From positions 103,494 through 167,493 of IMG/VR virus record IMGVR_UViG_3300050336_000035: a stretch of DNA of 64,000 nt. The stretch is one strand, 5' to 3'. How positions within the stretch are numbered: position 1 is the first letter of the stretch; every line of letters begins with the position of its first letter. The translations under genes and the position numbers were made by a program. A model generated the notes under the pieces. The model made no database searches. It was not told the DNA's origin and saw only the letters and a list, made by a program, of their open reading frames with translations. Shown here in pieces: positions 1 through 64,000 of the stretch. This DNA comes from a virus. Taxonomy: Duplodnaviria > Caudoviricetes.

Positions 1-1
1 A

Positions 2-127
2 CTTAGTGATTTTCTATATAGAAATAAACATATAATAAATGATTTTGAAGATATGTCTGATTGGAGCATGAATAAAGTAATTAAAAATATTTTAACTAAT
101 ACAAATAAATTTTTAAAAACAACATAA
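2..127 (+). CDS. 3' end of hypothetical protein (partial)
   Basis: Open frame from the window edge to TAA 125-127, which begins a boundary site. Confidence 0.6.
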   Translation, partial: LSDFLYRNKHIINDFEDMSDWSMNKVIKNILTNTNKFLKTT

Positions 128-167
128 AAGACAAATTTTATAATGTTTAAGAAAGGAGATAAGCAAT

Positions 168-548
168 ATGTTTTGGACTAAGAAAAATAAAGTAGAAGTA
201 AACCATATAAGAGTATGTGAAGTTAATCAAGGGTTGCCTGAGTGTAATAGTGTTAATAAACTTAGAGAATATCAGCAACAACTCAAAAATATAAAAAATT
301 CTTCATTAACTGATATCTCTGCAAAATACTTGAATGTTGTTAATGATAGTTATTTAAGAAGTGAGTTATATTGTATTGAAGTTATATTAAATCAATTAAT
401 TCGTCGAACAGATAATACATATATTAATTTTGAAGAAAGATTTAAAGCTTTCGGAAAAGAAATTGATGACTATATAAAGAAAGATTGTATAATAGATGAT
501 TTAATTAAGAAAATAAAAGTTGAGAAAAACATATTAGGAATTGAATAG
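168..548 (+). CDS. Hypothetical protein
   Basis: RBS GAAAGGAG; stop inside a boundary site. Confidence 0.8.
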   Translation: MFWTKKNKVEVNHIRVCEVNQGLPECNSVNKLREYQQQLKNIKNSSLTDISAKYLNVVNDSYLRSELYCIEVILNQLIRRTDNTYINFEERFKAFGKEIDDYIKKDCIIDDLIKKIKVEKNILGIE

Positions 549-585
549 AATTCAGTATTTATAGCATTTAAATTGGAGGTTTTTT

Positions 586-792
586 ATGAAAATTTGTAAC
601 AACACAACAGGAATACGTGATTGTAATGATAAATATTATAAATATGGGTTATGTATTAAGAATAGAAAATGTAAAGATTCTTTATTTGTAAATGAAAATG
701 TTATTAAACAATTGATAATTGAAAAATGTGAATATAATAAAATATTTGCTGATTGTATAGATAATCTTATTTATGAAGCAAAAACAATATGA
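586..792 (+). CDS. Small Cys-containing hypothetical protein
   Basis: RBS GGAGG; stop inside a boundary site. Confidence 0.75.
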   Translation: MKICNNTTGIRDCNDKYYKYGLCIKNRKCKDSLFVNENVIKQLIIEKCEYNKIFADCIDNLIYEAKTI

Positions 793-831
793 AATGCCGT
801 TTTTATTTTACATGAAAGGAATGAAGTTTTT

Positions 832-1065
832 ATGGAAGGATTTGTTATTGATATAAATAAATTTAATCCAACACCTGATTATCAAGATTTTAAAAAAATA
901 GATGAAACTATAAATTATTTATTAATAAAAAGAATACCATTTGTTACAACTCAAGATATAATAGTTTTTCATGAAGATATTTACTTGAAATATAAAGATA
1001 ATATAAATTATTGTGTTAATGAATTACAAAATGAATTTTTAACAGAAACAATTAAAAAAATATAA
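832..1065 (+). CDS. Hypothetical protein
   Basis: RBS GAAAGGA. Confidence 0.7.
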   Translation: MEGFVIDINKFNPTPDYQDFKKIDETINYLLIKRIPFVTTQDIIVFHEDIYLKYKDNINYCVNELQNEFLTETIKKI

Positions 1066-1100
1066 AGCATATAAAATGCGTTTCATCAAAAGGAGAAAAC

Positions 1101-1421
1101 ATGATAAAGTATAAAGGGTTAAAATATAGAAAATTCATTAACTTTATTAATAAAGAGTTGCCAACATTTAATATTATAAAGTTAAAATTATTAAAAGGTT
1201 ATGACACAATTGAAGTTAATAAAACTGATAAAGTTTTTGCTCTTTATTATGTTGAAGAGAAAGCAATATACTTACCAACATCAAATGAGGAAGAAATTAC
1301 ATATACAAATTTAGCCCATGAATATGTTCATGCATGGCAAGACGAGAACAATAAAGACTTTAGTGAAGAAGAAGCCGAATTAAAAGCAAGTGAATTATAT
1401 AATAAGTTTAAAATAAGATAA
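1101..1421 (+). CDS. Small zincin-like metallopeptidase domain protein
   Basis: LAHEYVH (HExxH) followed by EEEA; RBS AAGGAG. Confidence 0.7.
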   Translation: MIKYKGLKYRKFINFINKELPTFNIIKLKLLKGYDTIEVNKTDKVFALYYVEEKAIYLPTSNEEEITYTNLAHEYVHAWQDENNKDFSEEEAELKASELYNKFKIR

Positions 1422-1459
1422 AAATGTGTTTTTATTTAAAAAGGAGAAAAGAGGATATA

Positions 1460-2173
1460 ATGATAAAAGTAGGAATTACTGAACGTGGAGATGCAGGATT
1501 AGATTTCTCATGGGTAAACAAATTACTTGATGTAAACATTATTATTACTAAGAATTTAAATGATATAATAATTCAACATCTTATTGATAATAAAAATAAA
1601 ATAATATTACATATGACTTGTACTGGACTTGGAGCAACAAAAGTAGAACCTAATGTTCCCAATGTGAAATTTACTCACAATCAAATATTAAAACTAATTG
1701 ATAGTGGATTTCCTGTAAATCAAATTGTTTTAAGAGTAGACCCTATTATACCATTACAAATTACATTAGAGCAAAGGGTTAAAAAAGTATTAGATTTATT
1801 TAAAGATACAGGAATTAAGAGGGTTAGATATTCATTTTTAGATATGTATCCGCATGTAAAAGAAAGATTAACAAAAGCAGGATTGAATTTACCATATAAT
1901 ACATTTTGTTGTCCAAATTATATGAAAGAAGATGCTTTAAAGTTGTTAAAAGAATATGAAAATATTTATGAATTTGAAGCATGTGCTGAAAACACCTTTC
2001 ATCAATTAGGATGCATTTCACAAAAGGATTTTGATATTTTAGGGATTGAAGAAAAAGCAATACCATCAGGATATCAAAGAAAAGGCTGTTTGTGTATAGC
2101 TGGTAAAACTGAATTGTTGACCAATAAAAAGAAATGTCCTCATGGATGTTTGTATTGTTACTGGAAAGGATAA
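1460..2173 (+). CDS. DUF1848-like Fe-S / radical-SAM-related protein
   Basis: LRVDPII motif and C-terminal CLC...CPHGCLYCYW; start moved to ATG 1460 behind RBS GAGGA. Confidence 0.7.
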   Translation: MIKVGITERGDAGLDFSWVNKLLDVNIIITKNLNDIIIQHLIDNKNKIILHMTCTGLGATKVEPNVPNVKFTHNQILKLIDSGFPVNQIVLRVDPIIPLQITLEQRVKKVLDLFKDTGIKRVRYSFLDMYPHVKERLTKAGLNLPYNTFCCPNYMKEDALKLLKEYENIYEFEACAENTFHQLGCISQKDFDILGIEEKAIPSGYQRKGCLCIAGKTELLTNKKKCPHGCLYCYWKG

Positions 2174-2219
2174 TGTAATAAAATTGGGATTCTACGCTAA
2201 AAAGAGAGGATGAAATAAT

Positions 2220-2504
2220 ATGAGTGAAATAAGTATTGGAGAAGAAAATTATAACTATTTTACAAATGGAAGATATAAAGCAAATAATTCTCCAAAAGCA
2301 AAAAGTATTAAAAAGAAATTAGAAGATAATGGTCATACTAATGTTTTTGTATGGTATGAAAAGCTAGGTAAAGCAATGGAAATGTGTGGTTGTAGTGGAG
2401 GATATATGTATACTTCTGACCAAAGTCCAATAGAACCTATAGGATATTCCTTTGATGAGGCAATGATAACAATAGAGAAAAAATGGCATAAGATATCAAA
2501 ATAA
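2220..2504 (+). CDS. Hypothetical protein
   Basis: RBS GAGAGGA. Confidence 0.75.
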   Translation: MSEISIGEENYNYFTNGRYKANNSPKAKSIKKKLEDNGHTNVFVWYEKLGKAMEMCGCSGGYMYTSDQSPIEPIGYSFDEAMITIEKKWHKISK

Positions 2505-2600
2505 TTGTGATAAATTCTCAGATTCATTCACTTTTTAAAAGTGATTTGTGGTATCTGAACTAACGTCCGCTTAACCAACAAGCATATTGAATCAATGCTT
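2502..2600 (-). ncRNA. Candidate omega/guide RNA, left copy (scaffold 2600-2522, guide from 2521 outward)
   Basis: Own promoter TTGACA-17-TATACT (2636-2608, -); multi-hairpin scaffold covarying with the right copy; guide boundary is inferred. Confidence 0.65.
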
Positions 2601-2607
2601 AGTTATA

Positions 2608-2636
2608 AGTATAAGGAATATTGTGGCAAATGTCAA
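2608..2636 (-). promoter_or_regulatory. sigmaA promoter firing outward through the left end of the TnpB cassette
   Basis: TTGACA-17 bp-TATACT on -; no ORF downstream. Confidence 0.8.
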
Positions 2637-2677
2637 TAAGTTTTACTAATACTTAATTAATATTAAAATAATATCTA

Positions 2678-2706
2678 TTGACAATACCGTTTAATTAATA
2701 TATACT
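2678..2706 (+). promoter_or_regulatory. sigmaA promoter for the RHH gene
   Basis: TTGACA-17 bp-TATACT. Confidence 0.8.
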
Positions 2707-2778
2707 AATAATTGTAAAAGCAACATCTCTTCCGAACCATTACATAATAATGTATAATTAATATGGGAGAGTGATGAT

Positions 2779-2940
2779 ATGCCAAAGTTTAAAAATAATC
2801 ATATTGGATTTAATGTAAGTGATAAATTAAAGAAAAAGACAGAAGAAGTTTCTAAAGAACATGAAATGAGTTTAGCTGATTTTATGAGATACATTTTACA
2901 AAAATATATAGATGAATACGAAATCAAGAAAAACAAGTAG
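2779..2940 (+). CDS. Ribbon-helix-helix (CopG-like) regulator, 53 aa (not in ORF track)
   Basis: MPKFKNNHIGFNVSDKLKKKTEEVSKEHEMSLADFMRYILQKYIDEYEIKKNK; RBS GGGAG. Confidence 0.75.
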   Translation: MPKFKNNHIGFNVSDKLKKKTEEVSKEHEMSLADFMRYILQKYIDEYEIKKNK

Positions 2941-3020
2941 ATATTAAGAGCAATAATATTCTAGTTTAGCTTATTCGGTTTATATTAAGATATTTAACCT
3001 GTTTTAATATCGTTAGTAAT

Positions 3021-3049
3021 TTGATATTTAGTAATTATTCCCTTATAAT
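3021..3049 (+). promoter_or_regulatory. sigmaA-like promoter for 3111..3554 and the tnpB-like gene
   Basis: TTGATA-17 bp-TATAAT. Confidence 0.65.
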
Positions 3050-3110
3050 AAAAATGTAAGTTAAAGGTTGCAACCACACTTACCTAAATTATTATAAGGG
3101 AGTGTAGATT

Positions 3111-3554
3111 ATGGTTAAAATGGATTATGAAAGAAAGTGTGAGTTAAAAAAATTACAACAGTTTCAAGGACACAGAGTTGAAGTTAGTTTTAACACTCAT
3201 ACACATGATAACAATGTGATGGTTACATTTGTTTATAACAACTTTGATTTTGATAACGGCGAATACATATTGTGTCTTTTTGATTCAAAGGATGAAACAT
3301 TGAATGCTAGACTTGAGAAGAATCTTATAACAACTGTAACAAACATTGATGAAGATATATATCATGATGTTGTACATATTTATACTAATAATTTTATACT
3401 CAGCATAACAACTCTTGAAGAACCCATACGCCTACCTAGATGTAATCATTGTGGAAATGAAATTGAATATAATGAATATTGGCTTGATGGTGCTTATGGT
3501 AGGTTAAGACTTTGCGAAGATTGTTGTTTGGATTTGTATCCTGATAACGAATAG
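3111..3554 (+). CDS. Hypothetical protein with C-terminal Zn finger; paralog of 35653..36159
   Basis: Shares HTHDNxVM, FDFDNGE.xLCLFDS.DE.LN.R and YxDVVHIYT with the paralog; CNHC and CEDC. Confidence 0.85.
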   Translation: MVKMDYERKCELKKLQQFQGHRVEVSFNTHTHDNNVMVTFVYNNFDFDNGEYILCLFDSKDETLNARLEKNLITTVTNIDEDIYHDVVHIYTNNFILSITTLEEPIRLPRCNHCGNEIEYNEYWLDGAYGRLRLCEDCCLDLYPDNE

Positions 3555-3581
3555 AAAATTAAATAGAAAGGAGGAGTAATC

Positions 3582-4985
3582 ATGGCTACTGAAATGAGAG
3601 CAATTAAATTCTATTCTAATAATAAAACAACAACTGAAGATTTCAATAAAGGTATTAACTTTCTATCTGAATGCCAAGAAGTTGAAAATGAATTGTTAGA
3701 GTATTATTGGACTAACTTTACTGAAGTTATTAGAGCGAAATCACAACTTGTTTTTTATAAGAATAGAGTCATGATTACTTCTCCTGCTACAAAATTTCAA
3801 CACTATCAACAAATTTTATTTATGGTATTTAGAACACTTAAAAGTTTAGAAGAAAGAATTACTCAAAAAATACATTTTAAATTTGATGATAAAATGAAAC
3901 AAAGAATATATAACTATTGTAGTAAATTCGTTTTTGATTGGGATAAACTTGAAACATATGTATCTAAACAAATTAAACAGTATAAAAAGAAAGACAAAAA
4001 GTATTATGACTTCTTAATAGAAGTTCAAAAAATTATTGATAATGAACAGGCTTTTTTAAAACTAAAACAAGATATAGAAAATAAGTTTTGGGATTTAAAA
4101 AATAAAATTAATCAACCTGTTAAGAAATCTAAGCAAATATGGGCTACAACTTTTCATACTGTAGATATCGAAAAGTATAATGATTATTGGGTATTTGTGA
4201 TTGACACCAATAAATTTTTAAGTCCTCGCAATATGGATAAGTTTAAAATAGTTGTAAGTATTTCTGATTATCACAGAGATATTCTTAATTCCAATACACT
4301 TCAAAATACTTTTTCTATTAAGTTAAATGATTATGGTAGAATCGAAATTTTTGGAGCATATGAAATTGATATAAATTATCCAACACCTAATCCTGTTGAT
4401 ACTATTGGCATAGATATAGGTTTGAAGAAACTTATTACATCATCTGATGGTGAATTTATTGAACAGAATAAAAACATTGTAAAGAAAGCTCAAAAGTTAA
4501 TTAAGAATCAAGCTAATAGACAGAGTTTGGAAGCTCATATGAAAAAGAAATTAGAAGATGAGAATTTTACTTTACCTGATAAAAATTATATGAAGAAACA
4601 AAACAAATTAAGTAGATTTGTTCAATGTGATAATAGGTATAAAGTTAAACAATTTCTCAAAGGTAGGGAAGATACTCATATCATTATGGAAGATTTGCAT
4701 TTAAATGATGCCAAGACATATAGTAAAGAAGTAAATTATATGTTAAGAAGGATGAAGATACAAGGCATTAAAAATGACATTCTAAAATACACAAAAGAGA
4801 TGGGCATCAAGACTACACAAGTAAATCCTAGATATACGAGTATTGAGTGTCCTATATGTGGCTGTATTGATAAAAAAAATAGACAGACACAAGAAACATT
4901 TAAATGTGTTAAATGTAGTCATACAGATAATGCAGACCACAATGCTAGTATTAATATTGAAAATAAATATTTAAAGGCACAATAA
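3582..4985 (+). CDS. tnpB: TnpB/Cas12f-like RNA-guided endonuclease
   Basis: RuvC-I GIDIG, RuvC-II IMEDL, Zn ribbon TSIECPICG...FKCVKC, RuvC-III NADHNASINI; 467 aa; D-E-D triad intact. Confidence 0.9.
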   Translation: MATEMRAIKFYSNNKTTTEDFNKGINFLSECQEVENELLEYYWTNFTEVIRAKSQLVFYKNRVMITSPATKFQHYQQILFMVFRTLKSLEERITQKIHFKFDDKMKQRIYNYCSKFVFDWDKLETYVSKQIKQYKKKDKKYYDFLIEVQKIIDNEQAFLKLKQDIENKFWDLKNKINQPVKKSKQIWATTFHTVDIEKYNDYWVFVIDTNKFLSPRNMDKFKIVVSISDYHRDILNSNTLQNTFSIKLNDYGRIEIFGAYEIDINYPTPNPVDTIGIDIGLKKLITSSDGEFIEQNKNIVKKAQKLIKNQANRQSLEAHMKKKLEDENFTLPDKNYMKKQNKLSRFVQCDNRYKVKQFLKGREDTHIIMEDLHLNDAKTYSKEVNYMLRRMKIQGIKNDILKYTKEMGIKTTQVNPRYTSIECPICGCIDKKNRQTQETFKCVKCSHTDNADHNASINIENKYLKAQ

Positions 4986-4992
4986 TAAATAT

Positions 4993-5088
4993 AAGGCTTT
5001 AATTTAACGCCTATAGTTAAGCGTACATTAGTACAGATACTATAAATCGCTTTTAAAAGTGAATGAATTGTAGGATTTATATGCTTAT
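4993..5088 (+). ncRNA. Candidate omega/guide RNA, right copy (scaffold 4993-5068, guide from 5069 outward)
   Basis: Directly downstream of tnpB, the usual omegaRNA position; hairpins AGGC/GCCT, TATAGT/ACTATA, GTAC/GTAC, TCGCTT/AAGTGA covary with the left copy. Confidence 0.65.
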
Positions 5089-5105
5089 TATATAAAATAT
5101 AAAGT

Positions 5106-5684
5106 GTGGTGATAATAATAGCAAAAACAGAAATGACATTAAATCTAGAAAAAGAATTGTATTCAAGTACAAACAAAATGGGCGTGTTTGGTTGTTTTGA
5201 AGTTACTATAGGTTGGTATGGCAAAGAACGTGTTGATTATATTACATATGATACTAAAGGGGTTTGGCGTTGTTATGAAATAAAAGTGTCTAAAGCAGAC
5301 TTTCATAGTAAGGCAAAGAAAACATTTGTTGGACATTTTAATTATTATGTTATGCCAAGAGAATTATATGAGGAAGTTAAAGACGAAATACCGAAACATA
5401 TAGGTGTACATATTGGTAGTGGTTGTATAAAGAATGCAAAGAGACAAGAATTATCTGTTGATGAGAAAATATTAAAAGATTCTTTAATACGTTCATTGTG
5501 TCGAGATGCAGAAAAAATTTATACTTCAGAAAATGTTAATTATATTAATAGACTTAAAAAACAAATATCAAATCTTGAAAAAGAAAGTAAAGAATGGAGA
5601 AAAGACTACTACGATTTATATAAAAAAGTTAGAGAATTGTATGGTAGAGATTGGGATAAGGATTTGATTAATTTTGATGAGTAG
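5106..5684 (+). CDS. MmcB-like PD-(D/E)XK nuclease domain protein
   Basis: EVTIG...RVDYI...CYEIKVSKADFHS. Confidence 0.7.
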   Translation: MVIIIAKTEMTLNLEKELYSSTNKMGVFGCFEVTIGWYGKERVDYITYDTKGVWRCYEIKVSKADFHSKAKKTFVGHFNYYVMPRELYEEVKDEIPKHIGVHIGSGCIKNAKRQELSVDEKILKDSLIRSLCRDAEKIYTSENVNYINRLKKQISNLEKESKEWRKDYYDLYKKVRELYGRDWDKDLINFDE

Positions 5685-5919
5685 GACTATAATTATGAAT
5701 AGAAAAACACTAATAAACATACTCAATAATTATGATGGAATTGTAGCAAAAGAAGTATCTAAAGAAGAATATGATAATTTAATCATAGAAGATACTATAC
5801 CCGTTTTAGATGATATCAAAGGTATAATAATTAAGAAATCTTATTATCCAGATTATGAAGGTTGTAAGTGGTTGATTACATACAAGATATTGGCTGAAAT
5901 AAAAGTAAAGAGTTTATAA
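5674..5919 (+). CDS. Hypothetical protein
   Basis: Overlaps the upstream gene; stop inside a boundary site. Confidence 0.7.
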   Translation: MMSRTIIMNRKTLINILNNYDGIVAKEVSKEEYDNLIIEDTIPVLDDIKGIIIKKSYYPDYEGCKWLITYKILAEIKVKSL

Positions 5920-5959
5920 AATCGGGGTTCTGTTGTGTTTTTAGATATTAAAATAATAT

Positions 5960-5988
5960 TTGACAATTCTCAAACTTGATATTATAAT
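5960..5988 (+). promoter_or_regulatory. Consensus sigmaA promoter inside a cassette
   Basis: TTGACA-17 bp-TATAAT. Confidence 0.85.
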
Positions 5989-6033
5989 TATCTTGAGGTG
6001 ATAAAATTCATCAACTTAAAGAGAGGAAAAAAT

Positions 6034-6204
6034 ATGTTTAAAAAACTTAAAGAATGGATTTTAAATAAAATACTCAAAAGAGACTATACAATGACTTATG
6101 TTATGGGTGTAGATATTTATGGTACAGAATATGGCTATAAGAAAGAAGGATATAGAGATAAAAGTGGTCAAATTCACATTAGTAAAGTTACACTCTTTGA
6201 ATAA
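6034..6204 (+). CDS. Hypothetical protein
   Basis: ATG behind RBS GAGAGG; stop inside a boundary site. Confidence 0.65.
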   Translation: MFKKLKEWILNKILKRDYTMTYVMGVDIYGTEYGYKKEGYRDKSGQIHISKVTLFE

Positions 6205-6239
6205 ATCAGCAATTCTATGATAAATAAAGGAGAATTTTT

Positions 6240-6404
6240 ATGATTAATTGTAATGCAGAATGTAAATATGAGTGTAATGGAGAATGTATTTTACATCCAG
6301 ACAAAATAAAACTTGTAATAAGAAAATATAGTGATGATTTTAAAAAACAATATTTAGAATGTGATTCTCAAATTCTTGAAGATAGAGACATGGGAATTAG
6401 ATAA
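6240..6404 (+). CDS. Small Cys-rich hypothetical protein, 54 aa (not in ORF track)
   Basis: RBS AAGGAG; MINCNAECKYECNGEC...; fills the space between two boundary sites. Confidence 0.7.
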   Translation: MINCNAECKYECNGECILHPDKIKLVIRKYSDDFKKQYLECDSQILEDRDMGIR

Positions 6405-6436
6405 AATCAAACTTCTATGATGATTGGAGAAAAAAC

Positions 6437-6760
6437 ATGAATGATATAATAATAAGTTTACTTAAAGAAAAGATAGATTATTATTCTCATAATGCTAAAT
6501 TGTTATATGATGATTATAAATATTACTGTTATGTTAAGGCTTTACGTCAGGAACTATACAGCACATTAAAAATTAGAAATGAATTCAAAAGAGCATTAAA
6601 AGAATATAAGAAACTATTACATAATGTACAGATAGAAAAGTATAAAAAAGCAATAAAAGAATATAGAGAACATCCAGACAAATATGCAGAAGATATTTTG
6701 GGAGTAAAGCTATATCCATATCAAAAAGAAATATTAAAATATTTTTATAAAGCAAGATAG
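6437..6760 (+). CDS. Hypothetical protein; C-terminus resembles a terminase large-subunit N-terminal motif
   Basis: YREHPDKYAEDILGVKLYPYQKEIL. Confidence 0.65.
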   Translation: MNDIIISLLKEKIDYYSHNAKLLYDDYKYYCYVKALRQELYSTLKIRNEFKRALKEYKKLLHNVQIEKYKKAIKEYREHPDKYAEDILGVKLYPYQKEILKYFYKAR

Positions 6761-6796
6761 AAAACTTAATTCATCACAAATTGAAAGGAAAACAAA

Positions 6797-7114
6797 ATGA
6801 ATAATAATTTACCTTGCGAAGATAATGATTGTGCATATTATAAAATGGATTACCAAGATAGAACTTATTGTAGTAAGAAAAATAGATTCATAGATAATGA
6901 AACAGGTGAATGCGAATATTTTACGCCTTCTCAAACTTGTGATTTGTGCAAACATTCTTATATGAAAGTCTATGAAACTGGTTCTATAGATGATATTGAA
7001 TATTATTGTAAATTACAAAATGGGAAATTAATATATGATGATTTAAGTCCTTATATGATAAATTTTGCAGATTTTCCTAAATGTAATATAAACAAATTTG
7101 AAAAGAAGGACTGA
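6797..7114 (+). CDS. Cys-rich hypothetical protein
   Basis: RBS GAAAGG; multiple Cys. Confidence 0.75.
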   Translation: MNNNLPCEDNDCAYYKMDYQDRTYCSKKNRFIDNETGECEYFTPSQTCDLCKHSYMKVYETGSIDDIEYYCKLQNGKLIYDDLSPYMINFADFPKCNINKFEKKD

Positions 7115-7155
7115 ATCAATTCACCATTTTAATCACTTTTAGAAAGGAGGTAATT

Positions 7156-7593
7156 ATGTCTGAGGAAAGTTTAAAACTTAGTAAAACAAGAAAAGAATAT
7201 TGTGAATACATATATTATAGAATACTAAATAAATTAAAAGAAGCCAATGAACATCAATTACTAGCTTTTGCTATGTTAGGTATGCATTTATGCTTAAGAC
7301 AATCTGATATTCTTAAATTAAAATGGGAACAAATTGATTTTGAAAATATGAAAATAAACAATGTGCATCTTCTTAAAGGTGGTTACATTGGCTCTCTTGA
7401 TTTAGAAATTAGATTGGTTAGTGCTTTAAAGAAATGGTATGAAAATACTGATGACAAAACAATGATATTTCCTAAATTAAAAAGATATGAAACAGGAAAT
7501 AAAATTGGTGAGTTAATAGGAGATACAACATTTAATAATCACGATTTAAGAAGTATTGGTTTATGTTTAAAATTGCAAGGGGTTATATATTAG
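7156..7593 (+). CDS. Truncated tyrosine recombinase catalytic-domain protein
   Basis: LRQSDILKLKWEQIDF and HDLR boxes present; lacks the core-binding domain and the H/W-Y region. Confidence 0.75.
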   Translation: MSEESLKLSKTRKEYCEYIYYRILNKLKEANEHQLLAFAMLGMHLCLRQSDILKLKWEQIDFENMKINNVHLLKGGYIGSLDLEIRLVSALKKWYENTDDKTMIFPKLKRYETGNKIGELIGDTTFNNHDLRSIGLCLKLQGVIY

Positions 7594-7635
7594 CATGAAA
7601 ATATCTTTTATTTAAAAAAGAGGAGTAATATAAAA

Positions 7636-7797
7636 ATGTTAAATGTTGATAAAAATATAATTAATTTTATAAATAGTGATGAATATAAGTGGTATAAAGA
7701 TGGTACAAAAAATGGAATTTGGATTGGATTATTTTTAGGGTTTTGGCTTGGAATGTTAATGATGACTATATTAGTTATAATAGGATTCTTTAAATAA
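7636..7797 (+). CDS. Small membrane protein, 53 aa (not in ORF track)
   Basis: RBS GAGGAG; hydrophobic C-terminus; stop inside a boundary site. Confidence 0.7.
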   Translation: MLNVDKNIINFINSDEYKWYKDGTKNGIWIGLFLGFWLGMLMMTILVIIGFFK

Positions 7798-7822
7798 AAC
7801 TACTCTTCTAAACACATTTTTA

Positions 7823-8710
7823 TTGAAAGGATTGAAGAAAATATCTAAATATAAATATAATGATTATCACAAAGAGATAAATGGAAAAGAATATAAAAAA
7901 TGTACATTACATAATGAGTACTTTCCTAATGATTCTGAATGGTTTATTTGTTCATCTGATTTTTTCTTTGTTAACAAAACAAACAAGACCGATGGGTTAT
8001 ATCCCTATTGTAAAAAATGTTCAAGTAAAAAATATATGAAATGGGAGAAAGAACATCCTGAAGAATATTTAGCACATAATTTCAGACAAAATCGAAGAAA
8101 AGAAAAAATAGAAGCAAGAAGAAAAATATCTCAGCAACGAAGAGAAAATGGTTACTATGATGATTATTTTGAATTGAATCCAGAAAAGAAAAAACAATAT
8201 GCTGAAAATCATCGAGACCATGATATAACAAATGCAGAATGGATAGCTAATAAAAACTTTTTTAAAAATGAAAATGGGGAATGGGTATGTGCCTATTGTG
8301 GAATGACAGAAAAGGAACATAAGACTATTAGAAGAGAGCAACTTCACAAAGAACATGTTGAACACAATGGATATAATGATGTAAGAAATTGTGTTCCTGC
8401 TTGTTACACTTGTAACTCTAGTAAATGGCAATATGACATGGAAACTTGGTATAGAGAACAAACATTCTTTAACGAAGATAATCTTGCTAAAATAAAACTT
8501 TGGTGTTCAAATGAATATAAAAAATATATTGAAGATAAACCACCATATATTATAAAACGAAGTAGAGTAAATGATGATAATGGCAAATATCATTATGAAT
8601 ATAATTTATGGACTGTTGATGTAATGAGAAATATAGTTGAAATAATTTATACAGGTAATAAGAAAAAGGATATGATTAATTACATAAACAATAATAAATT
8701 AGAAAATTGA
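7823..8710 (+). CDS. HNH endonuclease
   Basis: CAYCG...HKEHV...NCVPACYTCNSSK; N-terminal Zn motif; start uncertain. Confidence 0.85.
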   Translation: MKGLKKISKYKYNDYHKEINGKEYKKCTLHNEYFPNDSEWFICSSDFFFVNKTNKTDGLYPYCKKCSSKKYMKWEKEHPEEYLAHNFRQNRRKEKIEARRKISQQRRENGYYDDYFELNPEKKKQYAENHRDHDITNAEWIANKNFFKNENGEWVCAYCGMTEKEHKTIRREQLHKEHVEHNGYNDVRNCVPACYTCNSSKWQYDMETWYREQTFFNEDNLAKIKLWCSNEYKKYIEDKPPYIIKRSRVNDDNGKYHYEYNLWTVDVMRNIVEIIYTGNKKKDMINYINNNKLEN

Positions 8711-8715
8711 AACAT

Positions 8716-8739
8716 AGGCGTAGAGCCTATTCTACGCCT
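8716..8739. terminator. Hairpin after the HNH gene
   Basis: AGGCGTAGA-gcctat-TCTACGCCT. Confidence 0.6.
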
Positions 8740-8792
8740 TAAAAAACATGATGAAACATGAAATTCATGCTGTTATTGGAAGGAATTAAATT

Positions 8793-9227
8793 ATGAGTTA
8801 TGTCAATGATTATCAAAAGAAGCGCAAAGATGAATATTTAGAACAGGGTTATGATTTAGCACAAGCTAATATTAAATTTAAACGTTGGATGCAAAATCAC
8901 ACTACTAAACAAAAGAAAGTATTTAAAAGAAATGGATTAAAATATATTTATGTTAATTATACACCTTATATAGATTCTGGATGCGAAAAGTGGTATGTAG
9001 ATATTGATTATAATACAAATATATGCTATCTATATCATAAAAATAGAGAAAATGGAACATATCATTTTCAACAAGAATTCAACAAAGGTAAATTTATTAC
9101 TGATAATTTGATTAATATTTGTAATTATATATGGGGACATTCAAATAAACATATTCAAAAAGATTTTAATAACACATTAAGAGATAAATTATATAAAGCA
9201 GGAATTGAAGAAACACTATTGAGTTAA
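8793..9227 (+). CDS. Hypothetical protein
   Basis: RBS GGAAGG. Confidence 0.75.
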   Translation: MSYVNDYQKKRKDEYLEQGYDLAQANIKFKRWMQNHTTKQKKVFKRNGLKYIYVNYTPYIDSGCEKWYVDIDYNTNICYLYHKNRENGTYHFQQEFNKGKFITDNLINICNYIWGHSNKHIQKDFNNTLRDKLYKAGIEETLLS

Positions 9228-9288
9228 TATGAAATTGGACTTTCATTTGGTTTATTTAGTTATGATATAAAAAAAATAATTTTTTAAT

Positions 9289-9630
9289 ATGAAAGGGAAG
9301 AAAATAATGAAAGAGATTTTAACAACTTTTGGTTTACCTATTTTAACTGGTATATTTGCATTTTTAGGTTCTATATACAAAAGTAGAATTGACTTAAAAA
9401 AGCAAATAGATTTAAACAATGCAGAATTAGAAAAAGTACGTGAGCAATGCAATAACGAAATCGAAAAAATCAAGGCACAAGCCGAGACTCAAGCACAATT
9501 ATATGAAAAGAATGCACAAACCGACATAACAACTACTTTTATGAATACTTTATTTAAGAATCCAAAAATTTCAAATACTATTAATGATTTTATGATTAAA
9601 GAAATGAATAAATCATTTTTGTCAAAATAA
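9289..9630 (+). CDS. Membrane-anchored coiled-coil protein
   Basis: N-terminal TM segment then coiled coil; true start may be Met7. Confidence 0.7.
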   Translation: MKGKKIMKEILTTFGLPILTGIFAFLGSIYKSRIDLKKQIDLNNAELEKVREQCNNEIEKIKAQAETQAQLYEKNAQTDITTTFMNTLFKNPKISNTINDFMIKEMNKSFLSK

Positions 9631-9705
9631 AACCCTTGCTACATAAGGGTTTCAGAACACAAAAATGTGATGAAATGGATATTTTATAATGAGGTTAATT
9701 TAATT

Positions 9706-9840
9706 ATGGATAATAAAGAAAAAGAAAAAATTAAGAAATTTGCAGAAGCTTTATTTGATAAAAGAATGTTAGAAATATTAAAACCCTATCAATATAATCA
9801 GAAGATTTGTAAATTTATTGAAATTAAAAATATAAAATAA
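9706..9840 (+). CDS. Small hypothetical protein, 44 aa (not in ORF track)
   Basis: RBS GAGGT; lies between two boundary sites. Confidence 0.55.
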   Translation: MDNKEKEKIKKFAEALFDKRMLEILKPYQYNQKICKFIEIKNIK

Positions 9841-9861
9841 AAGAATAATTAGTGAGGATAT

Positions 9862-10200
9862 ATGAATTTACATAAGTTTTTTATAGATAAAATAAATGAA
9901 GAAATATATAAAGCTCTAGGAGTTAGTGACTCATTGTTTGTGTCAACATCAGCAACAACCACTAATAATTGTGCCGTGTCAATAGAAGAAATAAAACTAG
10001 CATTAGAAAATGTAAGACCTGAACATGCAGTTTTACTTAGTAATTATGCTCCACATGGAACTGATATTTTTGAAATCGAGAATCCTTTGCCAGATAAATA
10101 TTTCTGTAAAAAATTACTTTTACTAAATGCAGATTGTTATGAATCTTTGCTTAAGAAAATTTTAGAAGAATATAACTGTGATATAAAAGTTTATAGATAA
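9862..10200 (+). CDS. Hypothetical protein
   Basis: RBS GAGGA; stop inside a boundary site. Confidence 0.75.
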   Translation: MNLHKFFIDKINEEIYKALGVSDSLFVSTSATTTNNCAVSIEEIKLALENVRPEHAVLLSNYAPHGTDIFEIENPLPDKYFCKKLLLLNADCYESLLKKILEEYNCDIKVYR

Positions 10201-10240
10201 AATTATGTTTTGGTCATATTATTAGAAAGGAAATTTTTAA

Positions 10241-10411
10241 ATGAAAAATATTGAAGAAGTAAGGAAAATTTGCGGTCATTATTGGAATAAGCCAGAGTAT
10301 AAACCACAGTTAAATGAACATAGATGTCATCATATTGCTGGTAATAGTTGCCCAAATAGTTTTAAAGATTGCCCATTATACAAATTAGTTCAAAAAAATA
10401 TTATAAAATAA
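10241..10411 (+). CDS. Small Cys/His-rich protein, 56 aa (not in ORF track)
   Basis: RBS GAAAGG; MKNIEEVRKICGHYW...CPLY. Confidence 0.65.
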   Translation: MKNIEEVRKICGHYWNKPEYKPQLNEHRCHHIAGNSCPNSFKDCPLYKLVQKNIIK

Positions 10412-10437
10412 TAGATTCATTATGAAATGAGGTAACT

Positions 10438-10656
10438 ATGAGAAAACCATTTAGAGATATTATTGATATGCCTGAATATCAAGCAGGAATGGAAGATGGT
10501 TGGGAGACTTTAAAAGATGTATCTAAGTTAGATAAATTCTATATTAAGGGTTTAGTTAAATGGTACGTCTGTAAAACACCTAAAGGAAAAACATTTAAAT
10601 TTGCTTATAAAGACACACCGAAAGGCAGGATGTGGATTAAATTTAAGTTTGATTAA
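10438..10656 (+). CDS. Hypothetical protein
   Basis: RBS GAGGT. Confidence 0.7.
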   Translation: MRKPFRDIIDMPEYQAGMEDGWETLKDVSKLDKFYIKGLVKWYVCKTPKGKTFKFAYKDTPKGRMWIKFKFD

Positions 10657-10676
10657 TTGATGTTAATATAATATAT

Positions 10677-10705
10677 TTGACAATATTATGTCCCTATGTT
10701 ATACT
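10677..10705 (+). promoter_or_regulatory. sigmaA promoter with extended -10 for the SLT-nrdD block
   Basis: TTGACA-17 bp-TATACT with TG extension. Confidence 0.8.
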
Positions 10706-10783
10706 AATATTGTAATGAAAGGGGTGATGCTATATGCTCTATCCAAGCATGACTAATATTAATTAAACGAAGGAGATGGTGAA

Positions 10784-11449
10784 GTGAAAAAACTTATAAC
10801 TTTAGCTTTATGCACAGGGGTATTTATTATCAGTATTTGGTCATATAATTCTAATGTACAGAGTGCTAAAATTACAAGCTACGAAACACAAAAAGAAATT
10901 GATGCATTAAAATTTGAAAAAGGAAAACAATTACTTAAATCTATTCAGGAAGAGAAAAGAAAAGAAGTAATAAATAATAAAATAATACAAGCGCAAATAC
11001 AAGTACAAAAAGAAATTCCACTATATGACATACCACTTAATATTGATATACAAAAATACATATACAAAATTAGCAAAGAAAAAAATATACCCCATGAATT
11101 AATATTGGGTGTAATAAAAACTGAAAGTGATTTTAGACCTAATCAAACACATAAAAATAAAAATGGAAGCATAGATATTGGACTTATGCAGGTAAACTCG
11201 TGTCACGTTGATATATGTAAAGAATTAGGTATAACCAACTTATATGACCCTTATCAAAACATCAAAATAGGAGCAACATTATTAGCAAACATCTATAATA
11301 GTTACCCAAACATACATAAAGCGATGATGGTTTATAATATGGGACTTGGAGGAGCTAGGCGAAATTGGAAAGTAGGCAGGAGTAGTACTGATTATAGTAG
11401 AAAAGTAGTAAATAATATTAATATAATTTTAGCTTGTAAGCAGGAGTAA
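10784..11449 (+). CDS. Lytic transglycosylase (SLT domain) with N-terminal anchor
   Basis: VIKTESDF, DIGLMQVN, YNMG motifs. Confidence 0.9.
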   Translation: MKKLITLALCTGVFIISIWSYNSNVQSAKITSYETQKEIDALKFEKGKQLLKSIQEEKRKEVINNKIIQAQIQVQKEIPLYDIPLNIDIQKYIYKISKEKNIPHELILGVIKTESDFRPNQTHKNKNGSIDIGLMQVNSCHVDICKELGITNLYDPYQNIKIGATLLANIYNSYPNIHKAMMVYNMGLGGARRNWKVGRSSTDYSRKVVNNINIILACKQE

Positions 11450-11457
11450 TAAAACAT

Positions 11458-11643
11458 ATGATACGATTGGAACTATGCACTTATACCAGTTGCCCAAAAT
11501 CTAAAGAATGTTATAGAACTGTTGCCGAAATTGGAATTAACGGTTTTGCAAACTTTAAAAATATTTGTGGTGACTGGAATAATTATAAATATTATTATGA
11601 AATAGGTGATAAGCCTACAAGAAAGGAGGAATTAGAAAATTGA
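11458..11643 (+). CDS. Small Cys-rich hypothetical protein
   Basis: RBS AGGAG; CxxxxCPxxxxCYR. Confidence 0.7.
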   Translation: MIRLELCTYTSCPKSKECYRTVAEIGINGFANFKNICGDWNNYKYYYEIGDKPTRKEELEN

Positions 11644-12038
11644 CAAATATAAATAGATACATATCTGCACAAGAGAAAAATAATACAGAAGAAAAATGTA
11701 AAAAAGAATTTATTCAATTCAAGAAAATGCTAAGAAATTTTGAAGATTTAATAGACCATTGGTATGATGAAAAGTGTGAAATTGATAATTCATACAAAAA
11801 TCATTTAAATGACGAAATTTCTTACGAAGTCGCTAAAAACAAGGCTTGTAACCCTTGTGACTGTAAGGACACAAATGCAATAAAAGATGCATTTCATGAA
11901 AAATTAGATTTAACCAATATTAGGAAGCAGTTTCTTGATTCATATCGTGGTGATATTCCAGATGAATCATTAAATTGGATTTACAAAACATTTGCATACA
12001 TAGAAGTTAATATTAATAATATAATTTCAAAGGAGTAA
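11640..12038 (+). CDS. Hypothetical protein
   Basis: RBS AGGAGG; TTG start. Confidence 0.7.
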   Translation: MTNINRYISAQEKNNTEEKCKKEFIQFKKMLRNFEDLIDHWYDEKCEIDNSYKNHLNDEISYEVAKNKACNPCDCKDTNAIKDAFHEKLDLTNIRKQFLDSYRGDIPDESLNWIYKTFAYIEVNINNIISKE

Positions 12039-12042
12039 ATAC

Positions 12043-14505
12043 ATGGCTGAAATGAAAGTGGCAAAAAGAAAAAAGGGTAAAATAAACTCAACTGATTTAA
12101 ATTTATTAGTTGAATCTACTACACAAGAAGAAATATTTGAATATGATAAAAATAGAATAATACATACTTTACAAGAAGAAATTGATTGTCCAAATGATAT
12201 AGCTATTAAAGTAGCAGATATAGTTACAGAAAGATTAAATGCAACTAATACCAAAATACTTACACCATCATTAATAAGAAGTTTTGTTAATGTAGTACTC
12301 TGTGAATATGGCTTTGATAAACAACTTAAATCTAATTCAGAAATTACTATATCAACTAACGATGTAGAATCCTTAATCTTTAATAAGAATAAAGAAAACG
12401 GTAATACTCCACATAATCCTGAAAGTATTAACTTAGCTTTAGCAGGTTTAGTTATTAAACAATATACTTTGAAAAAGATACTTCCAAAACATTTAAGGCA
12501 AGCACATCTACAAGGTGATATACACATTCACGATATGGATATGTATGATAGATTATATTGTTCAGGACATAATCCAGAATATATCAAACGTAATGGAATA
12601 AAGAATATGGATAATATTCCTAATGATAGCAAACCTGCTAACTCTGCATGGGTAGTAGCTAGACATATGGCATCTGCTACATTATTCTATACTTCGCTTT
12701 TTGCAGGTGCAATAGGTTGGGATTCTGTAAATATGTTTCTTGCTCCATATACTAGAGGATGGGATTATAAAAAATATAAACAATTAGCACAAACACTGAT
12801 ATTTGATTTTGCTCAGTTAGCAGGTGCAAAAGGGGGGCAGGTATCTTTTACTGATTTTAATATTTATGCAAATGTTCCACAATTTTATAAAGATACTTAT
12901 GCTGTAGGTAAAAATGGTTGTTACATGGTGGAAGATTCTGATGATATTATTCACTATATTTATAATAAATCCGAAGCTGAATTATTTGCTCAAGAAAATA
13001 ACTATAAAATACTTACATATAAAGATTTTGAAACTGAGTCACAATATATATGTAAAGCTTTATTAGAAGTATCTAAAGAAGGTGATTCTAGGGGTATGCC
13101 ATTTGGATTTCCTAAGTTGCACTTCCATATAAATAATGAAGTTTTTGAACATGAAAGCTCAAAAGAATTGTATAAATATGCTTGTGAAGTATTAAGTTTA
13201 CAAGGAAATCCATATATAGATTTTGATAGGAACGCCGCATCAATGTCACAATGTTGTAGATTAGTTATTGAATTTGATAATTCTGATATGGAGCTTACAA
13301 AAACTCCTGAAGAATTACGCTTTGTTGGAGGAGAAAATGTATCTATAAATCTTCCAAATATTCCATTGATGTGTAGTAATGATGAAGTTAAAATATTCGC
13401 AGAAATTAAACGTAGAATTGACATGGCTGTTGAAGCTCATAAAATCAAACTGGAGTATATTAAATCTATAGTTGAAGTTGAAGGTAGTCCATTAAAATTT
13501 TACAAAGAAGGCTGTGATGAAAAACCTTATGTTAGATTTGATAAAATATCTTGGCTTATAGGTATGGTTGGTTTAAATGAATGTATTTATAATTTGACTG
13601 GCAAACAGCTACATGAAAGTAAATCCGCTTATATTAAAGGATTAGAAATAATTTCATTTATGAATCAGTATTGTAAAGAATTATCTAAAAAACATAATAT
13701 GAAGTTTATTTTGGAAGAAACCCCCGCAGAGTCTACCGCAGGAAGATTTGCAAAACTTGATAGAAAAAAGTATGGAGATAAAACATTTGTTAAAGAAAAT
13801 GATTATGGTTTTTATTACAGTAATAGTATTCATTTTGCTGTTGATGCTAAGATAGATTATATTGATGAGTTACAATATCAGTCCAAATTTCATAGTTTAG
13901 TTGAAGCAGGCTCAATGATTCATGTTTGGGTTGGAGATAAAAGACCTTCTCCTAAAGCTATTTCAGACTTAATATATAAAGTTTGGAAGAACACAAAATG
14001 TACAGAAATGACTATATCTCCAAATAAAACTGTATGTAATAACTGTAAAACAACTGTAGATGGATTTCATGATTTTTGTCCAAAATGTAATAATACAAAT
14101 GTATTTTGGATAGCAAGAATTACTGGATATCAGGTTAGAGTCGATAAATTTAACGCTAGTAAACTTGCAGAGTTGTTTGATAGAAATAATCATGATATTG
14201 AAAATGATAATTTATCAATTAATTTTCTAGAAAATGATGTACCAGAAACCAATGATATTAAAATATACTCTTTACCAAATTGCCCTAATTGTAGAAAGAT
14301 TAAAACTTATTGCAAAACAAATGATATTATTTTTACCGAATTCAATACTGAAAATGATTTTAAAGCAAGAGCTAGAATAATTGCTGAAGGACTAGAAAAC
14401 TTTCCAATAATCCAACTAGGTAATAAATTTATAGAGTATGATTTTAATAAGGACTCAGAAATAAAAGAAATAATAAAGGAATATAATAATTGTTTAAATC
14501 AGTAG
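12043..14505 (+). CDS. nrdD: Class III (anaerobic) ribonucleotide reductase with ATP cone and fused C-terminal glutaredoxin/NrdH-like domain
   Basis: GDIHIHD, SQCCRL, ETPAES, CxxC...CPKC, glycyl-radical loop RITGY; C-terminal IYSLPNCPNC...FPII. Confidence 0.92.
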   Translation: MAEMKVAKRKKGKINSTDLNLLVESTTQEEIFEYDKNRIIHTLQEEIDCPNDIAIKVADIVTERLNATNTKILTPSLIRSFVNVVLCEYGFDKQLKSNSEITISTNDVESLIFNKNKENGNTPHNPESINLALAGLVIKQYTLKKILPKHLRQAHLQGDIHIHDMDMYDRLYCSGHNPEYIKRNGIKNMDNIPNDSKPANSAWVVARHMASATLFYTSLFAGAIGWDSVNMFLAPYTRGWDYKKYKQLAQTLIFDFAQLAGAKGGQVSFTDFNIYANVPQFYKDTYAVGKNGCYMVEDSDDIIHYIYNKSEAELFAQENNYKILTYKDFETESQYICKALLEVSKEGDSRGMPFGFPKLHFHINNEVFEHESSKELYKYACEVLSLQGNPYIDFDRNAASMSQCCRLVIEFDNSDMELTKTPEELRFVGGENVSINLPNIPLMCSNDEVKIFAEIKRRIDMAVEAHKIKLEYIKSIVEVEGSPLKFYKEGCDEKPYVRFDKISWLIGMVGLNECIYNLTGKQLHESKSAYIKGLEIISFMNQYCKELSKKHNMKFILEETPAESTAGRFAKLDRKKYGDKTFVKENDYGFYYSNSIHFAVDAKIDYIDELQYQSKFHSLVEAGSMIHVWVGDKRPSPKAISDLIYKVWKNTKCTEMTISPNKTVCNNCKTTVDGFHDFCPKCNNTNVFWIARITGYQVRVDKFNASKLAELFDRNNHDIENDNLSINFLENDVPETNDIKIYSLPNCPNCRKIKTYCKTNDIIFTEFNTENDFKARARIIAEGLENFPIIQLGNKFIEYDFNKDSEIKEIIKEYNNCLNQ

Positions 14506-15161
14506 TATGGAGTTCTACTATTGATTACCCCAATCAAGTATCAACCGTATTATTTGTTGGTACTTGTAATTGGGATTGTAAATTCTGTTATAATCGTAAT
14601 TTAATCAATAATGAGTCCATTGATTTTAATACACAAATACTACCAAGATTAATTAATAGGAAAGAATTTATTAATCATGTTGTTATAAGTGGTGGAGAAT
14701 GTACATGTTATAAAGAATTATTAACCATTCTTAATATACTAAAAGAAAAGGGTTTTATTGTTGGTATACATACAAACGGAAGCAATCCAAATATTTTGGC
14801 TCAATTAATAAATAAAATTGATTTTATTGGTATGGATATTAAAACAGGTAGTTGGAATAGTTATGAAAGTATTACTAATACTGAAATAGCTATGCACGAT
14901 ATTATAGATTCTATTTATATGATTATAAAATCTAATAAGGAATATGAGTTTAGGACTACTGTTTATCCTCCCTATGTCAATTTAAAAGATTGTGTTAATA
15001 TAGCTCAGTTACTAAAAAACATTAAAGCTGATAAGTATATTTTACAACAATTTGATAATTCATTTGATAAAAGTGTAGTAGAACCTTATTCAATAAAATA
15101 TCTAAACGAAATAAAAGAAGAGTGTAACAAAATAATTCCAACATTTATTAAAGGATGGTGA
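14490..15161 (+). CDS. nrdG: Anaerobic RNR activating radical SAM enzyme
   Basis: CNWDCKFCYN, VISGGE, HTNGS, MDIK, EFRTT. Confidence 0.9.
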   Translation: MFKSVVWSSTIDYPNQVSTVLFVGTCNWDCKFCYNRNLINNESIDFNTQILPRLINRKEFINHVVISGGECTCYKELLTILNILKEKGFIVGIHTNGSNPNILAQLINKIDFIGMDIKTGSWNSYESITNTEIAMHDIIDSIYMIIKSNKEYEFRTTVYPPYVNLKDCVNIAQLLKNIKADKYILQQFDNSFDKSVVEPYSIKYLNEIKEECNKIIPTFIKGW

Positions 15162-15364
15162 TAAACATTTTAAATATTGATAAAAATCCTAATGAACAAG
15201 AATATAAAGAAATTACTGCTGATGTAATAGCATGTGATGGATATTGTCCTTGTGTACCTAAAGAGAAAAGAAATAATAATACAAAATGCATATGTAAAGA
15301 ATTTAAAGAACAAGATTTTGAAGGTTATTGCCATTGTGGTAGATTTTATAAGCATGAAGTATAA
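15155..15364 (+). CDS. Ferredoxin-thioredoxin reductase catalytic subunit-like protein
   Basis: GYCPC...CIC...CHCG pattern (CPC/CxC/CHC). Confidence 0.8.
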   Translation: MVINILNIDKNPNEQEYKEITADVIACDGYCPCVPKEKRNNNTKCICKEFKEQDFEGYCHCGRFYKHEV

Positions 15365-15382
15365 AAAATAAGGAGAAAAATA

Positions 15383-15901
15383 ATGAGAAAAGAAATAGAA
15401 ATTTTTGTAGAAGTTTTAGACGATTCAATAGACTTACCTACATATGCACATGACGATGATTCAGGTATGGATGTTAGAGCATCAGAGGATGTAATTATTA
15501 ACCCAAATGAAACAGTAATAATACCTACTGGATTAAAAGTAGCTATTCCTGATGGATATGAAATACAGGTACGTCCACGTTCAGGAGTTTCACTCAAAAC
15601 CCCACTTAGAATATCTAATTCTATAGGAACTATTGATTCAGGATACAGAGATGAAATAGGAGTTATTATAACAAATACATCAGATATATCATTATCTACA
15701 GATAGTATTACAAGTTGCTATTTTGCAAGAAGTATTGAAGATAAGGGAAATAAACAAGGCTCTTATGTAATCCATAAAGGTGATAGAATAGCTCAACTTA
15801 TATTACAAGAAGTTCCTAAAATGAAATTCACAAAAGTCACATCGGTAAAAGATATCGGAAGCAATAGGGGAGGCGGGTTCGGCTCTTCTGGAACTAAGTA
15901 G
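15383..15901 (+). CDS. dut: Trimeric dUTPase
   Basis: GMDV, RPRSG, GTIDSGYRDEI, RIAQL, RGGGFGSSG. Confidence 0.95.
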   Translation: MRKEIEIFVEVLDDSIDLPTYAHDDDSGMDVRASEDVIINPNETVIIPTGLKVAIPDGYEIQVRPRSGVSLKTPLRISNSIGTIDSGYRDEIGVIITNTSDISLSTDSITSCYFARSIEDKGNKQGSYVIHKGDRIAQLILQEVPKMKFTKVTSVKDIGSNRGGGFGSSGTK

Positions 15902-15916
15902 TCACATCTAAATAAG

Positions 15917-15959
15917 TTAATAGGGGTTAGGTGATTAAATTATTGATAACCCCTATTAA
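15917..15959. terminator. 13-bp perfect stem-loop after dut
   Basis: TTAATAGGGGTTA ... TAACCCCTATTAA. Confidence 0.55.
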
Positions 15960-16038
15960 TCCTACCTTATTAAATAGGTTATTTAACAATAGTATTTGTA
16001 AATTTTTAAAATATATGTATTTCAAAGGAGAAATATTT

Positions 16039-16212
16039 ATGGCAATATACAATTATTTTTGTACAAAATGTGGAGATATTCAATTAGAAAAGAAAATGTC
16101 AGAGCCAGATTATAAAATTTGTCCTTTCTGTAATTCATCACTAGAAAGAGTTAATGGAGCTTATTTTAATTTAATGTTTAATGGTAGCTATAATAATTTA
16201 AATAAGAAGTAG
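16039..16212 (+). CDS. FmdB-family zinc ribbon protein
   Basis: MAIYNYFCTKCG...CPFC; ATG behind AAGGAG. Confidence 0.75.
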   Translation: MAIYNYFCTKCGDIQLEKKMSEPDYKICPFCNSSLERVNGAYFNLMFNGSYNNLNKK

Positions 16213-16221
16213 GAGGTAAAA

Positions 16222-16587
16222 ATGGAAAACTGTGAACTGTGTAAAACAATTACTAATGAACAAATATTTAAAAATACAAGTATTAGGAAAATAGATATTA
16301 ATACCTATGATTTAATAGCATGGGAACTAATTGGTTTTAATAATGACGAAAAATATCAAGAACTTTATGCTATTCCTATTAAATGTTGTCCTGAGTGTGG
16401 TGATAGACTAGGAGATAAATCAATAGAAGAACTTGATTTTACCGTTCGTACATATAATTGTTTAAAAAGAGTAGGAATAAACTTCCTGAGTGAATTACAG
16501 CAAAAAACTTATGATGACCTCATTCAAATAAGAAATTGTGGTCAATCAAATATAAACGAAATTAGGGAAGTATTAAAGAGATATTAA
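16222..16587 (+). CDS. Zn-binding protein fused to an RNA polymerase alpha-CTD-like domain
   Basis: SIEELDFTVRTYNCLKRVGI...IRNCGQSNINEI matches the alpha-CTD pattern; CELC and CPEC. Confidence 0.85.
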   Translation: MENCELCKTITNEQIFKNTSIRKIDINTYDLIAWELIGFNNDEKYQELYAIPIKCCPECGDRLGDKSIEELDFTVRTYNCLKRVGINFLSELQQKTYDDLIQIRNCGQSNINEIREVLKRY

Positions 16588-16608
16588 TATAAATTAGAAA
16601 GGATAATT

Positions 16609-17472
16609 ATGGAATATATTAAGAGTCCAATGAATTATATTGGAGGTAAATTTAAATTACTACCACAATTATTTGATAGGTTTCCGAAAAGTATTAATAC
16701 ATTATATGATGTTTTCGGTGGCGGTGCAAATATCAGTCTCAATACTAAAGCTAGACATATTTATTACAATGATATTGTTAATTATGTAAGTGATATGTTT
16801 AGTGCCTTACAAGATAATACTTTAACTACGGCATTAAATAAAATACATAATGTGATAAATACATACCAATTATCAAAAACAAATTTAGATGGATTTCTAA
16901 GGTTAAGAGATGATTATAATAGAGGAAATAAATCATGGGAAATGTTTTACATGTTAGTGTGTCACTCCTTCAATTATCAGTTCAGATTTAATAATAATCA
17001 TGAATATAATAGTAGCTTTGGTAAAGATAGAAGTTATTATTCAACAGTTACTGAAGAAAAATTTATCACATTTTTAAATAGATTACATAGTTTAGATATT
17101 ATTTTTGATAGTAAAGATTTTAGAAAAATAAATTTTTCTAATGCTAATAAAAACGATTTAGTTTATTTTGACCCTCCGTATCTTATTACGACAGGGAACT
17201 ATAATGATGGTAAACGTGGTTTTAAAGGTTGGAATGAACAAGATGAAAAAGACTTATTAGAACTGTGTGACTCATTAAATAATCAAGGCACAAGGTTTGC
17301 TTTAAGTAATGTATTTGAGTGTAAAGGAAAGTCAAATGATATATTAAAAAAGTGGTCAAATAATTATAATCTAGCATATATACATTCTAATTACGGTAAT
17401 TGCAATTATCAAGCAAAAGATAAAAGCAAGGACAGTACTATTGAAGTGCTAATAACTAATTATAAATATTAA
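16609..17472 (+). CDS. DNA adenine methyltransferase (Dam/D12 class)
   Basis: YIGGK, DVFGGG, DPPY. Confidence 0.92.
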   Translation: MEYIKSPMNYIGGKFKLLPQLFDRFPKSINTLYDVFGGGANISLNTKARHIYYNDIVNYVSDMFSALQDNTLTTALNKIHNVINTYQLSKTNLDGFLRLRDDYNRGNKSWEMFYMLVCHSFNYQFRFNNNHEYNSSFGKDRSYYSTVTEEKFITFLNRLHSLDIIFDSKDFRKINFSNANKNDLVYFDPPYLITTGNYNDGKRGFKGWNEQDEKDLLELCDSLNNQGTRFALSNVFECKGKSNDILKKWSNNYNLAYIHSNYGNCNYQAKDKSKDSTIEVLITNYKY

Positions 17473-17510
17473 AATAAAAAATCTATTTTATAAAGAAAGG
17501 AATTTTAAGA

Positions 17511-17756
17511 ATGAAAATTGATATTAAAGGAAATGGAAATACAAAACAATTAATTAACATGCTTGCGTGGATTGAATTACTAGGTAATGTAGGACATAGT
17601 GCTGATTTTAAAGTGTTTGCCGATGGAGATGGCTCTACTAGATGGAAATTTAAGTTTGAAAATGAAGAACAACAGAAAGAATTTGATGCTTTAAGAAAAG
17701 ATTTGTGTAAAGAATATATAAACACTAACATAGATATAGAACATTTTTCAATATAA
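17511..17756 (+). CDS. Hypothetical protein
   Basis: RBS GAAAGG. Confidence 0.75.
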   Translation: MKIDIKGNGNTKQLINMLAWIELLGNVGHSADFKVFADGDGSTRWKFKFENEEQQKEFDALRKDLCKEYINTNIDIEHFSI

Positions 17757-17797
17757 GGAAGACAAGTACTGTATTTTGTCATAAACGAGGTGATTAA

Positions 17798-18058
17798 ATG
17801 AACCAAAATTTTAACTTTGTATTTTGTAAGCATCATGGAGATTTTGAATATTGCTACAAACAATGTAAAAAGGATTGTCCTTCTGTAAGTAATTTATGGC
17901 ATAAATTTATAAGAAATCCTATAGTAAATTTAATTACGGCAATAAGATACAAATTTCAGAAATGTAACCAATTACCTACACAATGTAGTTTTCTTTATAA
18001 GAATAAATATTGTTTGTTTCAAGATAGAAATTGTTATTCAAACAGAACTAAAAAGTGA
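17798..18058 (+). CDS. Cys-rich hypothetical protein
   Basis: RBS GAGGTG. Confidence 0.7.
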   Translation: MNQNFNFVFCKHHGDFEYCYKQCKKDCPSVSNLWHKFIRNPIVNLITAIRYKFQKCNQLPTQCSFLYKNKYCLFQDRNCYSNRTKK

Positions 18059-18099
18059 TTAAAAGACTCATTCTATTATAAGTAGAAAGGAAATTAATA

Positions 18100-18225
18100 A
18101 TGGAATTTTATAAAATATATTGTACTTGTTTTACTACATTCTTTTTAATTGCAATGTTATTAAACATTCCAATAGAAGTAAAACAAATAAATCCAAAGCG
18201 TGGTGCATTTTTTATGAAGAAATAA
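18100..18225 (+). CDS. Small hydrophobic protein, 41 aa (not in ORF track)
   Basis: RBS GAAAGG; lies between two boundary sites. Confidence 0.5.
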   Translation: MEFYKIYCTCFTTFFLIAMLLNIPIEVKQINPKRGAFFMKK

Positions 18226-18526
18226 TTAACACAAAAAGCTTGTTTTATTGTAAAGGAGTTACTAAATGAAATACATAATATTTTTCAACACTAATCCTTA
18301 TATGGATATACACAGTTTGGAATGGAATTAAAATTGGAATATATAGTGGAAGTTTTAATTTTGAGATTGAAGCATATCCAATAAAAAGATTTTTTAAGAA
18401 GAAATAATATAATATATAGCCGTATCCTAGCCCTCAAATATATATCAAATGTACAAATGGTGGTTAGAAAATCTGTGAGAGCTAGGAACACTTCATATTT
18501 TGAACGAAAGGTAGGAAATTATACAT

Positions 18527-18691
18527 ATGCAAACATATAAAATGAATTGTATTCGCTGTAATAAAGAAATGAGTTATATTCCAGATTCTGTGCTTGAAGC
18601 TAGAGGATATGTAGTTATGTATTGTGAAAATTGTAAACAGGAATTTTTAGTACCAGATAGCAATGAAGATTTACATATAATAAATGAGTGA
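18527..18691 (+). CDS. Small zinc-ribbon protein, 54 aa (not in ORF track)
   Basis: CIRC and CENC motifs; RBS AGGTAGG. Confidence 0.65.
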   Translation: MQTYKMNCIRCNKEMSYIPDSVLEARGYVVMYCENCKQEFLVPDSNEDLHIINE

Positions 18692-18714
18692 AGAACAAGA
18701 AAGGAAATTATTTT

Positions 18715-19092
18715 ATGGAATATATTAAAAGATTAACCGAGCAGCAACAAAAAGTTTTTGATGTAATGTTACATATGGCAAGAGTAAGACAGAGTTATTT
18801 ATTATCTTCAGAAGATAGGGGTATAGGTAAATCAATTACTCTTAATGAATTAGCCTTTACATTACAGACTATAGGGTATGATGTGTATTTATTAAATCCT
18901 CATCCTGTTAAAGATTACTATGTTAATAATATAATTGCTCTTGATAGCAAATCTTATGAGGGACTATTTAGGGAAAATTCTGTTGTTATAGCAGATGAAT
19001 CAAGATACGAAATGATGGATGATATTTTAGAGTATTGTAAATACAAAAAAGTACCTATTGTTGGATATGTCAATTTTGAAACTAGCCTATAG
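18715..19092 (+). CDS. Small P-loop NTPase-like protein
   Basis: LTEQQQKV, RGIGKS, VIADE; ATG behind GAAAGG. Confidence 0.6.
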   Translation: MEYIKRLTEQQQKVFDVMLHMARVRQSYLLSSEDRGIGKSITLNELAFTLQTIGYDVYLLNPHPVKDYYVNNIIALDSKSYEGLFRENSVVIADESRYEMMDDILEYCKYKKVPIVGYVNFETSL

Positions 19093-19159
19093 CAAGGGTT
19101 TTAAGACTCAAAAAGTGAATGAAAAACACATTTTATTGTTAATATAAATTTAAAAGGAT

Positions 19160-19963
19160 GTGATTACTATATCAAAAATTGTAAATGACAAATATTACAC
19201 ATCACCAGAATTAGCAGAATACATAGTTAATAAAACTAAAAAAATTATAGGTGAAGAAAAAATTACTGAATATATAGAACCATCAGCAGGTGGAGGAGCA
19301 TTTCTTGATTATCTTGATAAATCATTTTTAGCATATGATATTGAACCTGAAGATAATAGAATTCTTAAACAAGACTTTCTTAGCTTGGACTTAGATTATA
19401 AAAAAGGTAGATGTATTATTGGAAATCCACCTTATGGAGAATTTAATCTTTTGTCTGAAAAGTTTTTTAAAAAATCTATAAAAATTTGTGATTATATTTC
19501 ATTTATTCAACCTATTAGTCAATATAAAAATAATATAAAGCTATATGAATTTGACTTAATATATAGTGAAGATTTAGGAAAACAAATATATACTGATAGG
19601 GAAATTCATTGTTGTTTAAATATTTATAGAAGACCTATAAATGGAGAAGTAAATAAAAAACAAAACTATAAATTAAAAGATGTATCAATCACGAGATTAG
19701 ATAGAGGAAGTAAAACAATTATTAATGAATATGATATTAATATTTGTTCTTATGGTGCATCAATAGGAAAAATACCTAAATTTATAGGACAATACAGTCA
19801 AGAACTTTATATAAAAATATGTAATGAAAAATATAGAAACCAAATAATAAATTTAATTATTAATACTAATTGGAAACAAATAATTGATATGACTGCAACA
19901 CCAAAACTTCAAATATGGAGAGTATATAAATACATAAAAGAACAAATTCCAGAAATTCAATAA
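19160..19963 (+). CDS. DNA amino-methyltransferase (orphan)
   Basis: YYTS, IEPSAGGGAF, IGNPPY. Confidence 0.88.
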   Translation: MITISKIVNDKYYTSPELAEYIVNKTKKIIGEEKITEYIEPSAGGGAFLDYLDKSFLAYDIEPEDNRILKQDFLSLDLDYKKGRCIIGNPPYGEFNLLSEKFFKKSIKICDYISFIQPISQYKNNIKLYEFDLIYSEDLGKQIYTDREIHCCLNIYRRPINGEVNKKQNYKLKDVSITRLDRGSKTIINEYDINICSYGASIGKIPKFIGQYSQELYIKICNEKYRNQIINLIINTNWKQIIDMTATPKLQIWRVYKYIKEQIPEIQ

Positions 19964-20100
19964 ATTGTAACAGTATTGTAATATGCAATTCAAAGTAAAT
20001 AAAAGTATGAGTGAGTATATGGAAGTTGTAAGTTACTAAAAACATGATAAAATCAGGATTTGGTTGTAAAAATAAAATTTAATTTATAGGAGGATAAAAT

Positions 20101-20682
20101 ATGACTTGTATCGTTGGATTAATTGAAAATGGTGTTACATATATCGGTGGAGATAGTTGTGGAAGTAATGGTTATTCAAAAGTTACTAGAGTAGATAAAA
20201 AAGTTTTTAAATTAAAAGATACGCCTAATGCAATATTAGGATATACTAGTTCTTTTAGAATGGGTCAATTACTTATGTATGCTACAGGACTTATAGATAA
20301 GAGAGATGAACCAAATATTGACCATGAATATCTAGTAACTAAATTTATACCAAACGTTACAAAATTATTTAGTGATGGTGGATATCTTAAAACAGATAGT
20401 GGTGAAAAAGAAGGTGGATGTTTCTTATTAAGTTATAAAGATAAATTATATAAAATTGAATCTGATTTTCAAGTAGGAATTTCTATAGATAATTATGATG
20501 CTTGTGGGTGTGGAGAAGATTATGCTTTAGGTTCTTTAAATACAACTGAAAATTCAAACTTATCACCAGTAGAAAGAATACATTTAGCTTTACAGGCAGC
20601 AAGTAAATTTAGTGTAGGAGTTTCAGCGCCTTTTTACATAATTAATACACAAAATGATGATGTAGTAGAATTTAAAGATTAA
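20101..20682 (+). CDS. HslV/proteasome-like Ntn-hydrolase peptidase
   Basis: N-terminal Thr (MTCIVG), GGDS, KKVF, GCGEDYALG. Confidence 0.75.
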   Translation: MTCIVGLIENGVTYIGGDSCGSNGYSKVTRVDKKVFKLKDTPNAILGYTSSFRMGQLLMYATGLIDKRDEPNIDHEYLVTKFIPNVTKLFSDGGYLKTDSGEKEGGCFLLSYKDKLYKIESDFQVGISIDNYDACGCGEDYALGSLNTTENSNLSPVERIHLALQAASKFSVGVSAPFYIINTQNDDVVEFKD

Positions 20683-20687
20683 TAGAG

Positions 20688-20924
20688 GTGATTATCATTA
20701 AAGATTTAGATTTTGATTACATAAAGAAAATGTTCTGTAAGTACAATTGTAATGTAAATAAAGAAATATTCGATACAACAGTATATGTTCAAGAAATTCA
20801 ATGTCCTAAATGTTATGAATTTTTTAGTAGTTGGCATGATGTAGAAGTTGACTTAGAAGACAATAAACCATGTCAACTATGTCAAATAGATAACTTTATT
20901 AAAGAATTACAAAATAATCTATAG
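20688..20924 (+). CDS. Hypothetical Zn-binding protein
   Basis: CPKC and CQLC. Confidence 0.65.
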   Translation: MIIIKDLDFDYIKKMFCKYNCNVNKEIFDTTVYVQEIQCPKCYEFFSSWHDVEVDLEDNKPCQLCQIDNFIKELQNNL

Positions 20925-20941
20925 AAAGGATATTAATATAA

Positions 20942-21589
20942 ATGAATATTGAAAATACACAAGTTTTTGGTTTTGAACCTGCTTTACGAGCTATGAGGAA
21001 TCCTATGGATAGTTGGAATAAAAGCGATAGCTATTGTACTGATTATAGTTTTAAACTTCCCAATGATAAGAATTCTAATATCGAACATTTTACACTTGGT
21101 AAAAATGATATGTTTTTATCTCAAAAACTATCTAAATCTGGTGGAGAGCATAGAAAACATTTAAGGCTTATCAGTGTTTGGTGTGATATCACTCTCCCTA
21201 GATTTATTTGGCAAGAACTAGACACTTATAAACACAAAGAAAATGTAAGTTGTTCAACCATGCATAAACTTATGAGTTATCCAATAACTGAGGAAATGTT
21301 TGAACTAGGAGAAGATTATATTCCTGATTCAGTAATAAATTCTTTAAATGAGTTAGTTCAAAAATATAAAAACACAAATATAAATGAGGAAAAGAAAAAT
21401 TATAAGTATTGGGCAAAAACAATTTTACCAGAATCTTTCTTGCAGAAACGTACTATGTCGATTAACTATGAAACATTATTAAATATTTATAATCAACGCA
21501 AAAACCACGAATTACCACAATGGAATACAATATGTAATTGGATATTGAAATTACCTTATTTTACTGAACTTACGGGGGTTAGTCAATGA
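20942..21589 (+). CDS. Divergent ThyX-like (FAD-dependent thymidylate synthase fold) protein
   Basis: HRKHLR, DITLPRFIWQELDTY, SCSTMH, LPESF, R.NHELPQW; canonical RHR motif absent. Confidence 0.55.
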   Translation: MNIENTQVFGFEPALRAMRNPMDSWNKSDSYCTDYSFKLPNDKNSNIEHFTLGKNDMFLSQKLSKSGGEHRKHLRLISVWCDITLPRFIWQELDTYKHKENVSCSTMHKLMSYPITEEMFELGEDYIPDSVINSLNELVQKYKNTNINEEKKNYKYWAKTILPESFLQKRTMSINYETLLNIYNQRKNHELPQWNTICNWILKLPYFTELTGVSQ

Positions 21590-21816
21590 TAGGATGGATA
21601 GCTGCACTACTTTGTATAATTGGTAATCTATTAGTAGTTAAAAAGAAGAATGGATTCTTAGTATGGTTTGTTGGAACAGGAGTACTTTTAATATTAGCAT
21701 TGGTACATCAAAATTGGTCACAGGTATTTTTGTTTTTTATCTATGAAGTAATCAATATTTTCGGCTACATAGAATGGTCAAATTCAAAGAATAAGAATAG
21801 GAGGAATTTAAAGTGA
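21586..21816 (+). CDS. PnuC-like small membrane protein
   Basis: Three TM segments; GFLVW...NIFGYIEW. Confidence 0.6.
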   Translation: MIGWIAALLCIIGNLLVVKKKNGFLVWFVGTGVLLILALVHQNWSQVFLFFIYEVINIFGYIEWSNSKNKNRRNLK

Positions 21817-22346
21817 AAACTGTGTTTTTAGTAGTTGGTGAGAGCGCAAGTGGTAAAGATTCCGTGGTAAATTTATTAGAACAAGAAGGATATAAAGTCC
21901 TAAAAAGCTACACTACAAGACCAAGACGTACAAATGAAGGAAATACACATAAATTTATTACACCTTCAGAAGTAGAACAATTTAAAGATGATATGATAGC
22001 TTATACAAAAATAGGTAGCTATGAATATTTTTCTACAATACAGCAACTTAAAGAATCTGATATTTATGTTATTGACCCTAAAGGCATAGAATATCTTAAA
22101 TCAAAAATTACTGATATAAATATAATTGTTATATATATTAATGTACCTATTGATGAAAGAATACATAGGGCTAGAGATATTCGTAAAGATAATCCACAAG
22201 AAATTTTAAATAGATTTAATGCCGAAAAGAAACAATTTGATAAATTCAAACTTCATGCAAATTATGATTATAGTGTATCAAACGTTGATTTAAATAAAGC
22301 ATATAAAATTGTAAAAAATATTATTCAGATAGAAGGTGATAATTAA
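21813..22346 (+). CDS. gmk: Guanylate kinase-like nucleotide kinase
   Basis: GESASGKD, SYTTRPRR, YVIDPKGI. Confidence 0.88.
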   Translation: MKTVFLVVGESASGKDSVVNLLEQEGYKVLKSYTTRPRRTNEGNTHKFITPSEVEQFKDDMIAYTKIGSYEYFSTIQQLKESDIYVIDPKGIEYLKSKITDINIIVIYINVPIDERIHRARDIRKDNPQEILNRFNAEKKQFDKFKLHANYDYSVSNVDLNKAYKIVKNIIQIEGDN

Positions 22347-22762
22347 TGTACTTTTATACGGCTAGTGCTTTAACATATTATCAAAAAACTAACCAATTCA
22401 ATAAGGCTACAGAATGGAGAAACATATTTACAAAATGGTGTAATGAAAATAATCATAAATTATTTAATCCAGCCAAAACATTTGCTATTGAACAAAATCA
22501 TACATATAAAGAACGCAATTGTGTTGACCAAAATAAATACTACTTAGATAAAGCTAATATTTTAATTGTTAATCTTGATGATATTATGGAAAGTGCTGGA
22601 ACTCAATGGGAACTATGTTATGCCTCAATGATTAGAAGAATTCCTATTATTGCCTTTGGCAAATCTTCTTGGAGTCCTCATATTAATTATGGCATATCAC
22701 ATCAATGTAAAGATATTTATGAAGTTATAGAATTATTAGATTTGATGTATTGTCAAGAATAG
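22346..22762 (+). CDS. Nucleoside 2-deoxyribosyltransferase-like protein
   Basis: FNPA, SAGTQWEL, IPIIAF. Confidence 0.7.
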   Translation: MYFYTASALTYYQKTNQFNKATEWRNIFTKWCNENNHKLFNPAKTFAIEQNHTYKERNCVDQNKYYLDKANILIVNLDDIMESAGTQWELCYASMIRRIPIIAFGKSSWSPHINYGISHQCKDIYEVIELLDLMYCQE

Positions 22763-22858
22763 GAGGACTATTACTTTGAACCAAATGATTGATGAATTAT
22801 CAAGAATTATTCTTGACCATTTATATGAGTATAAGAAAAGAGAAAGGAAGAATTAATT

Positions 22859-23071
22859 ATGGTGTTTTGGTTAATAGTATTTTTTATGTGTGGTATGATA
22901 TTTGGTGCTGGTCTTATGGCTATTTTTAATTCTGGAAAAACTAGTGATTTATATAATGAAATTGATGCATTAGTAAAACATAATGAAGAATTAGCTACTG
23001 AAAACGAAATTCTTTGTAAAAAAAATAAAAATAATAATAATTCATACCCAACATATAGTTATAAAATTTAA
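22859..23071 (+). CDS. Small membrane protein
   Basis: N-terminal TM segment; RBS GAAAGG. Confidence 0.65.
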   Translation: MVFWLIVFFMCGMIFGAGLMAIFNSGKTSDLYNEIDALVKHNEELATENEILCKKNKNNNNSYPTYSYKI

Positions 23072-23161
23072 TTAGCATTACTATATATATATAGTATATA
23101 AAATATAACCCCATAAACATAGATTTCATTGTGAAGGAGTATAGGAGTATAGGAGAATATC

Positions 23162-24136
23162 TTATACTCCTTTTTCACTTTCTCTTCTTAAATGCTCTGC
23201 AAAAAAAGCTTTTGGATATTTAACTTCATGAGCATCCCACTTACCATCCATTAACGCTAAGTAAGTTGACTCTAACGCATATTTAGAATATATACTTACA
23301 TCATTCCAATCAACATCTGCCTGAGTAAAAAATAAACGATATTTAAATGATAAAATTGATTTAATAGCTGTAAATAAATCATTTTCACTCATATTTTTAA
23401 CTGCCTGTACCTCTGGTGGTAAATCAGATTCATCTACAATTTCTTTTTTCATTTTAATTTTAAAAACAATAGAAGTATATTTTCTACCAGATTTTTTAGG
23501 AGTATAACTAACCTCAATATCATTTAATTCATTAATTTCTTGAATGGATGGTAAAAGAATATATTTCTCAAAATCATTAAAACGAGAATATTTATCACCT
23601 AAAATAAACATTTCTCTTAATGTATCAACATTTACATTATAAAACCCTATTAGTTCATATGATTTTAGAATTTCATATATACGAATAGAATATTTAGACT
23701 TTAATTTTAAAAGTAAAGGAAGATTAAATTTTTTATATTCACCAACTAAGTCAACTATATATGGAAAAATATCTTCGTTATAGGTTAGTCTTATAATGCC
23801 ATTATTATATCTGACAGAATCAATCCATCCAGTAATATATCCTTCTTCAAGTTCTCCCGTTTTATCATTAAACTTAGCTGTGACAATTGAACGTTCTCTT
23901 AATTTTTGCAGTACATCAACTAAATGTTGGTAATTAAAGTGTTCAAGTTCTAGTAATTTTTTATAATCAGAGACAGGTATTTCTACAGTCCTATTATGAG
24001 TATCCTCAACATAAACTATACCTATATGGATAACTCTATATTCAACTACAGATAAATCATATTTTGCCCTAATGAGAATATTAGACTTATTAATAGACAG
24101 TTGATTCTTATCAATCTCAATGATATCTTGAACCAT
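23162..24136 (-). CDS. repB: Plasmid replication initiator (Rep_3/RepB family)
   Basis: KSNILIRAKYDLS..E, LKSKYSIRIYEIL, LREMF...Y.RF.DF...IL.P.I.EINE. Confidence 0.92.
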   Translation of the reverse strand: MVQDIIEIDKNQLSINKSNILIRAKYDLSVVEYRVIHIGIVYVEDTHNRTVEIPVSDYKKLLELEHFNYQHLVDVLQKLRERSIVTAKFNDKTGELEEGYITGWIDSVRYNNGIIRLTYNEDIFPYIVDLVGEYKKFNLPLLLKLKSKYSIRIYEILKSYELIGFYNVNVDTLREMFILGDKYSRFNDFEKYILLPSIQEINELNDIEVSYTPKKSGRKYTSIVFKIKMKKEIVDESDLPPEVQAVKNMSENDLFTAIKSILSFKYRLFFTQADVDWNDVSIYSKYALESTYLALMDGKWDAHEVKYPKAFFAEHLRRESEKGV

Positions 24137-24260
24137 ATTAATTTAACCTCATTTCATTTTTGTAAAATTTACCTGTGGATATATTATCACTTTCCATACG
24201 AAAAATCAACAATTATTTTCGATATATTTTATTCTTTTTCATAATTCTTTATAATAATTC

Positions 24261-24514
24261 AAAATCTTTAATATTTAAAATCTTTAAAACTTTAAATCTT
24301 TTAAGAAAATCTTGTAACCTTTATATTTAGCACAATACGGTATATTAACTACGAGTAATTTTATGCTTTGTACAAGAAATTTTATTTGTAATACATGATA
24401 ATTTTATGCGAAAAACGAGATTTATTATTTGTAGTAAGAACTATTTTATTTAAACTACAAGAAAATTTACTTCAAGTACATGTATTTTTACTTTAACTAC
24501 AAGAAAATTTATGG
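24261..24514. repeat. Putative replication origin: AT-rich repeats plus about 8 degenerate 21-22 bp iterons
   Basis: Tandem units from 24347 (AACTACGAGTAATTTTA, TTGTACAAGAAATTTTA, AACTACAAGAAAATTTA twice) and AAATCTTT repeats at 24261-24302, upstream of repB. Confidence 0.8.
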
Positions 24515-24752
24515 ATTATGGCTGTTATGGATATCAAATTCATAAAAAAGTTCGTAATAAACATCTTTAAATACGAAAGATTGTAAAATGTTTCGTTATA
24601 TAAAGTAAAATATCTTGTAATTAATAGATAATGACGTAATGATGTAAATATAAGTATATTGGGTACTCCCTTACCGAAATTTAAAACTATAGAAAATAAT
24701 AATTTTACAGAAGTAAGTGGATATGATACACTAATTTTGAGGTGATTATATA

Positions 24753-25661
24753 ATGCTAAACTTTTCAGAAGAGTGTCCACAGGTACTTAAAGACTTTATT
24801 AATTATTGTTATTTATCTAAAAATCTATCACAAGGAACTCTAAAACAATACTATTTCGACCTTATGAAATTTATTAAATACTTTGCTAAGTTTAAACCAC
24901 AAAACTTTGATGTTATAGAAATTGAAAGAATAACATCCTCAGATTTACAAAACTATCTTTATGACACCACTATTGATAAATCTGCTCCCAGTAGAGCAAG
25001 AAAAATAGCATCGCTTAAATCATTTTTTAAATGGTTATATGTTAATGAAAAGGCTATTAATCAAAATATTACTGAAGTTTTAAACACACCTAAAATACCA
25101 AAGTCTCTTCCCCTATATCTTTCGGTAGAAGAGTGTAAACAGTTATTAGATGCTGTTGATGGAGATTTTAAAGAGCGTGACTATGCTATTCTCAATACAT
25201 TTCTATTGACTGGTATTAGGCTTAGTGAACTATGTGGTATTAATTTATCTGATATCAAGGATAATGTATTAAAAGTCAAAGGGAAAGGAAGAAAAGATAG
25301 GTCTATTCCCCTTTCTTCAACCTGTATCCAATCAATTGAAAATTACATAAAAGTTAGACTTATACCTAAAGACGATAAAGATGCTCTTTTTATAAGCCGA
25401 TTAAGAACAAGAATTTCGCATAGTTCAGTTGAAAAACTAGTAGACAAATATATTCAAAAAGCTGGACTAGACAAAAAAATGTCAGTACACAAACTTAGAC
25501 ACTCTTTTGGTACTATTTCTTATGAGTATGGTAATAAAGATATTCGTGCTTTACAAGAATTAATGGGGCATGAAAGTATTCAGACAACCACTATTTATAC
25601 TCATGTTAAGCAAGAGCAATTAAGAGAAATGATTGAGAATAATCCATTAAATAAAAAATAA
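24753..25661 (+). CDS. XerC/XerD-like tyrosine recombinase
   Basis: TGIRLSEL, KGKGRKDR, HKLRHS, LMGHESIQTTTIYTH; full R-K-H-R-H-Y set. Confidence 0.95.
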   Translation: MLNFSEECPQVLKDFINYCYLSKNLSQGTLKQYYFDLMKFIKYFAKFKPQNFDVIEIERITSSDLQNYLYDTTIDKSAPSRARKIASLKSFFKWLYVNEKAINQNITEVLNTPKIPKSLPLYLSVEECKQLLDAVDGDFKERDYAILNTFLLTGIRLSELCGINLSDIKDNVLKVKGKGRKDRSIPLSSTCIQSIENYIKVRLIPKDDKDALFISRLRTRISHSSVEKLVDKYIQKAGLDKKMSVHKLRHSFGTISYEYGNKDIRALQELMGHESIQTTTIYTHVKQEQLREMIENNPLNKK

Positions 25662-25665
25662 GACC

Positions 25666-26235
25666 CTATTTTGGGTCTTTATTTTTTAAACCATATTTTT
25701 TTATGAAAGCTCTAATTCCCATATCAAGCACTTCATCATGAAATAAACCTTTAAATATTTTTGCATCATCAACAATATCATCTATTAACCAAGCAAGGTC
25801 TTCTCTGATTGAAAAAGTTACATTTCTTCTAGTATCAGCAGAATATTTTCTACGCTTATTGAGCCTATCTATTGGTGTAGGGTTATCAATTTTATGACGT
25901 ATTTCTTCTAGCCTGTTTAAATAATATTGTTCTAATTGTGAATATTCTTTAACCTCAACAATATTTTTTTCTTCATTCCCTTTTACTTTTGGTTCTTGAT
26001 TTTGTGATTGAATAATAGTTACTGTTTGTGCTTGAACTTGTTCAGCTTTAACTTCCTCAGTTTGTTGTTCGTTTATGGAAGAAGAATCACTATCTTCAAG
26101 CTTTATTTCTTCCTCAAAATTAGTTTTATCATTAATATTTTTTGAAATATCCATGGAAAATTGTTCTACTGGAGTTACTCTTTTGGGTTTAGGAGGATTG
26201 GTTTCCTTTTTTTCTTTTGATAAACCACTAGGCAT
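25666..26235 (-). CDS. Probable partition adaptor protein
   Basis: Overlaps the parA stop; disordered N-terminus and RHH-like C-terminus (NVTFSIREDL). Confidence 0.6.
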   Translation of the reverse strand: MPSGLSKEKKETNPPKPKRVTPVEQFSMDISKNINDKTNFEEEIKLEDSDSSSINEQQTEEVKAEQVQAQTVTIIQSQNQEPKVKGNEEKNIVEVKEYSQLEQYYLNRLEEIRHKIDNPTPIDRLNKRRKYSADTRRNVTFSIREDLAWLIDDIVDDAKIFKGLFHDEVLDMGIRAFIKKYGLKNKDPK

Positions 26236-27004
26236 CTATAAAACACTCCTTTACGAAATTCTTATATGATTGTACTTTATCATCATTTTTATATCTAAAA
26301 GTTGGTGGTTCGTAATAATAATCAGCTTCTGCAAGGCGGACAACTCTTGGTATTACTGTGTCAAATATTCTTACTTTATCCAAAAAGTTTTTTCGAATAT
26401 CTTGCAAAATTGTTAATGATAGATTAGTACTTGCATTATACATTGTTGGTAATATACCTAGTATTTCAAGATTTGGATTATGATTTTCTTTGACCGACTC
26501 AATAGTTTCCATTAGTATTTCTAAACCTCTCAAACTTCTAAATTCAGTTTGAACAGGAATTACAATATTATCAGCCGCAACCATTCCAGATATGGCGAAT
26601 ATACCTAATTCTGGTGGTAAATCAATCAATATATGAGTGTATTTCTTTTCAAGCATAGAAATTTTGTCTTTAAGAACATAAAATGGATTGCCGTACTTTT
26701 TTTGATTAGTAATTGAATCAATTACAAAACTACTTAAAAATTTGTTTGAAGGAATTAAATCTACACCAAAATTAGTTTCATAAATGCAATCATTAATGTT
26801 ACATGTACCATTAAGAACATCTAAAATAGTAAATTCAATATCTTCTGGTTTTTGAAAGCCATAACTCATTGTTGTACTTGCTTGCGAATCAAGGTCAATT
26901 ACTAATGTATCTCTATTGTATTCTGTACTTAATAAATGACCAGTACAAACACAAGTAGTACTTTTGGAAGCTCCACCTTTCTGTAAACAAAAAATGGTAA
27001 TCAA
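26228..27004 (-). CDS. parA: ParA/Soj family ATPase
   Basis: QKGGASKST, IDLDSQ, IDLPP, ILPTM. Confidence 0.93.
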   Translation of the reverse strand: MITIFCLQKGGASKSTTCVCTGHLLSTEYNRDTLVIDLDSQASTTMSYGFQKPEDIEFTILDVLNGTCNINDCIYETNFGVDLIPSNKFLSSFVIDSITNQKKYGNPFYVLKDKISMLEKKYTHILIDLPPELGIFAISGMVAADNIVIPVQTEFRSLRGLEILMETIESVKENHNPNLEILGILPTMYNASTNLSLTILQDIRKNFLDKVRIFDTVIPRVVRLAEADYYYEPPTFRYKNDDKVQSYKNFVKECFIDA

Positions 27005-27037
27005 ATAAACACACCTCCGCTTTTATAATATAAGCGA

Positions 27038-27066
27038 ATAGTATCATAAATGGAATAGCTTGTCAA
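27038..27066 (-). promoter_or_regulatory. sigmaA promoter for parA
   Basis: TTGACA-17 bp-TACTAT. Confidence 0.7.
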
Positions 27067-27199
27067 TAGCAAAACAGTCTATTTTATAAATATTATAATT
27101 AATATTAATTTTAATAAATATTATAAGATTAAATGTATAAGTAAAAAAATAGGGAATACTATATCTTAATAAAGATACAATATTCCCTATAAATACATA

Positions 27200-27898
27200 C
27201 TACTTTCTACCAACTAATTTATCTACTATTGCCATTAAGAATGTATCAAAATATTTTGTTTTGCTCATAAGAGTTAACCACATACTAGGACTATTTGTAC
27301 ATGCATTAATAACTTCATTCGCTGATTTATAATCTTGTCCAAGTATCTCTTGACATACTTTTAATACTTCTTTTGCTTTATTTTTTGTCATTATTCCAAT
27401 AACACCATCTGAATTTAAACCTGTCATTGTTTGAAATTCTTTAACTGTCACATTATCATCTCCATTCAAAACATTATCTCTTATTTGTTCTTTTAAAGAT
27501 TGCGAAATACCTTGATGTGCAAGTAATTGTACATGCCAAGGTTCATATGAAATTGGTTTAATAAGTCCAAAATTCTTTAACTCAGTATTAGTAAGAGAAT
27601 TAAACCAATTATCAGTAATATCCATAGCAATGCAATAGCAATGATTACTTTTGCCATATGCAGCCGCCCAACACTTACCATCGGGTGTATATACCGCACC
27701 ATCTTTAGTTTGATATCCACCTTGGCTTTTTCTTTGAGCTAATGATTGAGCGTTTATAATTTTTTGTTTTTCAAGACTTCTATAACCAGATGTACATAAG
27801 CAATCTTTTCCTTTAGCCTTACATAGAGTATTCACTGCATCAATTAAAGGCTGATATACTTTAGATTCATCTGAATATTTAAATTTAACACTAGCCAT
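27200..27898 (-). CDS. Endolysin, peptidase M15 family
   Basis: SGYRS, SNH...AMDI, EPWH; partial peptidoglycan-binding repeat (FQ...GL..DG.IG..T). Confidence 0.85.
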   Translation of the reverse strand: MASVKFKYSDESKVYQPLIDAVNTLCKAKGKDCLCTSGYRSLEKQKIINAQSLAQRKSQGGYQTKDGAVYTPDGKCWAAAYGKSNHCYCIAMDITDNWFNSLTNTELKNFGLIKPISYEPWHVQLLAHQGISQSLKEQIRDNVLNGDDNVTVKEFQTMTGLNSDGVIGIMTKNKAKEVLKVCQEILGQDYKSANEVINACTNSPSMWLTLMSKTKYFDTFLMAIVDKLVGRK

Positions 27899-28083
27899 AA
27901 ATATATTTCACTTCACTTTCCAAAAAATTTGTAATATAATGTAGTCATCCAAAATAATCATAATAAAAAGAAGAGAAGATAAGTCATTATTAAACCTAAA
28001 ATCTCTTCTTTTTATTGAAATTAGTATACTATATATTGTATAAAATAGTAAATTAAATACAACATATTGATTCAAAAACCGAA

Positions 28084-28099
28084 TAAAATAGTTGTTTCA
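28084..28099. repeat. Isolated boundary site
   Basis: caaaaaccgaa-TAAAA-tagttg-TTTCA, downstream of two small - strand ORFs. Confidence 0.6.
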
Positions 28100-28130
28100 T
28101 CTTATGTGATTGTGTAATAATATTAACTAA

Positions 28131-28310
28131 CTATGAATTAGCTGTAAGCAATCTATCAATCCAATTACACGTATCTTCTGACAAGTTTAATTTTATTGCT
28201 AAGTTTTTCATTGTATTTGTAGGAGTTGGACTCTGTTCTTCTAAACCCATTTCAACTAATTCTTTTAATAAATTTAATTCATCATCTTCTAGTAAAATAG
28301 AACTAGACAT
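28131..28310 (-). CDS. Small hypothetical protein, 59 aa (not in ORF track)
   Basis: MSSSILLEDDELNLLKELVEMGLE...; RBS GAGGT. Confidence 0.6.
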   Translation of the reverse strand: MSSSILLEDDELNLLKELVEMGLEEQSPTPTNTMKNLAIKLNLSEDTCNWIDRLLTANS

Positions 28311-28348
28311 AACTTATTACCTCACCTTCCTATGTTTATAATAATAAC

Positions 28349-28522
28349 CTACTTAGAATTCAATGCTTTGTTAAATCTTTCAATATATAATTCTTTTCTT
28401 TGTATAAGTTCTTCATACTCATCTACTTCAACATTAATACTCCTATCATTAATTACTATACTTTCTGCATCTTCCCATTCAGATAAAAGTTCGTTAAAAA
28501 TATCTTGTAACTTTTCTTTCAA
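28349..28522 (-). CDS. Small hypothetical protein, 57 aa (not in ORF track)
   Basis: TTG start behind AGGAG; MKEKLQDIFNELLSEWED... Confidence 0.6.
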   Translation of the reverse strand: MKEKLQDIFNELLSEWEDAESIVINDRSINVEVDEYEELIQRKELYIERFNKALNSK

Positions 28523-28762
28523 ATAAATTCACTCCTATCTTTTAAAATGTTATAATGTATCCTAAAAAGGGGGATATATAAATGGAATGTTTAGATGATT
28601 CAAAGGCTTGCCTTTCAGTTTCTAATTTTATGCTAAATGATATTGAAAAAATGTATAGAGAATCACTACTTATGGACAAGCCTTCGTCTGCATTAAAAGT
28701 TACAATTTAGAAATCCTTCTTTCCAAATTACTTAATCACATATTTTACATTGACTAAAATCA

Positions 28763-29437
28763 TCACAATTTCCAGTTTATGTTACTTTTCATTATTCGTG
28801 CAGGATATCCTGCAATTAAAGAATTCTTTTCATTAAATTTTTTTGTTACACAACCTTTGTATCCCACCACGCAATCGTCAGGAATATTAACACCCTTTAA
28901 TATGTCAACATTTGAACATAACCAAACATGATTTCCTATTACAACAGGTGCATTCTCATTCATTTTATCTTCATTGCCAATGGTAAATACAGTGTGTCCA
29001 TCTGAATCACGAACATTTACATTGCCGCCAATTAAGCAATCGTAACCAAATTTAATTCCTTCACTGCAAGAAAATGAACAGTGCTTATTACAACTGAAAT
29101 TATTACCAAATTCCATATTCCCCTTATCTACTCGTATAGAAAATCCAGATGAAAAAGATGCACGCCCATTAAAAATAATTTTGGCTTGTTTTTTTATATA
29201 TAAATAGCTATTGTTTTTATATGAGTGATTAAATCCTTTAGAACCATCGGAAAGCCCCATTTTAATCATAAATCTACCTATATTAGTGTTAATTAATATG
29301 GCATTTTTATAAACACTCGCTAATTTTACGTTATGAGCTACAAATATAGGCATTATAATAGCTGTTTTAAAAGGAAAAACTTTAAAATTCAAATAAATGG
29401 TTTTTGGTATTGAAACAATCGCACTAAATATGTTCAT
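28763..29437 (-). CDS. Hexapeptide-repeat (left-handed beta-helix) O-acyltransferase
   Basis: RDSDGH, VIGNHVW, ILKGV.IPDDCVVG, AGYPARI. Confidence 0.9.
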   Translation of the reverse strand: MNIFSAIVSIPKTIYLNFKVFPFKTAIIMPIFVAHNVKLASVYKNAILINTNIGRFMIKMGLSDGSKGFNHSYKNNSYLYIKKQAKIIFNGRASFSSGFSIRVDKGNMEFGNNFSCNKHCSFSCSEGIKFGYDCLIGGNVNVRDSDGHTVFTIGNEDKMNENAPVVIGNHVWLCSNVDILKGVNIPDDCVVGYKGCVTKKFNEKNSLIAGYPARIMKSNINWKL

Positions 29438-29630
29438 TACTTTCTCTCCTGTTTTTTCTTTTAATTATACCATAAAAAATGGATATAATGTATATTTTGT
29501 AAAAATTATGCGATAATATACCAAATTATCATTTTTTTTCATCTCTAATTTCCAAATTGTCATGTTCTATGTGAGAGTCAATTTCATATTCCCTGTAATT
29601 GTAATTCCGCTAACCTTCTTTTAATCAATC

Positions 29631-31025
29631 TTATAACCCATTCTGAGGCAACCAACTTATACTAGGATTAGAGCCCGTATATGTTACAGTAATTATATCT
29701 GTTGGTGCCAATAAATACTGCATAGGTGTTATATTCGCCACTTGAAATGACAAACCATTACGTGTAATAGTAACACTAGTTAATGTCCCACTTTGTATTA
29801 CAACTTCGCCATACATACCATACTCATTTGTAAATATAAAAGGCGAACTTGTAACAGGAAGTGTGTTTCTTCCTCTTAATCCATAATTATATGAATTATT
29901 TCTCTGGTCAAAAACACTATTCATCTGAGTACCTGTTCCATTATCTGTTATAGTTCCTGTTGCTCCATAATAATTGTATGTTATATTATTCAACTGATTT
30001 TTGGTTGCTCCAGTAATAATTTCCACCGAGTTAAACCAACCTCCATCTAAACGAATACGTCTACCTTTAAGTATCATTTTATAAACACATGAGCATCCAA
30101 TATAAGTAGTATTAATTCCACTATCTTCAATGTCAAATGATGCAATAACACTTTCAAAGCATGTTGTTATAAATACATTACCTTTACAAGAACCACTGAC
30201 AATCATTCCTGCCACTGTGTTTGATTCTGCTGAACCGCTGATAAATACATTAGTTTCCGCCGAAACGAGGTTATAGCCAATTGCTGTATCTTCCATGTAA
30301 ATACTCTCAAACACATTGTTACAACAACTACCAATACTTACCCCGTTTCTAACACCATTAGTTAAATATAAGCCGTAATACGGAATAGAACTCATAGGCG
30401 TTACATGTGCAGAACACATTACAGACTTAAAATTGCATAATTGCACACCTTTCATCAAAAACGCAATACCATCCTCAGATTTTCCGTTTCTAAAAAATAC
30501 ATTTTCCCATGTGCAACGTGCTAAACCTTGCATATTATAACCATACTTAGTCTTTGCATTTCCTTCTACTGTTATATTTTTTATATTGAATCTTTGACAA
30601 TATGGTGTGCTTGACAAATCGGGGTCAAAGGCATTAATTAATATTGCTGTATGGTCTGCCACATCAGAAATACATTTTAAAATAGTCGAACTATCATTCT
30701 CACCCTCTATTGTAAGACTACTACATGCAATGTTACCTAAATCAGTAAACAAATATGTACCTTTTGGGAAAAATATTTTACATGGTTTATGAGTAAATGC
30801 ATACATAAATATTGCTTTAAGAGCTGTTGTATCATCTGTTATACCATCACCTTTTACTGGAGTATACCCAATTGGTGGATATTTTACATTTATAAACATT
30901 GAGTTGAATTCATCACTTTTTTCTTTAATTAAAGCATCTACATCATCCCAATTTTCATTTAATGGAATATCCCAATTTCTTGTACCATATGTCGGTTTAT
31001 TAAAATTATAATTTGTAGTACCCAT
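29631..31025 (-). CDS. Tailspike / receptor-binding protein with pectate-lyase-like beta-helix
   Basis: INVK...KGDGITDDTTAL...IFFPKGTY; N-terminal virion-anchor-like segment. Confidence 0.85.
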   Translation of the reverse strand: MGTTNYNFNKPTYGTRNWDIPLNENWDDVDALIKEKSDEFNSMFINVKYPPIGYTPVKGDGITDDTTALKAIFMYAFTHKPCKIFFPKGTYLFTDLGNIACSSLTIEGENDSSTILKCISDVADHTAILINAFDPDLSSTPYCQRFNIKNITVEGNAKTKYGYNMQGLARCTWENVFFRNGKSEDGIAFLMKGVQLCNFKSVMCSAHVTPMSSIPYYGLYLTNGVRNGVSIGSCCNNVFESIYMEDTAIGYNLVSAETNVFISGSAESNTVAGMIVSGSCKGNVFITTCFESVIASFDIEDSGINTTYIGCSCVYKMILKGRRIRLDGGWFNSVEIITGATKNQLNNITYNYYGATGTITDNGTGTQMNSVFDQRNNSYNYGLRGRNTLPVTSSPFIFTNEYGMYGEVVIQSGTLTSVTITRNGLSFQVANITPMQYLLAPTDIITVTYTGSNPSISWLPQNGL

Positions 31026-31057
31026 ATAGACCTCCTTATATTATATTAATATTAAAT

Positions 31058-32242
31058 CTATTTTAAATATACATATATTAAAGTATCCTCATCACTAAAA
31101 GATACTGTATATGATTCTCCTGCTATGATAGTTGTTATTGTTGGAGTTCCTTGAAAAGAATCTGCAAGATGCAGACGGATTGAATTTAGACTTAAATATT
31201 CAATAATACTATCCAATTGAAAATTATTACCCATAGCAAAATTACCATATCCACCATGACCAAATGTTTGTTCAACCACAACTAATGCCTGAATATTATA
31301 TGTATTTAAATTATGCATAATTTCAATAGCAGAATCAAAATAGAAAAAGTTTTCTCCTTTTTGTGCAAATACTGCCCATTTACCTGAACTATATGGCGTT
31401 TCACCTATACTCGCAACTTTACAAACATATGTACTACCAGCATATGTCACTACATCTCTTGGATAATATTGTGATGTATTATTATAATCTTCTCTAAAGT
31501 TAAGTCCTGCGGAAAATATCTGCCAATAACTTGTATTCGTTGGATGGTTTCCTGTGCTTGTAGCTATACACAAATAAGTAGAGTTATTTAATACTACTAT
31601 ATCTCTTGAATAATAAGTTGAACTAGAATTATATGTACCCCTATATTGAAATCCTGTTGCTATAAGTCTCCAATATGTAGTATTGTAAGGGTTTATATCA
31701 GTAATTCCTATACCATTATTATCATTATAACAAATATAAGTTGAACCTAAGTAATAAACAATATTGTTTTGATAATAAGTTGTAAAACTACTAAACTCAT
31801 CCTTAAATACATATTTAGCTATTTCATTTATATAGTCTTGCAAAGTTTTTCCTAAAAACTCTCCATTTGCTATACAACCGTTTACAACATCATATACCCT
31901 AGAAGCAGGAAAAAATATTGCACCTCTATTTGACCATGAAGAAACTAATGCTGTTTTCCCATCATATGAAGAATCTACTGTTATAATTCCTAAGTTGTAA
32001 TCAACAGTAAAATTATTGGTATTAATTCTTGTGCCTTTTCTAGCTTCATAAATAGTACTTCCATTAACAGTTATATTATTTATTTTTACATATTCAGATG
32101 GAATTCCTTCAAGCATTATTTTATCCTTAACAACCTTATAATAATCATTAGTAATTTCTATACTAATTTTATTACCTTCACCATCTGTATACCAAACTGG
32201 TAAAATGGGGTCATTGTATTGAGTAATAGACATATTAACCAC
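31058..32242 (-). CDS. Tail/baseplate protein with three aromatic repeats
   Basis: Repeats YY..DIV.Y.GSTY.C...P....YW. Confidence 0.7.
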   Translation of the reverse strand: MVNMSITQYNDPILPVWYTDGEGNKISIEITNDYYKVVKDKIMLEGIPSEYVKINNITVNGSTIYEARKGTRINTNNFTVDYNLGIITVDSSYDGKTALVSSWSNRGAIFFPASRVYDVVNGCIANGEFLGKTLQDYINEIAKYVFKDEFSSFTTYYQNNIVYYLGSTYICYNDNNGIGITDINPYNTTYWRLIATGFQYRGTYNSSSTYYSRDIVVLNNSTYLCIATSTGNHPTNTSYWQIFSAGLNFREDYNNTSQYYPRDVVTYAGSTYVCKVASIGETPYSSGKWAVFAQKGENFFYFDSAIEIMHNLNTYNIQALVVVEQTFGHGGYGNFAMGNNFQLDSIIEYLSLNSIRLHLADSFQGTPTITTIIAGESYTVSFSDEDTLIYVYLK

Positions 32243-32258
32243 ATCCTTTCAATATTTT

Positions 32259-32645
32259 TTATATTGTAATAATTTTATCTAAAGCTAGTAAATCTTCTGG
32301 ACTTATTGCAATATTACCTAGTTCATTTATTGGTATAGACGTAAAATTAATGCTAAACGTAACCTGTAATAATTCAATCATCTCTTTAGCACAGATTTGT
32401 TCACAATCCTTTTTTATTGGATAAGAATTTGTTTCTTTATTAAAAATTATATTATTATTGCCATCGCGTTCAGCATACTCTTCAATAATTCTTTTCTTTT
32501 GTTCTAATAGAATTTTATATTCTGATTCAAGAGATTTAATTAACCTAACTAGATTAACCGCAATTGTTATAGGGAATTTTTCTTTTGTTATTTTTTGCAA
32601 ACTAATTATTATCTGTTCGATTTCTGAGTATGATATTTGCAACAT
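32259..32645 (-). CDS. Conserved phage protein (DUF1617-like)
   Basis: IIEEYAERD..., ISPEDL..L; located in the tail module. Confidence 0.6.
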   Translation of the reverse strand: MLQISYSEIEQIIISLQKITKEKFPITIAVNLVRLIKSLESEYKILLEQKKRIIEEYAERDGNNNIIFNKETNSYPIKKDCEQICAKEMIELLQVTFSINFTSIPINELGNIAISPEDLLALDKIITI

Positions 32646-32985
32646 AAAAATTTACCTCCGTTTTTCTTCGTTATACTAGCTATAGGTTCAATTTTGATGA
32701 CTATAAATATGACAAAATTCTCCTTCTATATTGTTTTTGGACATAATAAAAAGACTCCCTTAAATAAAATAGGAAGTCTTAGATTTAAATTTACTATTTA
32801 ATTTACTACATGAAAAAAGACCCTCGGTTAGAAGGTCTTTAAAAATATATAAATTGTATTATAATCACAAAAACAGAGTTAACGGAGACCCTCCATTTAT
32901 CTGTTTTCCTTGCGGCATTACTCAGTACCCTAAATAAACTCCGCATATATAGTATACCACAATATTTGTAATTTAGTCAAAAGAC

Positions 32986-33621
32986 TTAATCAATTTTTCT
33001 TATAATTTTATCTTTATTTACCCATATTGTTTTATTAATTTTTTCATTTGCTTCTTTTTTTATGTCTTCTTTTTCTGGAGTTTCACCAATAATACTCGTA
33101 ACTTTATATGATAAATAAGGTAATTGTACACTTAATAGTTCCATCTTTCTTTCTAAATTTTCTTCAGAATCTTTTCCCAAATCAATTTGTTCTATATCTT
33201 CAAAATCTCCATAATATTTATATCCTTTATACATTGCTATATCCTTACCCATAGCACCATATCCATTTTTTGCTCCATAATTTATATAAGTGTAAAAATC
33301 ATTATGACCATCTTTATCTGTATACCAAATAACTAATACATCTTGGTTTAATTTTAAAGAATCAGAATCTTTCAACATTTGTTTCAAATCTTTAACATTA
33401 TCAATTGCAATTTTCTCTTCAAGTGATAATTGATTTGAAAAATAATAATAAGTTCCTCCAACAATAATAGAAACAGTAATAATTGATAATAAAATGAATT
33501 TTAATTTCTTAGTCATTTTTAAGCTCAATCTTTTTTGTTCTACATTATAACCACAATGAGGACATTCTTTAGCCTTATCTGATATTTCTTTTTCACACTC
33601 AGGACAGTTAATTAAAGCCAT
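32986..33621 (-). CDS. Zinc-ribbon membrane protein (moron)
   Basis: MALINCPECEKEISDKAKECPHCG followed by a TM segment. Confidence 0.85.
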   Translation of the reverse strand: MALINCPECEKEISDKAKECPHCGYNVEQKRLSLKMTKKLKFILLSIITVSIIVGGTYYYFSNQLSLEEKIAIDNVKDLKQMLKDSDSLKLNQDVLVIWYTDKDGHNDFYTYINYGAKNGYGAMGKDIAMYKGYKYYGDFEDIEQIDLGKDSEENLERKMELLSVQLPYLSYKVTSIIGETPEKEDIKKEANEKINKTIWVNKDKIIRKID

Positions 33622-33713
33622 ATAAGACCTCCTAAATTTTTATAGACATATTGTACCATAATTAACATTAATATGATATAATATTCTAAAATTTACTTAT
33701 AGGAGGGCTTATT

Positions 33714-33965
33714 ATGGATTTTGGAAATTTTGATGTTTTACAATATGCCAATCACTTCAAATTAGAATTTGAAAAAGCATATAGAAAGAAAATAGAAGAA
33801 TATATTCAAACCAACCCAAATAAAAACACAATTGAAATGCTTGAATATATTTCTTATCAATTCTCTAGTATGGCACTTGATTGTTCAATTAATCTTTTAC
33901 AAGAATATCATTTGCATTTAACAGAATATTTAAACAAAAAGGCGTATAATTATCATCAGAAATAA
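33714..33965 (+). CDS. Hypothetical protein
   Basis: RBS AGGAGG. Confidence 0.7.
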   Translation: MDFGNFDVLQYANHFKLEFEKAYRKKIEEYIQTNPNKNTIEMLEYISYQFSSMALDCSINLLQEYHLHLTEYLNKKAYNYHQK

Positions 33966-34122
33966 TTAATTTTTTGCTTAATATTTTTAACTGTTCTTTT
34001 TGAGCAGTTTTTTCTTTCTCATCATTCATGTTTATCACCTCACTTTAACGGATAAATTATTTTTATATCATTTATAATCCAATAGAAAAAGACCACCTAT
34101 AATTAATGGTCTTTTCATCATA

Positions 34123-34470
34123 TTAATAGTTTGATACTTTTTTAGTAGTGGATTTTTCTGTTCTGTTTTTTGTAAGCTTAACAGTACTTTCAATAACTGG
34201 AGATAAATCATTATTATCTTCTATTCTTAACATGCGAATGTCTCGAACAGATGGAGCAAACCATTCATACATTTGAGTTAATTCCATAACTGCTGTAGTA
34301 CATGTTACAGCATTTACTGTTTCATCGCCAAAATATACACTACCTTGTTGTCTTTTAAATCCATATTCTAACAAAACATTCTCAATATCTTTGTAAGCAT
34401 TGGGAATAGATGTGTTACGATATGTTTGTTCTAATCTAGAATTGTCTAAATCAAAAGCTATCGCATACAT
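34123..34470 (-). CDS. vapD: VapD family (Cas2-like) nuclease
   Basis: MYAIAFDLD, FKRQQGSVY, VRDIRMLRIEDNNDL; ATG 34470 behind GGAGG. Confidence 0.88.
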   Translation of the reverse strand: MYAIAFDLDNSRLEQTYRNTSIPNAYKDIENVLLEYGFKRQQGSVYFGDETVNAVTCTTAVMELTQMYEWFAPSVRDIRMLRIEDNNDLSPVIESTVKLTKNRTEKSTTKKVSNY

Positions 34471-34745
34471 TGTATAACCTCCATGACTTTTTTTATCCAT
34501 TTTACCACTCCTTTCCATTATTATCAATAATTTATTAATATTCTTTTCCTAATCTCGAATTATTCATACTTTATTTCCTTATTATTATACTAACACATAA
34601 ATGCCAAATTGTCAAACATTGCGTAAAAATTATTTTTATATCCTATTGACAATATATTTAAAGCCAATATATAGAAATAAGAACCCATCCAATAATCTTG
34701 ACAGGTTCTTTGTTTTTATATATACTTTATTTATTCGAAAATTCT

Positions 34746-35543
34746 TTAGTTGGCTTGCTTAAGCAAGTCTTTTTCTTTATCTAAAACTTTTTTAATGATT
34801 TTTAAGGCTGATGGTCTACATAGAGTAGTTGGAATTTCTTTTACACCCTCATCTGTTTTCCTAGGTCTTATTACGACCTTAAAGTGTTTCGCATATCTAG
34901 AAGATGGTTTATTCCAATTTACTTCACTGTCAAGAAGAACTTTTTTCTGCCTTAATTTTTCCATAAGAGTATTTCTTCCACATTCTCCAAAAGCATTTGC
35001 TACTTCAATAAAATTCATAAGTCCATCAGATGACATTACTTGATTATATAATTCAACTTTTGGCTTCTGAATTTCTAACTGTTTTTCAACTTCAAGACGT
35101 TTTTGTCTTTCTTCTTTATACTTATGTATAACATCTTCAAGTAAATTGGGGTCATTTAACAAATCGTCTTTCATATACATTCCATATTTACGAATATCTT
35201 TTAAAATTTGTTTAACTTGTTTTTTAAATTGCTTTGCAATAGGTTTACGACTCTGCATCAATACTTCATACATGCCATCTTCAGTTAAAAACCAAGCCTC
35301 AACATTTTGATTACCAACCCCATCGGAAGATTGTTCTGATAGGGTATTTACTAAAAGAATTTCTTTAAATTTTTCATCCTCATCAACTGTTTTTAACATT
35401 TTACCAACACTTGACAAATCATATTCAATCCACTCTGCCACATCTTTAGCAAGAAATAGAGGAATTTCTGGTGTTCCAAAAACCCGAAAGTGTTTACCTA
35501 AAATTTCCTGCTCCTTAAATACTTTTAAATCATTATTCTCCAT
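34746..35543 (-). CDS. BRO-N / KilA-C phage antirepressor
   Basis: PLFLAKDVAEWIEY, FLTEDGMYEVLMQSRKPIAKQFK, QKPKV. Confidence 0.9.
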   Translation of the reverse strand: MENNDLKVFKEQEILGKHFRVFGTPEIPLFLAKDVAEWIEYDLSSVGKMLKTVDEDEKFKEILLVNTLSEQSSDGVGNQNVEAWFLTEDGMYEVLMQSRKPIAKQFKKQVKQILKDIRKYGMYMKDDLLNDPNLLEDVIHKYKEERQKRLEVEKQLEIQKPKVELYNQVMSSDGLMNFIEVANAFGECGRNTLMEKLRQKKVLLDSEVNWNKPSSRYAKHFKVVIRPRKTDEGVKEIPTTLCRPSALKIIKKVLDKEKDLLKQAN

Positions 35544-35652
35544 TTGTTTTCGTCCTCTCTAATAATAAAATAATTTATTTGGAAGTATAACTTCACAATA
35601 TAATATTAACAAACATTTACAATCGTGTCAATATAAATATAATTTATTATTC

Positions 35653-36144
35653 CTAAAGGATTACATTTTCAAACATTTGCTCAAAGCAATTATTACAAAC
35701 TTTTACTTGTACAATATCACCATCTCTTAATGAACCGTATCCTGCTTGCTGATTTACATACCAAATATGTTCGTGTTCATTAAGTTCTTTATTACATTTG
35801 TCGCAGTAGGGAAGTATAGGTTTAGATTCTAATGTTGTTACAGATAAGATAAAATCTTTAGTATAGATATGTACAACATCATTATAAACATCATTATCAA
35901 GATTAAATACTCCAATAATCAATTCCTTACTAATCCTAGTATTCAAACTTTCATCTCTACTATCAAATAAGCATAAAACAAATTCTCCATTGTCAAAATC
36001 AAATTCTTCATAAGCATATGTAGTCATTACCTTATTGTCATGAGTATGAGCGTTAATAGATACTTCACACCGCATTCCAACGAATTCCCTCATCCTGTTA
36101 AGTCCACATTCCTTACCATGATTTACTTTTGTCTCTGTACACAT
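35653..36144 (-). CDS. Hypothetical Zn-finger protein; paralog of 3111..3554
   Basis: Extensive shared motifs with 3111..3554; probable start MCTETK behind GGAGG. Confidence 0.85.
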   Translation of the reverse strand: MCTETKVNHGKECGLNRMREFVGMRCEVSINAHTHDNKVMTTYAYEEFDFDNGEFVLCLFDSRDESLNTRISKELIIGVFNLDNDVYNDVVHIYTKDFILSVTTLESKPILPYCDKCNKELNEHEHIWYVNQQAGYGSLRDGDIVQVKVCNNCFEQMFENVIL

Positions 36145-36202
36145 AAATTTAACCTCCACATAATATAAATTTTTGTATAGGTAAGAATTACCTTACATTT
36201 AC

Positions 36203-36231
36203 ATTATATGCAGGTTTGTCAAATATGTCAA
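36203..36231 (-). promoter_or_regulatory. Consensus sigmaA promoter
   Basis: TTGACA-17 bp-TATAAT. Confidence 0.8.
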
Positions 36232-36264
36232 TACTATATTTACAAAATTAAATATTTATATATA

Positions 36265-36537
36265 CTATTCACATTCAGAATCAAAATCATCAAATATACT
36301 TAATTGTTCTAATATTTCAACATTATATAAGTCAGTTACTTGACATTCAAGGACATGTGCTAATTTCAATAACATAATAATTGTTGGATTTTCAGAATTT
36401 TCAAGTTGATTTAAACTTTGTCTACTAATTCCCATTTTATTAGCAATAAAAGTTCTTGATGAACCATATTTTTTTTGAAATTCTTTAATTTTTTCAGTAA
36501 TTTTATTATCAAAATTAACTAGTAATCTATCACTCAT
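36265..36537 (-). CDS. XRE-family HTH regulator
   Basis: IANKMGISRQSLNQLEN...P....LKLAHVL. Confidence 0.9.
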   Translation of the reverse strand: MSDRLLVNFDNKITEKIKEFQKKYGSSRTFIANKMGISRQSLNQLENSENPTIIMLLKLAHVLECQVTDLYNVEILEQLSIFDDFDSECE

Positions 36538-36601
36538 TTATAAACCCTCCTATACTAATTATAACTTATGTAATAGGGAGTAGGAAATAGATACTTCATA
36601 A

Positions 36602-36793
36602 TTAGGTAATGTTAAAAATAAATAAAATAACAAATATTATTATAACGAATAAAGTCAAACAACCAACATTATTTTGAATATGTATTTGCTTTCGTTTTTT
36701 GTTTTTATAATGTGAGTTTACCATTGCAGATGCTAATCTTGCACTGAAATTATAAGCTCCACCACGTCTTGGATGCATTCTCATATAAACCAC
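36602..36793 (-). CDS. Small membrane protein
   Basis: Basic N-terminus, hydrophobic C-terminus; RBS AAGGAG. Confidence 0.55.
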   Translation of the reverse strand: MVYMRMHPRRGGAYNFSARLASAMVNSHYKNKKRKQIHIQNNVGCLTLFVIIIFVILFIFNIT

Positions 36794-36915
36794 TCCTTAT
36801 ACGTTTTATTACTATTATACCTAATAATAAAAATATAGGAAAGTAGTGTCATAAAATTCACAGGATAAGCATATCATGATAAGTTATATATGTCAAATAT
36901 TATTTTAATATTCTA

Positions 36916-36944
36916 TTGACAAATTATATACATAGGAATATAAT
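36916..36944 (+). promoter_or_regulatory. Consensus sigmaA promoter for a moron gene
   Basis: TTGACA-17 bp-TATAAT. Confidence 0.8.
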
Positions 36945-37007
36945 GACAATAGAAGGGAACAATGGTATTATAATTATATACTATTTTTATATATTATTAG
37001 AAAGGAT

Positions 37008-37709
37008 TTGATTTTTATGAAATCAAAAAGTTTTATTAGTGGTTTGATTGTTGGAATAATTATCACAGCTTCGGTTTCTGCATTTGCGGTTACTAATCTT
37101 AATGTTACACCTAATCCTTATCCTGTTGTTGTTAATGGGGAAGAAGTGTCTTCCGATGGTTACAATATCAATGGGTCTACTTACCTTGGATTGACTGGTA
37201 TAGCTGATGGATTAAATTGTAATGTTAAATTTGAAGATAAAAAGATTCAAATTACTTCTGACAGTCAATCTACTAATCAAATAGATAATACAAAAGAAGG
37301 AGGTGAGACAAATACAATGACTACAACAACAAATGAAACTACAACACCTAATATTGATACTGATGGCTCTATTATTTTTGACCCTTATAATGAGTTGATT
37401 AAATCAGATGAAACTGCAACTATTGATTCCATTAATATATATAAAGTTGATAATCAAAAATATGTATTTTTTGGAGACATAGATATCATTATCAAGGATA
37501 CAAAGTTGAAATTATCTTTAAATCATAAAACTCATATTGCAACTATTTCTGATTTAAACTCTTTAGAAACACAAGATTTTCCTAATTACGATACAACAAA
37601 AATTAGAAAAATTACTATAAATCAAGTTTCTTTAGGAAAATATGAAGATTGGTTTTTTACTTATGAAGATTGGATTAATGAGATAGTACCATTTATAAAA
37701 GGAAGGTAA
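37008..37709 (+). CDS. Secreted/surface protein with copper-amine-oxidase-N-like domain (moron)
   Basis: Signal peptide ending SAFA; VVVNGE...YNINGSTYLGL..IA..L. Confidence 0.7.
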   Translation: MIFMKSKSFISGLIVGIIITASVSAFAVTNLNVTPNPYPVVVNGEEVSSDGYNINGSTYLGLTGIADGLNCNVKFEDKKIQITSDSQSTNQIDNTKEGGETNTMTTTTNETTTPNIDTDGSIIFDPYNELIKSDETATIDSINIYKVDNQKYVFFGDIDIIIKDTKLKLSLNHKTHIATISDLNSLETQDFPNYDTTKIRKITINQVSLGKYEDWFFTYEDWINEIVPFIKGR

Positions 37710-37724
37710 ATTAACCTTCCTTTT
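37697..37724. terminator. Bidirectional terminator
   Basis: AAAAGGAAGGT-aaatta-ACCTTCCTTTT between convergent genes. Confidence 0.75.
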
Positions 37725-37725
37725 A

Positions 37726-40083
37726 TTATGTAATACTTGTTATCACACCTTTTTCAACATGAACTGTTTTACCATCTGCACTTTCAAAAGTACTACTTAT
37801 TCCTAAATCTAAACCTGAAATATTTGTATTTGAAAAATCACAACTTCCATAAAATGATGTATTACCTATAACATCTATTGTACCATTTCCTGAGGCTATA
37901 TCTATATTATATCCAACCATCGAAATTCCATCAGAAGTAACTATAGATATTGGATTACTATGGCTAATTTTAAAAACTCCATAATTATCCAACGCTATTT
38001 TAGTTGAGTATTGCGTATCTGAAGTATAATTATAAAAATTTATTGATTTGCTTGTCATGGAATCTTGGCTACCAATATTTATTTGGTTTCCCACATTAAC
38101 ATCGGTATCTACATCTATTTGAGCACCTCTAACAATACCTGCAAAAATCGCATTTCCATCTTCGTCAATATACATAGTATTATTCCAAATTGGTGAAGAT
38201 GAAGTTCCTTCATTTCTATCTATTTGTATCCCATAATTTGGATTAATAACTATCCTTGCTGTTTTATCAGATTTTTCTAAATATAATCCATTTCCACTCA
38301 ATAAAGTATGGTAATCTTGCCAGTTATTATTGCTTATTATTAATTTATCTCCCTTTAATTGTATAGAACCATATCCACCTATATCTGAACCAATAAATCC
38401 ACGTTGATTGATTACTACATCATTATATGCTATATCATTAGAAATAGTATCATCTCTAGTTATTATATTATATTTATCTTCAGTATATTGCCCATATTCA
38501 GGTTTCTTTACTTCTAAATCATCGGCAGCACTTACTGGTTTTGCAAATATCCTTTGTAAATAATTTAACTCAGTGTTTACTTTGTCTTTATTTGAAATGG
38601 TTATAGATAAAGAATTACTTAATTTTTTATGAGATATCTGAGTTATTCTATATTGCTCATAATTGAAATTCAATGAAGAACAATCTAATATTACAAAATT
38701 GCCAACTTTTATTTTGTCATATCTTTTAGCAATAAAATTATCTTGAATGCTAAAAATATCTACTAAATCTAATGAAATATCAGTTGTGGGCTTATTTTTA
38801 ATTTTCATATAAGCTTTTGCATATTCATATAAATTTTGTTCATCATCTACAGAATCCAATGTTAATTTTGTTTCTATAGTCATTTTACTTAATTCTTGGC
38901 GTTGGGCTAATGTAAAATTAGTATTTATACTTAATTGATTATTTAATGTCAAAATATTATTATTAACAGTATTAATCTGTGAAGTATAGCTATCTATCTG
39001 AGACTGTTTAGAACTAATTTGAGATTGTTTTGAATTAGCCTGAGATAGTAATTGACTATATTCATAAGTAGTTGCAGTACTATTAATTTTCTCAGCATCC
39101 ATAGCTTCTTCAATAACTTTTAATTGTTCTTTTAAAGCTACTAACTCATTGTTTGAGGTATTTAAGGAAGAATTTAATGTTTCTATTTGTGTTAGATATC
39201 CCTGAAATGTTGATTGTTTCGACGCAATTAGATTTAACCATGCTGTATAAGCTGTACTAAGGGATTGAGACATCCTTCCATTGTTTTGAAACCATGAATA
39301 ATCTAATAGGTCGATAGTGCCTCTTGGATTATATTTTACACACGTTATATTATTTTTGCCATACACACGAAGCTTTGAACACATTTCTGAATTTTTGACA
39401 TCACAAGATAAAGAACGTAAATAATTCTCATCACTTATTACAATATCAGTTAACTCACCATATTCTTCAGCAGAATATATAGCAATTGTATTATTCACCG
39501 TATTAAAGATAAAAAAACAATTATATTGTTCCTGTAAATTATCTAGTACTGAACGATATGTAGATGAGCTATAATCAAATGAGTGGTATACTCCTTTTAA
39601 ACTATCAGACATATAACTTACTGTCCAAGTATTATATATGGAATTTAACATTGTATTTAAGATTCCATCTCCACCATAGGCATTATTAACATCATATAAT
39701 ACTTTAACTTCTGTATATACATTAAGATAATAGTTATTCATTTCATAATCACTTGAATAACATTTAATTTTTTTCTTAGTAACTCCATTATCTTGTGAGA
39801 AAGTAGGGGAGTCTACTATAAAATATTCTTGTTTTATCAAGTCATCATTATCTTTAATTTCCATAAGTATTAAGTATAACGGCTGTAAGTAAGAAAAGTA
39901 TTTATTATCGACTTGTCTCCAGCCGTTATCTTCTAATGGAACTTCAAAAGATAAAGTATCGTAAGTAAGAAAATTTTCCTCATATGAAATATCTATATAA
40001 TCTAAATTACATATTATTGTTTTATCTATATTACATAAATATAAATTATATTCATAATTATGATTAGCATTTATGTCAAACAT
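37726..40083 (-). CDS. Tail hub / Tal-like protein
   Basis: Follows TMP and Dit; SKLRVYGK motif; central coiled coil. Confidence 0.75.
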   Translation of the reverse strand: MFDINANHNYEYNLYLCNIDKTIICNLDYIDISYEENFLTYDTLSFEVPLEDNGWRQVDNKYFSYLQPLYLILMEIKDNDDLIKQEYFIVDSPTFSQDNGVTKKKIKCYSSDYEMNNYYLNVYTEVKVLYDVNNAYGGDGILNTMLNSIYNTWTVSYMSDSLKGVYHSFDYSSSTYRSVLDNLQEQYNCFFIFNTVNNTIAIYSAEEYGELTDIVISDENYLRSLSCDVKNSEMCSKLRVYGKNNITCVKYNPRGTIDLLDYSWFQNNGRMSQSLSTAYTAWLNLIASKQSTFQGYLTQIETLNSSLNTSNNELVALKEQLKVIEEAMDAEKINSTATTYEYSQLLSQANSKQSQISSKQSQIDSYTSQINTVNNNILTLNNQLSINTNFTLAQRQELSKMTIETKLTLDSVDDEQNLYEYAKAYMKIKNKPTTDISLDLVDIFSIQDNFIAKRYDKIKVGNFVILDCSSLNFNYEQYRITQISHKKLSNSLSITISNKDKVNTELNYLQRIFAKPVSAADDLEVKKPEYGQYTEDKYNIITRDDTISNDIAYNDVVINQRGFIGSDIGGYGSIQLKGDKLIISNNNWQDYHTLLSGNGLYLEKSDKTARIVINPNYGIQIDRNEGTSSSPIWNNTMYIDEDGNAIFAGIVRGAQIDVDTDVNVGNQINIGSQDSMTSKSINFYNYTSDTQYSTKIALDNYGVFKISHSNPISIVTSDGISMVGYNIDIASGNGTIDVIGNTSFYGSCDFSNTNISGLDLGISSTFESADGKTVHVEKGVITSIT

Positions 40084-40114
40084 ATTTCACCTCCAATTAA
40101 AAATATTTTATTAA

Positions 40115-40915
40115 TTATATATATACGTAATACTGACATATTATCTGAATAATACAGGGAGCATTTACACTTATTAAATTTTTGCCTCTGACTAACCTAA
40201 ACCATTGATGATTTACTAAATTATTTATCCTATAATTTCCTGTGCTACTTTCAATTTGCTTTATTTCATTTTCTATTTCAAGACTTTCACCAGTAGTTAA
40301 GCCAGTAAACCCAAATGTTCGCCCACCATCAGAAATGTTTGAAAATGTTATACTCGTTGCAGAACCTTTCATATCTATCAATATTTTAGGAAAATAATAA
40401 TATTCCTTATATTTAGGATGCATTACATTAAATTTAGCATCTATTTCAAATGTTTGTGTTGTAGTTAAATTACTAAAATCTTTTGTAATTACATTAAGTG
40501 TTGAAACTGCAAATCCTGAAAAATTCTCTAATTTAAGAGAAACCCACCCTTTATAACTTCCATAAGTTATTAATTCCGCAGATGTGCATATAATATAAAA
40601 CTGATATTGAGGATAATCCATTGATGAAAACGAAACATATCTATCTTTTCCAAATAATATAGCTAATTCTTGTAATCTTTCATCATCAATTTCTTTATCT
40701 AATAAACTTATTTTTAATTCAAATGTTAAAACATCTTTTTCAACAGTATAAAAATAAGGAGTATTCTTATATCTTATAATATCTTTTATTATATTTTTTT
40801 GACCCATAATAGGTCTATTTATCTCAGCATTAGTTCTGATTAATACTGCGCCGTCAGAACCTATATCACTTGCTTTAGTTCCATCCACAACAAATAATTC
40901 TGAAGTAAAACTCAT
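40115..40915 (-). CDS. Distal tail protein (Dit-like)
   Basis: Position after TMP; C-terminal WFRLVRGKN.I. Confidence 0.75.
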   Translation of the reverse strand: MSFTSELFVVDGTKASDIGSDGAVLIRTNAEINRPIMGQKNIIKDIIRYKNTPYFYTVEKDVLTFELKISLLDKEIDDERLQELAILFGKDRYVSFSSMDYPQYQFYIICTSAELITYGSYKGWVSLKLENFSGFAVSTLNVITKDFSNLTTTQTFEIDAKFNVMHPKYKEYYYFPKILIDMKGSATSITFSNISDGGRTFGFTGLTTGESLEIENEIKQIESSTGNYRINNLVNHQWFRLVRGKNLISVNAPCIIQIICQYYVYI

Positions 40916-40980
40916 TTATAAAATCACCACCTCTTATCAAAATAAGAAATAGAGGTGGTGAAACTACCACCTCTTATTAT

Positions 40981-43900
40981 TTATCTATTAATTACACCTG
41001 CTTTTGTAAAAATATCTTTCAATCCTGAAACAACACTATTACTTACCCTATTAGCATTAGCATCAGTTATACTACCATTAACACTTATTTTTATATCCCC
41101 AAATTGTATTCCTGTATTAGTTAAAGGAGTAAATTTAGGCATTGAAGTATTGATGTTAGGAAGAATATTATTTAAAACATTATTCATATTGGGTAAAAAA
41201 TCTACTAATTTATTAAAAGATATAGTTTGAACGGGAGACAATACTCTTTCTGGTTCTATTGTGTCTTTGTGCATTGTTCCTATACCTAATGCTTCTCCAC
41301 CTTCATCAAAAGGTGCAGGTCTTCCAGTTGCTTTTTCAGTTTGCTGACGAATTTGGTTAGCTAAAATAACGTTTCCTGCTTTTACAGCCGTATCATATCT
41401 TGCTTTTTGTCTAGCTTCTACACTAGCAACTGTTTCTAAAGTATTTTTACCTTCAACACCTTGATTTACTGAAACTAAAGTATTATCACTAACTCCAGAA
41501 GTTGATGATTTAGATGAACCAGAATAAATAGAAGAATAATTTTTATTTATTTCTTGAATTTGTGCTAATCTATCAATAATTTGTTGCTGTAAAACCTTAC
41601 CCGTCTCAGTCGCATTGGAATTAGTATCAGTAAATAATTTAATGATTGAATTAGTAATTTCTGAAATTGTGCCTATTGTTAATAATTTTTGAGCTTCTAA
41701 TTGTAAAGCTGTTTCATCAGTTTTCTTTTGCATCATTTCTTTGTAAGCTTCATAACTTTCATTTTCAGCATCTTTTTGCTCGTTATATGCATTTTCAACA
41801 TTATCTGCCATTTTGTTTAAACTGTCTTTTTGAGTTTTAACATCATGGTCTGCTTGTGTATCTGCTAAATCTTCCTGTTTTTCAGCTAATTCTTTTCTTA
41901 AATCATTTACTTTACTGATTGATTCAGTATCACCAGATGCTACAGCCATAGAATATTTAGCTATTTCATTTTGAAGTCTAGTAATTTCCTGAGTTTTTTT
42001 ATTAATATCCTTATTATAATCTTCTGCATCTTTTAATTTATCTATTTCATCAATTCTGTCAGAAATATATTTTTTAAATTTATCAGATTCTTTATCAATA
42101 TCATTTAATCTTTTATTGTGTGCTTTTTCTTCAAGGTCTTCTTCATGCTCATATCTTTTTTTCAATAAATCAACAATAGTTTCTTCTGCATTTTCATACA
42201 ATTCTAACTTAGTGTCATTAGCTTTTTGGAGTGCTTCTTGTTCAGCTTTAGTTTCATCTTGAATTAATTTTAATTTATCAGAATTTACTTTATTACTTTC
42301 AGTATCAAGCTTTAAACTATCCAGTTTACTATCATTTATTTTATCAAGTAATGACAAATAGTCAGTATATGAATTTTTAAATTTCTCTAAATCGTTAATT
42401 AAACTTTGTCTTTGAGCTTTAGATTTATCATCAGTAGAAGTTATTTTATTTATTTGAGCAACTTTATTTGCAACGATAGCATCATAATTAGCAAAATCTG
42501 GATTAGCGCCGTTAAATTTTAACCCACTATCAGATAAAGACTTTTTCAACTCAGTTGCTTCTTTTTGTTGCTCTTTAGTTAAATTATCTGTTGCAATTTT
42601 CTTTTGCTTTAATAACTCAACTTCTTTATCTAATAATTCAACTTTTTCTTTAGTCGTTATTGCTTTTTCTTGCAATGCAGCATTAACTTCTAACGAATTA
42701 TTTATATCAGCCAAAGCTTGATTTAAAGCAGCATAACGGTCTTTATCAACTTTGTATTTATCAGAAGATACATCTTTTGGAGAAGAACTACTTTTCTCTG
42801 TTTTAATATCTCCAAGATTTATCTTATCAAAATCAACAGGTGCTAAATCTAATGCAATACCTTCAAATCTTTTTTTTATATCTTGAACTTGATTTCCATA
42901 TGCTGAAATTTGGTCTTGATAAACAGATGCTCTAGCACCATCACCAGCTGCAATCATTGCTTTTTTCTTTTGTTCCCATGAAGCAGTAAATGAATCTGTA
43001 TCAACATCATAGAACTGCCCCCATTTTTTAGCTAATTCACCAAGAAGTTTATTTTCTACAGCTATTTTAGCTTCTGCAAGACTTTTATAATTTTGTAAAT
43101 CAACACCATATTTATCTTTAATTTCATTGATTAATTGAACATTTCCTTTAATCTTTTCATTATAAAAAGTTTCACTTACCTCAAGCATATTTGCATAAGC
43201 AGTATGCTGAATATTCTCTTCTTTCCCAATTAACTCATTAAGTTTTATTCTTAATGTAGCTTCATCATCAAGATAAGGAATTAACTCTTGATGATTTTTT
43301 ATAATTTCTTGCATTGATTTTGCAGATAAACCTTCTTTTGAATTTAATTCAGCTCTAAATGCAATTAATTGTTGAACTTTTTGTGTTTGTTCATCATAAG
43401 TATCTGTAAGAGTTTTTAAATTAGCTATATTGTTACCTATTGCATTAGAACTTTCATTAGCTGAATTAGTCTCAGTTTTAAACAAATCAGATACAAAATC
43501 TTTATAATCAGATATATAACCACTACTTGAAGTTATACTATCTTTAACTTTGTCGATTTGTTTTTGAATTACAGATTTTTTAGAGTTATCTTTTTCATTC
43601 AATAATTTATTCTGCAAATCATGAACTTGAGATATTTGTTCCTTATATTTATTATAAAAATCTTCTACATTCTTATTATCAACATATTTATCAATAATTG
43701 ATTGATTTTCTGTAATTAAATTATTAACTCTATTAAACTCATTTGTTAAATCATTTAATAAATTATCACCTATATAACTTTTGCTTTTAACTTGATTATA
43801 CTCTTTTTGTTTGGTAATAACTTCATCTAATACTTTTTTATAATCTTCAAGTGTTAACTTTTCTGCACCAAAACCAAAATAATTTTTTCCAGTAGCATCT

Positions 43901-46215
43901 GTTATAGCTTTATCTATTTTATCTCGTTCTATTGCACGTGTTGTATTTAATGCTATATAACTAACTCCAAAATCATAAGAAGATTTTGAAGATAACTCTT
44001 TATTTGCACGTTGATATTCCGTTAATTGACCAGTAGTATAATCATGTGCTTTTTTCGCAATTACTTCATCTATGACATCTATTTGGTCTTTATATTTTCC
44101 ATTTACTAAATCAATTGCATCAGCTTCTAAACTAAAAGTTTTAATAAGTTGTTCTTGAATTGATTTCAAACGTTCTTTTGATTCAGATGTTATATCTCCA
44201 GAATTTATTATGTCAGTATATTGTTGCTTTAAATCCTTTAAGCCACTTATTTCATTTTGTAAACCACTAGCAATTTCTTGAGATTTTTGTCTAGCTTCTT
44301 CTTGTTTCTGATTGAATATATCTATAGCAGTAACAGCCGTTAATATCACTGTAGCTATTGCTCCAATAGGATTTGACATAAACGCAACTTTTAAAGCGTT
44401 CCATGATAATGCCCAACCAGTAGTAGCTGTTTTTGCGGCTATCTCAGCTTCGGTTAAACCAATAACTGCACCACGATTTGCAATTAAAGCAACTCTCCAA
44501 CCATCAGTAGCAACTTTAGATGTAGTTAGGAACTTTGTTAATTGAGTACCTTTCCATAATGCAATTGCTGTAACTATTGCAGTTATTGCAGTAGGAAGAT
44601 TACCTAAAGTATTAATTAAAGATGTAAGTCCATCAATTGTTCCTTTAATTAGACTAGAATCTATAGTTGACTGCCAAAATCCTTCTATTGAGGCTTTAAG
44701 TGCATCTAACTTAGCTTGAGTAGATTCTTGATAAATATTAAATTTCTGTTCAGCCGTTCCAGCAGAATTCAAAGCTGTTTCATAATTTTCTAAAGATTGA
44801 TTGTAATTTCTAAGTAATGTCAAACCTTTATTTCTCTGAAACGTACCAAACATTGCTGTGGTAATATATGCTTGTTCATTTTTGCTAAGAGTGTTAAATT
44901 TTGCTCCGACTTCATCCATTACATCTGCAAATGGTCTTAGTTGACCCATAGAATCAGTCGCAGTTATACCAATATCAGATAATGCTTTTACAACATCATT
45001 TAATTTTGTTGCGTCTTCGGAATTAAAGCCTTTTGATTTTATTTGTTCATATCGGCTGATTATACTATTAAGTGAACGCCCAATAGTACTAGCAGATTCT
45101 CTTGTTATACTTGAGATAGTAGATATCCAACTTGCACTCTTTTCAATGCTGATACCACTATTTTCTGCCGCACTTGCAACACGTTGTAAAGCTTCTCCAA
45201 TTTCATCAGCACCTGATGCAGTACTATCACCCAACATTGCAAAGATATCTATTATTTTCTGTACATTTTCACCAGTCGCATTAGCCGTAGCGGTAATAAT
45301 CTGGTCTGAACTTTCAAGAGATATACTTGAAATTTTGGCATATTGGATAATAGCCTTCATTCTTTCTTCAACTTCAGATTCATTAAGACCTTGTCTAAAT
45401 AAGTTAGCTGCTTCACCTGCTATTTCAGATGTTGTTACAGACATTTCTTTGGCTAAATTATTATAAGACTGAGCTAAGTTATTTACTTGCTCTTGAGTTT
45501 TTCCTGTAACTATACGAATTTCATTTAAAGAATTGTCAAGCTGTGTAATATAAGAAACACCGTTTTTAATTGCATCAATAACACTAGTGATTCCACCTGC
45601 TAGAAGATACCATTCAGTAAATTTAAATGCAGACCTACTAATATCTTCAAAAAACGATATTGAATCTTGTTTAGTATTTTTAATGGCTTTAGCACTATTC
45701 TTAGCATTAAGTTCAACCTCTTTCATGCCTAATGAAAAATCTTTCATTTTTTTAGTTACATTAGGAGTTGAAGATGTTAACCCTTCTATATCACTTTGTA
45801 AACTGCCAAGAGATTTATTGTCAACTAAAGAACCATATTTTCCAGATATTCTTCCAGATTCAAGTTGCATTCTTTTTTGAAACAATGAAATCTGTTCTTG
45901 TAATTCTTTAGTTTTTTGTTGTTCTTTTATATTTGAATCTTCTATAGCTTTGCGGACTTTTTGTTCATACTGTAATATTTTTTCTTTATCAGCTAAAGCT
46001 TTAGCTGATGCTTTTTCCTGATTTAATCTTTGTTTTTCTTCTTCTTGGTATATTTTTTGAAGAGATTTATGTAATTTAATTTGAGATTCAGAGTTAGTAT
46101 TAACTTCAACATTAATAGGCTTTAATTTCTTTTCTATTTGTTGAAGTTCTTGTTCTAATTGCTGTTTACTAGATTTCTCAAGTATAGCCTTAATTAAAAT
46201 TGAGATTGAATCCAT
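40981..46215 (-). CDS. Tail tape measure protein
   Basis: 1744 aa helical protein with TP901-like core, AFMSNPIG, C-terminal FDEGG...PERVLS. Confidence 0.93.
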   Translation of the reverse strand: MDSISILIKAILEKSSKQQLEQELQQIEKKLKPINVEVNTNSESQIKLHKSLQKIYQEEEKQRLNQEKASAKALADKEKILQYEQKVRKAIEDSNIKEQQKTKELQEQISLFQKRMQLESGRISGKYGSLVDNKSLGSLQSDIEGLTSSTPNVTKKMKDFSLGMKEVELNAKNSAKAIKNTKQDSISFFEDISRSAFKFTEWYLLAGGITSVIDAIKNGVSYITQLDNSLNEIRIVTGKTQEQVNNLAQSYNNLAKEMSVTTSEIAGEAANLFRQGLNESEVEERMKAIIQYAKISSISLESSDQIITATANATGENVQKIIDIFAMLGDSTASGADEIGEALQRVASAAENSGISIEKSASWISTISSITRESASTIGRSLNSIISRYEQIKSKGFNSEDATKLNDVVKALSDIGITATDSMGQLRPFADVMDEVGAKFNTLSKNEQAYITTAMFGTFQRNKGLTLLRNYNQSLENYETALNSAGTAEQKFNIYQESTQAKLDALKASIEGFWQSTIDSSLIKGTIDGLTSLINTLGNLPTAITAIVTAIALWKGTQLTKFLTTSKVATDGWRVALIANRGAVIGLTEAEIAAKTATTGWALSWNALKVAFMSNPIGAIATVILTAVTAIDIFNQKQEEARQKSQEIASGLQNEISGLKDLKQQYTDIINSGDITSESKERLKSIQEQLIKTFSLEADAIDLVNGKYKDQIDVIDEVIAKKAHDYTTGQLTEYQRANKELSSKSSYDFGVSYIALNTTRAIERDKIDKAITDATGKNYFGFGAEKLTLEDYKKVLDEVITKQKEYNQVKSKSYIGDNLLNDLTNEFNRVNNLITENQSIIDKYVDNKNVEDFYNKYKEQISQVHDLQNKLLNEKDNSKKSVIQKQIDKVKDSITSSSGYISDYKDFVSDLFKTETNSANESSNAIGNNIANLKTLTDTYDEQTQKVQQLIAFRAELNSKEGLSAKSMQEIIKNHQELIPYLDDEATLRIKLNELIGKEENIQHTAYANMLEVSETFYNEKIKGNVQLINEIKDKYGVDLQNYKSLAEAKIAVENKLLGELAKKWGQFYDVDTDSFTASWEQKKKAMIAAGDGARASVYQDQISAYGNQVQDIKKRFEGIALDLAPVDFDKINLGDIKTEKSSSSPKDVSSDKYKVDKDRYAALNQALADINNSLEVNAALQEKAITTKEKVELLDKEVELLKQKKIATDNLTKEQQKEATELKKSLSDSGLKFNGANPDFANYDAIVANKVAQINKITSTDDKSKAQRQSLINDLEKFKNSYTDYLSLLDKINDSKLDSLKLDTESNKVNSDKLKLIQDETKAEQEALQKANDTKLELYENAEETIVDLLKKRYEHEEDLEEKAHNKRLNDIDKESDKFKKYISDRIDEIDKLKDAEDYNKDINKKTQEITRLQNEIAKYSMAVASGDTESISKVNDLRKELAEKQEDLADTQADHDVKTQKDSLNKMADNVENAYNEQKDAENESYEAYKEMMQKKTDETALQLEAQKLLTIGTISEITNSIIKLFTDTNSNATETGKVLQQQIIDRLAQIQEINKNYSSIYSGSSKSSTSGVSDNTLVSVNQGVEGKNTLETVASVEARQKARYDTAVKAGNVILANQIRQQTEKATGRPAPFDEGGEALGIGTMHKDTIEPERVLSPVQTISFNKLVDFLPNMNNVLNNILPNINTSMPKFTPLTNTGIQFGDIKISVNGSITDANANRVSNSVVSGLKDIFTKAGVINR

Positions 46216-46311
46216 AAGTTATTCCTCCTTTTATTTTTACGCAAATAAAAACAGGGAGGAGATATTACCAACCCTGTTGAACATTTATATTAATATTTAA
46301 TAATTTTCATA

Positions 46312-46340
46312 TTGACAAATTTTCGGTTATATTGTAAAAT
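46312..46340 (+). promoter_or_regulatory. sigmaA promoter for moron 46455..47111
   Basis: TTGACA-17 bp-TAAAAT. Confidence 0.7.
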
Positions 46341-46454
46341 TAACCTGTTAATGTTCTACTAAATATCTTATTATTCCTTGTTATATTCATAGATAATATA
46401 CATAGAGTCGAATAAAAGATTCTATGAATAAATTTTACAAGGAGGGCATAAGTT

Positions 46455-47111
46455 ATGCCAAATATCCAATTGCAAGACTTAACTGCAATTATCCATAATA
46501 CCTCAAGGTATAATGGAAACCAATCAGATTCTGTTCATGTAGAGATACTTCTACAAACGGATGTTCCTTTAACTCCTAACGACCAGTGGTACATACCCAA
46601 TAATGTAACAGTACCAACAGAAGTATTGGAGTTCTTTAAAGCAACTAATCTAGCAATGTATCCAATGAAAGCTGAAGAAGTTATAGCTGGAACAGAAGAT
46701 ATCATTGCACAATCCGAAGCAGGAAATTTACAAGATGTTGAACTTGATGCCGCTAAGTTAATGCTTAGAGCTATTATGAAAAAGACAGCTTTTACACCTG
46801 TTTCGGGAACAAATAATTTGTACATGCTTTCATATGATTACAAATTATATCCATTGAAAGAATCACCAAATATGTACGAATTTAAAGTAGTATTACCTTT
46901 TAGTGGTTTAGGTATGCCAAATGGAAGTAGAGTCCAAATGACAGTTATAATGCCTATAGGTTCACAAATTGAACCAAATGCTACTAAAGGTATAGCGGTT
47001 GGTGGAGTAGAAGTTAATGAACTTGTTAAACCAATGGAAAATGTAAATAGAAATATTCTCAGTTTTGAATATCATCAAGACCCACTGTTTAATATAAGAT
47101 ATATGTATTAA
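46455..47111 (+). CDS. Hypothetical protein (moron, opposite strand to the tail operon)
   Basis: RBS AAGGAGG, own promoter, 218 aa. Confidence 0.85.
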   Translation: MPNIQLQDLTAIIHNTSRYNGNQSDSVHVEILLQTDVPLTPNDQWYIPNNVTVPTEVLEFFKATNLAMYPMKAEEVIAGTEDIIAQSEAGNLQDVELDAAKLMLRAIMKKTAFTPVSGTNNLYMLSYDYKLYPLKESPNMYEFKVVLPFSGLGMPNGSRVQMTVIMPIGSQIEPNATKGIAVGGVEVNELVKPMENVNRNILSFEYHQDPLFNIRYMY

Positions 47112-47139
47112 TAACTAACTGTTTTAGGAGAGAGCAGAA

Positions 47140-47415
47140 TTAATCTGCTCTTTTCCTATTATCTACGAAGTTTTTTAATGAAAATTCATACATACCATTG
47201 CTGTTTTGATTAAAAGCTTCAATAAATTTAATGTTATGTTGAATACCTAGTACTTTCAAAGCTTTAATCATTTTCTGTGCTTCTATTTCATAATAAGCAC
47301 TAATTTCAACAAAATTGTTTTTTAATAGGTAAAACATACCATTTACTGCATTTGTTGCGTTTAATTCATGTACTGGAATTTTAGAGTATTCCATTTTCAA
47401 TTCATTACAATTCAT
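47140..47415 (-). CDS. Hypothetical protein
   Basis: RBS AAGGAGG. Confidence 0.75.
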   Translation of the reverse strand: MNCNELKMEYSKIPVHELNATNAVNGMFYLLKNNFVEISAYYEIEAQKMIKALKVLGIQHNIKFIEAFNQNSNGMYEFSLKNFVDNRKRAD

Positions 47416-47543
47416 AACAAAAATCCTCCTTTAAATAATACGGTAAATTAATATATAAAAAAACAACCATTATGGCTGTTTAATTTGTTTATGAAACTTT
47501 ACATTTATTTACTTTTTATTGCAAAGAAAAGGGAGTAGGTAAC

Positions 47544-47699
47544 TTACCATACTCCACATTTCTTCAAAAACTCTATTTTCAATTGTTTATAATCTTGGTA
47601 TTTTTCTTTAGTTATTTCTCCACGAACATACTTCATAGTAATACATTTTAAGAACATAAAACATAATCTTATTAACTCTTGTTCTTTTTGTCCTTTCAT
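47544..47699 (-). CDS. Small hypothetical protein, 51 aa (not in ORF track)
   Basis: MKGQKEQELIRLC...; RBS AAGGTG. Confidence 0.5.
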   Translation of the reverse strand: MKGQKEQELIRLCFMFLKCITMKYVRGEITKEKYQDYKQLKIEFLKKCGVW

Positions 47700-47839
47700 A
47701 TTATCACCTTAATTGGTAAATATTTGTATACATAAAGTATTATATACCTAGGTATACTAAAAATCAATAATAAGTTATATAACCTATATATAACTTATAT
47801 CTTAGTATTATATATCATATAATAATTAAGGGTGATAAA

Positions 47840-47998
47840 ATGACTTTGGGACAAAATAAAAAAAGTTATCTTATAGTATTAGAGAAAAGTGTAAAAGAAA
47901 AAATTGATGAAATTGCATTAAAAAATAGCCGTTCTTCGAGCAATTTGATTAACTTAATTTTGAAACAATATATTGAGAGTAGGGATGGGGAGAAGTAA
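47840..47998 (+). CDS. Ribbon-helix-helix protein, 52 aa (not in ORF track)
   Basis: LIVLEKSVKEKIDEIALKNSRSSSNLINLILKQYIE. Confidence 0.7.
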   Translation: MTLGQNKKSYLIVLEKSVKEKIDEIALKNSRSSSNLINLILKQYIESRDGEK

Positions 47999-49093
47999 TT
48001 ATATATTTTCTGATTCGTCATCGGTATCTTCAAGTTTTTTCATTATATCTTCAACACTCTCGGAAAATTGAGTATTCTGATTATCAAATATACCTTTTAA
48101 TTTTTCTACTTCTTTCCATTTCCTATCTTTATCTTCTATATCATTGTAGATATTAAACATGGCAGTACCACTTTTCCATTTCATAACTGCAACAATAAAA
48201 TCACTACTACAACCTTTCCTTGTAAGGTCACTTACGATAAAATGTCTAAACATATGTGCGTAAGATGGTGCGTTAAGGAACTTTTCCCAATATAAAAGCC
48301 AACTTCTTACTGTTGATTCTTTTATTGGTTCACCATTACTTTTTATAAACATTGCATTATGCTCTTTATTATTTCTTTTCATAATTTCTTCTCTAACTGG
48401 AAGCCATTGTTTATATATAGGTAGAAACACATCTTTTATCAAAAAACGGGTCATCATAAACCCATTTTTACCATGCCCTTTAGTTTTAATCTCATCTGTA
48501 GTCTCTAAAAATAAATCATCAAAGGCAGTATGATTTTCATCAATTAAATCAGTCGTAATTCTAAGCGATTCACTAATTCTAGCTCCACTTGACGCTAAAA
48601 GCATTAAATATGTAGCCTGTTGTAATTTATTTTTACTTATTAAATGGTCTCTTAGTTGATAAACTTGTTCAGGTAATACTACCGTTTTCTTTCTTACTGG
48701 TATTTTAGGTATTTTGGGTACTGCTTTATTTATTAATGATTTAAAATCTGGATAATCTTCATCAAGATAATCTACTATAAAATCAGAAAAACTTGACATC
48801 AAACTACGAACTCTTGAATATCTATTACTACTCCATTTTAATTCCATTAAACCATAATCAAAAAATTCTGATATTTCTATTTTCTTTGTCTCAATAAAAA
48901 ACTTATTATTATTTTCAATTAAATTGTAACAAAAATAAATATTCAAATCAGAGGTGTAACCAGCTATAGTTTTGTCAGAGCATTTTGCATTTTTATTTTT
49001 CAAAAACTTATTTACTAACTTTTTGTTTTCGGGATTGATTTGTTCAATTAATTCTGGTGAAGTTATTATTTTTTTAAACGTTTTCCTTGGCAT
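47999..49093 (-). CDS. Tyrosine recombinase within the tail module
   Basis: SGARISE, KTKG, HMFRH, MKW, FNIY; probable ATG 49093 behind AAGGAGG. Confidence 0.9.
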   Translation of the reverse strand: MPRKTFKKIITSPELIEQINPENKKLVNKFLKNKNAKCSDKTIAGYTSDLNIYFCYNLIENNNKFFIETKKIEISEFFDYGLMELKWSSNRYSRVRSLMSSFSDFIVDYLDEDYPDFKSLINKAVPKIPKIPVRKKTVVLPEQVYQLRDHLISKNKLQQATYLMLLASSGARISESLRITTDLIDENHTAFDDLFLETTDEIKTKGHGKNGFMMTRFLIKDVFLPIYKQWLPVREEIMKRNNKEHNAMFIKSNGEPIKESTVRSWLLYWEKFLNAPSYAHMFRHFIVSDLTRKGCSSDFIVAVMKWKSGTAMFNIYNDIEDKDRKWKEVEKLKGIFDNQNTQFSESVEDIMKKLEDTDDESENI

Positions 49094-49136
49094 TATGTCG
49101 TTCCTCCTTATGTTATAAATTATTTTATTAATTATA

Positions 49137-49165
49137 TTGACAATCTTATACAAAGGAGGTATAAT
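49137..49165 (+). promoter_or_regulatory. Consensus sigmaA promoter pointing away from the recombinase gene
   Basis: TTGACA-17 bp-TATAAT. Confidence 0.85.
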
Positions 49166-49171
49166 TCAATT

Positions 49172-49252
49172 GTTGAATACCTCCGTATTGGAGTATTGCG
49201 AACTGAGAGTCTATTTCTAAACTTTGGTCGGTGCAGAATAGGCTCTCTTTTA
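49172..49252 (+). ncRNA. Candidate ~80-nt sRNA antisense to the recombinase leader
   Basis: Promoter, then small hairpin and terminator GAGAGTCTATT...AATAGGCTCTC-TTTT; no ORF. Confidence 0.55.
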
Positions 49253-49261
49253 TTTTAATAA

Positions 49262-49277
49262 TAGAATAGCGATTTTA
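49262..49277. repeat. Isolated boundary site upstream of the recombinase
   Basis: On -: TAAAA-tcgcta-TTCTA, starting with the stop codon of 49275..49775. Confidence 0.7.
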
Positions 49278-49775
49278 TGCACATTTATATCCTTTAGCTG
49301 ACAATAATTCTTTCATTCTAACCTTTAAATAATTATCTTCTTTAATCCAATCAATTGTTCTCTCAACCATATGTATACCTGTATAAGAATGAATACTTGA
49401 ATGTTGACCTTCTTCTATCCACAAAGGTAATAATTCACCGTAACTCATTCCATTATATGAATTTGAACCATCTGTAATATTCATATGAGCAGGGAACATA
49501 CCAATATCAGAAGTGGGTACAGGAACTATTTTATTTTCATCAAAATATATTTCGACTTGTAGTGTATTGCCTAGTTTTTTAACTGGAGAAACAGTAAGAG
49601 AATTAATTAACATATCTGTACGTTCATAATGTGAGGGCATATATGAACGATACCAATCATTAAGAAGTGTAGTGCGAAGATAAGATTTTACTTCTTCTCC
49701 AATTTTACTTAAATTATTATATGCCTGTTGTTCAATCATTTTCATAAGTTCTGAAATATTATTAGCAGTAGGCAT
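49275..49775 (-). CDS. Putative tail completion protein (HK97 gp10-like)
   Basis: Y.P..YERT..L..S motif; position in the tail module. Confidence 0.55.
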   Translation of the reverse strand: MPTANNISELMKMIEQQAYNNLSKIGEEVKSYLRTTLLNDWYRSYMPSHYERTDMLINSLTVSPVKKLGNTLQVEIYFDENKIVPVPTSDIGMFPAHMNITDGSNSYNGMSYGELLPLWIEEGQHSSIHSYTGIHMVERTIDWIKEDNYLKVRMKELLSAKGYKCA

Positions 49776-49908
49776 TATACTTCACCGCCTAGTTCTTTGA
49801 TTTTCTTTTTGAAACGTTCGATGTGAGAAGTATAATATTCTCTGTCAGAATAATCCTTACAATTGACTAAAGTTTCTTCAAATATTCGTATTATTTCCTT
49901 ATATGTGT

Positions 49909-50148
49909 CTATTTCAGATTTTGACATAAATTATCACCATCCAATTTACAATTACAAGTTATAAAGGGTTTATAATTTGGATTATCTAAATATGTAATTT
50001 GAGGATATGTAAAAGGATATGAGGGAGTGTAGGTAGGATTATATGTATCTTTTATTTCTTCTTCGACTATTGTTTCTGTTTCTTTAATTAAATTACCTGT
50101 ATTTTCATCATATTCTCTTATTATGGTTGTAGTTCTGTTTATTTTCAT
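49909..50148 (-). CDS. Hypothetical protein
   Basis: ATG behind GAAAGG; MKINRTTTIIREYD. Confidence 0.6.
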   Translation of the reverse strand: MKINRTTTIIREYDENTGNLIKETETIVEEEIKDTYNPTYTPSYPFTYPQITYLDNPNYKPFITCNCKLDGDNLCQNLK

Positions 50149-50227
50149 ATATTTAATTCCTTTCAAAATAAAAACACAAGTATACATTTTTGTACACCTG
50201 TGTTTTTTTTATAAATAATAATAATAA

Positions 50228-50710
50228 TTATTCAGTTACTTCATCTTTTATTTCTGATTCAACAATAGATTTAATATCATTTATATTATTATCTTTAGCT
50301 AATTCAGCAATTCTCTCAGAAAATTTCTTCATATATTCAGTCGCTTTTTGAATTTCAGCTTTGTCAAAACTATTAACTAATGGTTCATATATTTCTAAAT
50401 CAACCATAGCATTTAAAATTCTTATTTGTTCCTCTAAATTATCTGTCTGAGCAATATCAATATCTGTAAAGTGCTTAATTAATAAGAACATATAATAACT
50501 AAGCTTTACGCCTTCATCATATTCTTTAAGTGCATTAAAATTAGTTAATGCTTCTACAATCATTTTCTGAAGCTTGCTTGGTTTAAATTTTTCATCTACT
50601 AGAACTTCATAATTTGTTTTACCAATTGATAATGTTATTTTCTTTTGATTAAATTCCTTAGAATAAGCGGAAAGGATAGTGCCTGAACTTAACTTATTAA
50701 CTTTTGACAT
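50228..50710 (-). CDS. Hypothetical protein, possible tail assembly chaperone
   Basis: RBS AGGAG; lies between major tail protein and TMP. Confidence 0.6.
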   Translation of the reverse strand: MSKVNKLSSGTILSAYSKEFNQKKITLSIGKTNYEVLVDEKFKPSKLQKMIVEALTNFNALKEYDEGVKLSYYMFLLIKHFTDIDIAQTDNLEEQIRILNAMVDLEIYEPLVNSFDKAEIQKATEYMKKFSERIAELAKDNNINDIKSIVESEIKDEVTE

Positions 50711-50834
50711 ATATGTATATACTCCTTTTAATTAAAAATATTTTTATTATACTTACAATTACATTATATTACCAAACACTCAAATTGTCAAATATTATTT
50801 TAATATCAATAAACACAATAAAATGTTACATTCA

Positions 50835-51284
50835 TCATTTATTTTTAGATTTCTTGCGTTCTTTTCTTCCTTTTTCAATTACTTCTATGTCAACCCAACC
50901 CCCATCAAGACGAGACCAATTGATACAACGAAGGATTTTATCAGCATATTTATAATCAAACAGTTTTCTTTTAAGTTTAAAATCATTCATAACCATACCT
51001 TTAACATCATATATAATTTCTGACTCATCACTATAAACCACACAAAAATCTGCTATGTATTCTATCTTGCGAATATTACGGTTGTACTTTTTATAGGCTT
51101 CTTGAAGTAAATAAACTGGTTGAATTTCAATAGATTTAACAATTCCTTGCTCTTGTTGTGACAAAAGATATTCATAAAATTTATACTCTATATCCGAATC
51201 AAAAGTGTAACCGTTTATAGTACGTTTCTTTTTTGCAGATTTAGAATTGTTTACATTAAATTTACTACGAGAAATAAAAATCAC
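50835..51284 (-). CDS. DUF1064-family PD-(D/E)XK nuclease
   Basis: FDSDIE, QP.Y.LQ, YIADF, DVKG, KRKLF. Confidence 0.85.
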   Translation of the reverse strand: MIFISRSKFNVNNSKSAKKKRTINGYTFDSDIEYKFYEYLLSQQEQGIVKSIEIQPVYLLQEAYKKYNRNIRKIEYIADFCVVYSDESEIIYDVKGMVMNDFKLKRKLFDYKYADKILRCINWSRLDGGWVDIEVIEKGRKERKKSKNK

Positions 51285-51531
51285 TCCTTATTTTTATATT
51301 TGTTTTATTTTGAAATTTGAGAATAGTTAATAGAAGGGAAGGGTGGAATTGAACCACCTACATATCTTCCCATGTTTAAAGTTGCTGAACAATCAGCTTT
51401 AGAATTTTAAAATTACCGTAAAAATAATAGAAAAATAGACTATAGAATCGTCTGAAATGAATTTTGAATATAATTTAAAGGGTAGGGGAGTCGAACCCAA
51501 AACTACCCTCTAAAGTATATATTTTTATGTA

Positions 51532-51984
51532 TTATTTGATTATCTTTAAAGATTTTAATATTTCAACTAGTCCAGTTATTAATCCAGCAATAGCTGCAAA
51601 TGGGATTCCATAAGTTTTAAGTTTATCTGTAAATTTTGATTTTTGAATTTCACGAATATCAATCTTATTTTTATCTTCATTATCATCTATTTGATTTTCA
51701 AGCTCATCAAATTTCTTGTAAACGTCATTTTTTAATTCTGTTACATCTTGTTTAATTTGTCTATTATCTTTAGTTAAAGTATCAAGACTAGAACTTACCT
51801 TCAATAAAGTATCACTTACATCTGATATTACTTTCGCTTGTCTTTCACTACTTTCACGAAACATATCAATGCTTATTTTTAGTTCCTTTATAGTACCAAA
51901 ATCTTCTCTATCATTATTTTCCAATTTAGACACTCTATCTTTTAAATCATTTATAACTTCTTCTTTAATACAGTTATTTTCCAT
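51532..51984 (-). CDS. Coiled-coil protein with C-terminal TM segment (holin/XhlA-like)
   Basis: Heptad repeats plus hydrophobic C-terminus. Confidence 0.55.
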   Translation of the reverse strand: MENNCIKEEVINDLKDRVSKLENNDREDFGTIKELKISIDMFRESSERQAKVISDVSDTLLKVSSSLDTLTKDNRQIKQDVTELKNDVYKKFDELENQIDDNEDKNKIDIREIQKSKFTDKLKTYGIPFAAIAGLITGLVEILKSLKIIK

Positions 51985-52176
51985 AGCATTACCTCCATAT
52001 GTTGTATATTAAATTTGAGAACAATAAATTATATTTTTAATTTATTTGACATACAGTTAAGATTATGCTAAACTATAACTGTATTATTTTTTAATACACC
52101 CACTTGAACGTTTAAAGGCTACCAACCTGTTTAAGTGGGTATTACATATTATATTTATTAAAAATAAAATAATTAA

Positions 52177-52356
52177 TTAAGGCGTAGTTATATACAAAGC
52201 TGCATCCTTATAAACTTGCCAAGTTGTGCCATCATAAATCCAATGTGAAGAGTCTGCTGTATCAAAAAGCCTAGCTCCTATGTCACCATTGGGTTTTTCT
52301 CCTGTACCAATATAAGATATTGGACTACGATTATTTGGTATAAATTTATATGCCAT
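52177..52356 (-). CDS. Small hypothetical protein, 59 aa (not in ORF track)
   Basis: MAYKFIPNN...GARLFDTAD..WIYDGTTW; RBS AAGGAG. Confidence 0.7.
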   Translation of the reverse strand: MAYKFIPNNRSPISYIGTGEKPNGDIGARLFDTADSSHWIYDGTTWQVYKDAALYITTP

Positions 52357-52386
52357 AAAGTACTCCTTTCTATGTGAATTTTTTAA

Positions 52387-52402
52387 TAAAATGTCATATT
52401 TA
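52387..52402. repeat. Isolated boundary-like site
   Basis: TAAAA-tgtcat-ATTTA upstream of the RBS of 52177..52356. Confidence 0.45.
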
Positions 52403-52493
52403 TATAGTTTTTTGTTTTTTTTTAGATATGAATAAAGTAAAAAAATAGGAAGTAGAAAAGTAGATTATTAACCTACAATCTACTTCCTATAAA

Positions 52494-52778
52494 TTATTCT
52501 TCGGTAATAGTTTCTTTCTTTTTATTTTTCTTTGCATCAAGTAATCCTTTTTGATAATTTTCTTCACAAAGTTGTTTTACAATATCTTTAAGTACAAAAC
52601 CAGTAACTATAAAATACTGAGCATCATCAAAATTAAAATCATAATCTTTAAAGTCTGATATAAATTTATTATCCTTTTCATCATTAATATAAAAATCTTT
52701 TATGTCATGCATTTGGTCGTTCTCAAAACTTTTTAATCTTATGTCAAATTTCATTCCATATGAATGTAAATCCTTCAT
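52494..52778 (-). CDS. Hypothetical protein
   Basis: RBS AAGGAG. Confidence 0.7.
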   Translation of the reverse strand: MKDLHSYGMKFDIRLKSFENDQMHDIKDFYINDEKDNKFISDFKDYDFNFDDAQYFIVTGFVLKDIVKQLCEENYQKGLLDAKKNKKKETITEE

Positions 52779-53042
52779 TCTGATTTTCTCCTTTCTTCTT
52801 CTAATTTTATATATTCATTAAAGTGACTAATACAACAGGCAATGTTCTTCCAATTAAATACTTTTCCATAGCAAGAAACACAAGGTTTTAACTCTTTTCC
52901 ACAAATCTTACAATACAATTTAATTGACATTGATACACATCCTTATTTAATTTATTCACACTATAAATCAATATTATAAAATCAAGAAATTAAATAAAGA
53001 GGGTAGGAGAGATATAAACTCCTACCCAAATTATTTTAATAA

Positions 53043-53852
53043 TTAAGAGAAATCAGTCTCATCATATATGTAGAGATTCCAAAGTTCATTTGCGCCACAA
53101 GCTTTTAAAGCTTCAAAATTCAAATTATGAACTGAAGGTTCACCATTAGCAGTAAGAGTGAAAGTATAACCTTCCTGAACTTTTGCCTTATCATAAACTA
53201 ACTGTCCTGCATAATCTTTACCAGTACATGTGTCTCTAAACAATCCATCAGCTATAACCTTGACATTCTTAGCAAAAATATCAGTTTTATTAACAATACG
53301 TTTACCACTTGCAAGTGTAGGTTTATAGAACATAATAACTTTTACACCATCTGCTAATTCTGCTGTATTAAATGTAACTTTTTTAGTTCCAGTAGTATAA
53401 GTAAATTTCCCAGCAGCTACAGTTGCAGCCTGAGTTAATGGAGTTCCAAGTGTTCCATCACTATTTAATACATATACAAAACCAATTTCTGCTCCAGTAG
53501 TACCAGTAGCTGTAAACTGAGTAGTCACAGCATCATCGGCTACAGTTTGTATATCAGTATAAGTAACTGATGTTGAATTAGTTAATTCTATAGTATCACT
53601 GCCTGTTTGCATAGCCAAAGCACCTTCAACTATAGTTGCATTCTGAGTATTAAGCATTGAAGTTTTGGAATGTCCGAATCCAATAACCTTTGGATTTCCA
53701 CGTCCACCTTGAGCATAAACAACTTCACCATTATTTTCCCAAGTTGTTTCTTTTAAATCATCAAGCAATGCTAAACATGAACCCGTTTCAAGGTCAAATG
53801 TTTTTATTTCAAAAACAGCTTGAACGGCAAATTTAGAAGTATCAACTGCCAT
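53043..53852 (-). CDS. Major tail protein
   Basis: Beta-rich Thr/Ala/Gly composition; position after neck genes; downstream terminator. Confidence 0.8.
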   Translation of the reverse strand: MAVDTSKFAVQAVFEIKTFDLETGSCLALLDDLKETTWENNGEVVYAQGGRGNPKVIGFGHSKTSMLNTQNATIVEGALAMQTGSDTIELTNSTSVTYTDIQTVADDAVTTQFTATGTTGAEIGFVYVLNSDGTLGTPLTQAATVAAGKFTYTTGTKKVTFNTAELADGVKVIMFYKPTLASGKRIVNKTDIFAKNVKVIADGLFRDTCTGKDYAGQLVYDKAKVQEGYTFTLTANGEPSVHNLNFEALKACGANELWNLYIYDETDFS

Positions 53853-53874
53853 ATTTATTTCCTCCTTTAATTAA

Positions 53875-54594
53875 TTAAATGTCTGATAACCAATCAATTT
53901 CTTCTTTATTTAATTGTTTTAAATCAACTGTTCCAAAATAATAACCATTCATTACTTTGTCATAGTTTTTTATTTTATTTAATCTCATTAATCCATCATT
54001 TATTTGATATACATATAAATCCCATACGTTTGTGTAATTAACTCCTGATGTATTTCCCCAAACCAAAGCAGAAACTTGATTCTTAAAAACAGATTTAAAT
54101 TCTTTATTTTTCTGCCGTTTAAGTTTTTTTCGTTCTTGTTCAATGATTTTTTTCTTAGTTATTGAATTAGCTGGATTAAATTTATACTGTGGATTAATGA
54201 AATTTATTTTTCTAATATAATCTGCAATTTGATGATAAGATAATTTGTCTAAAACAAAATCATTTTGTTTGTTATAAAGACACAACATTTGATTTTGATT
54301 ATTTTGACATAACAAAAAATCATCTATTCCCATAAACCACTTTAGTTCATTTGAATAATTATATGATTGAAACATCATTATAAACAAATCATATGCATCT
54401 ATTTGCTCATAATCTACTCCGATATCATCTAAAAAAACCATTGCATCATGTGGTTGAGTACAGAACAAATGAACTATTCTAAAGTAATTTTCTTCTCCAA
54501 ATTCAATTATGTCATTTAATGTGGGGTGTTTTAAAGTTATTTTATCATTAAGTTTAAACCCTAATCCTTTTAGAAGAGACAAATCATCTATCAT
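53875..54594 (-). CDS. Conserved phage morphogenesis protein
   Basis: Translationally coupled within the head-tail operon. Confidence 0.7.
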   Translation of the reverse strand: MIDDLSLLKGLGFKLNDKITLKHPTLNDIIEFGEENYFRIVHLFCTQPHDAMVFLDDIGVDYEQIDAYDLFIMMFQSYNYSNELKWFMGIDDFLLCQNNQNQMLCLYNKQNDFVLDKLSYHQIADYIRKINFINPQYKFNPANSITKKKIIEQERKKLKRQKNKEFKSVFKNQVSALVWGNTSGVNYTNVWDLYVYQINDGLMRLNKIKNYDKVMNGYYFGTVDLKQLNKEEIDWLSDI

Positions 54595-55106
54595 AATGAA
54601 CCACCTACATTACTATTATTAGTAAACATAAATGCCATTCTATAACCATACCAATAATCAGAATATTGAATTTCTGTCCAATCACTAAAGAAAATTTTAT
54701 TTATAGATATATCACTAATTTGTTTGTTATTAAATAATGAATCTAATCTATTTGAAATTTGATATGGTCTTAATCCAAATTCAAGTTCCCATGTATTTAA
54801 ATGACATAAAATATCAATTAAAAGAATCTCTTTTTTATATCCTGAATTTGACCATGGATTTGCTTTACCAAAATGAATATTTATCATTGTACCCATTTTA
54901 TCTTCAGCATTAGGTTTCTTAGGTAATGGAAATATTTTTGTAAACATTAATATATTATGGTCAAAGTCATTTTGTTTTAATGGCTCTTTATCATCATAAT
55001 AAATCAATTTACATAAGGAGGAGTCTGTCATTATTAATTCAATTATTTTATTTATAATTGTATCTAGTTCTTCAAAATGTCCAGCCATATTATCCTCCTT
55101 TACCAA
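54591..55106 (-). CDS. Putative tail terminator / neck protein
   Basis: Position; LRPY.I...LD..FN motif. Confidence 0.6.
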   Translation of the reverse strand: MVKEDNMAGHFEELDTIINKIIELIMTDSSLCKLIYYDDKEPLKQNDFDHNILMFTKIFPLPKKPNAEDKMGTMINIHFGKANPWSNSGYKKEILLIDILCHLNTWELEFGLRPYQISNRLDSLFNNKQISDISINKIFFSDWTEIQYSDYWYGYRMAFMFTNNSNVGGSL

Positions 55107-56380
55107 ACACCTTTAAGATTTATAGAAATACTATTTTCATATTCTTCACTCACACATTTAATTACAAGTGGGGAAGAAGAGTACATTTTTAAATTATCAA
55201 CTTTAAAATGATTACCATCTATAATAGTTAATTTATAATTTGCTGTTGGAACTCCACTAGCGGAAATAATAAAAGTATTAGATTGTTGATTATTATTTTT
55301 ATATAAATAAACTGAATATGTATTACTCTGTCCTTGAAGTATTTCAGTAATATTTTCAGCTATTCTAACCTCATAAACGTCAGAAACTACTTCATCAACT
55401 GTAATATCCATTTCTGTTTTAACTACTGGATTATCCCTCATTGATACCGAGACTATAGCTACACCTTCTTGCAATAATAAAAAAGTGATAGAATTGCCAT
55501 TCTGTTCTATGCTTACAATTTCTTCATCTGAAGATTCCCATATTAACGGTATATCTGATACTATATTTCCATTTAATTTTACTGTAGCTGATAGGGAAGA
55601 CGAATATGCAATGTTTTGTTCCAATGTATTTCCTTGGTCTATAGATATAGTATAGTTCGTTTGATAAGCATCTGCATAACCATTTTCAATATCATCTGTA
55701 GCATTATTTGATGGGTCATAATTCATTGTAAGTTTAATTAACTGTATACTATCATCATCAAACGTATTTTGATTTAAAAAATTGTTTATTCCTCCACCAC
55801 GTATTTTATATGCCACTCTGGGGCTTCCAAATAAAAATCTTTTATTACTTGGTATCATTTTTGTTTTAGCATTGTATTGAGCAGTTACATCTATGTATCC
55901 ATCGGGTGTAATTATATTACTGTTATTGTCATTTTGATTACTCATAATTTTATATTCTAAAATACAAGGTTCTTGAATTTTATTTCCAAATACATCTATC
56001 CATCTTAATAAATTATTACATCTTCTAATAACACATGATTTTGTTACATAATGATAATTGTCTGTACTAGTACATATAAATATATTATTATCAAATCTAA
56101 ATCTTTTCCCAATAAACACATCATGGTCTAGATTAGGAAAGATAAGTGTTCGCCAATCATCTCCCATTTTTTCACCAGTCTGTTTATCTGAAATTACATG
56201 ACAAATTCTACAAGTAGTATTTGAAAATTGTAGTGTCCCTCTAACATTTTCTTCTTCAATTGTATATACATTTGAAGCATTTTCAAATTCACTATCAATT
56301 AATGCTTGTAAACTTTCACTCCAGTATTCAGATGGGGTGGAGGATACTTCTCTCCACGAATTATAAAATGATAAAGCCAA
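55100..56380 (-). CDS. Head-tail joining protein with Ig-like domain
   Basis: RCNNLLRW; WESSDEEIVSI Ig-like segment. Confidence 0.65.
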   Translation of the reverse strand: MALSFYNSWREVSSTPSEYWSESLQALIDSEFENASNVYTIEEENVRGTLQFSNTTCRICHVISDKQTGEKMGDDWRTLIFPNLDHDVFIGKRFRFDNNIFICTSTDNYHYVTKSCVIRRCNNLLRWIDVFGNKIQEPCILEYKIMSNQNDNNSNIITPDGYIDVTAQYNAKTKMIPSNKRFLFGSPRVAYKIRGGGINNFLNQNTFDDDSIQLIKLTMNYDPSNNATDDIENGYADAYQTNYTISIDQGNTLEQNIAYSSSLSATVKLNGNIVSDIPLIWESSDEEIVSIEQNGNSITFLLLQEGVAIVSVSMRDNPVVKTEMDITVDEVVSDVYEVRIAENITEILQGQSNTYSVYLYKNNNQQSNTFIISASGVPTANYKLTIIDGNHFKVDNLKMYSSSPLVIKCVSEEYENSISINLKGVW

Positions 56381-56391
56381 ATATCCTCACC

Positions 56392-56745
56392 TCATTCCAT
56401 ATTATTAATTTCTTGAATAATCTTTTTACATAAACTAATACATTCCATAGTTAACCTTTTAACTTTTTGTTGTTCATCAATTTTTACTTCTTGAATCATT
56501 CCTTTTAAAATACTTATAAGTTTAATTGAGTTGTCAGAACAAAAGAACAATTGGCTATTTCCATAAACTTCAACAATTAAATTAGATAAATAAACCTGAT
56601 AATTTTTATATGCTTCTTCTTTAGAATATACAATACCAGATGTTTTATATTTTCTTCCTTCATATAAAGGCAAATTTTTAAAAATAGAATTAATTAAACC
56701 TTCATAATATTTTATAAGTAACTTTTTATATTCCAAAGTTACCAC
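56392..56745 (-). CDS. Hypothetical protein
   Basis: Coupled within the structural operon. Confidence 0.65.
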   Translation of the reverse strand: MVTLEYKKLLIKYYEGLINSIFKNLPLYEGRKYKTSGIVYSKEEAYKNYQVYLSNLIVEVYGNSQLFFCSDNSIKLISILKGMIQEVKIDEQQKVKRLTMECISLCKKIIQEINNME

Positions 56746-57184
56746 CTGCCCAATCAGTCCATGGAATATTATTTAATCCATATCTTGTTGTTTGAACATC
56801 ATTACGTTCAATTAGAATATTCTGTACTTCAATTTTACCCTTTAAATTTTGCTGTTCAGCATAATGTTTAAAATCTGTGTCATTTAAATGAAGTTCCATC
56901 TGTGTAATATCAAGAATTTGAGGAGTCATCCATTCAATAACTAAAAAATCTGACAGTATAACTTGTTCAGTCAAACTTAATTCACTATTAAATGTCTTGG
57001 TGGTCTTATTAAAATCTTCGAGATTTTTTTTACAACCTATAAATTTAGGAATTGCCTTAAATAAATATCCTTGTAACACATTCTTAAAATCTTCTTCTGA
57101 AATACCATATAACTTATCAAGTTTATAATCTCTAAAACTTACCAATGATAAATCATAAATTTCATCAAATGAGGTATTAGCCAT
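56726..57184 (-). CDS. Putative head-tail connector
   Basis: Position after the capsid genes. Confidence 0.6.
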   Translation of the reverse strand: MANTSFDEIYDLSLVSFRDYKLDKLYGISEEDFKNVLQGYLFKAIPKFIGCKKNLEDFNKTTKTFNSELSLTEQVILSDFLVIEWMTPQILDITQMELHLNDTDFKHYAEQQNLKGKIEVQNILIERNDVQTTRYGLNNIPWTDWAGGNFGI

Positions 57185-57196
57185 AAATTCACCTCA

Positions 57197-57940
57197 CTAT
57201 TCTTTATTTGTCATCTCTGACTCTTGAATTTTATCCCTAGCTACATCATAAATATTTTTACCATAAATACGACTTATAACATCAACTTTATTAACGTCAA
57301 CATCTTCACCGTCAATAATTTTCTTAATTAATATATTTACTATAGATTCTTTTTGAGCATCAGTTGTATTAGTAAATAAACTTATAATCTCATCTCTATT
57401 TTCATCTAAAATATGTTCAATCTTTTCTCTAGTCATAAATTTATTATAATATTCAACTAATCCATGATTTTTAACTACATTTTTATCAAAAACATAAAAT
57501 CTACCTTGTTCTGCAAAGGACTGTTGATGATGTATTAAATTTGCCAAATCAGCATATACTATGTTTTTTACATCTCCAAATTTATTAAATGTGAAAACTT
57601 TTCCTTGTCCTCGACCTTCAGTAGTTAAAACCAATTTTCCAAAATTTAAAGACATTACTTTTATATATTTATTTGGTTTTATTTCAAAATCATCATCTTC
57701 AACAAGAATTTCAGATTTTTCAATAGTATATTCAGGTTGTACTGTTGGTTGATTTTGAGTTAAATTAAATAAAAGTTTCTTAATTTCCTGCAATTCATTT
57801 TTTAATAATTCATTTTCTTTTTTTAATTCATTATCATTTTCTTTATTTACTGTTGTATTATCAACATTTTTAGCTTTAGTTTTATTAACATTAACTTCTA
57901 CTTTATTTGTATTTTTTGAACCTACAGGTCTTCCAGCCAT
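57197..57940 (-). CDS. Conserved phage protein downstream of the capsid gene
   Basis: RBS AAGGAG; 247 aa. Confidence 0.75.
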   Translation of the reverse strand: MAGRPVGSKNTNKVEVNVNKTKAKNVDNTTVNKENDNELKKENELLKNELQEIKKLLFNLTQNQPTVQPEYTIEKSEILVEDDDFEIKPNKYIKVMSLNFGKLVLTTEGRGQGKVFTFNKFGDVKNIVYADLANLIHHQQSFAEQGRFYVFDKNVVKNHGLVEYYNKFMTREKIEHILDENRDEIISLFTNTTDAQKESIVNILIKKIIDGEDVDVNKVDVISRIYGKNIYDVARDKIQESEMTNKE

Positions 57941-58017
57941 TATAAATCTCTCCTTTTATTCATAATTAATAATAGGGAGGGGATATAATCCACCTCCCAT
58001 ACTTATATTAATATTTG

Positions 58018-59097
58018 TTATGCAAGTGTAATACAAGCAGCAACACTATTTGTTGCAACACCAGTACCCCATGATTTCTTCATGGTAGTATTCTGTGTAA
58101 GATTTGCATTATCATATATACCACCAGTTATACTCATAGTTGCACCTTCCAAACAAAGCTTAATAAGTTTCTGTGAAGAAGGGGATACTACATAAATCTT
58201 AGTATCGTCAAGTGCAAGTTTAAATGGAGTTTTGTAATTAGCAACCTGTGGTAAAGCCATTACATCATAATTAAATGCAGTCTTAATATAACCAATTTTT
58301 ACATAATCACTATCAAGTTCATATCTATAGTTAGCATCGTTAGGCAATACATTCTGAAGTGCCAACTGTGTACCAAGAATAACTGCTTTATTTCCACCAT
58401 TCCAAGCAGTAACTTTCTGTGCAAGTTCAACTAATGTTGACTGTGAATATCCAGCTACTCTTAAAGCATCATCTCCAGCATTATCTAATGCACCCATTGC
58501 AGTATTAAATGCACTAAATGCATCAATTGACATCTGCGCTTCAAGTGACCTAGCAGCTTTCATAGCAAATTCAGCAAGATTTTCTAAACCTGCTAAAACC
58601 TTATAAAGTGCAATTTGTACAGTAATATCATGGAATTCAGTAGTTACTGTTACCTGACCATCAAATTGCTTATGTATTTCAGAATTTCTCTTACCTTTAC
58701 CAGCTTTTGAAACAACAAATAAATCCCTTGGCTTTACATCAAAAGCGAATGAATCATTATATCCACCAGTTCTTACTTCTGTGTATAAACCAACTGAATC
58801 TATTATTGCTTCAGGTAATATAGCATCTACCATTGCACCTATTACTGCAAAAGTAGCCCAAGCATAATTAGGGTTAGTAGCAAGAACTTCAGGAGCTATA
58901 CCATCAACCGTAGGAAGATTTGAAAGTCTAGCAATTTCCTCTCTAACAGCAGTATTTATTTTATTTTCTTTTTCTGAAAGTGATATAGATTCATCAAATG
59001 AACCCTTCTTGTGATAATGATTAAAGTAATCCTTGAACTGCTCATATATTTTAACTTTTTCGCCAGCGAAAGCGATTACGTTTACAGGTAATCTCAT
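58018..59097 (-). CDS. Major capsid protein
   Basis: 359 aa; position after protease and decoration genes; strong RBS and terminator. Confidence 0.8.
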   Translation of the reverse strand: MRLPVNVIAFAGEKVKIYEQFKDYFNHYHKKGSFDESISLSEKENKINTAVREEIARLSNLPTVDGIAPEVLATNPNYAWATFAVIGAMVDAILPEAIIDSVGLYTEVRTGGYNDSFAFDVKPRDLFVVSKAGKGKRNSEIHKQFDGQVTVTTEFHDITVQIALYKVLAGLENLAEFAMKAARSLEAQMSIDAFSAFNTAMGALDNAGDDALRVAGYSQSTLVELAQKVTAWNGGNKAVILGTQLALQNVLPNDANYRYELDSDYVKIGYIKTAFNYDVMALPQVANYKTPFKLALDDTKIYVVSPSSQKLIKLCLEGATMSITGGIYDNANLTQNTTMKKSWGTGVATNSVAACITLA

Positions 59098-59134
59098 AAA
59101 TTAATTCCTCCTTAAATTATATTAATATTGTTCA

Positions 59135-59683
59135 TTAAGAATTTGCTGCACTTGCCCAAGCCAAAGCATATGCTCCATTAGCGGCAACTGCATAAGTGTT
59201 TGAACCTTTAGTTCCAGAAACACCATCAGTAGTAATTGTAAGAATATCTCCTACTTGTGGTTTAAATGCACTAAATACGTCTCCAGAAAGATTTGTGAAT
59301 TCTCTTGGGTCAGGAGTTAATCCTTTATATTTCTTTCCACTAGCAGTCACTATAGTTACTGTTTCAGGTGAATATGCCATCCATAAACCCGAACTATTAT
59401 CTACTACTTCAAATTGATAAGCAACTGTTCTCTGAGTTCCAATTGAACCATCAGCTATAGAAACATAACTTGTTCCTAAAAGTTTTAAAGAAATTTTCAA
59501 TCCACTAGCTGTTGCTGGCTGAGTAGCAGCCCAAACTTCACCTTCACCATCAGTAGATGATTTAGTTGCCAAATAAAATACGTTTCCGTTATCTATATCA
59601 GCAGAACCTATAGCACTTCTATTAAGTGCATCAATATTCATTGCCTGTACAGCATCCTGTACTAAAATTGCATGATTTGCCAT
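59135..59683 (-). CDS. Capsid decoration-like protein
   Basis: IDNGNV motif; directly upstream of the major capsid gene. Confidence 0.7.
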   Translation of the reverse strand: MANHAILVQDAVQAMNIDALNRSAIGSADIDNGNVFYLATKSSTDGEGEVWAATQPATASGLKISLKLLGTSYVSIADGSIGTQRTVAYQFEVVDNSSGLWMAYSPETVTIVTASGKKYKGLTPDPREFTNLSGDVFSAFKPQVGDILTITTDGVSGTKGSNTYAVAANGAYALAWASAANS

Positions 59684-59723
59684 AAACTTATTCCTCCTTA
59701 AATAATAAATATTATATTGTCAA

Positions 59724-60074
59724 TTAAAATACTATATAATTAACTACATCTCCAGCAGTAACTACATATGTTGAACCATTTGTAGCAACAGTTAAATTTG
59801 CAGAAGACTTTGTTGTAGTTGCACCACTTACTAATACATTACTTCTATATATCTGAACAATAAATCCAGAAATAGTCTTTCCTAAACCAGTAGCAATTGT
59901 TTTTGTACCTGCGGTAGCATCACCAGCAACCATTGTATAAGTTCCTGATTTAATTGCTCCTTGAAGAGTAGCTATATCAGTTTGAGCTGTCTGAAAAGCT
60001 GTACCTAAAGTTACATCTTGTGCAGCTCTATTCATTTTATTAATTTTTGAAGCTTGTGCATCACTAATAGCCAT
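59724..60074 (-). CDS. Small virion structural protein (head fibre-like)
   Basis: Ala/Thr-rich; ends VVTAGDVVNYIVF. Confidence 0.65.
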   Translation of the reverse strand: MAISDAQASKINKMNRAAQDVTLGTAFQTAQTDIATLQGAIKSGTYTMVAGDATAGTKTIATGLGKTISGFIVQIYRSNVLVSGATTTKSSANLTVATNGSTYVVTAGDVVNYIVF

Positions 60075-60105
60075 TTAATTACCTCCTATTCAATTATATT
60101 AATAA

Positions 60106-61956
60106 TTAATCCCAAAGTCCTTTACCTTTTACTGATTTTTCACTATATGGTAAACCTATCTTTGTAAAGGATTGTTTTTCAGTAATACCTTTAGAAAATT
60201 TGAAAGCCTTTGCCTGAACTTCATTTTTCCATGCATCAATATTTTCCAAACTAAATTTTTCAGCAGACATTCTACAAACATCTATTTCTTCTTGTGGAAG
60301 AACACTCATAACTTCTTTTAAAGTCATTTCAACCTCAAAATCTTTATTTTGTTTTTCAATGTTAGCTTTAAATTCCTTTAACTTAGTATTTTCATCCATG
60401 TAAACCGCCATATCTGCTTTCATTTTTGACATTTCTTCTTTAATAGCGGATAATTCTTCTGTCATTCCAGCAATAATTTTATCTTTTTCATCAGAAACCT
60501 CTAACTGTTCACTTGATAAATCTTTATTCTCTTCGGCAGCTTTATCATTTAATTCTTGCATTGCAGTATTATCTACATTAGCATTAGAAGACATTTCTTC
60601 TTTATTTTCATTTTCTGGTATATTATCTTCCGCCATATTTTCAGTAGACATTTCGTCGGATTTTATATCAGTAGACATGTTTTCTTTATTTTCATCCTCA
60701 GACATTGTGGTATCTTTATTATCTATCACGTTATCACCTTCCTCATTTATTTTTTTTTTTGAAAAATTCTCAATTTTATTTAAAGTTTCAAGTTTATGTC
60801 CTACTAAAGTGTCAGTAGATTTCCACTCACCATCAACTTGTTTATAAATTCTAATTTGAGCAGCAGGGGAATCTTCTGTTCCTGTGACTTTTACATCAAT
60901 ATCTGGAACTTCACCATTATCAATTATTTTAGTTATTTTTCCATATGCTGTTCCACCAGAAGAATTCCATTTAACAGAATCACCAACTTTAAAATTAGAT
61001 AGAAGTTTAGAAAAATAAGACATTTTTTCTTCATCTCTCTTATTCATAGCTTCTACTAATTTATTTGACCAAGTACGTCCTGCATTACCACCCCATAAGC
61101 AGTAGGCTATATATCCCCGACTTGGTGGATTTCCATCTTTTCCATCTTCATTAAGATTATCACCCATATGTCTAGGAAAATAAGCAGAAACTTTTCTAAC
61201 AAACTCAGGTGTAGCATTTCCGCCTTTTGATAATTTGCGAGCAGTAGCTAATCCAACAGACGTTCCTCCGTATCCAAATTCTTTTCGTAATTCTAAACCA
61301 CGATTTGCTGTCTTACTCACGCCTGATGGAATAGTAAAATCAAGGTCATCATATTTAGAAGAGAATTTAGAAAACTCTTGTTTAAGCAAATCTATTTCAA
61401 CTGAATTATCAGGTAATGAAAATTTTTCAATTGTTGAACCATCGAAAGCAGGGGATATACCTTGTAACAGACAAAATCCTAAAAATACGGCTTCTTTAAC
61501 AATTTTATTTCCAAAAGAATCTTCTTCGTTGTCTATAGCGACTTCCATTGATTGATATACTGGCTTGTCTAAAACTTCTTCAATTTCTGGATTTCTACCA
61601 GTCCATAGATAAGTATCTGCACAATACCATTCTTCTCCATTAATTTCCATCCAATATGGTTCTTTATATGGGTCTGAAAACCCATATGCAACAGGCTTTC
61701 CGCTACGTTTATAGCCATATTTTGTTTTTACAATATCATCTTCATGTCCACCAATTTGATTATCTCTTTCAAAAAAATAAGCATAAACTCCTGCACCTCG
61801 AATAGTGCTTGACATACCTTCAATTACTTCTTTAGAGAATACATATTTATTTGCAGGTTTATTAGGAACACAAATATTTATTCTATATTTAGTTATTAGA
61901 GGATTTACCATTTCTAAAGACTCAAACTTTGCACTAAAATTTATAATTTCCTTCAA
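60106..61956 (-). CDS. Prohead protease/scaffold with inserted domains
   Basis: Protease-like YQSMEV and GFCLLQGISPAF; internal RGLELR...LWGG domain and Tudor-like FKVGDSVKWNS domain; acidic coiled-coil C-terminus. Confidence 0.75.
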   Translation of the reverse strand: MKEIINFSAKFESLEMVNPLITKYRINICVPNKPANKYVFSKEVIEGMSSTIRGAGVYAYFFERDNQIGGHEDDIVKTKYGYKRSGKPVAYGFSDPYKEPYWMEINGEEWYCADTYLWTGRNPEIEEVLDKPVYQSMEVAIDNEEDSFGNKIVKEAVFLGFCLLQGISPAFDGSTIEKFSLPDNSVEIDLLKQEFSKFSSKYDDLDFTIPSGVSKTANRGLELRKEFGYGGTSVGLATARKLSKGGNATPEFVRKVSAYFPRHMGDNLNEDGKDGNPPSRGYIAYCLWGGNAGRTWSNKLVEAMNKRDEEKMSYFSKLLSNFKVGDSVKWNSSGGTAYGKITKIIDNGEVPDIDVKVTGTEDSPAAQIRIYKQVDGEWKSTDTLVGHKLETLNKIENFSKKKINEEGDNVIDNKDTTMSEDENKENMSTDIKSDEMSTENMAEDNIPENENKEEMSSNANVDNTAMQELNDKAAEENKDLSSEQLEVSDEKDKIIAGMTEELSAIKEEMSKMKADMAVYMDENTKLKEFKANIEKQNKDFEVEMTLKEVMSVLPQEEIDVCRMSAEKFSLENIDAWKNEVQAKAFKFSKGITEKQSFTKIGLPYSEKSVKGKGLWD

Positions 61957-61989
61957 TGGATTACCTCCTTTCTTTAAGATTTTAAATTA

Positions 61990-62181
61990 CTATATGTTTA
62001 TCCACATTGATGATTTAGTATCATTTAATAAATTACTATTAGAAAATTTAACTGTTATATCATAATTCTCTTCAAAAAAATAAACACCGTTTTTTTCAAA
62101 AAGATGTTTATATCCAGCTTGTTTAAGTTGTTCTGCTTTTTCTTCAGAAAATGCTTTAATATATTTTCTATTTAATTTCAT
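61990..62181 (-). CDS. Small hypothetical protein
   Basis: Coupled to the upstream gene. Confidence 0.6.
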   Translation of the reverse strand: MKLNRKYIKAFSEEKAEQLKQAGYKHLFEKNGVYFFEENYDITVKFSNSNLLNDTKSSMWINI

Positions 62182-62720
62182 TAATCATCATCCTCATTTT
62201 TAGATTCAATACCTAAAAATCTATTAATTCTTGAATCCATACTCATATGTCTAATAGGTTCATCACCATTCTTTTGAACATAATCTACAAAATTCTGTGC
62301 TAATTTAGTATAAGGTCTGACTTCTTCATATAAAAATTTTTCTAGGAAATGTTTAGTCATTAAATCATTTTCGTCTTCCGCAATATCTACACATTCAATT
62401 ACTGTGCCTTCAATATCAATCATATAATCTAATATTTTATTAAACATATCTGATAAATTATTATATTCAGTATAATCTCTAGTTGTCTCAGGATATGAAA
62501 CTGCATAATTTCTATCATCACAGTATTCTGAAATTTTATCACCAATTAAAGGCATAACATGAGCAAATTGTTTATGAACTATTTCTGAAGTATTAGGCAT
62601 TACAAATTTTACTGAAAGCTGACTTGACATCCTATCGAGTATTCTATTTGCTTGGAAGAACATCCCCATTAAATTTTCAAGAGCTATTGCTGTTTTTTCT
62701 GATATTAACATTCCTGCCAT
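62181..62720 (-). CDS. Ferritin-like four-helix protein
   Basis: Helical; VHKQFAH and AEDENDLMTKHFLEKFL. Confidence 0.55.
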   Translation of the reverse strand: MAGMLISEKTAIALENLMGMFFQANRILDRMSSQLSVKFVMPNTSEIVHKQFAHVMPLIGDKISEYCDDRNYAVSYPETTRDYTEYNNLSDMFNKILDYMIDIEGTVIECVDIAEDENDLMTKHFLEKFLYEEVRPYTKLAQNFVDYVQKNGDEPIRHMSMDSRINRFLGIESKNEDDD

Positions 62721-62738
62721 ATCTTATATTTCACCACC

Positions 62739-63224
62739 TTAATCCCAAATTGATTTATTTATATTATTGATTTTACAAAATACAGAATAACTAAATGATT
62801 TTTCTTTAATTACAGACCCAAACCAATCAGGAATAGAAAAAGAATTCATAGACTCAACTGTAGGAAACTCAACCTCAACAATAATTTCTCCAGTTTCAAA
62901 TTTATCTATTTCTGCAACTAAATTATCACCAATATTAACAATAGTTCTTTCTTTAACTATTGGCTTTTTATCAATAGCATCAAATATTCTATTATATCTT
63001 TCTTTAGATATTTTTTGTTCTACTTCTTCACGCTCATTTGTTTTATCTAAGGAATATTTTACACAATGAGAAAATTCTTCTGAATTATCACGAGTAATTT
63101 TCCTTATACGTACACTTGGATTAGAATTATTTGTAGCATAAGTTTGTTCAATAATAAATTTATCGACAATTTTATCAGAAGGTGGTTCAGATTTTAACTT
63201 CCAACGCTTTTCACGTTCAATCAT
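62739..63224 (-). CDS. CYTH domain protein
   Basis: EREKRW, IEQTY, VRIRK, REEVE, EIDKF, VEVEF, PDWFG. Confidence 0.85.
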   Translation of the reverse strand: MIEREKRWKLKSEPPSDKIVDKFIIEQTYATNNSNPSVRIRKITRDNSEEFSHCVKYSLDKTNEREEVEQKISKERYNRIFDAIDKKPIVKERTIVNIGDNLVAEIDKFETGEIIVEVEFPTVESMNSFSIPDWFGSVIKEKSFSYSVFCKINNINKSIWD

Positions 63225-64000
63225 ATCTTGCCACCCCTTCCAATATTACTTCCAGATTCTCTTGTTGCAGAAGCAGAATCAGTTAATTCATTATCTTTTT
63301 TCTTTTCTCTACCATTTTTCTTAGTAGAATCACCTGTATTCATAGTATTTAAATTTAGCATTTTAATTAGTTTATCTGTAAAACCAGTAGCTTTAGCTTC
63401 ATCAAGCATTCTTTCTAAATCTTGTGGAAGCATTCCTAAAGCACTTGCAAATTTTTGAGGTAAAACAATACCTTTATCTGCTAAAGTTGTAGCATTTTCA
63501 AGTCTTTTATCTTTATTAATATCAAATTCGCTACCCTCGAATTTGAACTTAAATTTAAATCGACTTGTTCTTTTATTAATATGATAACTTAGAAAGTCTT
63601 CAAAATATGGATAAATATAATTCATGAGGTATTCGTCAACATTAATGGATAATTGAGATTCAATATTTGATTGTTTATCTATTGAAAATATTAATCTGCT
63701 ATTTACACCACTTAAAGCAGCAGTAGTTTTTGTATACTCTTGAAGAATTTGTTTATCAGTACCATCAAAATCTAATGACTTTACATCTTCAAATGGTACA
63801 CCAGATACTTTTATTGCTTCATTTAATCCTTGTTTCAATAAGCCTAAAAATTTTCCCATAACTTCAGGACTAACAGCTATAGAATCTTTAACTGATGCTC
63901 CTTTAGTTTCTTTAAGTAGTGGTATTAAACCAATCATAACCTTTTGTGCTTGAAGCATATAAATATTTGTCTGAAGTTTTCTAATTAAAGGTTTTAAAAC
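63221..64000 (-). CDS. Portal protein, C-terminal part (partial)
   Basis: Frame open to the window edge; position upstream of the protease; portal-like C-terminus. Confidence 0.75.
   Translation of the reverse strand, partial: VLKPLIRKLQTNIYMLQAQKVMIGLIPLLKETKGASVKDSIAVSPEVMGKFLGLLKQGLNEAIKVSGVPFEDVKSLDFDGTDKQILQEYTKTTAALSGVNSRLIFSIDKQSNIESQLSINVDEYLMNYIYPYFEDFLSYHINKRTSRFKFKFKFEGSEFDINKDKRLENATTLADKGIVLPQKFASALGMLPQDLERMLDEAKATGFTDKLIKMLNLNTMNTGDSTKKNGREKKKDNELTDSASATRESGSNIGRGGKI

Follow-up and report, generated by a model that had tools for sequence, protein, structure and literature searches.

We consider it somewhat probable that the short dyads lying between the genes of this phage genome are sites of site-specific recombination, each centre serving as the address of its locus in an ordered replacement of cassettes between related genomes. 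The same centres occur in the same order in a related phage, with unrelated genes between them, so that the sites most likely mark whole-gene swaps. The window is the whole stretch of DNA that was analysed (64,000 nucleotides) and belongs to a 167-kb phage genome, G000; G001, G002 and G006 are related phages.

An 18-bp dyad at gene junctions throughout the genome

De novo motif discovery by Gibbs sampling, followed by PWM refinement, defined the unit as an 18-bp dyad, ATRAAA-N6-TTTYAT. The 16-bp palindrome TRAAA-N6-TTYYA reported in the initial annotation is present and non-random, but the unit extends to 18 bp. PWM scoring confirmed the enrichment over background, with 97 dyads at a score of at least 7 in G000 against 23.6 in Markov-2 nulls; 80 of these are intergenic, in a genome of which ~14% is intergenic DNA. 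Detection by the arms alone returned 82 dyads where 17.8 were expected. The related phages carry 23 (G001; 4.4 expected), 18 (G002; 4.2 expected) and 35 copies (G006; 8.2 expected), 27 of the last being intergenic. What had been described as a 10-kb platform at 125–10419 is therefore one part of a genome-wide set. Across positions 1–10,800 of the window a dyad scoring at least 7 occupies 14 of 25 gene junctions, and one scoring at least 5 occupies 18; the 21 copies over 10 kb counted earlier stand only to that extent. The features of the window are as follows.

124..141, dyad with centre gacaaa (also at G006 55713); its left arm contains the stop codon
545..562, dyad with centre ttcagt (also at G006 56018)
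789..806, dyad with centre tgccgt (also at ~G006 56650, where the right arm is degenerate)
1069..1086, weak dyad, score 5.9
1418..1435, dyad, centre atgtgt
2178..2195, dyad with centre ttggga (also at G006 58013)
2510..2527, dyad with centre tctcag (also at G006 58492), at the left junction of TnpB module 3
2522..5068, + strand, TnpB module 3, filling one slot
5063..5080, dyad with centre tgtagg (also at G006 59126), at the right junction of TnpB module 3
5916..5933, dyad with centre tcgggg; a strong promoter has its -35 26 nt downstream
6201..6218, dyad, centre cagcaa
6401..6418, dyad, centre tcaaac
6757..6774, dyad, centre aactta, score 7.0
7156..7593, + strand, truncated tyrosine-recombinase-like ORF, 145 aa, inside one slot
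7794..7811, weak dyad, score 5.3
8751..8768, dyad with centre catgaa (also at G006 64624)
9229..9246, dyad, centre ttggac, score 12.0
9670..9687, dyad, centre tggata, score 11.3
10197..10214, weak dyad, TTTGGT arm variant, score 6.1
10403..10420, dyad, centre taatag
17474..20064, four more dyads, starting at 17474, 18231, 19119 and 20047
24753..25661, + strand, intact Xer-like tyrosine recombinase, 302 aa, candidate dyad reader
28083..57959, minus-strand part, nine scattered matches scoring at least 7, starting at 28083, 32712, 47491, 49261, 50818, 52386, 55488, 57148 and 57942; six are intergenic (28083, 47491, 49261, 50818, 52386, 57942)
47999..49153, - strand, tyrosine integrase, 384 aa, candidate dyad reader

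On the transcribed strand the dyads fall in the gap from stop codon to Shine-Dalgarno sequence, mostly 5–12 nt ahead of the latter. All 11 positions at which a stop codon had been assigned to a left arm are indeed stops, but support for a dyad varies among them. Eight are good, with the start of the dyad 1 nt ahead of the stop (at 124, 545, 789, 1418, 5916, 6201, 6401, 6757); those at 10197 and 7794 are weak, and the one at 9838 is unsupported (best score -1.1). A further statement, that the core blocks are free of sites, is correct for 20101–23071 and incorrect for 10784–17472, where a strong match at 11880 lies inside an ORF. At several promoters a dyad is found 25–26 nt upstream of the -35, but strong promoters follow just a few dyads and most copies have none. 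On the + strand of 125–10419 there are only three sigma-70-like promoters (11–12 of 12 positions), at 2678, 3021 and 5960, and overall promoter-like counts equal those of shuffles, consistent with the description of the cassettes as mostly promoterless. In a Peptococcaceae MAG, nine exact dyads fall in a 140-kb phage-like contig against six in the remaining 2.76 Mb, a distribution in which no link of the dyads to host Xer is seen.

Independent half-sites around centres that differ at each locus

The two arms of a dyad do not covary. They form 369 Watson-Crick pairs, compared with 375.6 +/- 5.6 when arms are shuffled between sites; there is no selection for arm pairing, and the flanks of the dyads do not pair either. 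ATAGAA is never paired with TTCTAT, nor ACCAAA with TTTGGT. This absence of covariation identifies two DNA half-sites rather than a hairpin, and the variant spectrum, which is the same in both arms, points to recognition of double-stranded DNA. The arms are independent DNA half-sites.

The centres are constrained as well. That they differ in each copy and are about 40% GC holds up: 80 of 80 are distinct, with 42% G+C against 23% in intergenic DNA. Among 111 intergenic dyads found by arms alone, none has an all-A/T centre (~23 expected). No centre is repeated within any one genome; identical centres inside G000 number 0 against 3.2 expected. Near-matches are scarce as well, since pairs of centres agreeing at five or more of six positions are depleted in G000 (17 against 30.8 +/- 5.0) and in G006 (0 against 3.2).

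Conserved centres and unrelated genes in a related phage

Between G000 and G006 there are 13 identical-centre dyad pairs, where 2.94 were expected and the maximum in 400 shuffles was 8. Orientation agrees in all 13 pairs, and their order is strictly collinear. Alignment adds two further collinear pairs, giving 15 in total, and reading of the G006 sequence one additional pair (tgccgt). The arms of paired dyads are 75% identical and the 40-nt flanks 36–37%, which is background. The contrast of identical centres with 75% arms carries an ascertainment caveat for the short islands; in four pairs that lie inside long HSPs the centres are identical at 24 of 24 positions. Several conserved islands consist of only 11–15 nt of uninterrupted identity, and others extend past the dyad, by ~20 nt downstream at 124, by ~85 nt upstream at G000 79397, and through a terminator hairpin at 8751. 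Between the same addresses, proteins of 126 and 88 aa and of 94 and 144 aa give no BLASTP alignment at E<=100, and the best match between proteins of 68 and 118 aa covers 11 residues (E 0.18). By this comparison the three tested slot contents are unrelated proteins in the two phages. The evidence for conserved addresses comes from this one genome pair; G000 and G001 share 4 centres against 1.9 expected, which is not significant.

These data support the idea that the sites behave as cassette boundaries, and they contradict two other parts of the original proposal. Exchange was envisaged as spacer-tolerant, but orthologous sites have conserved centres and the centres of any one genome are held distinct, a combination that points to recombination needing matching centres. 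It was also envisaged as shuffling, whereas site order is conserved and replacement in place is what is seen. Breakpoints in relatives fall at the sites in part. For TnpB module 1, homology runs up to and including the final base of the left dyad and is picked up again 1 nt ahead of the right one. Other junctions lie off the dyads: one internal junction in G000 is at least 4 nt beyond the right arm, two in a 98% identical pair (L041/L043) are 8 nt and ~40–55 nt beyond the dyad, and neither edge of a 1.7-kb indel of 4–5 genes that distinguishes G000 from G006 carries a dyad.

TnpB modules with half-sites at their ends

Complete dyads are present at eight of eight ends of four TnpB modules, and module homology stops where the inner arm meets the centre. 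Module 3 has terminal inverted repeats of ~65–85 nt; the inner arms of its two junction dyads are formed by the outermost 6 nt of these repeats. It encodes an Arc/CopG-like gene, a Zn-ribbon gene and a 467-aa TnpB, and has an outward sigma-70-like promoter on the minus strand (2636–2608); terminal scaffolds of the modules point outward, the left one having its own promoter. The matching slot of G006 holds two unrelated small genes, and the centres flanking modules 1 and 3 of G000 recur in G006 around other genes. The four modules each sit between different centres, so that spread to new slots would need a mismatch-tolerant exchange or some other route. No TnpB module was found in the examined parts of G001 and G002; G002 has a TnpB-like ORF that is just 25% identical. 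REP elements or IS200-IS605 ends were considered and rejected, as the genome has no match to PF01797 (Y1/HUH transposase) and the modules have true terminal inverted repeats. Serine recombinase also gave no match in the genome.

Candidate proteins

From reading of the translations, G000 encodes three tyrosine recombinases with apparently intact catalytic motifs, and G001 and G002 likewise carry tyrosine recombinase genes. The Xer-like protein at 24753 scores 233 bits to the XerC model, below the 335-bit cut-off; its gene has a rep gene and iterons for neighbours, an arrangement like that of plasmid dimer-resolution modules, and identity to the counterpart in G001 is only 26%. The 145-aa ORF at 7156..7593 is without the usual C-terminal segment bearing the catalytic His and Tyr. 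Movement of the cassettes by a tyrosine recombinase, as first suggested, has not been upheld for any particular enzyme: none is tied to the sites, and the gene at 24753 belongs to a plasmid-type rep-iteron module. G000 looks like a phage-plasmid. The genome has XRE-type HTH and Arc-like genes as well as several genes for HNH and GIY-YIG enzymes. Structural proteins aside, all four dyad-bearing genomes have just a small XRE protein in common.

DISCUSSION

How might such sites work? We propose that the dyads part the accessory genome into ordered slots with replaceable contents. The inverted 6-bp half-sites (ATRAAA) would be bound by two recombinase protomers, most likely of a tyrosine recombinase, and would flank a 6-bp crossover region. 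As every centre is different and contains G/C, the partner of each site would be restricted, and recombination would be productive only with the same-centre site of a co-resident related genome. A single exchange would give a crossover at a gene boundary, and two exchanges at neighbouring sites would replace the cassette between them, preserving gene order and avoiding deletions within a genome. TnpB modules may be cassettes that bring their own inner arms. Enzymatic site-specific exchange, its enzyme and the need for matching centres are what we infer here. Against recombination sites speaks that the conserved arms, at 6 bp with an A-rich flank, are short by the standard of tyrosine-recombinase sites.

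The likeness to Xer/dif geometry drawn in the initial annotation is a fair analogy: the dyad is 6-6-6 with fixed spacing, and difH (TGAAAA-N6-TTTTCA) has the same layout, although its G-to-C distance is 14 nt against 12 nt in the phage dyads. Specific reading in difH is confined to the inner 5 bp of each arm, with hardly any contact to the centre. As in dif-type sites generally, the arms end in A-runs and T-runs beside the centre. The pdif sites of Acinetobacter plasmids are XerC/XerD-type sites flanking modules. Like the dyads, they are short, two-armed, with a 6-bp centre, around modules of one to a few genes, and the same sites occur around different cargo (here the 15 collinear G000/G006 pairs). 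The phage differs in having ~100 sites, with locus-specific centres conserved between genomes and order kept, and, with near-palindromic arms, its dyad is not a C/D heterodimer site. With integrons the array shares co-oriented, mostly promoterless small genes, each followed by a recombination site with a stop codon often in or beside it, in large, stable arrays. We nevertheless reject attC sites and an integron platform. The phage sites are 18-bp double-stranded dyads with no pairing selection and no long folded attC; there is no attI/Pc/intI, and the best recombinase candidate, encoded 14 kb away from the array, reaches 106 bits where TIGR02249 (integron integrase) has its cut-off at 265 bits. 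Moreover, the cassettes are replaced in place, whereas integron cassettes are inserted at one end.

Dispersed repeats of other phages invite comparison too. The PeSL regulatory cassettes of T4-type phages border variable genes as repeated intergenic elements and bound indels and replacements between close relatives; they are composite promoter-terminator elements acting by homologous recombination (Arbiol 2010; Comeau 2014; PMC2839356, PMC4122927). The phage element is instead an 18-bp dyad, each copy with a unique centre, lacking stem selection and rarely followed by a strong promoter, and we discard promoter-terminator cassettes of this type. Cluster O mycobacteriophages contain more than 30 dispersed 17-bp dyad repeats, many in short intergenic gaps, with invariant 7-mer arms and a 3-bp centre that is mostly AAA or TTT (PMC4351075). 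Their function is unknown, recombination between copies explains some indels, and the authors favoured binding sites of a dimeric regulator; locus-specific centres were not reported there (PMC4351075). The Cluster A stoperators (L5 gp71) offer another case of many protein-binding sites spread over a phage genome, and differ in having no variable centre. Stoperators are 13 bp, orientation-dependent and situated in short intergenic spaces, where they may overlap stop codons. They are described as asymmetric and read by a monomeric repressor (PMC9283540). In a stoperator or other dispersed operator the contacted half-sites should be more constrained than uncontacted bases; in orthologous dyad pairs the centres are identical and the arms 75% identical, which does not fit such an assignment.

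What else could produce this pattern? The dyads might be boundary or linker patches used by general recombination, annealing or microhomology repair, with no dedicated site-specific enzyme, as has been suggested for T4 PeSLs and lambdoid boundary sequences. This would account equally for islands that are conserved amid replaced flanks, and also for islands that run past the dyad and for junctions a few nucleotides outside it. Left unexplained are ~100 junctions with one consensus and fixed 6-bp spacing in four phages, and centres better conserved than arms; several islands offer just 11–15 nt of uninterrupted identity, which is short for homologous recombination. We regard this explanation as unlikely. 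Dispersed operators of a dimeric phage regulator, blocking or tuning transcription like stoperators, with the recombination pattern secondary, seem to us distinctly improbable. Dyad symmetry without arm covariation does suit a dimeric binder, the placement between stop codon and Shine-Dalgarno recalls L5 stoperators and the Cluster O repeats, and the phage-plasmid look, the XRE-type genes (one common to all four genomes) and the dyads upstream of several promoters agree with it. Yet arms should then outrank an uncontacted centre, the reverse of what the 15 collinear pairs display, and operators would not account for the mutual avoidance of centres inside one genome, for islands between unrelated genes or for module ends built from half-sites.

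We give little credence to the dyads as nuclease targets, at which breaks by TnpB-guide RNA, HNH or GIY-YIG enzymes would stimulate templated repair and replacement. Module ends abut dyads, scaffolds point outward and the genome has several HNH and GIY-YIG genes, but modules are far fewer than dyads and were not found in the examined parts of G001 and G002, and repair would need flanking homology, while the flanks show no more than background identity. An RNA-level element between cistrons (hairpin, processing site or translational signal) matches the position on the transcribed strand, but is largely refuted and hardly credible: the arms lack covariation, stems would be 4–6 A-U pairs, variants shared by both arms indicate double-stranded DNA, and no Rfam family matches.

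What are the implications of site-specific recombination at addressed dyads? In recombinase-mediated cassette exchange (RMCE) with heterospecific lox or FRT sites, common arms surround different crossover regions, and only same-spacer sites recombine, so that a cassette framed by two different sites is exchanged where it stands. RMCE is a laboratory design with two sites, while the phage system would be natural, with ~100 addresses and a centre matching that we deduce. We tentatively suggest that the phage may possess a natural counterpart of RMCE, with ~100 heterospecific sites that have common protein-binding arms and a unique, conserved 6-bp crossover address, and in which RNA-guided TnpB modules share the slots. 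If this is true, related phages could exchange accessory genes one by one at their loci, leaving their genomes unscrambled and free of deletions.

An 18-bp dyad recurs at gene borders throughout the phage genome

Reading every junction in window 1-10,800 revealed a recurrent pattern directly after stop codons. Unsupervised Gibbs sampling of all upstream regions of the phage genome (G000), followed by genome-wide PWM refinement, yielded an 18-bp dyad, ATRAAA-N6-TTTYAT, whose two inverted 6-bp arms (half-sites) surround a 6-bp centre. Minor arm variants (ATAGAA, ATAAAT, ATGAAT and ACCAAA) are equally frequent in left and right arms. With a symmetrised PWM, 97 sites score at least 7, versus 23.6 in Markov-2 nulls, and 80 of the 97 are intergenic, in a genome that is ~14% intergenic DNA; arms-only scoring gives 82 sites versus 17.8 expected. 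The palindromes of the initial annotation are thus enriched over null sequence, and its statement that they mark nearly every junction of window 125-10419 is true in part: sites scoring at least 7 occupy 14 of 25 junctions and those scoring at least 5 occupy 18. Dyads occur from genome position 4 kb through 161 kb, with the highest density between 27 and 123 kb; the 10-kb cassette array of the initial annotation is therefore one stretch of a genome-wide system.

A typical dyad has its first base 1 nt ahead of the stop codon (14/76) or 2-13 nt past it, and its last base 17-40 nt short of the next start codon. The flanks contribute an A-run at -9 to -5, mirrored by a T/A-run on the other side. 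The contexts of all 300 stops lack the motif, so the dyad is not a general trait of gene ends. Generic palindrome enrichment was rejected, as the inverted repeats show no excess of 6-nt loops over other loop lengths. A promoter was rejected too: the dyad is symmetric, and its right arm stops only 5-12 nt ahead of the Shine-Dalgarno sequence, in or after which a transcript would have to start. In a Peptococcaceae MAG, nine exact dyads fall in a 140-kb phage-like contig and six in the other 2.76 Mb, which makes a host regulon unlikely; by PWM, that contig contains few intergenic dyad sites. At many plus-strand junctions (for example genome 29720, 49410, 56415, 74600, 83950 and 94915), another intergenic motif, (T)ATTAATATAAT, recurs 1-5 nt ahead of the Shine-Dalgarno sequence, often directly past a dyad; its spacing from the Shine-Dalgarno sequence is too small for a -10 element.

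Is the dyad read as DNA or as RNA? Over the 80 intergenic sites the arms form 369 Watson-Crick pairs, whereas random reassignment of right arms gives 375.6 +/- 5.6, and no stem extends into the flanks. Alternative arms are never paired with their complements, although covariation would be expected had pairing been required, and Rfam holds no match to the dyad. An RNA or DNA hairpin was rejected on the arm-shuffle test and the lack of compensatory variants. The variant spectrum, oriented by transcription, is the same in both arms. Judged by its sequence, the dyad looks like a double-stranded site for two identical protomers. The layout matches that of Xer-type sites such as difH, where specific readout involves the five inner base pairs of either arm, with hardly any contact to the 6-bp centre.

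The centres avoid one another. Among 111 intergenic dyads detected by their arms only in four genomes, none has an all-A/T centre, versus ~23 expected at 23% G+C. Against a null that preserves the strong/weak pattern of each centre, G000 has 17 centre pairs matching at 5 or more of 6 positions (30.8 +/- 5.0 expected) and its relative G006 has none (3.2 +/- 1.7 expected); identical pairs within G000 number 0 versus 3.2 expected. The centres of one genome are more dissimilar than by chance.

The phage and its relatives

The IMG/VR virus record of G000 is 167,493 bp long, the window being its final 64 kb, has 127-bp direct terminal repeats and is 73% A+T. The phage encodes tail and capsid-like proteins and anaerobic NrdD/NrdG, and also a plasmid-type rep gene with iterons adjoining a Xer-like recombinase, plus a second integrase; given this gene set, it may be a temperate phage-plasmid. 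The plasmid-like maintenance block at window 23162-25661 (replication-initiator gene, 4-5 iterons of ~ACTACAAGAAAATTTA, intact Xer-like recombinase) likewise suggests a phage-plasmid lifestyle. A 121-aa protein (window 16222-16587) matches the RNA polymerase alpha subunit C-terminal domain (PF03118) in precomputed hits and may compete for UP-like elements (GATATTAAAATAATAT) ahead of strong early promoters.

No near relative was found among deposited phages in the collection searched, nor any IMG/VR relative via DUF1848 or NrdD. NrdD relatives in metagenomes are short and ~75% identical, the proteins of the dyad array are singletons at 90% clustering, and a second, Logan assembly belongs to the same phage. 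The Peptococcaceae MAG carries a relative with 58% capsid identity. Three partial relatives, G001, G002 and G006, share the dyad and the architecture; capsid identity to G000 is 82% for G001 and 75% for G002, and the accessory genes of all three have almost no DNA similarity to it. The dyad is not convincingly present in G003, which is more distant, or in G005, the MAG contig. In the metagenomic relative L043, NrdD is split at 3096-4137 by a 1,041-nt insertion relative to its 99.6%-identical sibling L040, probably an intron or intein carrying a homing gene.

Centres persist while the genes between them change

G006, a fragment of 65 kb, shows synteny with the 68-113 kb part of G000. In this single genome pair, from which the evidence for locus-specific centres (addresses) comes, 13 dyads have identical centres, where 2.94 are expected and none of 400 shuffles gives more than 8. 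All 13 keep their orientation, and their positions, read off the listed pairs, rise together in both genomes. Alignment adds two collinear pairs (G000 71283/G006 4045 and G000 82178/G006 20034), and reading of the sequence one more (window 789/G006 ~56650). Arm identity over the 13 pairs is 75%, and that of the 40-nt flanks on each side is 36-37%, the background for this composition; ungapped-identity plots display sharp islands at dyads. Four pairs in long HSPs, found independently of their centres, have 24/24 identical centre positions within flanks of 68-81% identity. Two address patterns searched further recurred only in G006.

What happens in the slots, the intervals between neighbouring dyads? 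Slot gacaaa-ttcagt encodes 126 aa in G000 and 88 aa in G006, and slot ttggga-tctcag 94 and 144 aa, both without BLASTP alignment at E<=100; in slot ttcagt-tgccgt (68 and 118 aa) the best is an 11-residue match (E 0.18). Some neighbouring genes retain 55-85% identity, which argues for mosaic replacement and not uniform decay. HNH-endonuclease-like paralogues (window 7823-8710 and genome 82233-82994) occupy slots of G000, G001 and G006 and therefore count among the variable cargo themselves. A non-coding stretch of 85-90 nt immediately upstream of the acgctg dyad (genome 79313-79396, G006 18206-18294), ~75% identical between the two phages and beginning with promoter-like TTGTCACA...TAATATGATAAT, may be a small RNA or regulatory region.

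TnpB modules behave as cassettes

Three copies of a TnpB module (2.5-2.8 kb, ~80% mutual identity) are present in G000 and a fourth in G006.

TnpB modules
Window 2522-5068: module 3
Genome 44871-47301: module
Genome 79409-82183: module
G006 29627-32192: module

Each comprises a small regulator (XRE-type in copy 2, Arc/CopG-like in copy 3), a Zn-ribbon protein and a 467-aa TnpB, bounded by terminal inverted repeats of 65-85 nt. Every module sits between two dyads: all eight module ends close with a half-site, an outside arm exactly 6 bp off completes the dyad, and homology between copies breaks off at the boundary of inner arm and centre. The junction centres, acgctg/aacgtg for module 1 and tctcag/tgtagg for module 3, occur in the same order in G006, where the sequence between them consists of other genes, 1.7 kb for the first pair and 0.6 kb for the second. 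At module 1, the final base of the left dyad is where G000/G006 homology stops; it restarts 1 nt before the right dyad. G006 20034 is not an empty site of this module, as the left-junction dyad is present 1.7 kb upstream in G006, indicating replacement. G000 contains no Y1 transposase or serine recombinase, and hence the modules behave as cassettes, that is, gene contents, of the same slot system. Because the slots that hold them differ in their centres, at least the spread of the modules requires tolerance of mismatches or some other route.

The terminal repeats resemble RNA scaffolds that face outward; the left repeat is served by a sigma-70-like promoter of its own (minus strand, window 2636-2608). 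The 147-aa module Zn-ribbon protein has a predicted fold of pLDDT 63 without a meaningful PDB match. A stand-alone pair at window 35653-36537 (minus), made up of a 90-aa XRE HTH protein and a 168-aa homologue of the module Zn-ribbon protein without TnpB, could be a module remnant or ancestor; this homologue has no Pfam or PHROG family and no confident fold.

Candidate recombinases

G000 has four tyrosine-recombinase-fold candidates, none tied to the dyads.

Tyrosine-recombinase-fold genes
Window 24753-25661 (+): Xer-like protein, 302 aa, intact
Window 47999-49153 (-): integrase, 384 aa, intact
Genome 19806-20438 (-), within 18693-20438: catalytic-domain-only tyrosine recombinase, 210 aa, intact on reading the translation
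Truncated tyrosine-recombinase remnant, 145 aa

Next to the Xer-like gene, a search for lox-like sites turned up iterons only. The 210-aa recombinase adjoins a GIY-YIG nuclease gene, whose homologue in G001 likewise adjoins a Xer-like gene.

A model for gene replacement and its implications

On balance, we lean towards the view that dyads are points where accessory genes get replaced, through site-specific recombination that needs matching centres. Conservative recombination requiring matching crossover regions would be the simplest mechanism covering all observations: it would account for a shared arm consensus with a fixed 6-bp gap, for centres that never repeat in one genome but are retained from one genome to another, and for the preserved site order. 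Contrary to this model are a 1.7-kb G000/G006 indel whose edges lack dyads, junctions that fall a few to ~50 nt beyond a dyad (between the close relatives L041 and L043, and once inside G000), the single genome pair and the modules in different-centre slots. General or microhomology recombination, with the dyads as conserved linkers, is an unlikely alternative. That the dyads are regulator operators is less likely still, that they are nuclease targets is distinctly improbable, and an RNA element carries hardly any weight.

The matching-centre model touches a long-standing question. Phage genomes are mosaics, and how whole genes are exchanged cleanly at gene borders has long been asked; dyads repeated at the borders of phage genes have precedents in Cluster O repeats, stoperators and PeSLs, and site-flanked modules are familiar from plasmids and integrons. 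We know of no described viral set of ~100 shared-arm sites with locus-specific, conserved centres framing replaceable gene slots, and the literature searched held none comparable. The dyad offers a concrete, sequence-level candidate for clean exchange: a two-armed site whose locus-specific centre outlasts the genes on both sides. If an enzyme reads the dyads, they would supply genome engineering with many mutually orthogonal recombination sites, would explain the placement of transposase-less TnpB modules and would represent a viral mobile-gene platform of a new class.

What the first reader, a model, noticed from the sequence alone, without database searches (positions are those of the whole stretch)
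2502..5088. TnpB/Cas12f-like cassette with two outward-facing guide-RNA scaffolds, one at each end
Seen: the apparent terminal inverted repeats (2522-2575 vs 5016-5068, 47/54 identical) behave like structured RNA read outward. Left (-): aagcattgattcaatatgcttgttggttaagcggacgttagttcagataccacaaatcacttttaaaaagtgaatgaat. Right (+): aaggctttaatttaacgcctatagttaagcgtacattagtacagatactataaatcgcttttaaaagtgaatgaat. Differences are mostly compensatory or G-U on the outward strand (GGAC/GTTC vs GTAC/GTAC; TGGT/ACCA vs TAGT/ACTA; TCAC/GTGA vs TCGC/GTGA; AAGCA/TGCTT vs AGGC/GCCT). The left copy has a dedicated TTGACA-17-TATACT promoter starting at the first hairpin. The right copy directly follows tnpB, with a weaker TTGAAA-18-AATAAT inside the gene end. 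No TnpA or serine transposase is present. Established: IS200/605 TnpB uses one omegaRNA at the right end, with a guide copied from the flank. Inference: a two-guide variant with compact ~80-nt scaffolds.
Basis: partly seen in the sequence, partly recalled or inferred. Interest (0 to 1): 0.95.

Follow-up and report, generated by a model that had tools for sequence, protein, structure and literature searches.

The report
Phage TnpB cassette with two guide RNAs
A 2.5-kb gene cassette in a large phage carries a small RNA-guided nuclease (TnpB/Cas12f-like) and, unusually, a copy of its structured guide-RNA scaffold at each end pointing outward, which looks like a transposase-free element that could cut rival genomes on both sides of its own insertion site.

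Summary
It has four helices and invariant single-stranded motifs.

The window is part of a complete 167-kb, 26.7% GC phage with three such cassettes. Each holds a regulator, a Zn-ribbon protein and a 467-aa TnpB with intact D-E-D.

- **Covariation:** across 19 ends from 14 elements, 93% of cells pair and 16 of 19 pairs show compensatory changes (0/500 shuffles). The six left copies alone give 97% and 10 of 19.
- **Left copies:** all six have a conserved TTGACA-17/18-TATAAT promoter firing at helix 1.
- **Right copies:** this copy follows tnpB in every family member found (43-80% identity). The left copy exists only in one subclade, so it is a derived second copy.
- **Transposases:** the phage has no Y1 or serine transposase.

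New here: each scaffold ends in a near-half-site of an 18-bp dyad, ATRAAW-N6-WTTYAT. This dyad occurs 51 times in the genome against 8 expected, at gene junctions. One dyad in this phage is the unoccupied site of a relative's insertion.

Best reading: a transposase-free, dyad-targeting homing cassette with two flank-derived guides. Expression, binding and cleavage are untested. Other first-stage notes on this genome saw the same modules.

The parts
2502..2521 (-). Putative left guide: the 20 nt that follow the left scaffold on the minus strand (dyad spacer, outer half-site, then 8 nt of flank).
   Evidence: Near-identical left scaffolds of cassettes A and B (78/80) lose all similarity exactly here. 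There is no second match in the genome with fewer than 4 mismatches. Use as a guide is inferred.
2510..2527 (.). Left 18-bp dyad ATAAAT-TCTCAG-ATTCAT. The inner half is the 3' end of the left scaffold.
   Evidence: Matches the motif ATRAAW-N6-WTTYAT: 18 in the window against 2.8 expected, and 51 in the genome against 8.0 expected, enriched only at spacer length 6.
2522..2601 (-). Left RNA scaffold, 80 nt, read outward (leftward). Order: helix 1, outer helix P2 enclosing helix 2, helix 3, then a 3' tail.
   Evidence: Covariance-model hit at 88.7 bits. The MFE fold gives the same four helices, -16.6 kcal/mol, z -2.3. Covariation in the left-only alignment: 97% of cells paired, 10 of 19 pairs with changes on both sides.
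2608..2636 (-). Promoter of the left RNA (TTGACA-17-TATACT). Its -10 hexamer ends 6 nt before the scaffold.
   Evidence: Found by the promoter scan at 11/12 matches. The same hexamers and spacing occur upstream of all six left copies in four contigs.
2678..2706 (+). Divergent promoter for the regulator gene (TTGACA-17-TATACT).
   Evidence: Promoter scan, 11/12 matches.
2779..2940 (+). 53-aa ribbon-helix-helix (Arc/CopG-like) regulator. The other five cassettes carry an XRE-type HTH protein at this position.
   Evidence: PHROGs Arc-like repressor 3e-4 and CopG-like 4e-4. The HTH proteins at the same position in cassettes B, C, L009, L010 and L011 are shown.
3021..3075 (+). Promoter (TTGATA-17-TATAAT) followed by the palindrome GGTTGCAACC (3066-3075). 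Probably the operator for the Zn-ribbon/tnpB operon.
   Evidence: Promoter scan. The palindrome is unique in the window, with 0.01 expected. The operator role is inferred.
3111..3554 (+). 147-aa beta-rich protein with a C-terminal CxxC...CxxC motif, function unknown. It is conserved directly upstream of tnpB in all two-ended cassettes.
   Evidence: Seven homologues align, in two subtypes, with an invariant C111 and an invariant C135/C138 CxxC pair. There is no Pfam or PHROGs family and only 4 clusters in 5.8 billion proteins. The AlphaFold model has pLDDT 59.9, too weak to search.
3582..4985 (+). 467-aa TnpB/Cas12f-like RuvC nuclease.
   Evidence: Pfam Cas12f1-like_TNB at 3e-15. D278, E370, D452 and four zinc-finger Cys are invariant in 35 family members. 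The nearest solved structures are Cas12f 9nzq (9e-24) and TnpB entries.
4957..4986 (+). Weak promoter-like site inside the end of tnpB (TTGAAA-18-AATAAT).
   Evidence: Promoter scan, 10/12 matches. It is not consistently kept in relatives. The right RNA may instead be cut from the tnpB transcript, which is inferred.
4993..5068 (+). Right RNA scaffold, 76 nt, read outward (rightward). This is the omegaRNA-like element found after every tnpB of the family.
   Evidence: Covariance-model hit at 94.1 bits. The same element follows tnpB in L009-L258. The MFE fold gives the same helices.
5063..5080 (.). Right 18-bp dyad ATGAAT-TGTAGG-ATTTAT. The inner half is the 3' end of the right scaffold.
5069..5088 (+). 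Putative right guide: dyad spacer, outer half-site, then 8 nt of flank.
   Evidence: Similarity between the cassette copies ends at 5068. There is no second target in the genome. In L094 against this genome, the corresponding 14 nt pre-exist in the unoccupied site.

Best explanation
The cassette is a transposase-free, RNA-guided homing element of a phage.

**Right end.** The right-hand ~78-nt element is the omegaRNA of the TnpB-like nuclease. It has a 5' scaffold whose 3' extension, copied from the adjoining DNA, serves as the guide.

**Left end.** In one subclade of the family the scaffold was duplicated in inverted orientation at the left end and given its own sigma-70-type promoter. The cassette therefore makes two guide RNAs, one programmed by each flank.

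**Target.** Both scaffolds end in an imperfect half-site of an 18-bp dyad that marks gene junctions throughout this phage. Each guide begins with the dyad spacer and the true outer half-site.

**Proposed mechanism.** In a co-infecting relative that lacks the cassette, the intact dyad half-site lies next to the protospacer and acts as the TAM. The nuclease cuts beside the dyad, and repair from the cassette-bearing genome copies the cassette in. In the carrier, the half-site next to the protospacer is replaced by the scaffold's near-miss version, which protects self.

**Shown:** the conserved structure with covariation at both ends, the conserved left promoter, an intact nuclease, the absence of a transposase, the dyad motif, and one unoccupied target dyad.

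**Inferred:** transcription, nuclease binding, where the guide starts, the identity of the TAM, and homing itself.
For: - **Structure.** 19 ends from 14 elements: 93.2% of cells paired, 16 of 19 pairs with changes on both sides, and 0/500 shuffles reach any measure. Slid controls give 29-48%. Left copies alone: 97.4% paired, 10 of 19 pairs, slid controls 31-47%.
- **Strand.** G-U cells number 16 on the outward strand against 7 on the other.
- **Left promoter.** All six left copies keep TTGACA (TTTAAA in L009)-17/18-TATAAT (TATACT in A) 5-7 nt before helix 1, although the spacer sequence differs.
- **Right copy.** It follows tnpB in every relative down to 43% protein identity. The left copy is found only in this genome's A, B and C and in L009-L011, all of which also carry the regulator and Zn-ribbon genes.
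- **Copy number.** There are three cassette copies at unrelated loci, with tnpB about 80% identical at nucleotide level. The A and B left scaffolds are 78/80 identical, and similarity stops exactly after the scaffold.
- **Nuclease.** The D-E-D residues and the zinc finger are invariant.
- **No transposase.** The 167-kb genome has no Y1 or serine transposase.
- **Dyad.** 51 copies against 8.0 expected, enriched only at spacer length 6.
- **Half-site asymmetry.** The inner half-site is ATRAAA in 1 of 19 ends and the outer in 13 of 19.
- **Unoccupied site.** L094 carries a 1.63-kb tnpB-plus-scaffold insert where this phage has a bare dyad at genome 3979-3996. The flank is 84% identical up to the junction, and 17 of 20 nt match across the dyad.
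Against: - There are no transcript, binding or cleavage data.
- The two dyad spacers flanking one cassette differ (3 of 6 identical in A, B and C). The two guides therefore cannot both match one simple unoccupied dyad.
- The sequence 5' of each would-be protospacer, read from the opposite flank, gives no common TAM (my analysis of the ends printed).
- Scaffold ends ATGAAT and ATAAAT are themselves allowed dyad half-sites: 23 of 90 natural half-sites end in T. The proposed self-protection therefore rests on a single base.
- Covariation cannot separate RNA from folded single-stranded DNA.
- The thermodynamic signal of single sequences is modest (z -1.5 to -2.3).
- Only one unoccupied site was found, and it belongs to a single-ended relative.
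Confidence: 0.55

Rival explanations
1. Only the right RNA is a working guide. The left copy is kept as a DNA end, a long terminal inverted repeat. Some machinery acting at the dyads (a phage tyrosine recombinase or a single-strand annealing protein) needs it to move or retain the whole cassette. Any left transcript is incidental.
For: - The ends are symmetrical, and each rebuilds a complete dyad with the flank.
- The genome encodes four tyrosine-recombinase-like proteins.
- The cassette has moved to three different dyads without any transposase.
- Symmetrical ends are known for DDE-linked TnpB elements (PMC10691335).
Against: - A DNA end would need only the terminal arm. Yet the internal helices of the left copies covary and the single-stranded motifs are invariant.
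- A correctly placed promoter is conserved in all six left copies.
- There is no target-site duplication, and the spacers are unequal.
Confidence: 0.2
2. The left RNA is made and bound by the nuclease but acts as a regulator or decoy, not as a targeting guide. It might titrate TnpB, or act as an antisense RNA against the 3' end of the upstream gene.
For: - It has its own strong promoter, divergent from the regulator promoter.
- Transcription would run into the end of ORF 2220-2504 in antisense.
- The left copies share a distinct helix-1 sequence type. Whether they form one lineage is unresolved.
Against: - The scaffold keeps every feature of the right copy, including the 3' tail that abuts the flank.
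- Neighbouring genes differ among the six left copies, so no common antisense target exists.
Confidence: 0.12
3. The structured elements are folded single-stranded DNA recombination sites, like integron attC sites or IS200/IS605 end hairpins, used by a recombinase. They are not RNAs at all.
For: - Covariation is equally compatible with DNA hairpins.
- The elements abut a recombinase-like dyad.
- A remnant of another TnpB's tail followed by helix 3 and a degenerate dyad, with a half-dyad upstream, at genome 64898-65086 suggests breakage at dyads.
Against: - The element is tied to tnpB in all relatives, while the other 45 dyads in the genome have no such structure beside them.
- There is no Y1 transposase.
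- The left-copy promoter is conserved.
- There is a mild excess of G-U pairs on the outward strand.
Confidence: 0.08

Closest known systems
IS200/IS605-family TnpB with omegaRNA (OMEGA systems, e.g. ISDra2; TnpB-only IS1341-type elements)
   Same: - A compact RuvC nuclease with D-E-D residues and a zinc finger.
- A structured RNA encoded just after tnpB whose 3' extension is the adjoining flank.
- A likely role in homing or retention by cutting the unoccupied site.
   Different: - No TnpA in the element or the genome.
- The ends are inverted copies of each other rather than asymmetric LE/RE hairpins on one strand.
- A second, promoter-driven scaffold at the left end.
- The scaffold is only about 78 nt and lies wholly outside the ORF.
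- The target is a palindromic 18-bp dyad rather than a 4-5-nt TAM next to the left end.
CRISPR-Cas12f (type V-F)
   Same: It is the best sequence match among solved structures (9nzq). The protein size is similar.
   Different: - There is no CRISPR array, and no adaptation-gene family hit among the cassette ORFs scanned; a tracrRNA was not looked for.
- The guides are fixed by the flanks rather than acquired.
DDE(IS630)-linked TnpB and eukaryotic Fanzor elements with symmetrical ends (PMC10691335)
   Same: A TnpB-family nuclease inside an element with inverted ends, plus a separate HTH protein.
   Different: - There is no DDE transposase here.
- The inverted ends are full structured scaffolds with covariation and a promoter, not short TIRs.
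- There is no TA duplication.
Free-standing homing endonuclease genes of T4-like phages (Seg, Mob)
   Same: - A nuclease gene wedged between conserved phage genes. Relatives sit next to nrdD/nrdG, dNK and methylase genes.
- Expected to spread by cutting the cassette-free allele in mixed infections.
   Different: Recognition would be by RNA guides copied from the flanks, not by protein-DNA contacts.
Integron attC or pdif-module cassette arrays
   Same: Many short dyad sites partition accessory genes into one-to-few-gene units. The cassette is bounded by two such sites.
   Different: - The sites are 6-6-6 with unequal spacers.
- No recombinase has been linked to them.
- The link to an RNA-guided nuclease has no counterpart in those systems.

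Membership tests
TnpB/Cas12 RuvC nuclease superfamily | Split RuvC with catalytic D, E, D and a C4 zinc finger between RuvC-II and RuvC-III | tested here: met
   Pfam Cas12f1-like_TNB at 3e-15. D278, E370, D452, C423, C426, C442 and C445 are invariant in 35 relatives. PDB profile hits to Cas12f and TnpB.
OMEGA (TnpB plus omegaRNA) | Conserved structured RNA at the 3' side of tnpB, adjoining the element boundary | tested here: met
   A covariance-model hit lies directly after tnpB in all 14 elements, with covariation. Similarity between copies stops at the scaffold's last base.
OMEGA (TnpB plus omegaRNA) | The RNA is bound by TnpB and its flank-derived 3' end guides TAM-dependent DNA cleavage | not testable with these tools
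   No expression or biochemical data are available.
IS200/IS605 transposon | Y1 (HUH) TnpA in the element or elsewhere in the genome | tested here: not met
   PF01797 gives no match in the complete 167-kb genome, although the control genomes do match. No cassette ORF hits it.
IS200/IS605 transposon | Asymmetric left and right ends with hairpins on the same strand, and no terminal inverted repeats | tested here: not met
   The ends are inverted copies, about 76-80% identical over 76-80 nt.
IS607 transposon | Serine recombinase TnpA | tested here: not met
   PF00239 gives no match in the genome.
CRISPR-Cas type V-F | CRISPR array next to the effector | tested here: not met
   There are no direct-repeat arrays in 2000-5600 or tandem arrays in 1-12000.
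TIR DNA transposon (DDE type) | An encoded DDE transposase and a target-site duplication | tested here: not met
   No cassette ORF hits a transposase family. The flanks show no direct repeat, and the spacers differ.
Site-specific recombination cassette (integron/pdif-like) | Cassette bounded by recombinase core sites with matching spacers, and a cognate recombinase | tested here: inconclusive
   Dyads bound the cassette, and four tyrosine-recombinase-like genes exist. However, the spacers are unequal and no recombinase is linked to the sites.

The most novel reading that the evidence does not exclude
This would be a new kind of selfish element: an RNA-guided cassette drive.
- It has no transposase at all.
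- It lives at palindromic dyads that punctuate the accessory genome of a phage lineage.
- The dyad half-site serves as the TAM.
- The scaffold's own 3' end is a one-base-off mimic of that half-site, which shields the carrier.
- Two outward guides cut both junctions of the allelic segment in a rival phage, so that recombination replaces it with the whole three-gene cassette.
Probability: 0.3. Interest if true: 0.9.

Novelty: new variant of a known kind. Interest (0 to 1): 0.8.

Why it matters
- **Biology.** If both RNAs work, this would be, as far as the three literature searches run here show, the first natural TnpB element that programmes itself from both flanks and does without any transposase. 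It would tie RNA-guided nucleases to the free-standing homing lifestyle of phage endonucleases.
- **Evolution.** It would show a step by which a single fixed guide can multiply, a question relevant to how guide arrays arose.
- **Phage genomes.** It points to an 18-bp dyad system that organises accessory genes in a group of low-GC phages.
- **Tools.** A 467-aa nuclease with a roughly 78-nt scaffold lying outside the ORF is a compact candidate for editing.

Tried and rejected
- **Rfam.** A scan of 1500-6500 at E up to 1 found nothing.
- **Related phages.** The search with the flanking genes found only 40-62% identical proteins, so no unoccupied site for cassettes A, B or C.
- **Exact look-ups.** The two neighbouring proteins found only same-sample contigs that still carry the cassette. 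One contig breaks inside the left scaffold.
- **Flank comparison.** Flanks of L010-L013 have no usable homology to this genome.
- **Zn-ribbon protein.** It has no Pfam or PHROGs family and no useful Atlas neighbour. The AlphaFold model has pLDDT 59.9, too poor for a fold search, so none was run.
- **Dyad as a fourth RNA hairpin: rejected.** In distant relatives the inner half changes (ATAYAA, ACGTAA) without any compensating change in the outer TTTTAT.
- **TA or other target-site duplication, and duplication of one dyad: rejected.** The two spacers of a cassette share only 0-3 of 6 bases.
- **A common TAM read from the opposite flank:** none is apparent from the end sequences.
- **Tree of the 19 scaffolds.** It is too poorly resolved to show or exclude a single origin of the left copies.
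- **Complex prediction.** Not sent, because no protein-protein binding is claimed.
Full report
**Setting.** The window is bases 103494-167493 of a complete 167,493-bp virus record with direct terminal repeats and 26.7% GC. The finding lies in a run of short co-directional genes.

The repeat finder reports the two inverted arms. A 25-nt core is unique to these two places, with 0 expected by chance.

The ORF between the arms, 3582-4985, is a 467-aa TnpB/Cas12f-like protein (Pfam Cas12f1-like_TNB 3e-15). Its nearest solved relatives are Cas12f and TnpB. In 35 relatives the RuvC D-E-D residues and four zinc-finger cysteines are invariant.

**The cassette is a repeated unit.** The genome has three copies, A (this window), B and C. 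Their nucleases are 78-79% identical, and all six ends are recovered by DNA search and by a covariance model.

Each copy has the same order:
- left scaffold on the minus strand;
- a small regulator (Arc-like RHH in A, XRE-type HTH in B and C);
- a 135-155-aa protein with a C-terminal zinc-ribbon-like motif;
- the nuclease;
- right scaffold on the plus strand.

B has an extra 65-aa ORF between tnpB and the right scaffold, so the scaffold does not depend on overlapping the coding sequence. Similarity between copies stops exactly at the last base of each scaffold. The left scaffolds of A and B are 78/80 identical, yet the next six bases are unrelated.

**The protein family and its RNA.** The nuclease belongs to a tight family of about 64 clusters at 42-80% identity, followed by a steep drop to generic TnpBs. 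I fetched 14 elements in phage-like contigs, isolate-derived viral records and one Bacillota MAG.

A covariance model built from 19 ends finds the scaffold directly after tnpB in every one. A left, inverted copy exists only in A, B, C and in L009, L010 and L011. These are exactly the elements that also carry the regulator and the zinc-ribbon gene.

The other members are solo genes wedged between phage genes such as nrdD/nrdG, dNK and DNA methylases. The right RNA is therefore ancestral and universal. The left RNA is a derived second copy within the 75-80% identity group.

**Structure.** RNAalifold gives helix 1, an outer helix enclosing helix 2, and helix 3, joined by the invariant stretches GGTTAAGC and AGATACC.

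| Set | Cells paired | Pairs with changes on both sides | Shuffles reaching observed | Slid partners |
|---|---|---|---|---|
| 19 ends | 93.2% | 16 of 19 | 0 of 500 | 29-48% |
| 6 left copies | 97.4% | 10 of 19 | 0 of 500 on four measures; 8 of 500 on pair types | 31-47% |

The left copies are therefore under selection for the fold, not merely for a terminal sequence. Single-sequence folding recovers the same helices with modest z-scores. G-U cells favour the outward strand 16 to 7, which is only mild support for RNA over DNA.

**Promoters.** The minus-strand promoter at 2636-2608 is the joint best match in the region. All six left copies keep TTGACA (TTTAAA in L009), a 17-18-nt spacer of varying sequence, and TATAAT (TATACT in A), 5-7 nt before helix 1. 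This is the strongest argument that the left scaffold is transcribed outward from its first base. The right copies have no consistent promoter and may be processed from the tnpB transcript, which is an inference.

**No transposase.** The whole genome lacks Y1_Tnp and Resolvase domains. It does encode four tyrosine-recombinase-like proteins and a fourth TnpB of another clade.

**The dyad.** Following a lead from earlier notes on this genome, I tested the sequence after each scaffold. The last 6 nt of the scaffold, the next 6 nt and the following 6 nt form ATRAAW-N6-WTTYAT.
- The motif occurs 51 times in the genome against 8.0 in shuffles. Spacers of 4, 5, 7 or 8 nt show no excess.
- The window has 18 copies against 2.8 expected.
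- The sites sit at gene junctions, often just upstream of the next ribosome-binding site, and sometimes contain a stop codon (compare).
- They also occur in relatives' loci.
- The other dyads have no scaffold-like hairpin beside them.

In every family member the scaffold's last six bases resemble a half-site but are almost never the common form ATRAAA (1 of 19). The outer half is ATRAAA in 13 of 19 (Fisher p 1e-4, although the rows are not independent). In distant members the inner half drifts without any compensating change in the outer half. The dyad is therefore not an RNA hairpin but a DNA site that pre-exists.

**An unoccupied site.** L094, from a Bacillota MAG, is syntenic with bases 1.7-6.9 kb of this phage. 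Where L094 has a 1.63-kb insert (leader, tnpB, scaffold), this phage has a bare dyad at genome 3979-3996. The left flank is about 84% identical up to the junction. Across the dyad, 17 of 20 bases match, including 5 of 6 spacer bases. The bases following the scaffold are thus target-derived, as expected of a flank-copied guide, and the family inserts at dyads.

**What does not fit.**
- The two spacers flanking one cassette are different (0-3 of 6 identical).
- There is no target-site duplication.
- Reading the TAM from the opposite flank gives no consensus.
- Both guides therefore cannot address one simple empty dyad. The rival allele may contain two dyads with another cassette between them, or the two guides may serve different alleles.
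- The proposed self-protection rests on small differences between ATRAAT and ATRAAA.
- The guides have no second target in the genome.

**Literature.** Three searches found no report of a TnpB element with guide scaffolds at both ends. Altae-Tran et al. (PMC10691335) describe symmetrical ends only for DDE-linked TnpBs. A 2026 preprint shows that Arc-type RHH proteins repress IS605 promoters, which fits the regulator in cassette A.

**Verdict.** Function remains to be shown at the bench.

Noticed in passing
window 124-141, 789-806, 1418-1435, 8751-8768, 9229-9246 and 13 more; whole genome 51 sites: An 18-bp dyad ATRAAW-N6-WTTYAT lies at gene junctions. It is six-fold over-represented, and only with a 6-nt spacer. 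Its flanks tend to be A-rich (AAAAA-YRYR) on the outside. Its function is unknown.
   Followed up: partly
genome 54611-55810 (outside the window): A fourth TnpB of 399 aa from a different clade, again without TnpA. Its downstream region contains TTTTATTCTGATTTTGAG, also seen next to the dyad at genome 3979.
   Followed up: partly
genome 64898-65086 (outside the window): A remnant: the last ~40 codons of another TnpB, followed by a copy of helix 3 and a degenerate dyad (ATGAAT-CAGCGA-TTTGAT). It begins at a half-dyad. This suggests breakage or recombination at dyads.
   Followed up: partly
window 7156-7593: A 145-aa ORF that hits Phage_integrase over roughly its first 100 profile positions. It is one of four tyrosine-recombinase-like genes in the phage and a candidate enzyme for the dyads.
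   Followed up: no
window 3066-3075: The perfect palindrome GGTTGCAACC lies just after the promoter of the Zn-ribbon/tnpB operon. It is unique in the window, and GCAACC/GGTTGC half-sites also lie downstream of cassette C. It is a likely operator of the cassette regulator.
   Followed up: partly
L257:5100-5450 versus L258:4730-5083: Two contigs with the identical nuclease differ by a ~340-bp one-gene insertion. It is bounded by a repeated AATTAATTAAA(T/C)AGTAAATAT, so this is a different kind of cassette boundary from the dyad.
   Followed up: no
own genome 3997-4095 and L094:3315-3415: A roughly 100-nt non-coding stretch, about 84% conserved between two phages, lies just before the dyad (it contains GGCACTGTTTGGGTATT). 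It is possibly a structured RNA and was not examined.
   Followed up: no
window 1424-2173: A DUF1848 protein (7.8e-18) sits two genes upstream of the cassette.
   Followed up: no

What the first reader, a model, noticed from the sequence alone, without database searches (positions are those of the whole stretch)
2511..5079. The two predicted guides match the two possible empty-site alleles, with built-in self/non-self discrimination
Seen: both inner arms read ATGAAT going outward and both outer arms read ATAAAT going inward; the spacers differ (tctcag vs tgtagg). Removing the cassette would give ATAAAT-[tctcag or tgtagg]-ATTTAT. The right guide (tgtaggatttatatgc...) matches the tgtagg allele on +. 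The left guide (ctgagaatttatcaca...) matches the tctcag allele on -. In both cases the 5' neighbour is ATAAAT in the empty site but ATGAAT in the occupied site. Established: Tn916-type excision leaves a heteroduplex coupling sequence that segregates into either allele, and TnpB cuts empty donor joints carrying a 5' TAM. Inference: two guides let the cassette cut both excision products (retention or homing), with a TAM like TAAAT. This also supports the N6 sites being spacer-tolerant recombination sites.
Basis: inference. Interest (0 to 1): 0.9.

Follow-up and report, generated by a model that had tools for sequence, protein, structure and literature searches.

The report
Two-guide TnpB cassette in a phage
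A phage gene cassette encodes an RNA-guided nuclease (TnpB) with a guide-RNA gene at each end pointing outward, but the proposed "two empty-site alleles" and A-versus-G self-protection rule do not survive comparison with its sister copies and a related phage.

Summary
The sequence is as described. Window 2522-5068 is a TnpA-less TnpB cassette whose ends are inverted copies of an 80-nt structured RNA scaffold. Each scaffold ends in one arm of an 18-bp 6-6-6 dyad (ATRAAW, N6, WTTYAT).

Supported:
- Both ends look like outward omega-RNA genes (compensatory changes at 16 of 21 pairs; the left copy has a near-consensus promoter).
- The 167-kb phage holds three diverged copies. Other windows of this genome were noted earlier in this scan.

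Not supported:
- The dyads are not specific to the cassette. There are 51 in the phage at spacing 6, against about 7 at any other spacing.
- Each N6 is unique. Seven dyads in related phages share their N6 exactly with a G000 dyad (42 of 42 bases), although the flanks have diverged.
- In a related phage both N6 of copy 2 flank a different four-gene cassette. So the spacers travel with the flanks, not with the element. This argues against Tn916-like coupling sequences and spacer tolerance.
- The A/G rule fails: 7 of 17 scaffolds end in ATAAAT, the proposed permissive form.

Best reading: RNA-guided homing, or cassette displacement, into an addressed slot. No empty site was found, and there is no expression or cleavage data.

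The parts
2510..2527 (.). Left junction dyad: outer arm 2510-2515, spacer N6 2516-2521, inner arm 2522-2527
   Evidence: sequence. It is one of 51 strict dyads in the phage.
2502..2521 (-). Predicted left guide (N6, outer arm and about 8 nt of flank), read on the minus strand. Its length is assumed by analogy with TnpB guides.
   Evidence: It lies immediately 3' of the left scaffold. No RNA data.
2522..2601 (-). Left omega-RNA-like scaffold (four helices)
   Evidence: Covariance model hit of 95.6 bits. Covariation.
2608..2636 (-). Outward sigma-70-type promoter for the left scaffold (11 of 12 consensus positions, 17-nt spacer)
   Evidence: Equivalent 12 of 12 promoters lie at the same distance in L116 and L117. 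Seen by eye in copies 2 and 3.
2678..2706 (+). Promoter-like site ahead of the small regulator gene (11 of 12)
2779..2940 (+). 53-aa ribbon-helix-helix (Arc/CopG-like) regulator. Copies 2 and 3 have an HTH protein in its place.
   Evidence: PHROG hits at 3e-4; ORF maps
3111..3554 (+). 147-aa accessory protein with a C-terminal CxxC...CxxC, conserved in the dual-guide cassettes; function unknown
   Evidence: Alignment A4. No Pfam or PHROG family. The structure model is too weak to use.
3582..4985 (+). 467-aa TnpB/Cas12f-like nuclease with RuvC D278, E371 and D452 and a zinc finger at C423, C426, C442 and C445
   Evidence: PF07282 at 3e-15. Aligns to Cas12f/TnpB structures with the catalytic motifs matched. 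Positions.
4989..5068 (+). Right omega-RNA scaffold, directly 3' of tnpB
   Evidence: Model hit of 91.5 bits. The same position is kept in clade members down to about 50% protein identity, with only a weak model hit (22.7 bits) in the 46% member.
5063..5080 (.). Right junction dyad: inner arm 5063-5068, spacer 5069-5074, outer arm 5075-5080
5069..5088 (+). Predicted right guide (N6, outer arm and about 8 nt of flank)
   Evidence: It lies immediately 3' of the right scaffold. No RNA data.

Best explanation
Window 2522-5068 is a transposase-free TnpB module that sits in a slot between two addressed 6-6-6 dyads of the phage genome. It carries two copies of its omega-RNA scaffold. The usual copy lies 3' of tnpB. 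A second copy on the opposite strand has its own promoter. Both are read outward, so each guide is the neighbouring spacer N6, then the outer dyad arm, then a few bases of flank. Each N6 is unique in the genome and conserved at the same position in related phages. The seed of each guide therefore reads the address of one border of the slot. Inferred function: during co-infection, TnpB loaded with the two RNAs cuts a related genome that has the same two addresses but a different cassette, or none, between them. Repair from the TnpB-bearing genome then copies the cassette in. This would be RNA-guided intronless homing, or cassette displacement. The element's own junctions are spared because the scaffold's last bases, at the TAM position, differ from the usual dyad arm. 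Shown: the anatomy, the RNA covariation, the promoters, the genome-wide dyads, the address conservation and one cassette replacement. Inferred: transcription, cleavage, the TAM and homing.
For: - TnpB is intact: PF07282 at 3e-15, with the D-E-D motifs aligned to Cas12f/TnpB structures.
- On 16 scaffolds, 94.9% of cells are paired and 16 of 21 pairs show compensatory changes. 0 of 500 shuffles reach this, and slid controls collapse.
- The right scaffold keeps its place 3' of tnpB in clade members down to about 50% identity, with only a weak 22.7-bit hit in the 46% member. It is therefore the clade's omega-RNA.
- The left scaffold is preceded at a fixed distance by an 11 or 12 of 12 consensus promoter in the window, L116 and L117. 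The same was seen by eye in copies 2 and 3.
- Homology between copies starts exactly at the inner arm.
- Dyads are genome-wide: 51 at spacing 6 against 3-14 at other spacings. They are intergenic and absent from 401 kb of unrelated phage loci.
- N6 is conserved between phages: 7 of 30, with 0.37 expected.
- The copy 2 slot holds a different four-ORF cassette in G001 with both N6 unchanged.
- The copy 2 guides match that allele at 16 of 16 and 14 of 16 positions.
- 16 of 17 scaffold ends are not TRAAA, whereas 74% of arms at other dyads are.
Against: - There is no RNA-seq, cleavage or TAM data.
- Single-sequence folding energies are not better than shuffles (z of -0.8 and -1.1).
- Only one orthologous alternative allele was found.
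- In that allele the arm next to the left target is ATAAAT, which is also a self arm elsewhere. At most one of its two borders would then be licensed under my TAM guess.
- One scaffold (G001 left) ends in TAAAA.
- Scaffold ends are homologous, so their bias is not independent evidence.
- Distant clade members manage with one guide.
- N6 conservation could be explained by a recombinase alone.
Confidence: 0.5

Rival explanations
1. A Tn916-like, spacer-tolerant recombinase excises the cassette and leaves a single dyad with either spacer. The two guides each match one allele. The TAM is TAAAT, and the occupied site is immune because it has GAAT.
For: The geometry gives a consistent TAM position: the outer arm of the opposite flank is ATRAAW at most junctions. 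Single dyads with 6-nt spacers are abundant. The spacers at the two junctions differ in all six dual elements (12 of 36 positions equal, about chance). The phage encodes tyrosine recombinases.
Against: Seven of 17 scaffolds end in ATAAAT. Those junctions would be self-cut under the proposed TAM. Both spacers of copy 2 also flank an unrelated cassette in G001, so neither spacer came with the element. Spacers are conserved between orthologous dyads. No recombinase lies inside the cassette, and no empty site was found.
Confidence: 0.12
2. The inverted repeats act only as DNA ends for cassette exchange by a recombinase or by homologous recombination. TnpB uses only the right omega-RNA. The left copy is a by-product of symmetric ends and gives no functional guide.
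For: Distant clade members have only the right scaffold. The inner arms are halves of a recombinase-like site. A Xer-like recombinase is encoded in the phage.
Against: A near-perfect promoter lies at a conserved distance from the left scaffold in five of the six dual-guide elements (the sixth, G001, has a weaker -35). All four helices of the left copies keep pairing through compensatory changes. A DNA end would not need 80 nt of conserved RNA-type structure.
Confidence: 0.15
3. The two guides serve competition rather than spread. TnpB cuts co-infecting relatives at the two slot borders to exclude them. Gene conversion is incidental.
For: The same anatomy as the best explanation. The guides match the rival allele in G001. 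Killing of competitors by phage homing nucleases is described in the review PMC13565253.
Against: Sequence alone cannot separate this from homing. The cassette is found at several addresses and in several phages, which fits spread.
Confidence: 0.15

Closest known systems
IS200/IS605-IS1341 TnpB with omega-RNA (ISDra2 type; Meers et al., PMC10055086)
   Same: A RuvC and zinc-finger nuclease. The scaffold RNA lies at the 3' end of tnpB. The guide is whatever lies just outside the element end. The proposed role is homing by cutting the allele that lacks the element.
   Different: There is no Y1 TnpA anywhere in the phage. The ends are 80-nt inverted repeats, not unlike LE and RE hairpins. A second, promoter-driven scaffold sits at the other end. 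The ends are embedded in 6-6-6 dyads. The protein clade is separated from other TnpBs by a gap from 42% to 36% identity and below.
Free-standing homing endonucleases of T-even phages (Seg and Mob; intronless homing; reviewed in PMC13565253)
   Same: A nuclease gene sits between conserved phage genes. It is thought to cut the co-infecting relative near its own position and to be copied in by repair.
   Different: Recognition here would be by RNA guides, at both borders. The targets include a conserved 12-nt address.
Tn916-type elements with coupling sequences
   Same: AT-rich arms around a 6-nt variable segment at each junction, and spacers that differ between left and right.
   Different: The cassette has no Int or Xis. 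The spacers stay with the flanks when the cassette differs and are conserved across phages.
Xer/dif sites, pdif modules, and recombinase-mediated cassette exchange with heterospecific spacers
   Same: Inverted arms around a 6-nt spacer, with weak symmetry extending to about 11 bp per arm. Every spacer in the genome is unique. Cassettes are swapped between two sites with different spacers. A full-length Xer-like recombinase is encoded in the phage.
   Different: No recombination has been shown. The arms alternate independently, unlike the strict XerC/XerD alternation of pdif modules (counted from the listing). The recombinase is 20 kb away.
Fanzor (eukaryotic TnpB) in transposons with terminal inverted repeats
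   Same: The guide-RNA scaffold overlaps a terminal inverted repeat.
   Different: As far as I know, and from memory only, a second transcribed scaffold at the other end has not been described for Fanzor. Here it has its own promoter.

Membership tests
TnpB / Cas12f-like RNA-guided nucleases | Split RuvC domain with D, E, D, plus a zinc-finger TNB domain | tested here: met
   PF07282 at 3.2e-15 over its cut-off; PF01385 weak. Motifs align to Cas12f 9nzq and to TnpB 9nzp. Residues are D278, E371, D452 and C423, C426, C442, C445.
TnpB / Cas12f-like RNA-guided nucleases | Structured scaffold RNA next to the 3' end of the gene, followed by a variable guide | tested here: met
   The model R1 hits lie 3' of tnpB in the eleven elements examined, one of them weak. 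Covariation. Sequence outside the scaffold is unrelated between copies. Transcription was not tested.
IS200/IS605 transposon | Y1 TnpA transposase in the element or the genome | tested here: not met
   No PF01797 match in the complete 167-kb phage. No serine recombinase either.
IS200/IS605 transposon | Insertion directly 3' of a short conserved TAM, with no inverted repeats | tested here: not met
   The bases directly outside the left ends are not conserved. The ends are 80-nt inverted repeats.
CRISPR-Cas12f | CRISPR array of direct repeats and spacers | tested here: not met
   No array in window 1-9000 or in 2300-5300. The two scaffolds are inverted single copies.
Tn916-type element | Element-encoded tyrosine integrase and excisionase | tested here: not met
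   The cassette ORFs are a regulator, a 147-aa protein and TnpB.
Tn916-type element | One junction spacer (coupling sequence) is carried in with the element | tested here: not met
   Both spacers of copy 2 are also present around a different cassette in G001.
Tyrosine-recombinase (Xer-type) core site | Two inverted half-sites around a 6-8 bp central region | tested here: met
   51 sites at spacing 6, against 3-14 at other spacings. The arms do not covary as a hairpin would: G pairs with C in 7 of 23 and A with C in 11 of 28 (counted from the listing). They therefore behave as protein half-sites.
Tyrosine-recombinase (Xer-type) core site | A cognate recombinase that recombines these sites | not testable with these tools
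   Four PF00589 hits in the phage, one of them a full-length Xer-like protein. No link to the dyads was shown.

The most novel reading that the evidence does not exclude
This would be a natural RNA-guided cassette-exchange drive. A phage lineage partitions its accessory genes with Xer-type dyads whose unique 6-nt spacers act as addresses. A TnpB cassette has evolved two outward omega-RNAs whose seeds read the addresses of both slot borders. It could then cut out whatever rival cassette a co-infecting relative carries in that slot and replace it with itself.
Probability: 0.3. Interest if true: 0.9.

Novelty: new variant of a known kind. Interest (0 to 1): 0.72.

Why it matters
TnpB is the ancestor of Cas12, and its known role is to keep IS200/IS605 transposons in place. 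Here it appears without any transposase, in uncultured large phages. It has a compact 80-nt scaffold, duplicated so that both borders of the cassette are targeted, and it is tied to a genome-wide set of addressed dyads. If confirmed, this would be an RNA-guided counterpart of phage homing endonucleases and a natural two-guide design. It would also make the dyad system testable as a cassette-exchange mechanism in phages. The short scaffold and the natural dual-guide layout may interest tool developers.

Tried and rejected
- Empty-site searches found nothing:
  - megablast of window 1400-6400 against cultured phages: none;
  - the left-flank protein in IMG/VR: none;
  - an exact 20-mer of the right guide in JGI metagenomes: none;
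  - a 16-mer of the copy 2 left junction: 120 hits, none homologous;
  - exact look-ups of both flank proteins found only Logan contigs of the same phage, which break inside the cassette;
  - the closest right-flank homologue (80% identity) is not syntenic.
- A target-site duplication was rejected: left and right spacers agree at 12 of 36 positions, about chance.
- The arm-N6-arm hairpin that RNAalifold proposed was rejected: the arms do not covary across the 51 dyads (counted from the listing).
- A 12-nt-spacer empty site was rejected: spacing 12 is not enriched.
- Rfam gave no family.
- tblastn of TnpB against cultured phages gave none.
- The structure of the 147-aa protein had pLDDT 57 and was not searched further.
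- An IMG/VR scan with a scaffold core pattern gave 34 loci, of which only the G001 contig is real.
- G001 has no tyrosine recombinase in its 65 kb, but it is only 36% complete.
- Not all gene-content differences between G000 and G001 break at dyads.
Full report
**The sequence as described.** One search shows the left junction at 2510-2527 as ATAAAT, tctcag, ATTCAT, and the right junction at 5063-5080 as ATGAAT, tgtagg, ATTTAT. The inner arms are the tips of an imperfect inverted repeat that runs about 80 nt into the cassette on each side.

**The cassette.** Between the repeats lie three genes.
- A 53-aa ribbon-helix-helix regulator at 2779-2940.
- A 147-aa protein with a C-terminal pair of CxxC motifs at 3111-3554.
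- A 467-aa TnpB/Cas12f-like protein at 3582-4985.

TnpB matches PF07282 at 3e-15. It aligns to solved Cas12f and TnpB chains with the three RuvC motifs and the zinc finger in place: D278, E371, D452 and C423, C426, C442, C445.

The window belongs to a complete 167,493-bp IMG/VR phage with direct terminal repeats and 26.7% G+C. The phage holds three copies of the module at 78-80% nucleotide identity. All three have the same order: left repeat, small regulator, accessory protein, tnpB, right repeat. The regulators differ: RHH in copy 1 and HTH in copies 2 and 3. There is no Y1 TnpA and no serine recombinase in the genome.

**The repeats are RNA genes.**
- The six ends align over 80 nt and fold into four helices with compensatory changes.
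- A covariance model built from them finds only these six sites plus one relic in the phage.
- The model finds both ends of related cassettes in three other contigs: G001/L013, L116 and L117.
- It finds a single copy directly 3' of tnpB in L118 and in more distant clade members at 46-55% protein identity: L119, L126, L128 and L132, the last only weakly at 22.7 bits. The right copy is therefore the omega-RNA of this TnpB clade.
- On 16 scaffolds, 94.9% of cells are paired and 16 of 21 pairs show changes on both sides. No shuffle out of 500 reaches this, and sliding the partners destroys it.
- The left copy is read on the minus strand. It is preceded by a promoter with 11 of 12 consensus positions in the window (2636 to 2608) and by 12 of 12 promoters at the same distance in L116 and L117. 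Copies 2 and 3 show the same by eye.

Two caveats apply. Folding energies of single sequences are no better than shuffles. Rfam has no matching family.

**Where the element ends.** Copies 1 and 2 are 78 of 80 identical from the inner arm inward and unrelated outward. Across 17 junctions the outside reads a variable N6 followed by WTTYAT. The match is exact in 13 junctions and near in 4.

**The dyads are genome-wide.**
- The pattern ATRAAW, N6, WTTYAT occurs 51 times in the phage at spacing 6, against 3-14 at any other spacing from 0 to 20. In the window it occurs 18 times against 2.8 expected.
- Only exact matches to this degenerate consensus are enriched.
- The sites are intergenic. 26 of 51 are followed within 60 nt by a ribosome-binding site and a start codon, against 12% of random positions.
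- The R and Y positions of the two arms do not covary (counted from the listing). The arms therefore behave as protein half-sites, not as a hairpin. Weak symmetry extends to about 11 bp per arm.
- The dyads are also enriched in the loci of other phages that carry this TnpB clade. They are not enriched in 401 kb of unrelated phage loci.
- All 51 spacers are different.

This lead came from earlier first-reader notes on other windows of the same genome. I tested it here.

**Spacers are addresses.** Seven of 30 dyads in the other phages carry a spacer identical to that of a G000 dyad, where 0.37 would be expected by chance. In these seven pairs the spacers agree at 42 of 42 bases, while the 20 nt on either side agree at only 45%. 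Their order is also kept.

**The one alternative allele found.** The 65-kb contig G001 has the left flank of copy 2 with the same arm and the same spacer. It also has the right flank with the same spacer and arm. Between them lies a different 1.7-kb insert with four ORFs. L118 has a TnpB at the same right address.

**Consequences for the finding.**
- *The A/G rule.* The scaffold ends in ATGAAT at six junctions and in ATAAAT at seven, including copy 2 right and copy 3 left. Outer arms are mostly ATGAAA or ATAAAA. A TAM of TAAAT would therefore make several elements cut themselves, so the rule is not general.
- *The empty site.* Because both spacers of copy 2 also flank another cassette, neither came in with the TnpB element. 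The slot with two dyads predates it. The alternative state seen is cassette replacement, not a single dyad. No empty site was found by any route.
- *Spacer tolerance.* Conservation of spacers between orthologous sites points to spacer-specific pairing, as in Xer, lox or FRT sites, and not to Tn916-like tolerance. The differing left and right spacers (12 of 36 equal) are what exchange at two heterospecific sites, or homologous recombination in the flanks, would leave.

**Proposed mechanism (inference).** The seed of each guide is the 12-nt address (spacer plus outer arm) of a slot border. That address is conserved in relatives even where the flanks drift. The copy 2 guides match the G001 allele at 16 of 16 and 14 of 16 positions. 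TnpB could thus cut one or both borders of a rival allele during co-infection and be copied in by repair. After any move to a new slot the guides would reprogramme automatically.

Self-protection must lie at the TAM position. 16 of 17 scaffold ends are not TRAAA (they are TGAAT, TAAAT, TACAA, CGTAA and TAGAA), whereas 74% of arms at the 45 other dyads are TRAAA. I therefore guess a TAM of TRAAA. This is weak evidence. The scaffold ends are homologous, one (G001 left) is TAAAA, and the G001 left allele shows ATAAAT.

**Recombinases.** The phage has four PF00589 hits. One is a full-length Xer-like protein with the N-terminal SAM-like domain, at window 24753-25661. It is a candidate for acting on the dyads, but nothing links them.

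**Novelty.** The protein clade has about 64 members at 42% identity or more, then a gap to 36% and below. They lie on large uncultured phage-like contigs, and none is in cultured phages. Full-text searches found TnpB homing and a review that discusses homing into co-infecting phages. They found no element with two omega-RNAs and none tied to such dyads.

**Verdict.** The anatomy is real and unusual. The specific two-allele and A/G reading is not supported.

Noticed in passing
window 1-20000 and the whole phage (G000): About 45 further 6-6-6 dyads (ATRAAW, N6, WTTYAT) sit between accessory genes. Each has a unique spacer, and several spacers are conserved at the same position in other phages. 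This looks like an addressed cassette array.
   Followed up: partly
window 24753-25661 (+): A 302-aa Xer-like tyrosine recombinase. It matches the XerC, XerD and XerA models over their full length at about 1e-67, and it has the SAM-like N-terminal domain. It is a candidate enzyme for the dyads.
   Followed up: partly
window 7156-7593 (+): A 145-aa fragment-sized tyrosine recombinase homologue, 2 kb downstream of the cassette (PF00589 at 4e-8).
   Followed up: partly
G000:C1:64898-65086 (outside the window): A relic. The last codons of a different TnpB type are followed by helix 4 of this scaffold, an inner arm, a spacer one base off that of copy 2 left, and an arm. A near-dyad bounds it on the left, and its spacer equals that of the L117 right junction.
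   Followed up: partly
window about 35849-36067 (-), that is G000:C1:139342-139560: A stretch 70% identical to part of the 147-aa accessory gene, outside any TnpB cassette.
   Followed up: no
L117 1757-2707: In a related 341-kb scaffold, an MrpR-type tyrosine recombinase gene lies next to the left end of the TnpB cassette.
   Followed up: no
L118 2297-5485: A relative in which the slot ending at the same right address holds a 169-aa ORF, a D12-class methyltransferase and TnpB. It has only the right scaffold.
   Followed up: partly
window 3068-3077: A short GC-rich perfect palindrome between the promoter-like site and the accessory gene. It may be an operator.
   Followed up: no
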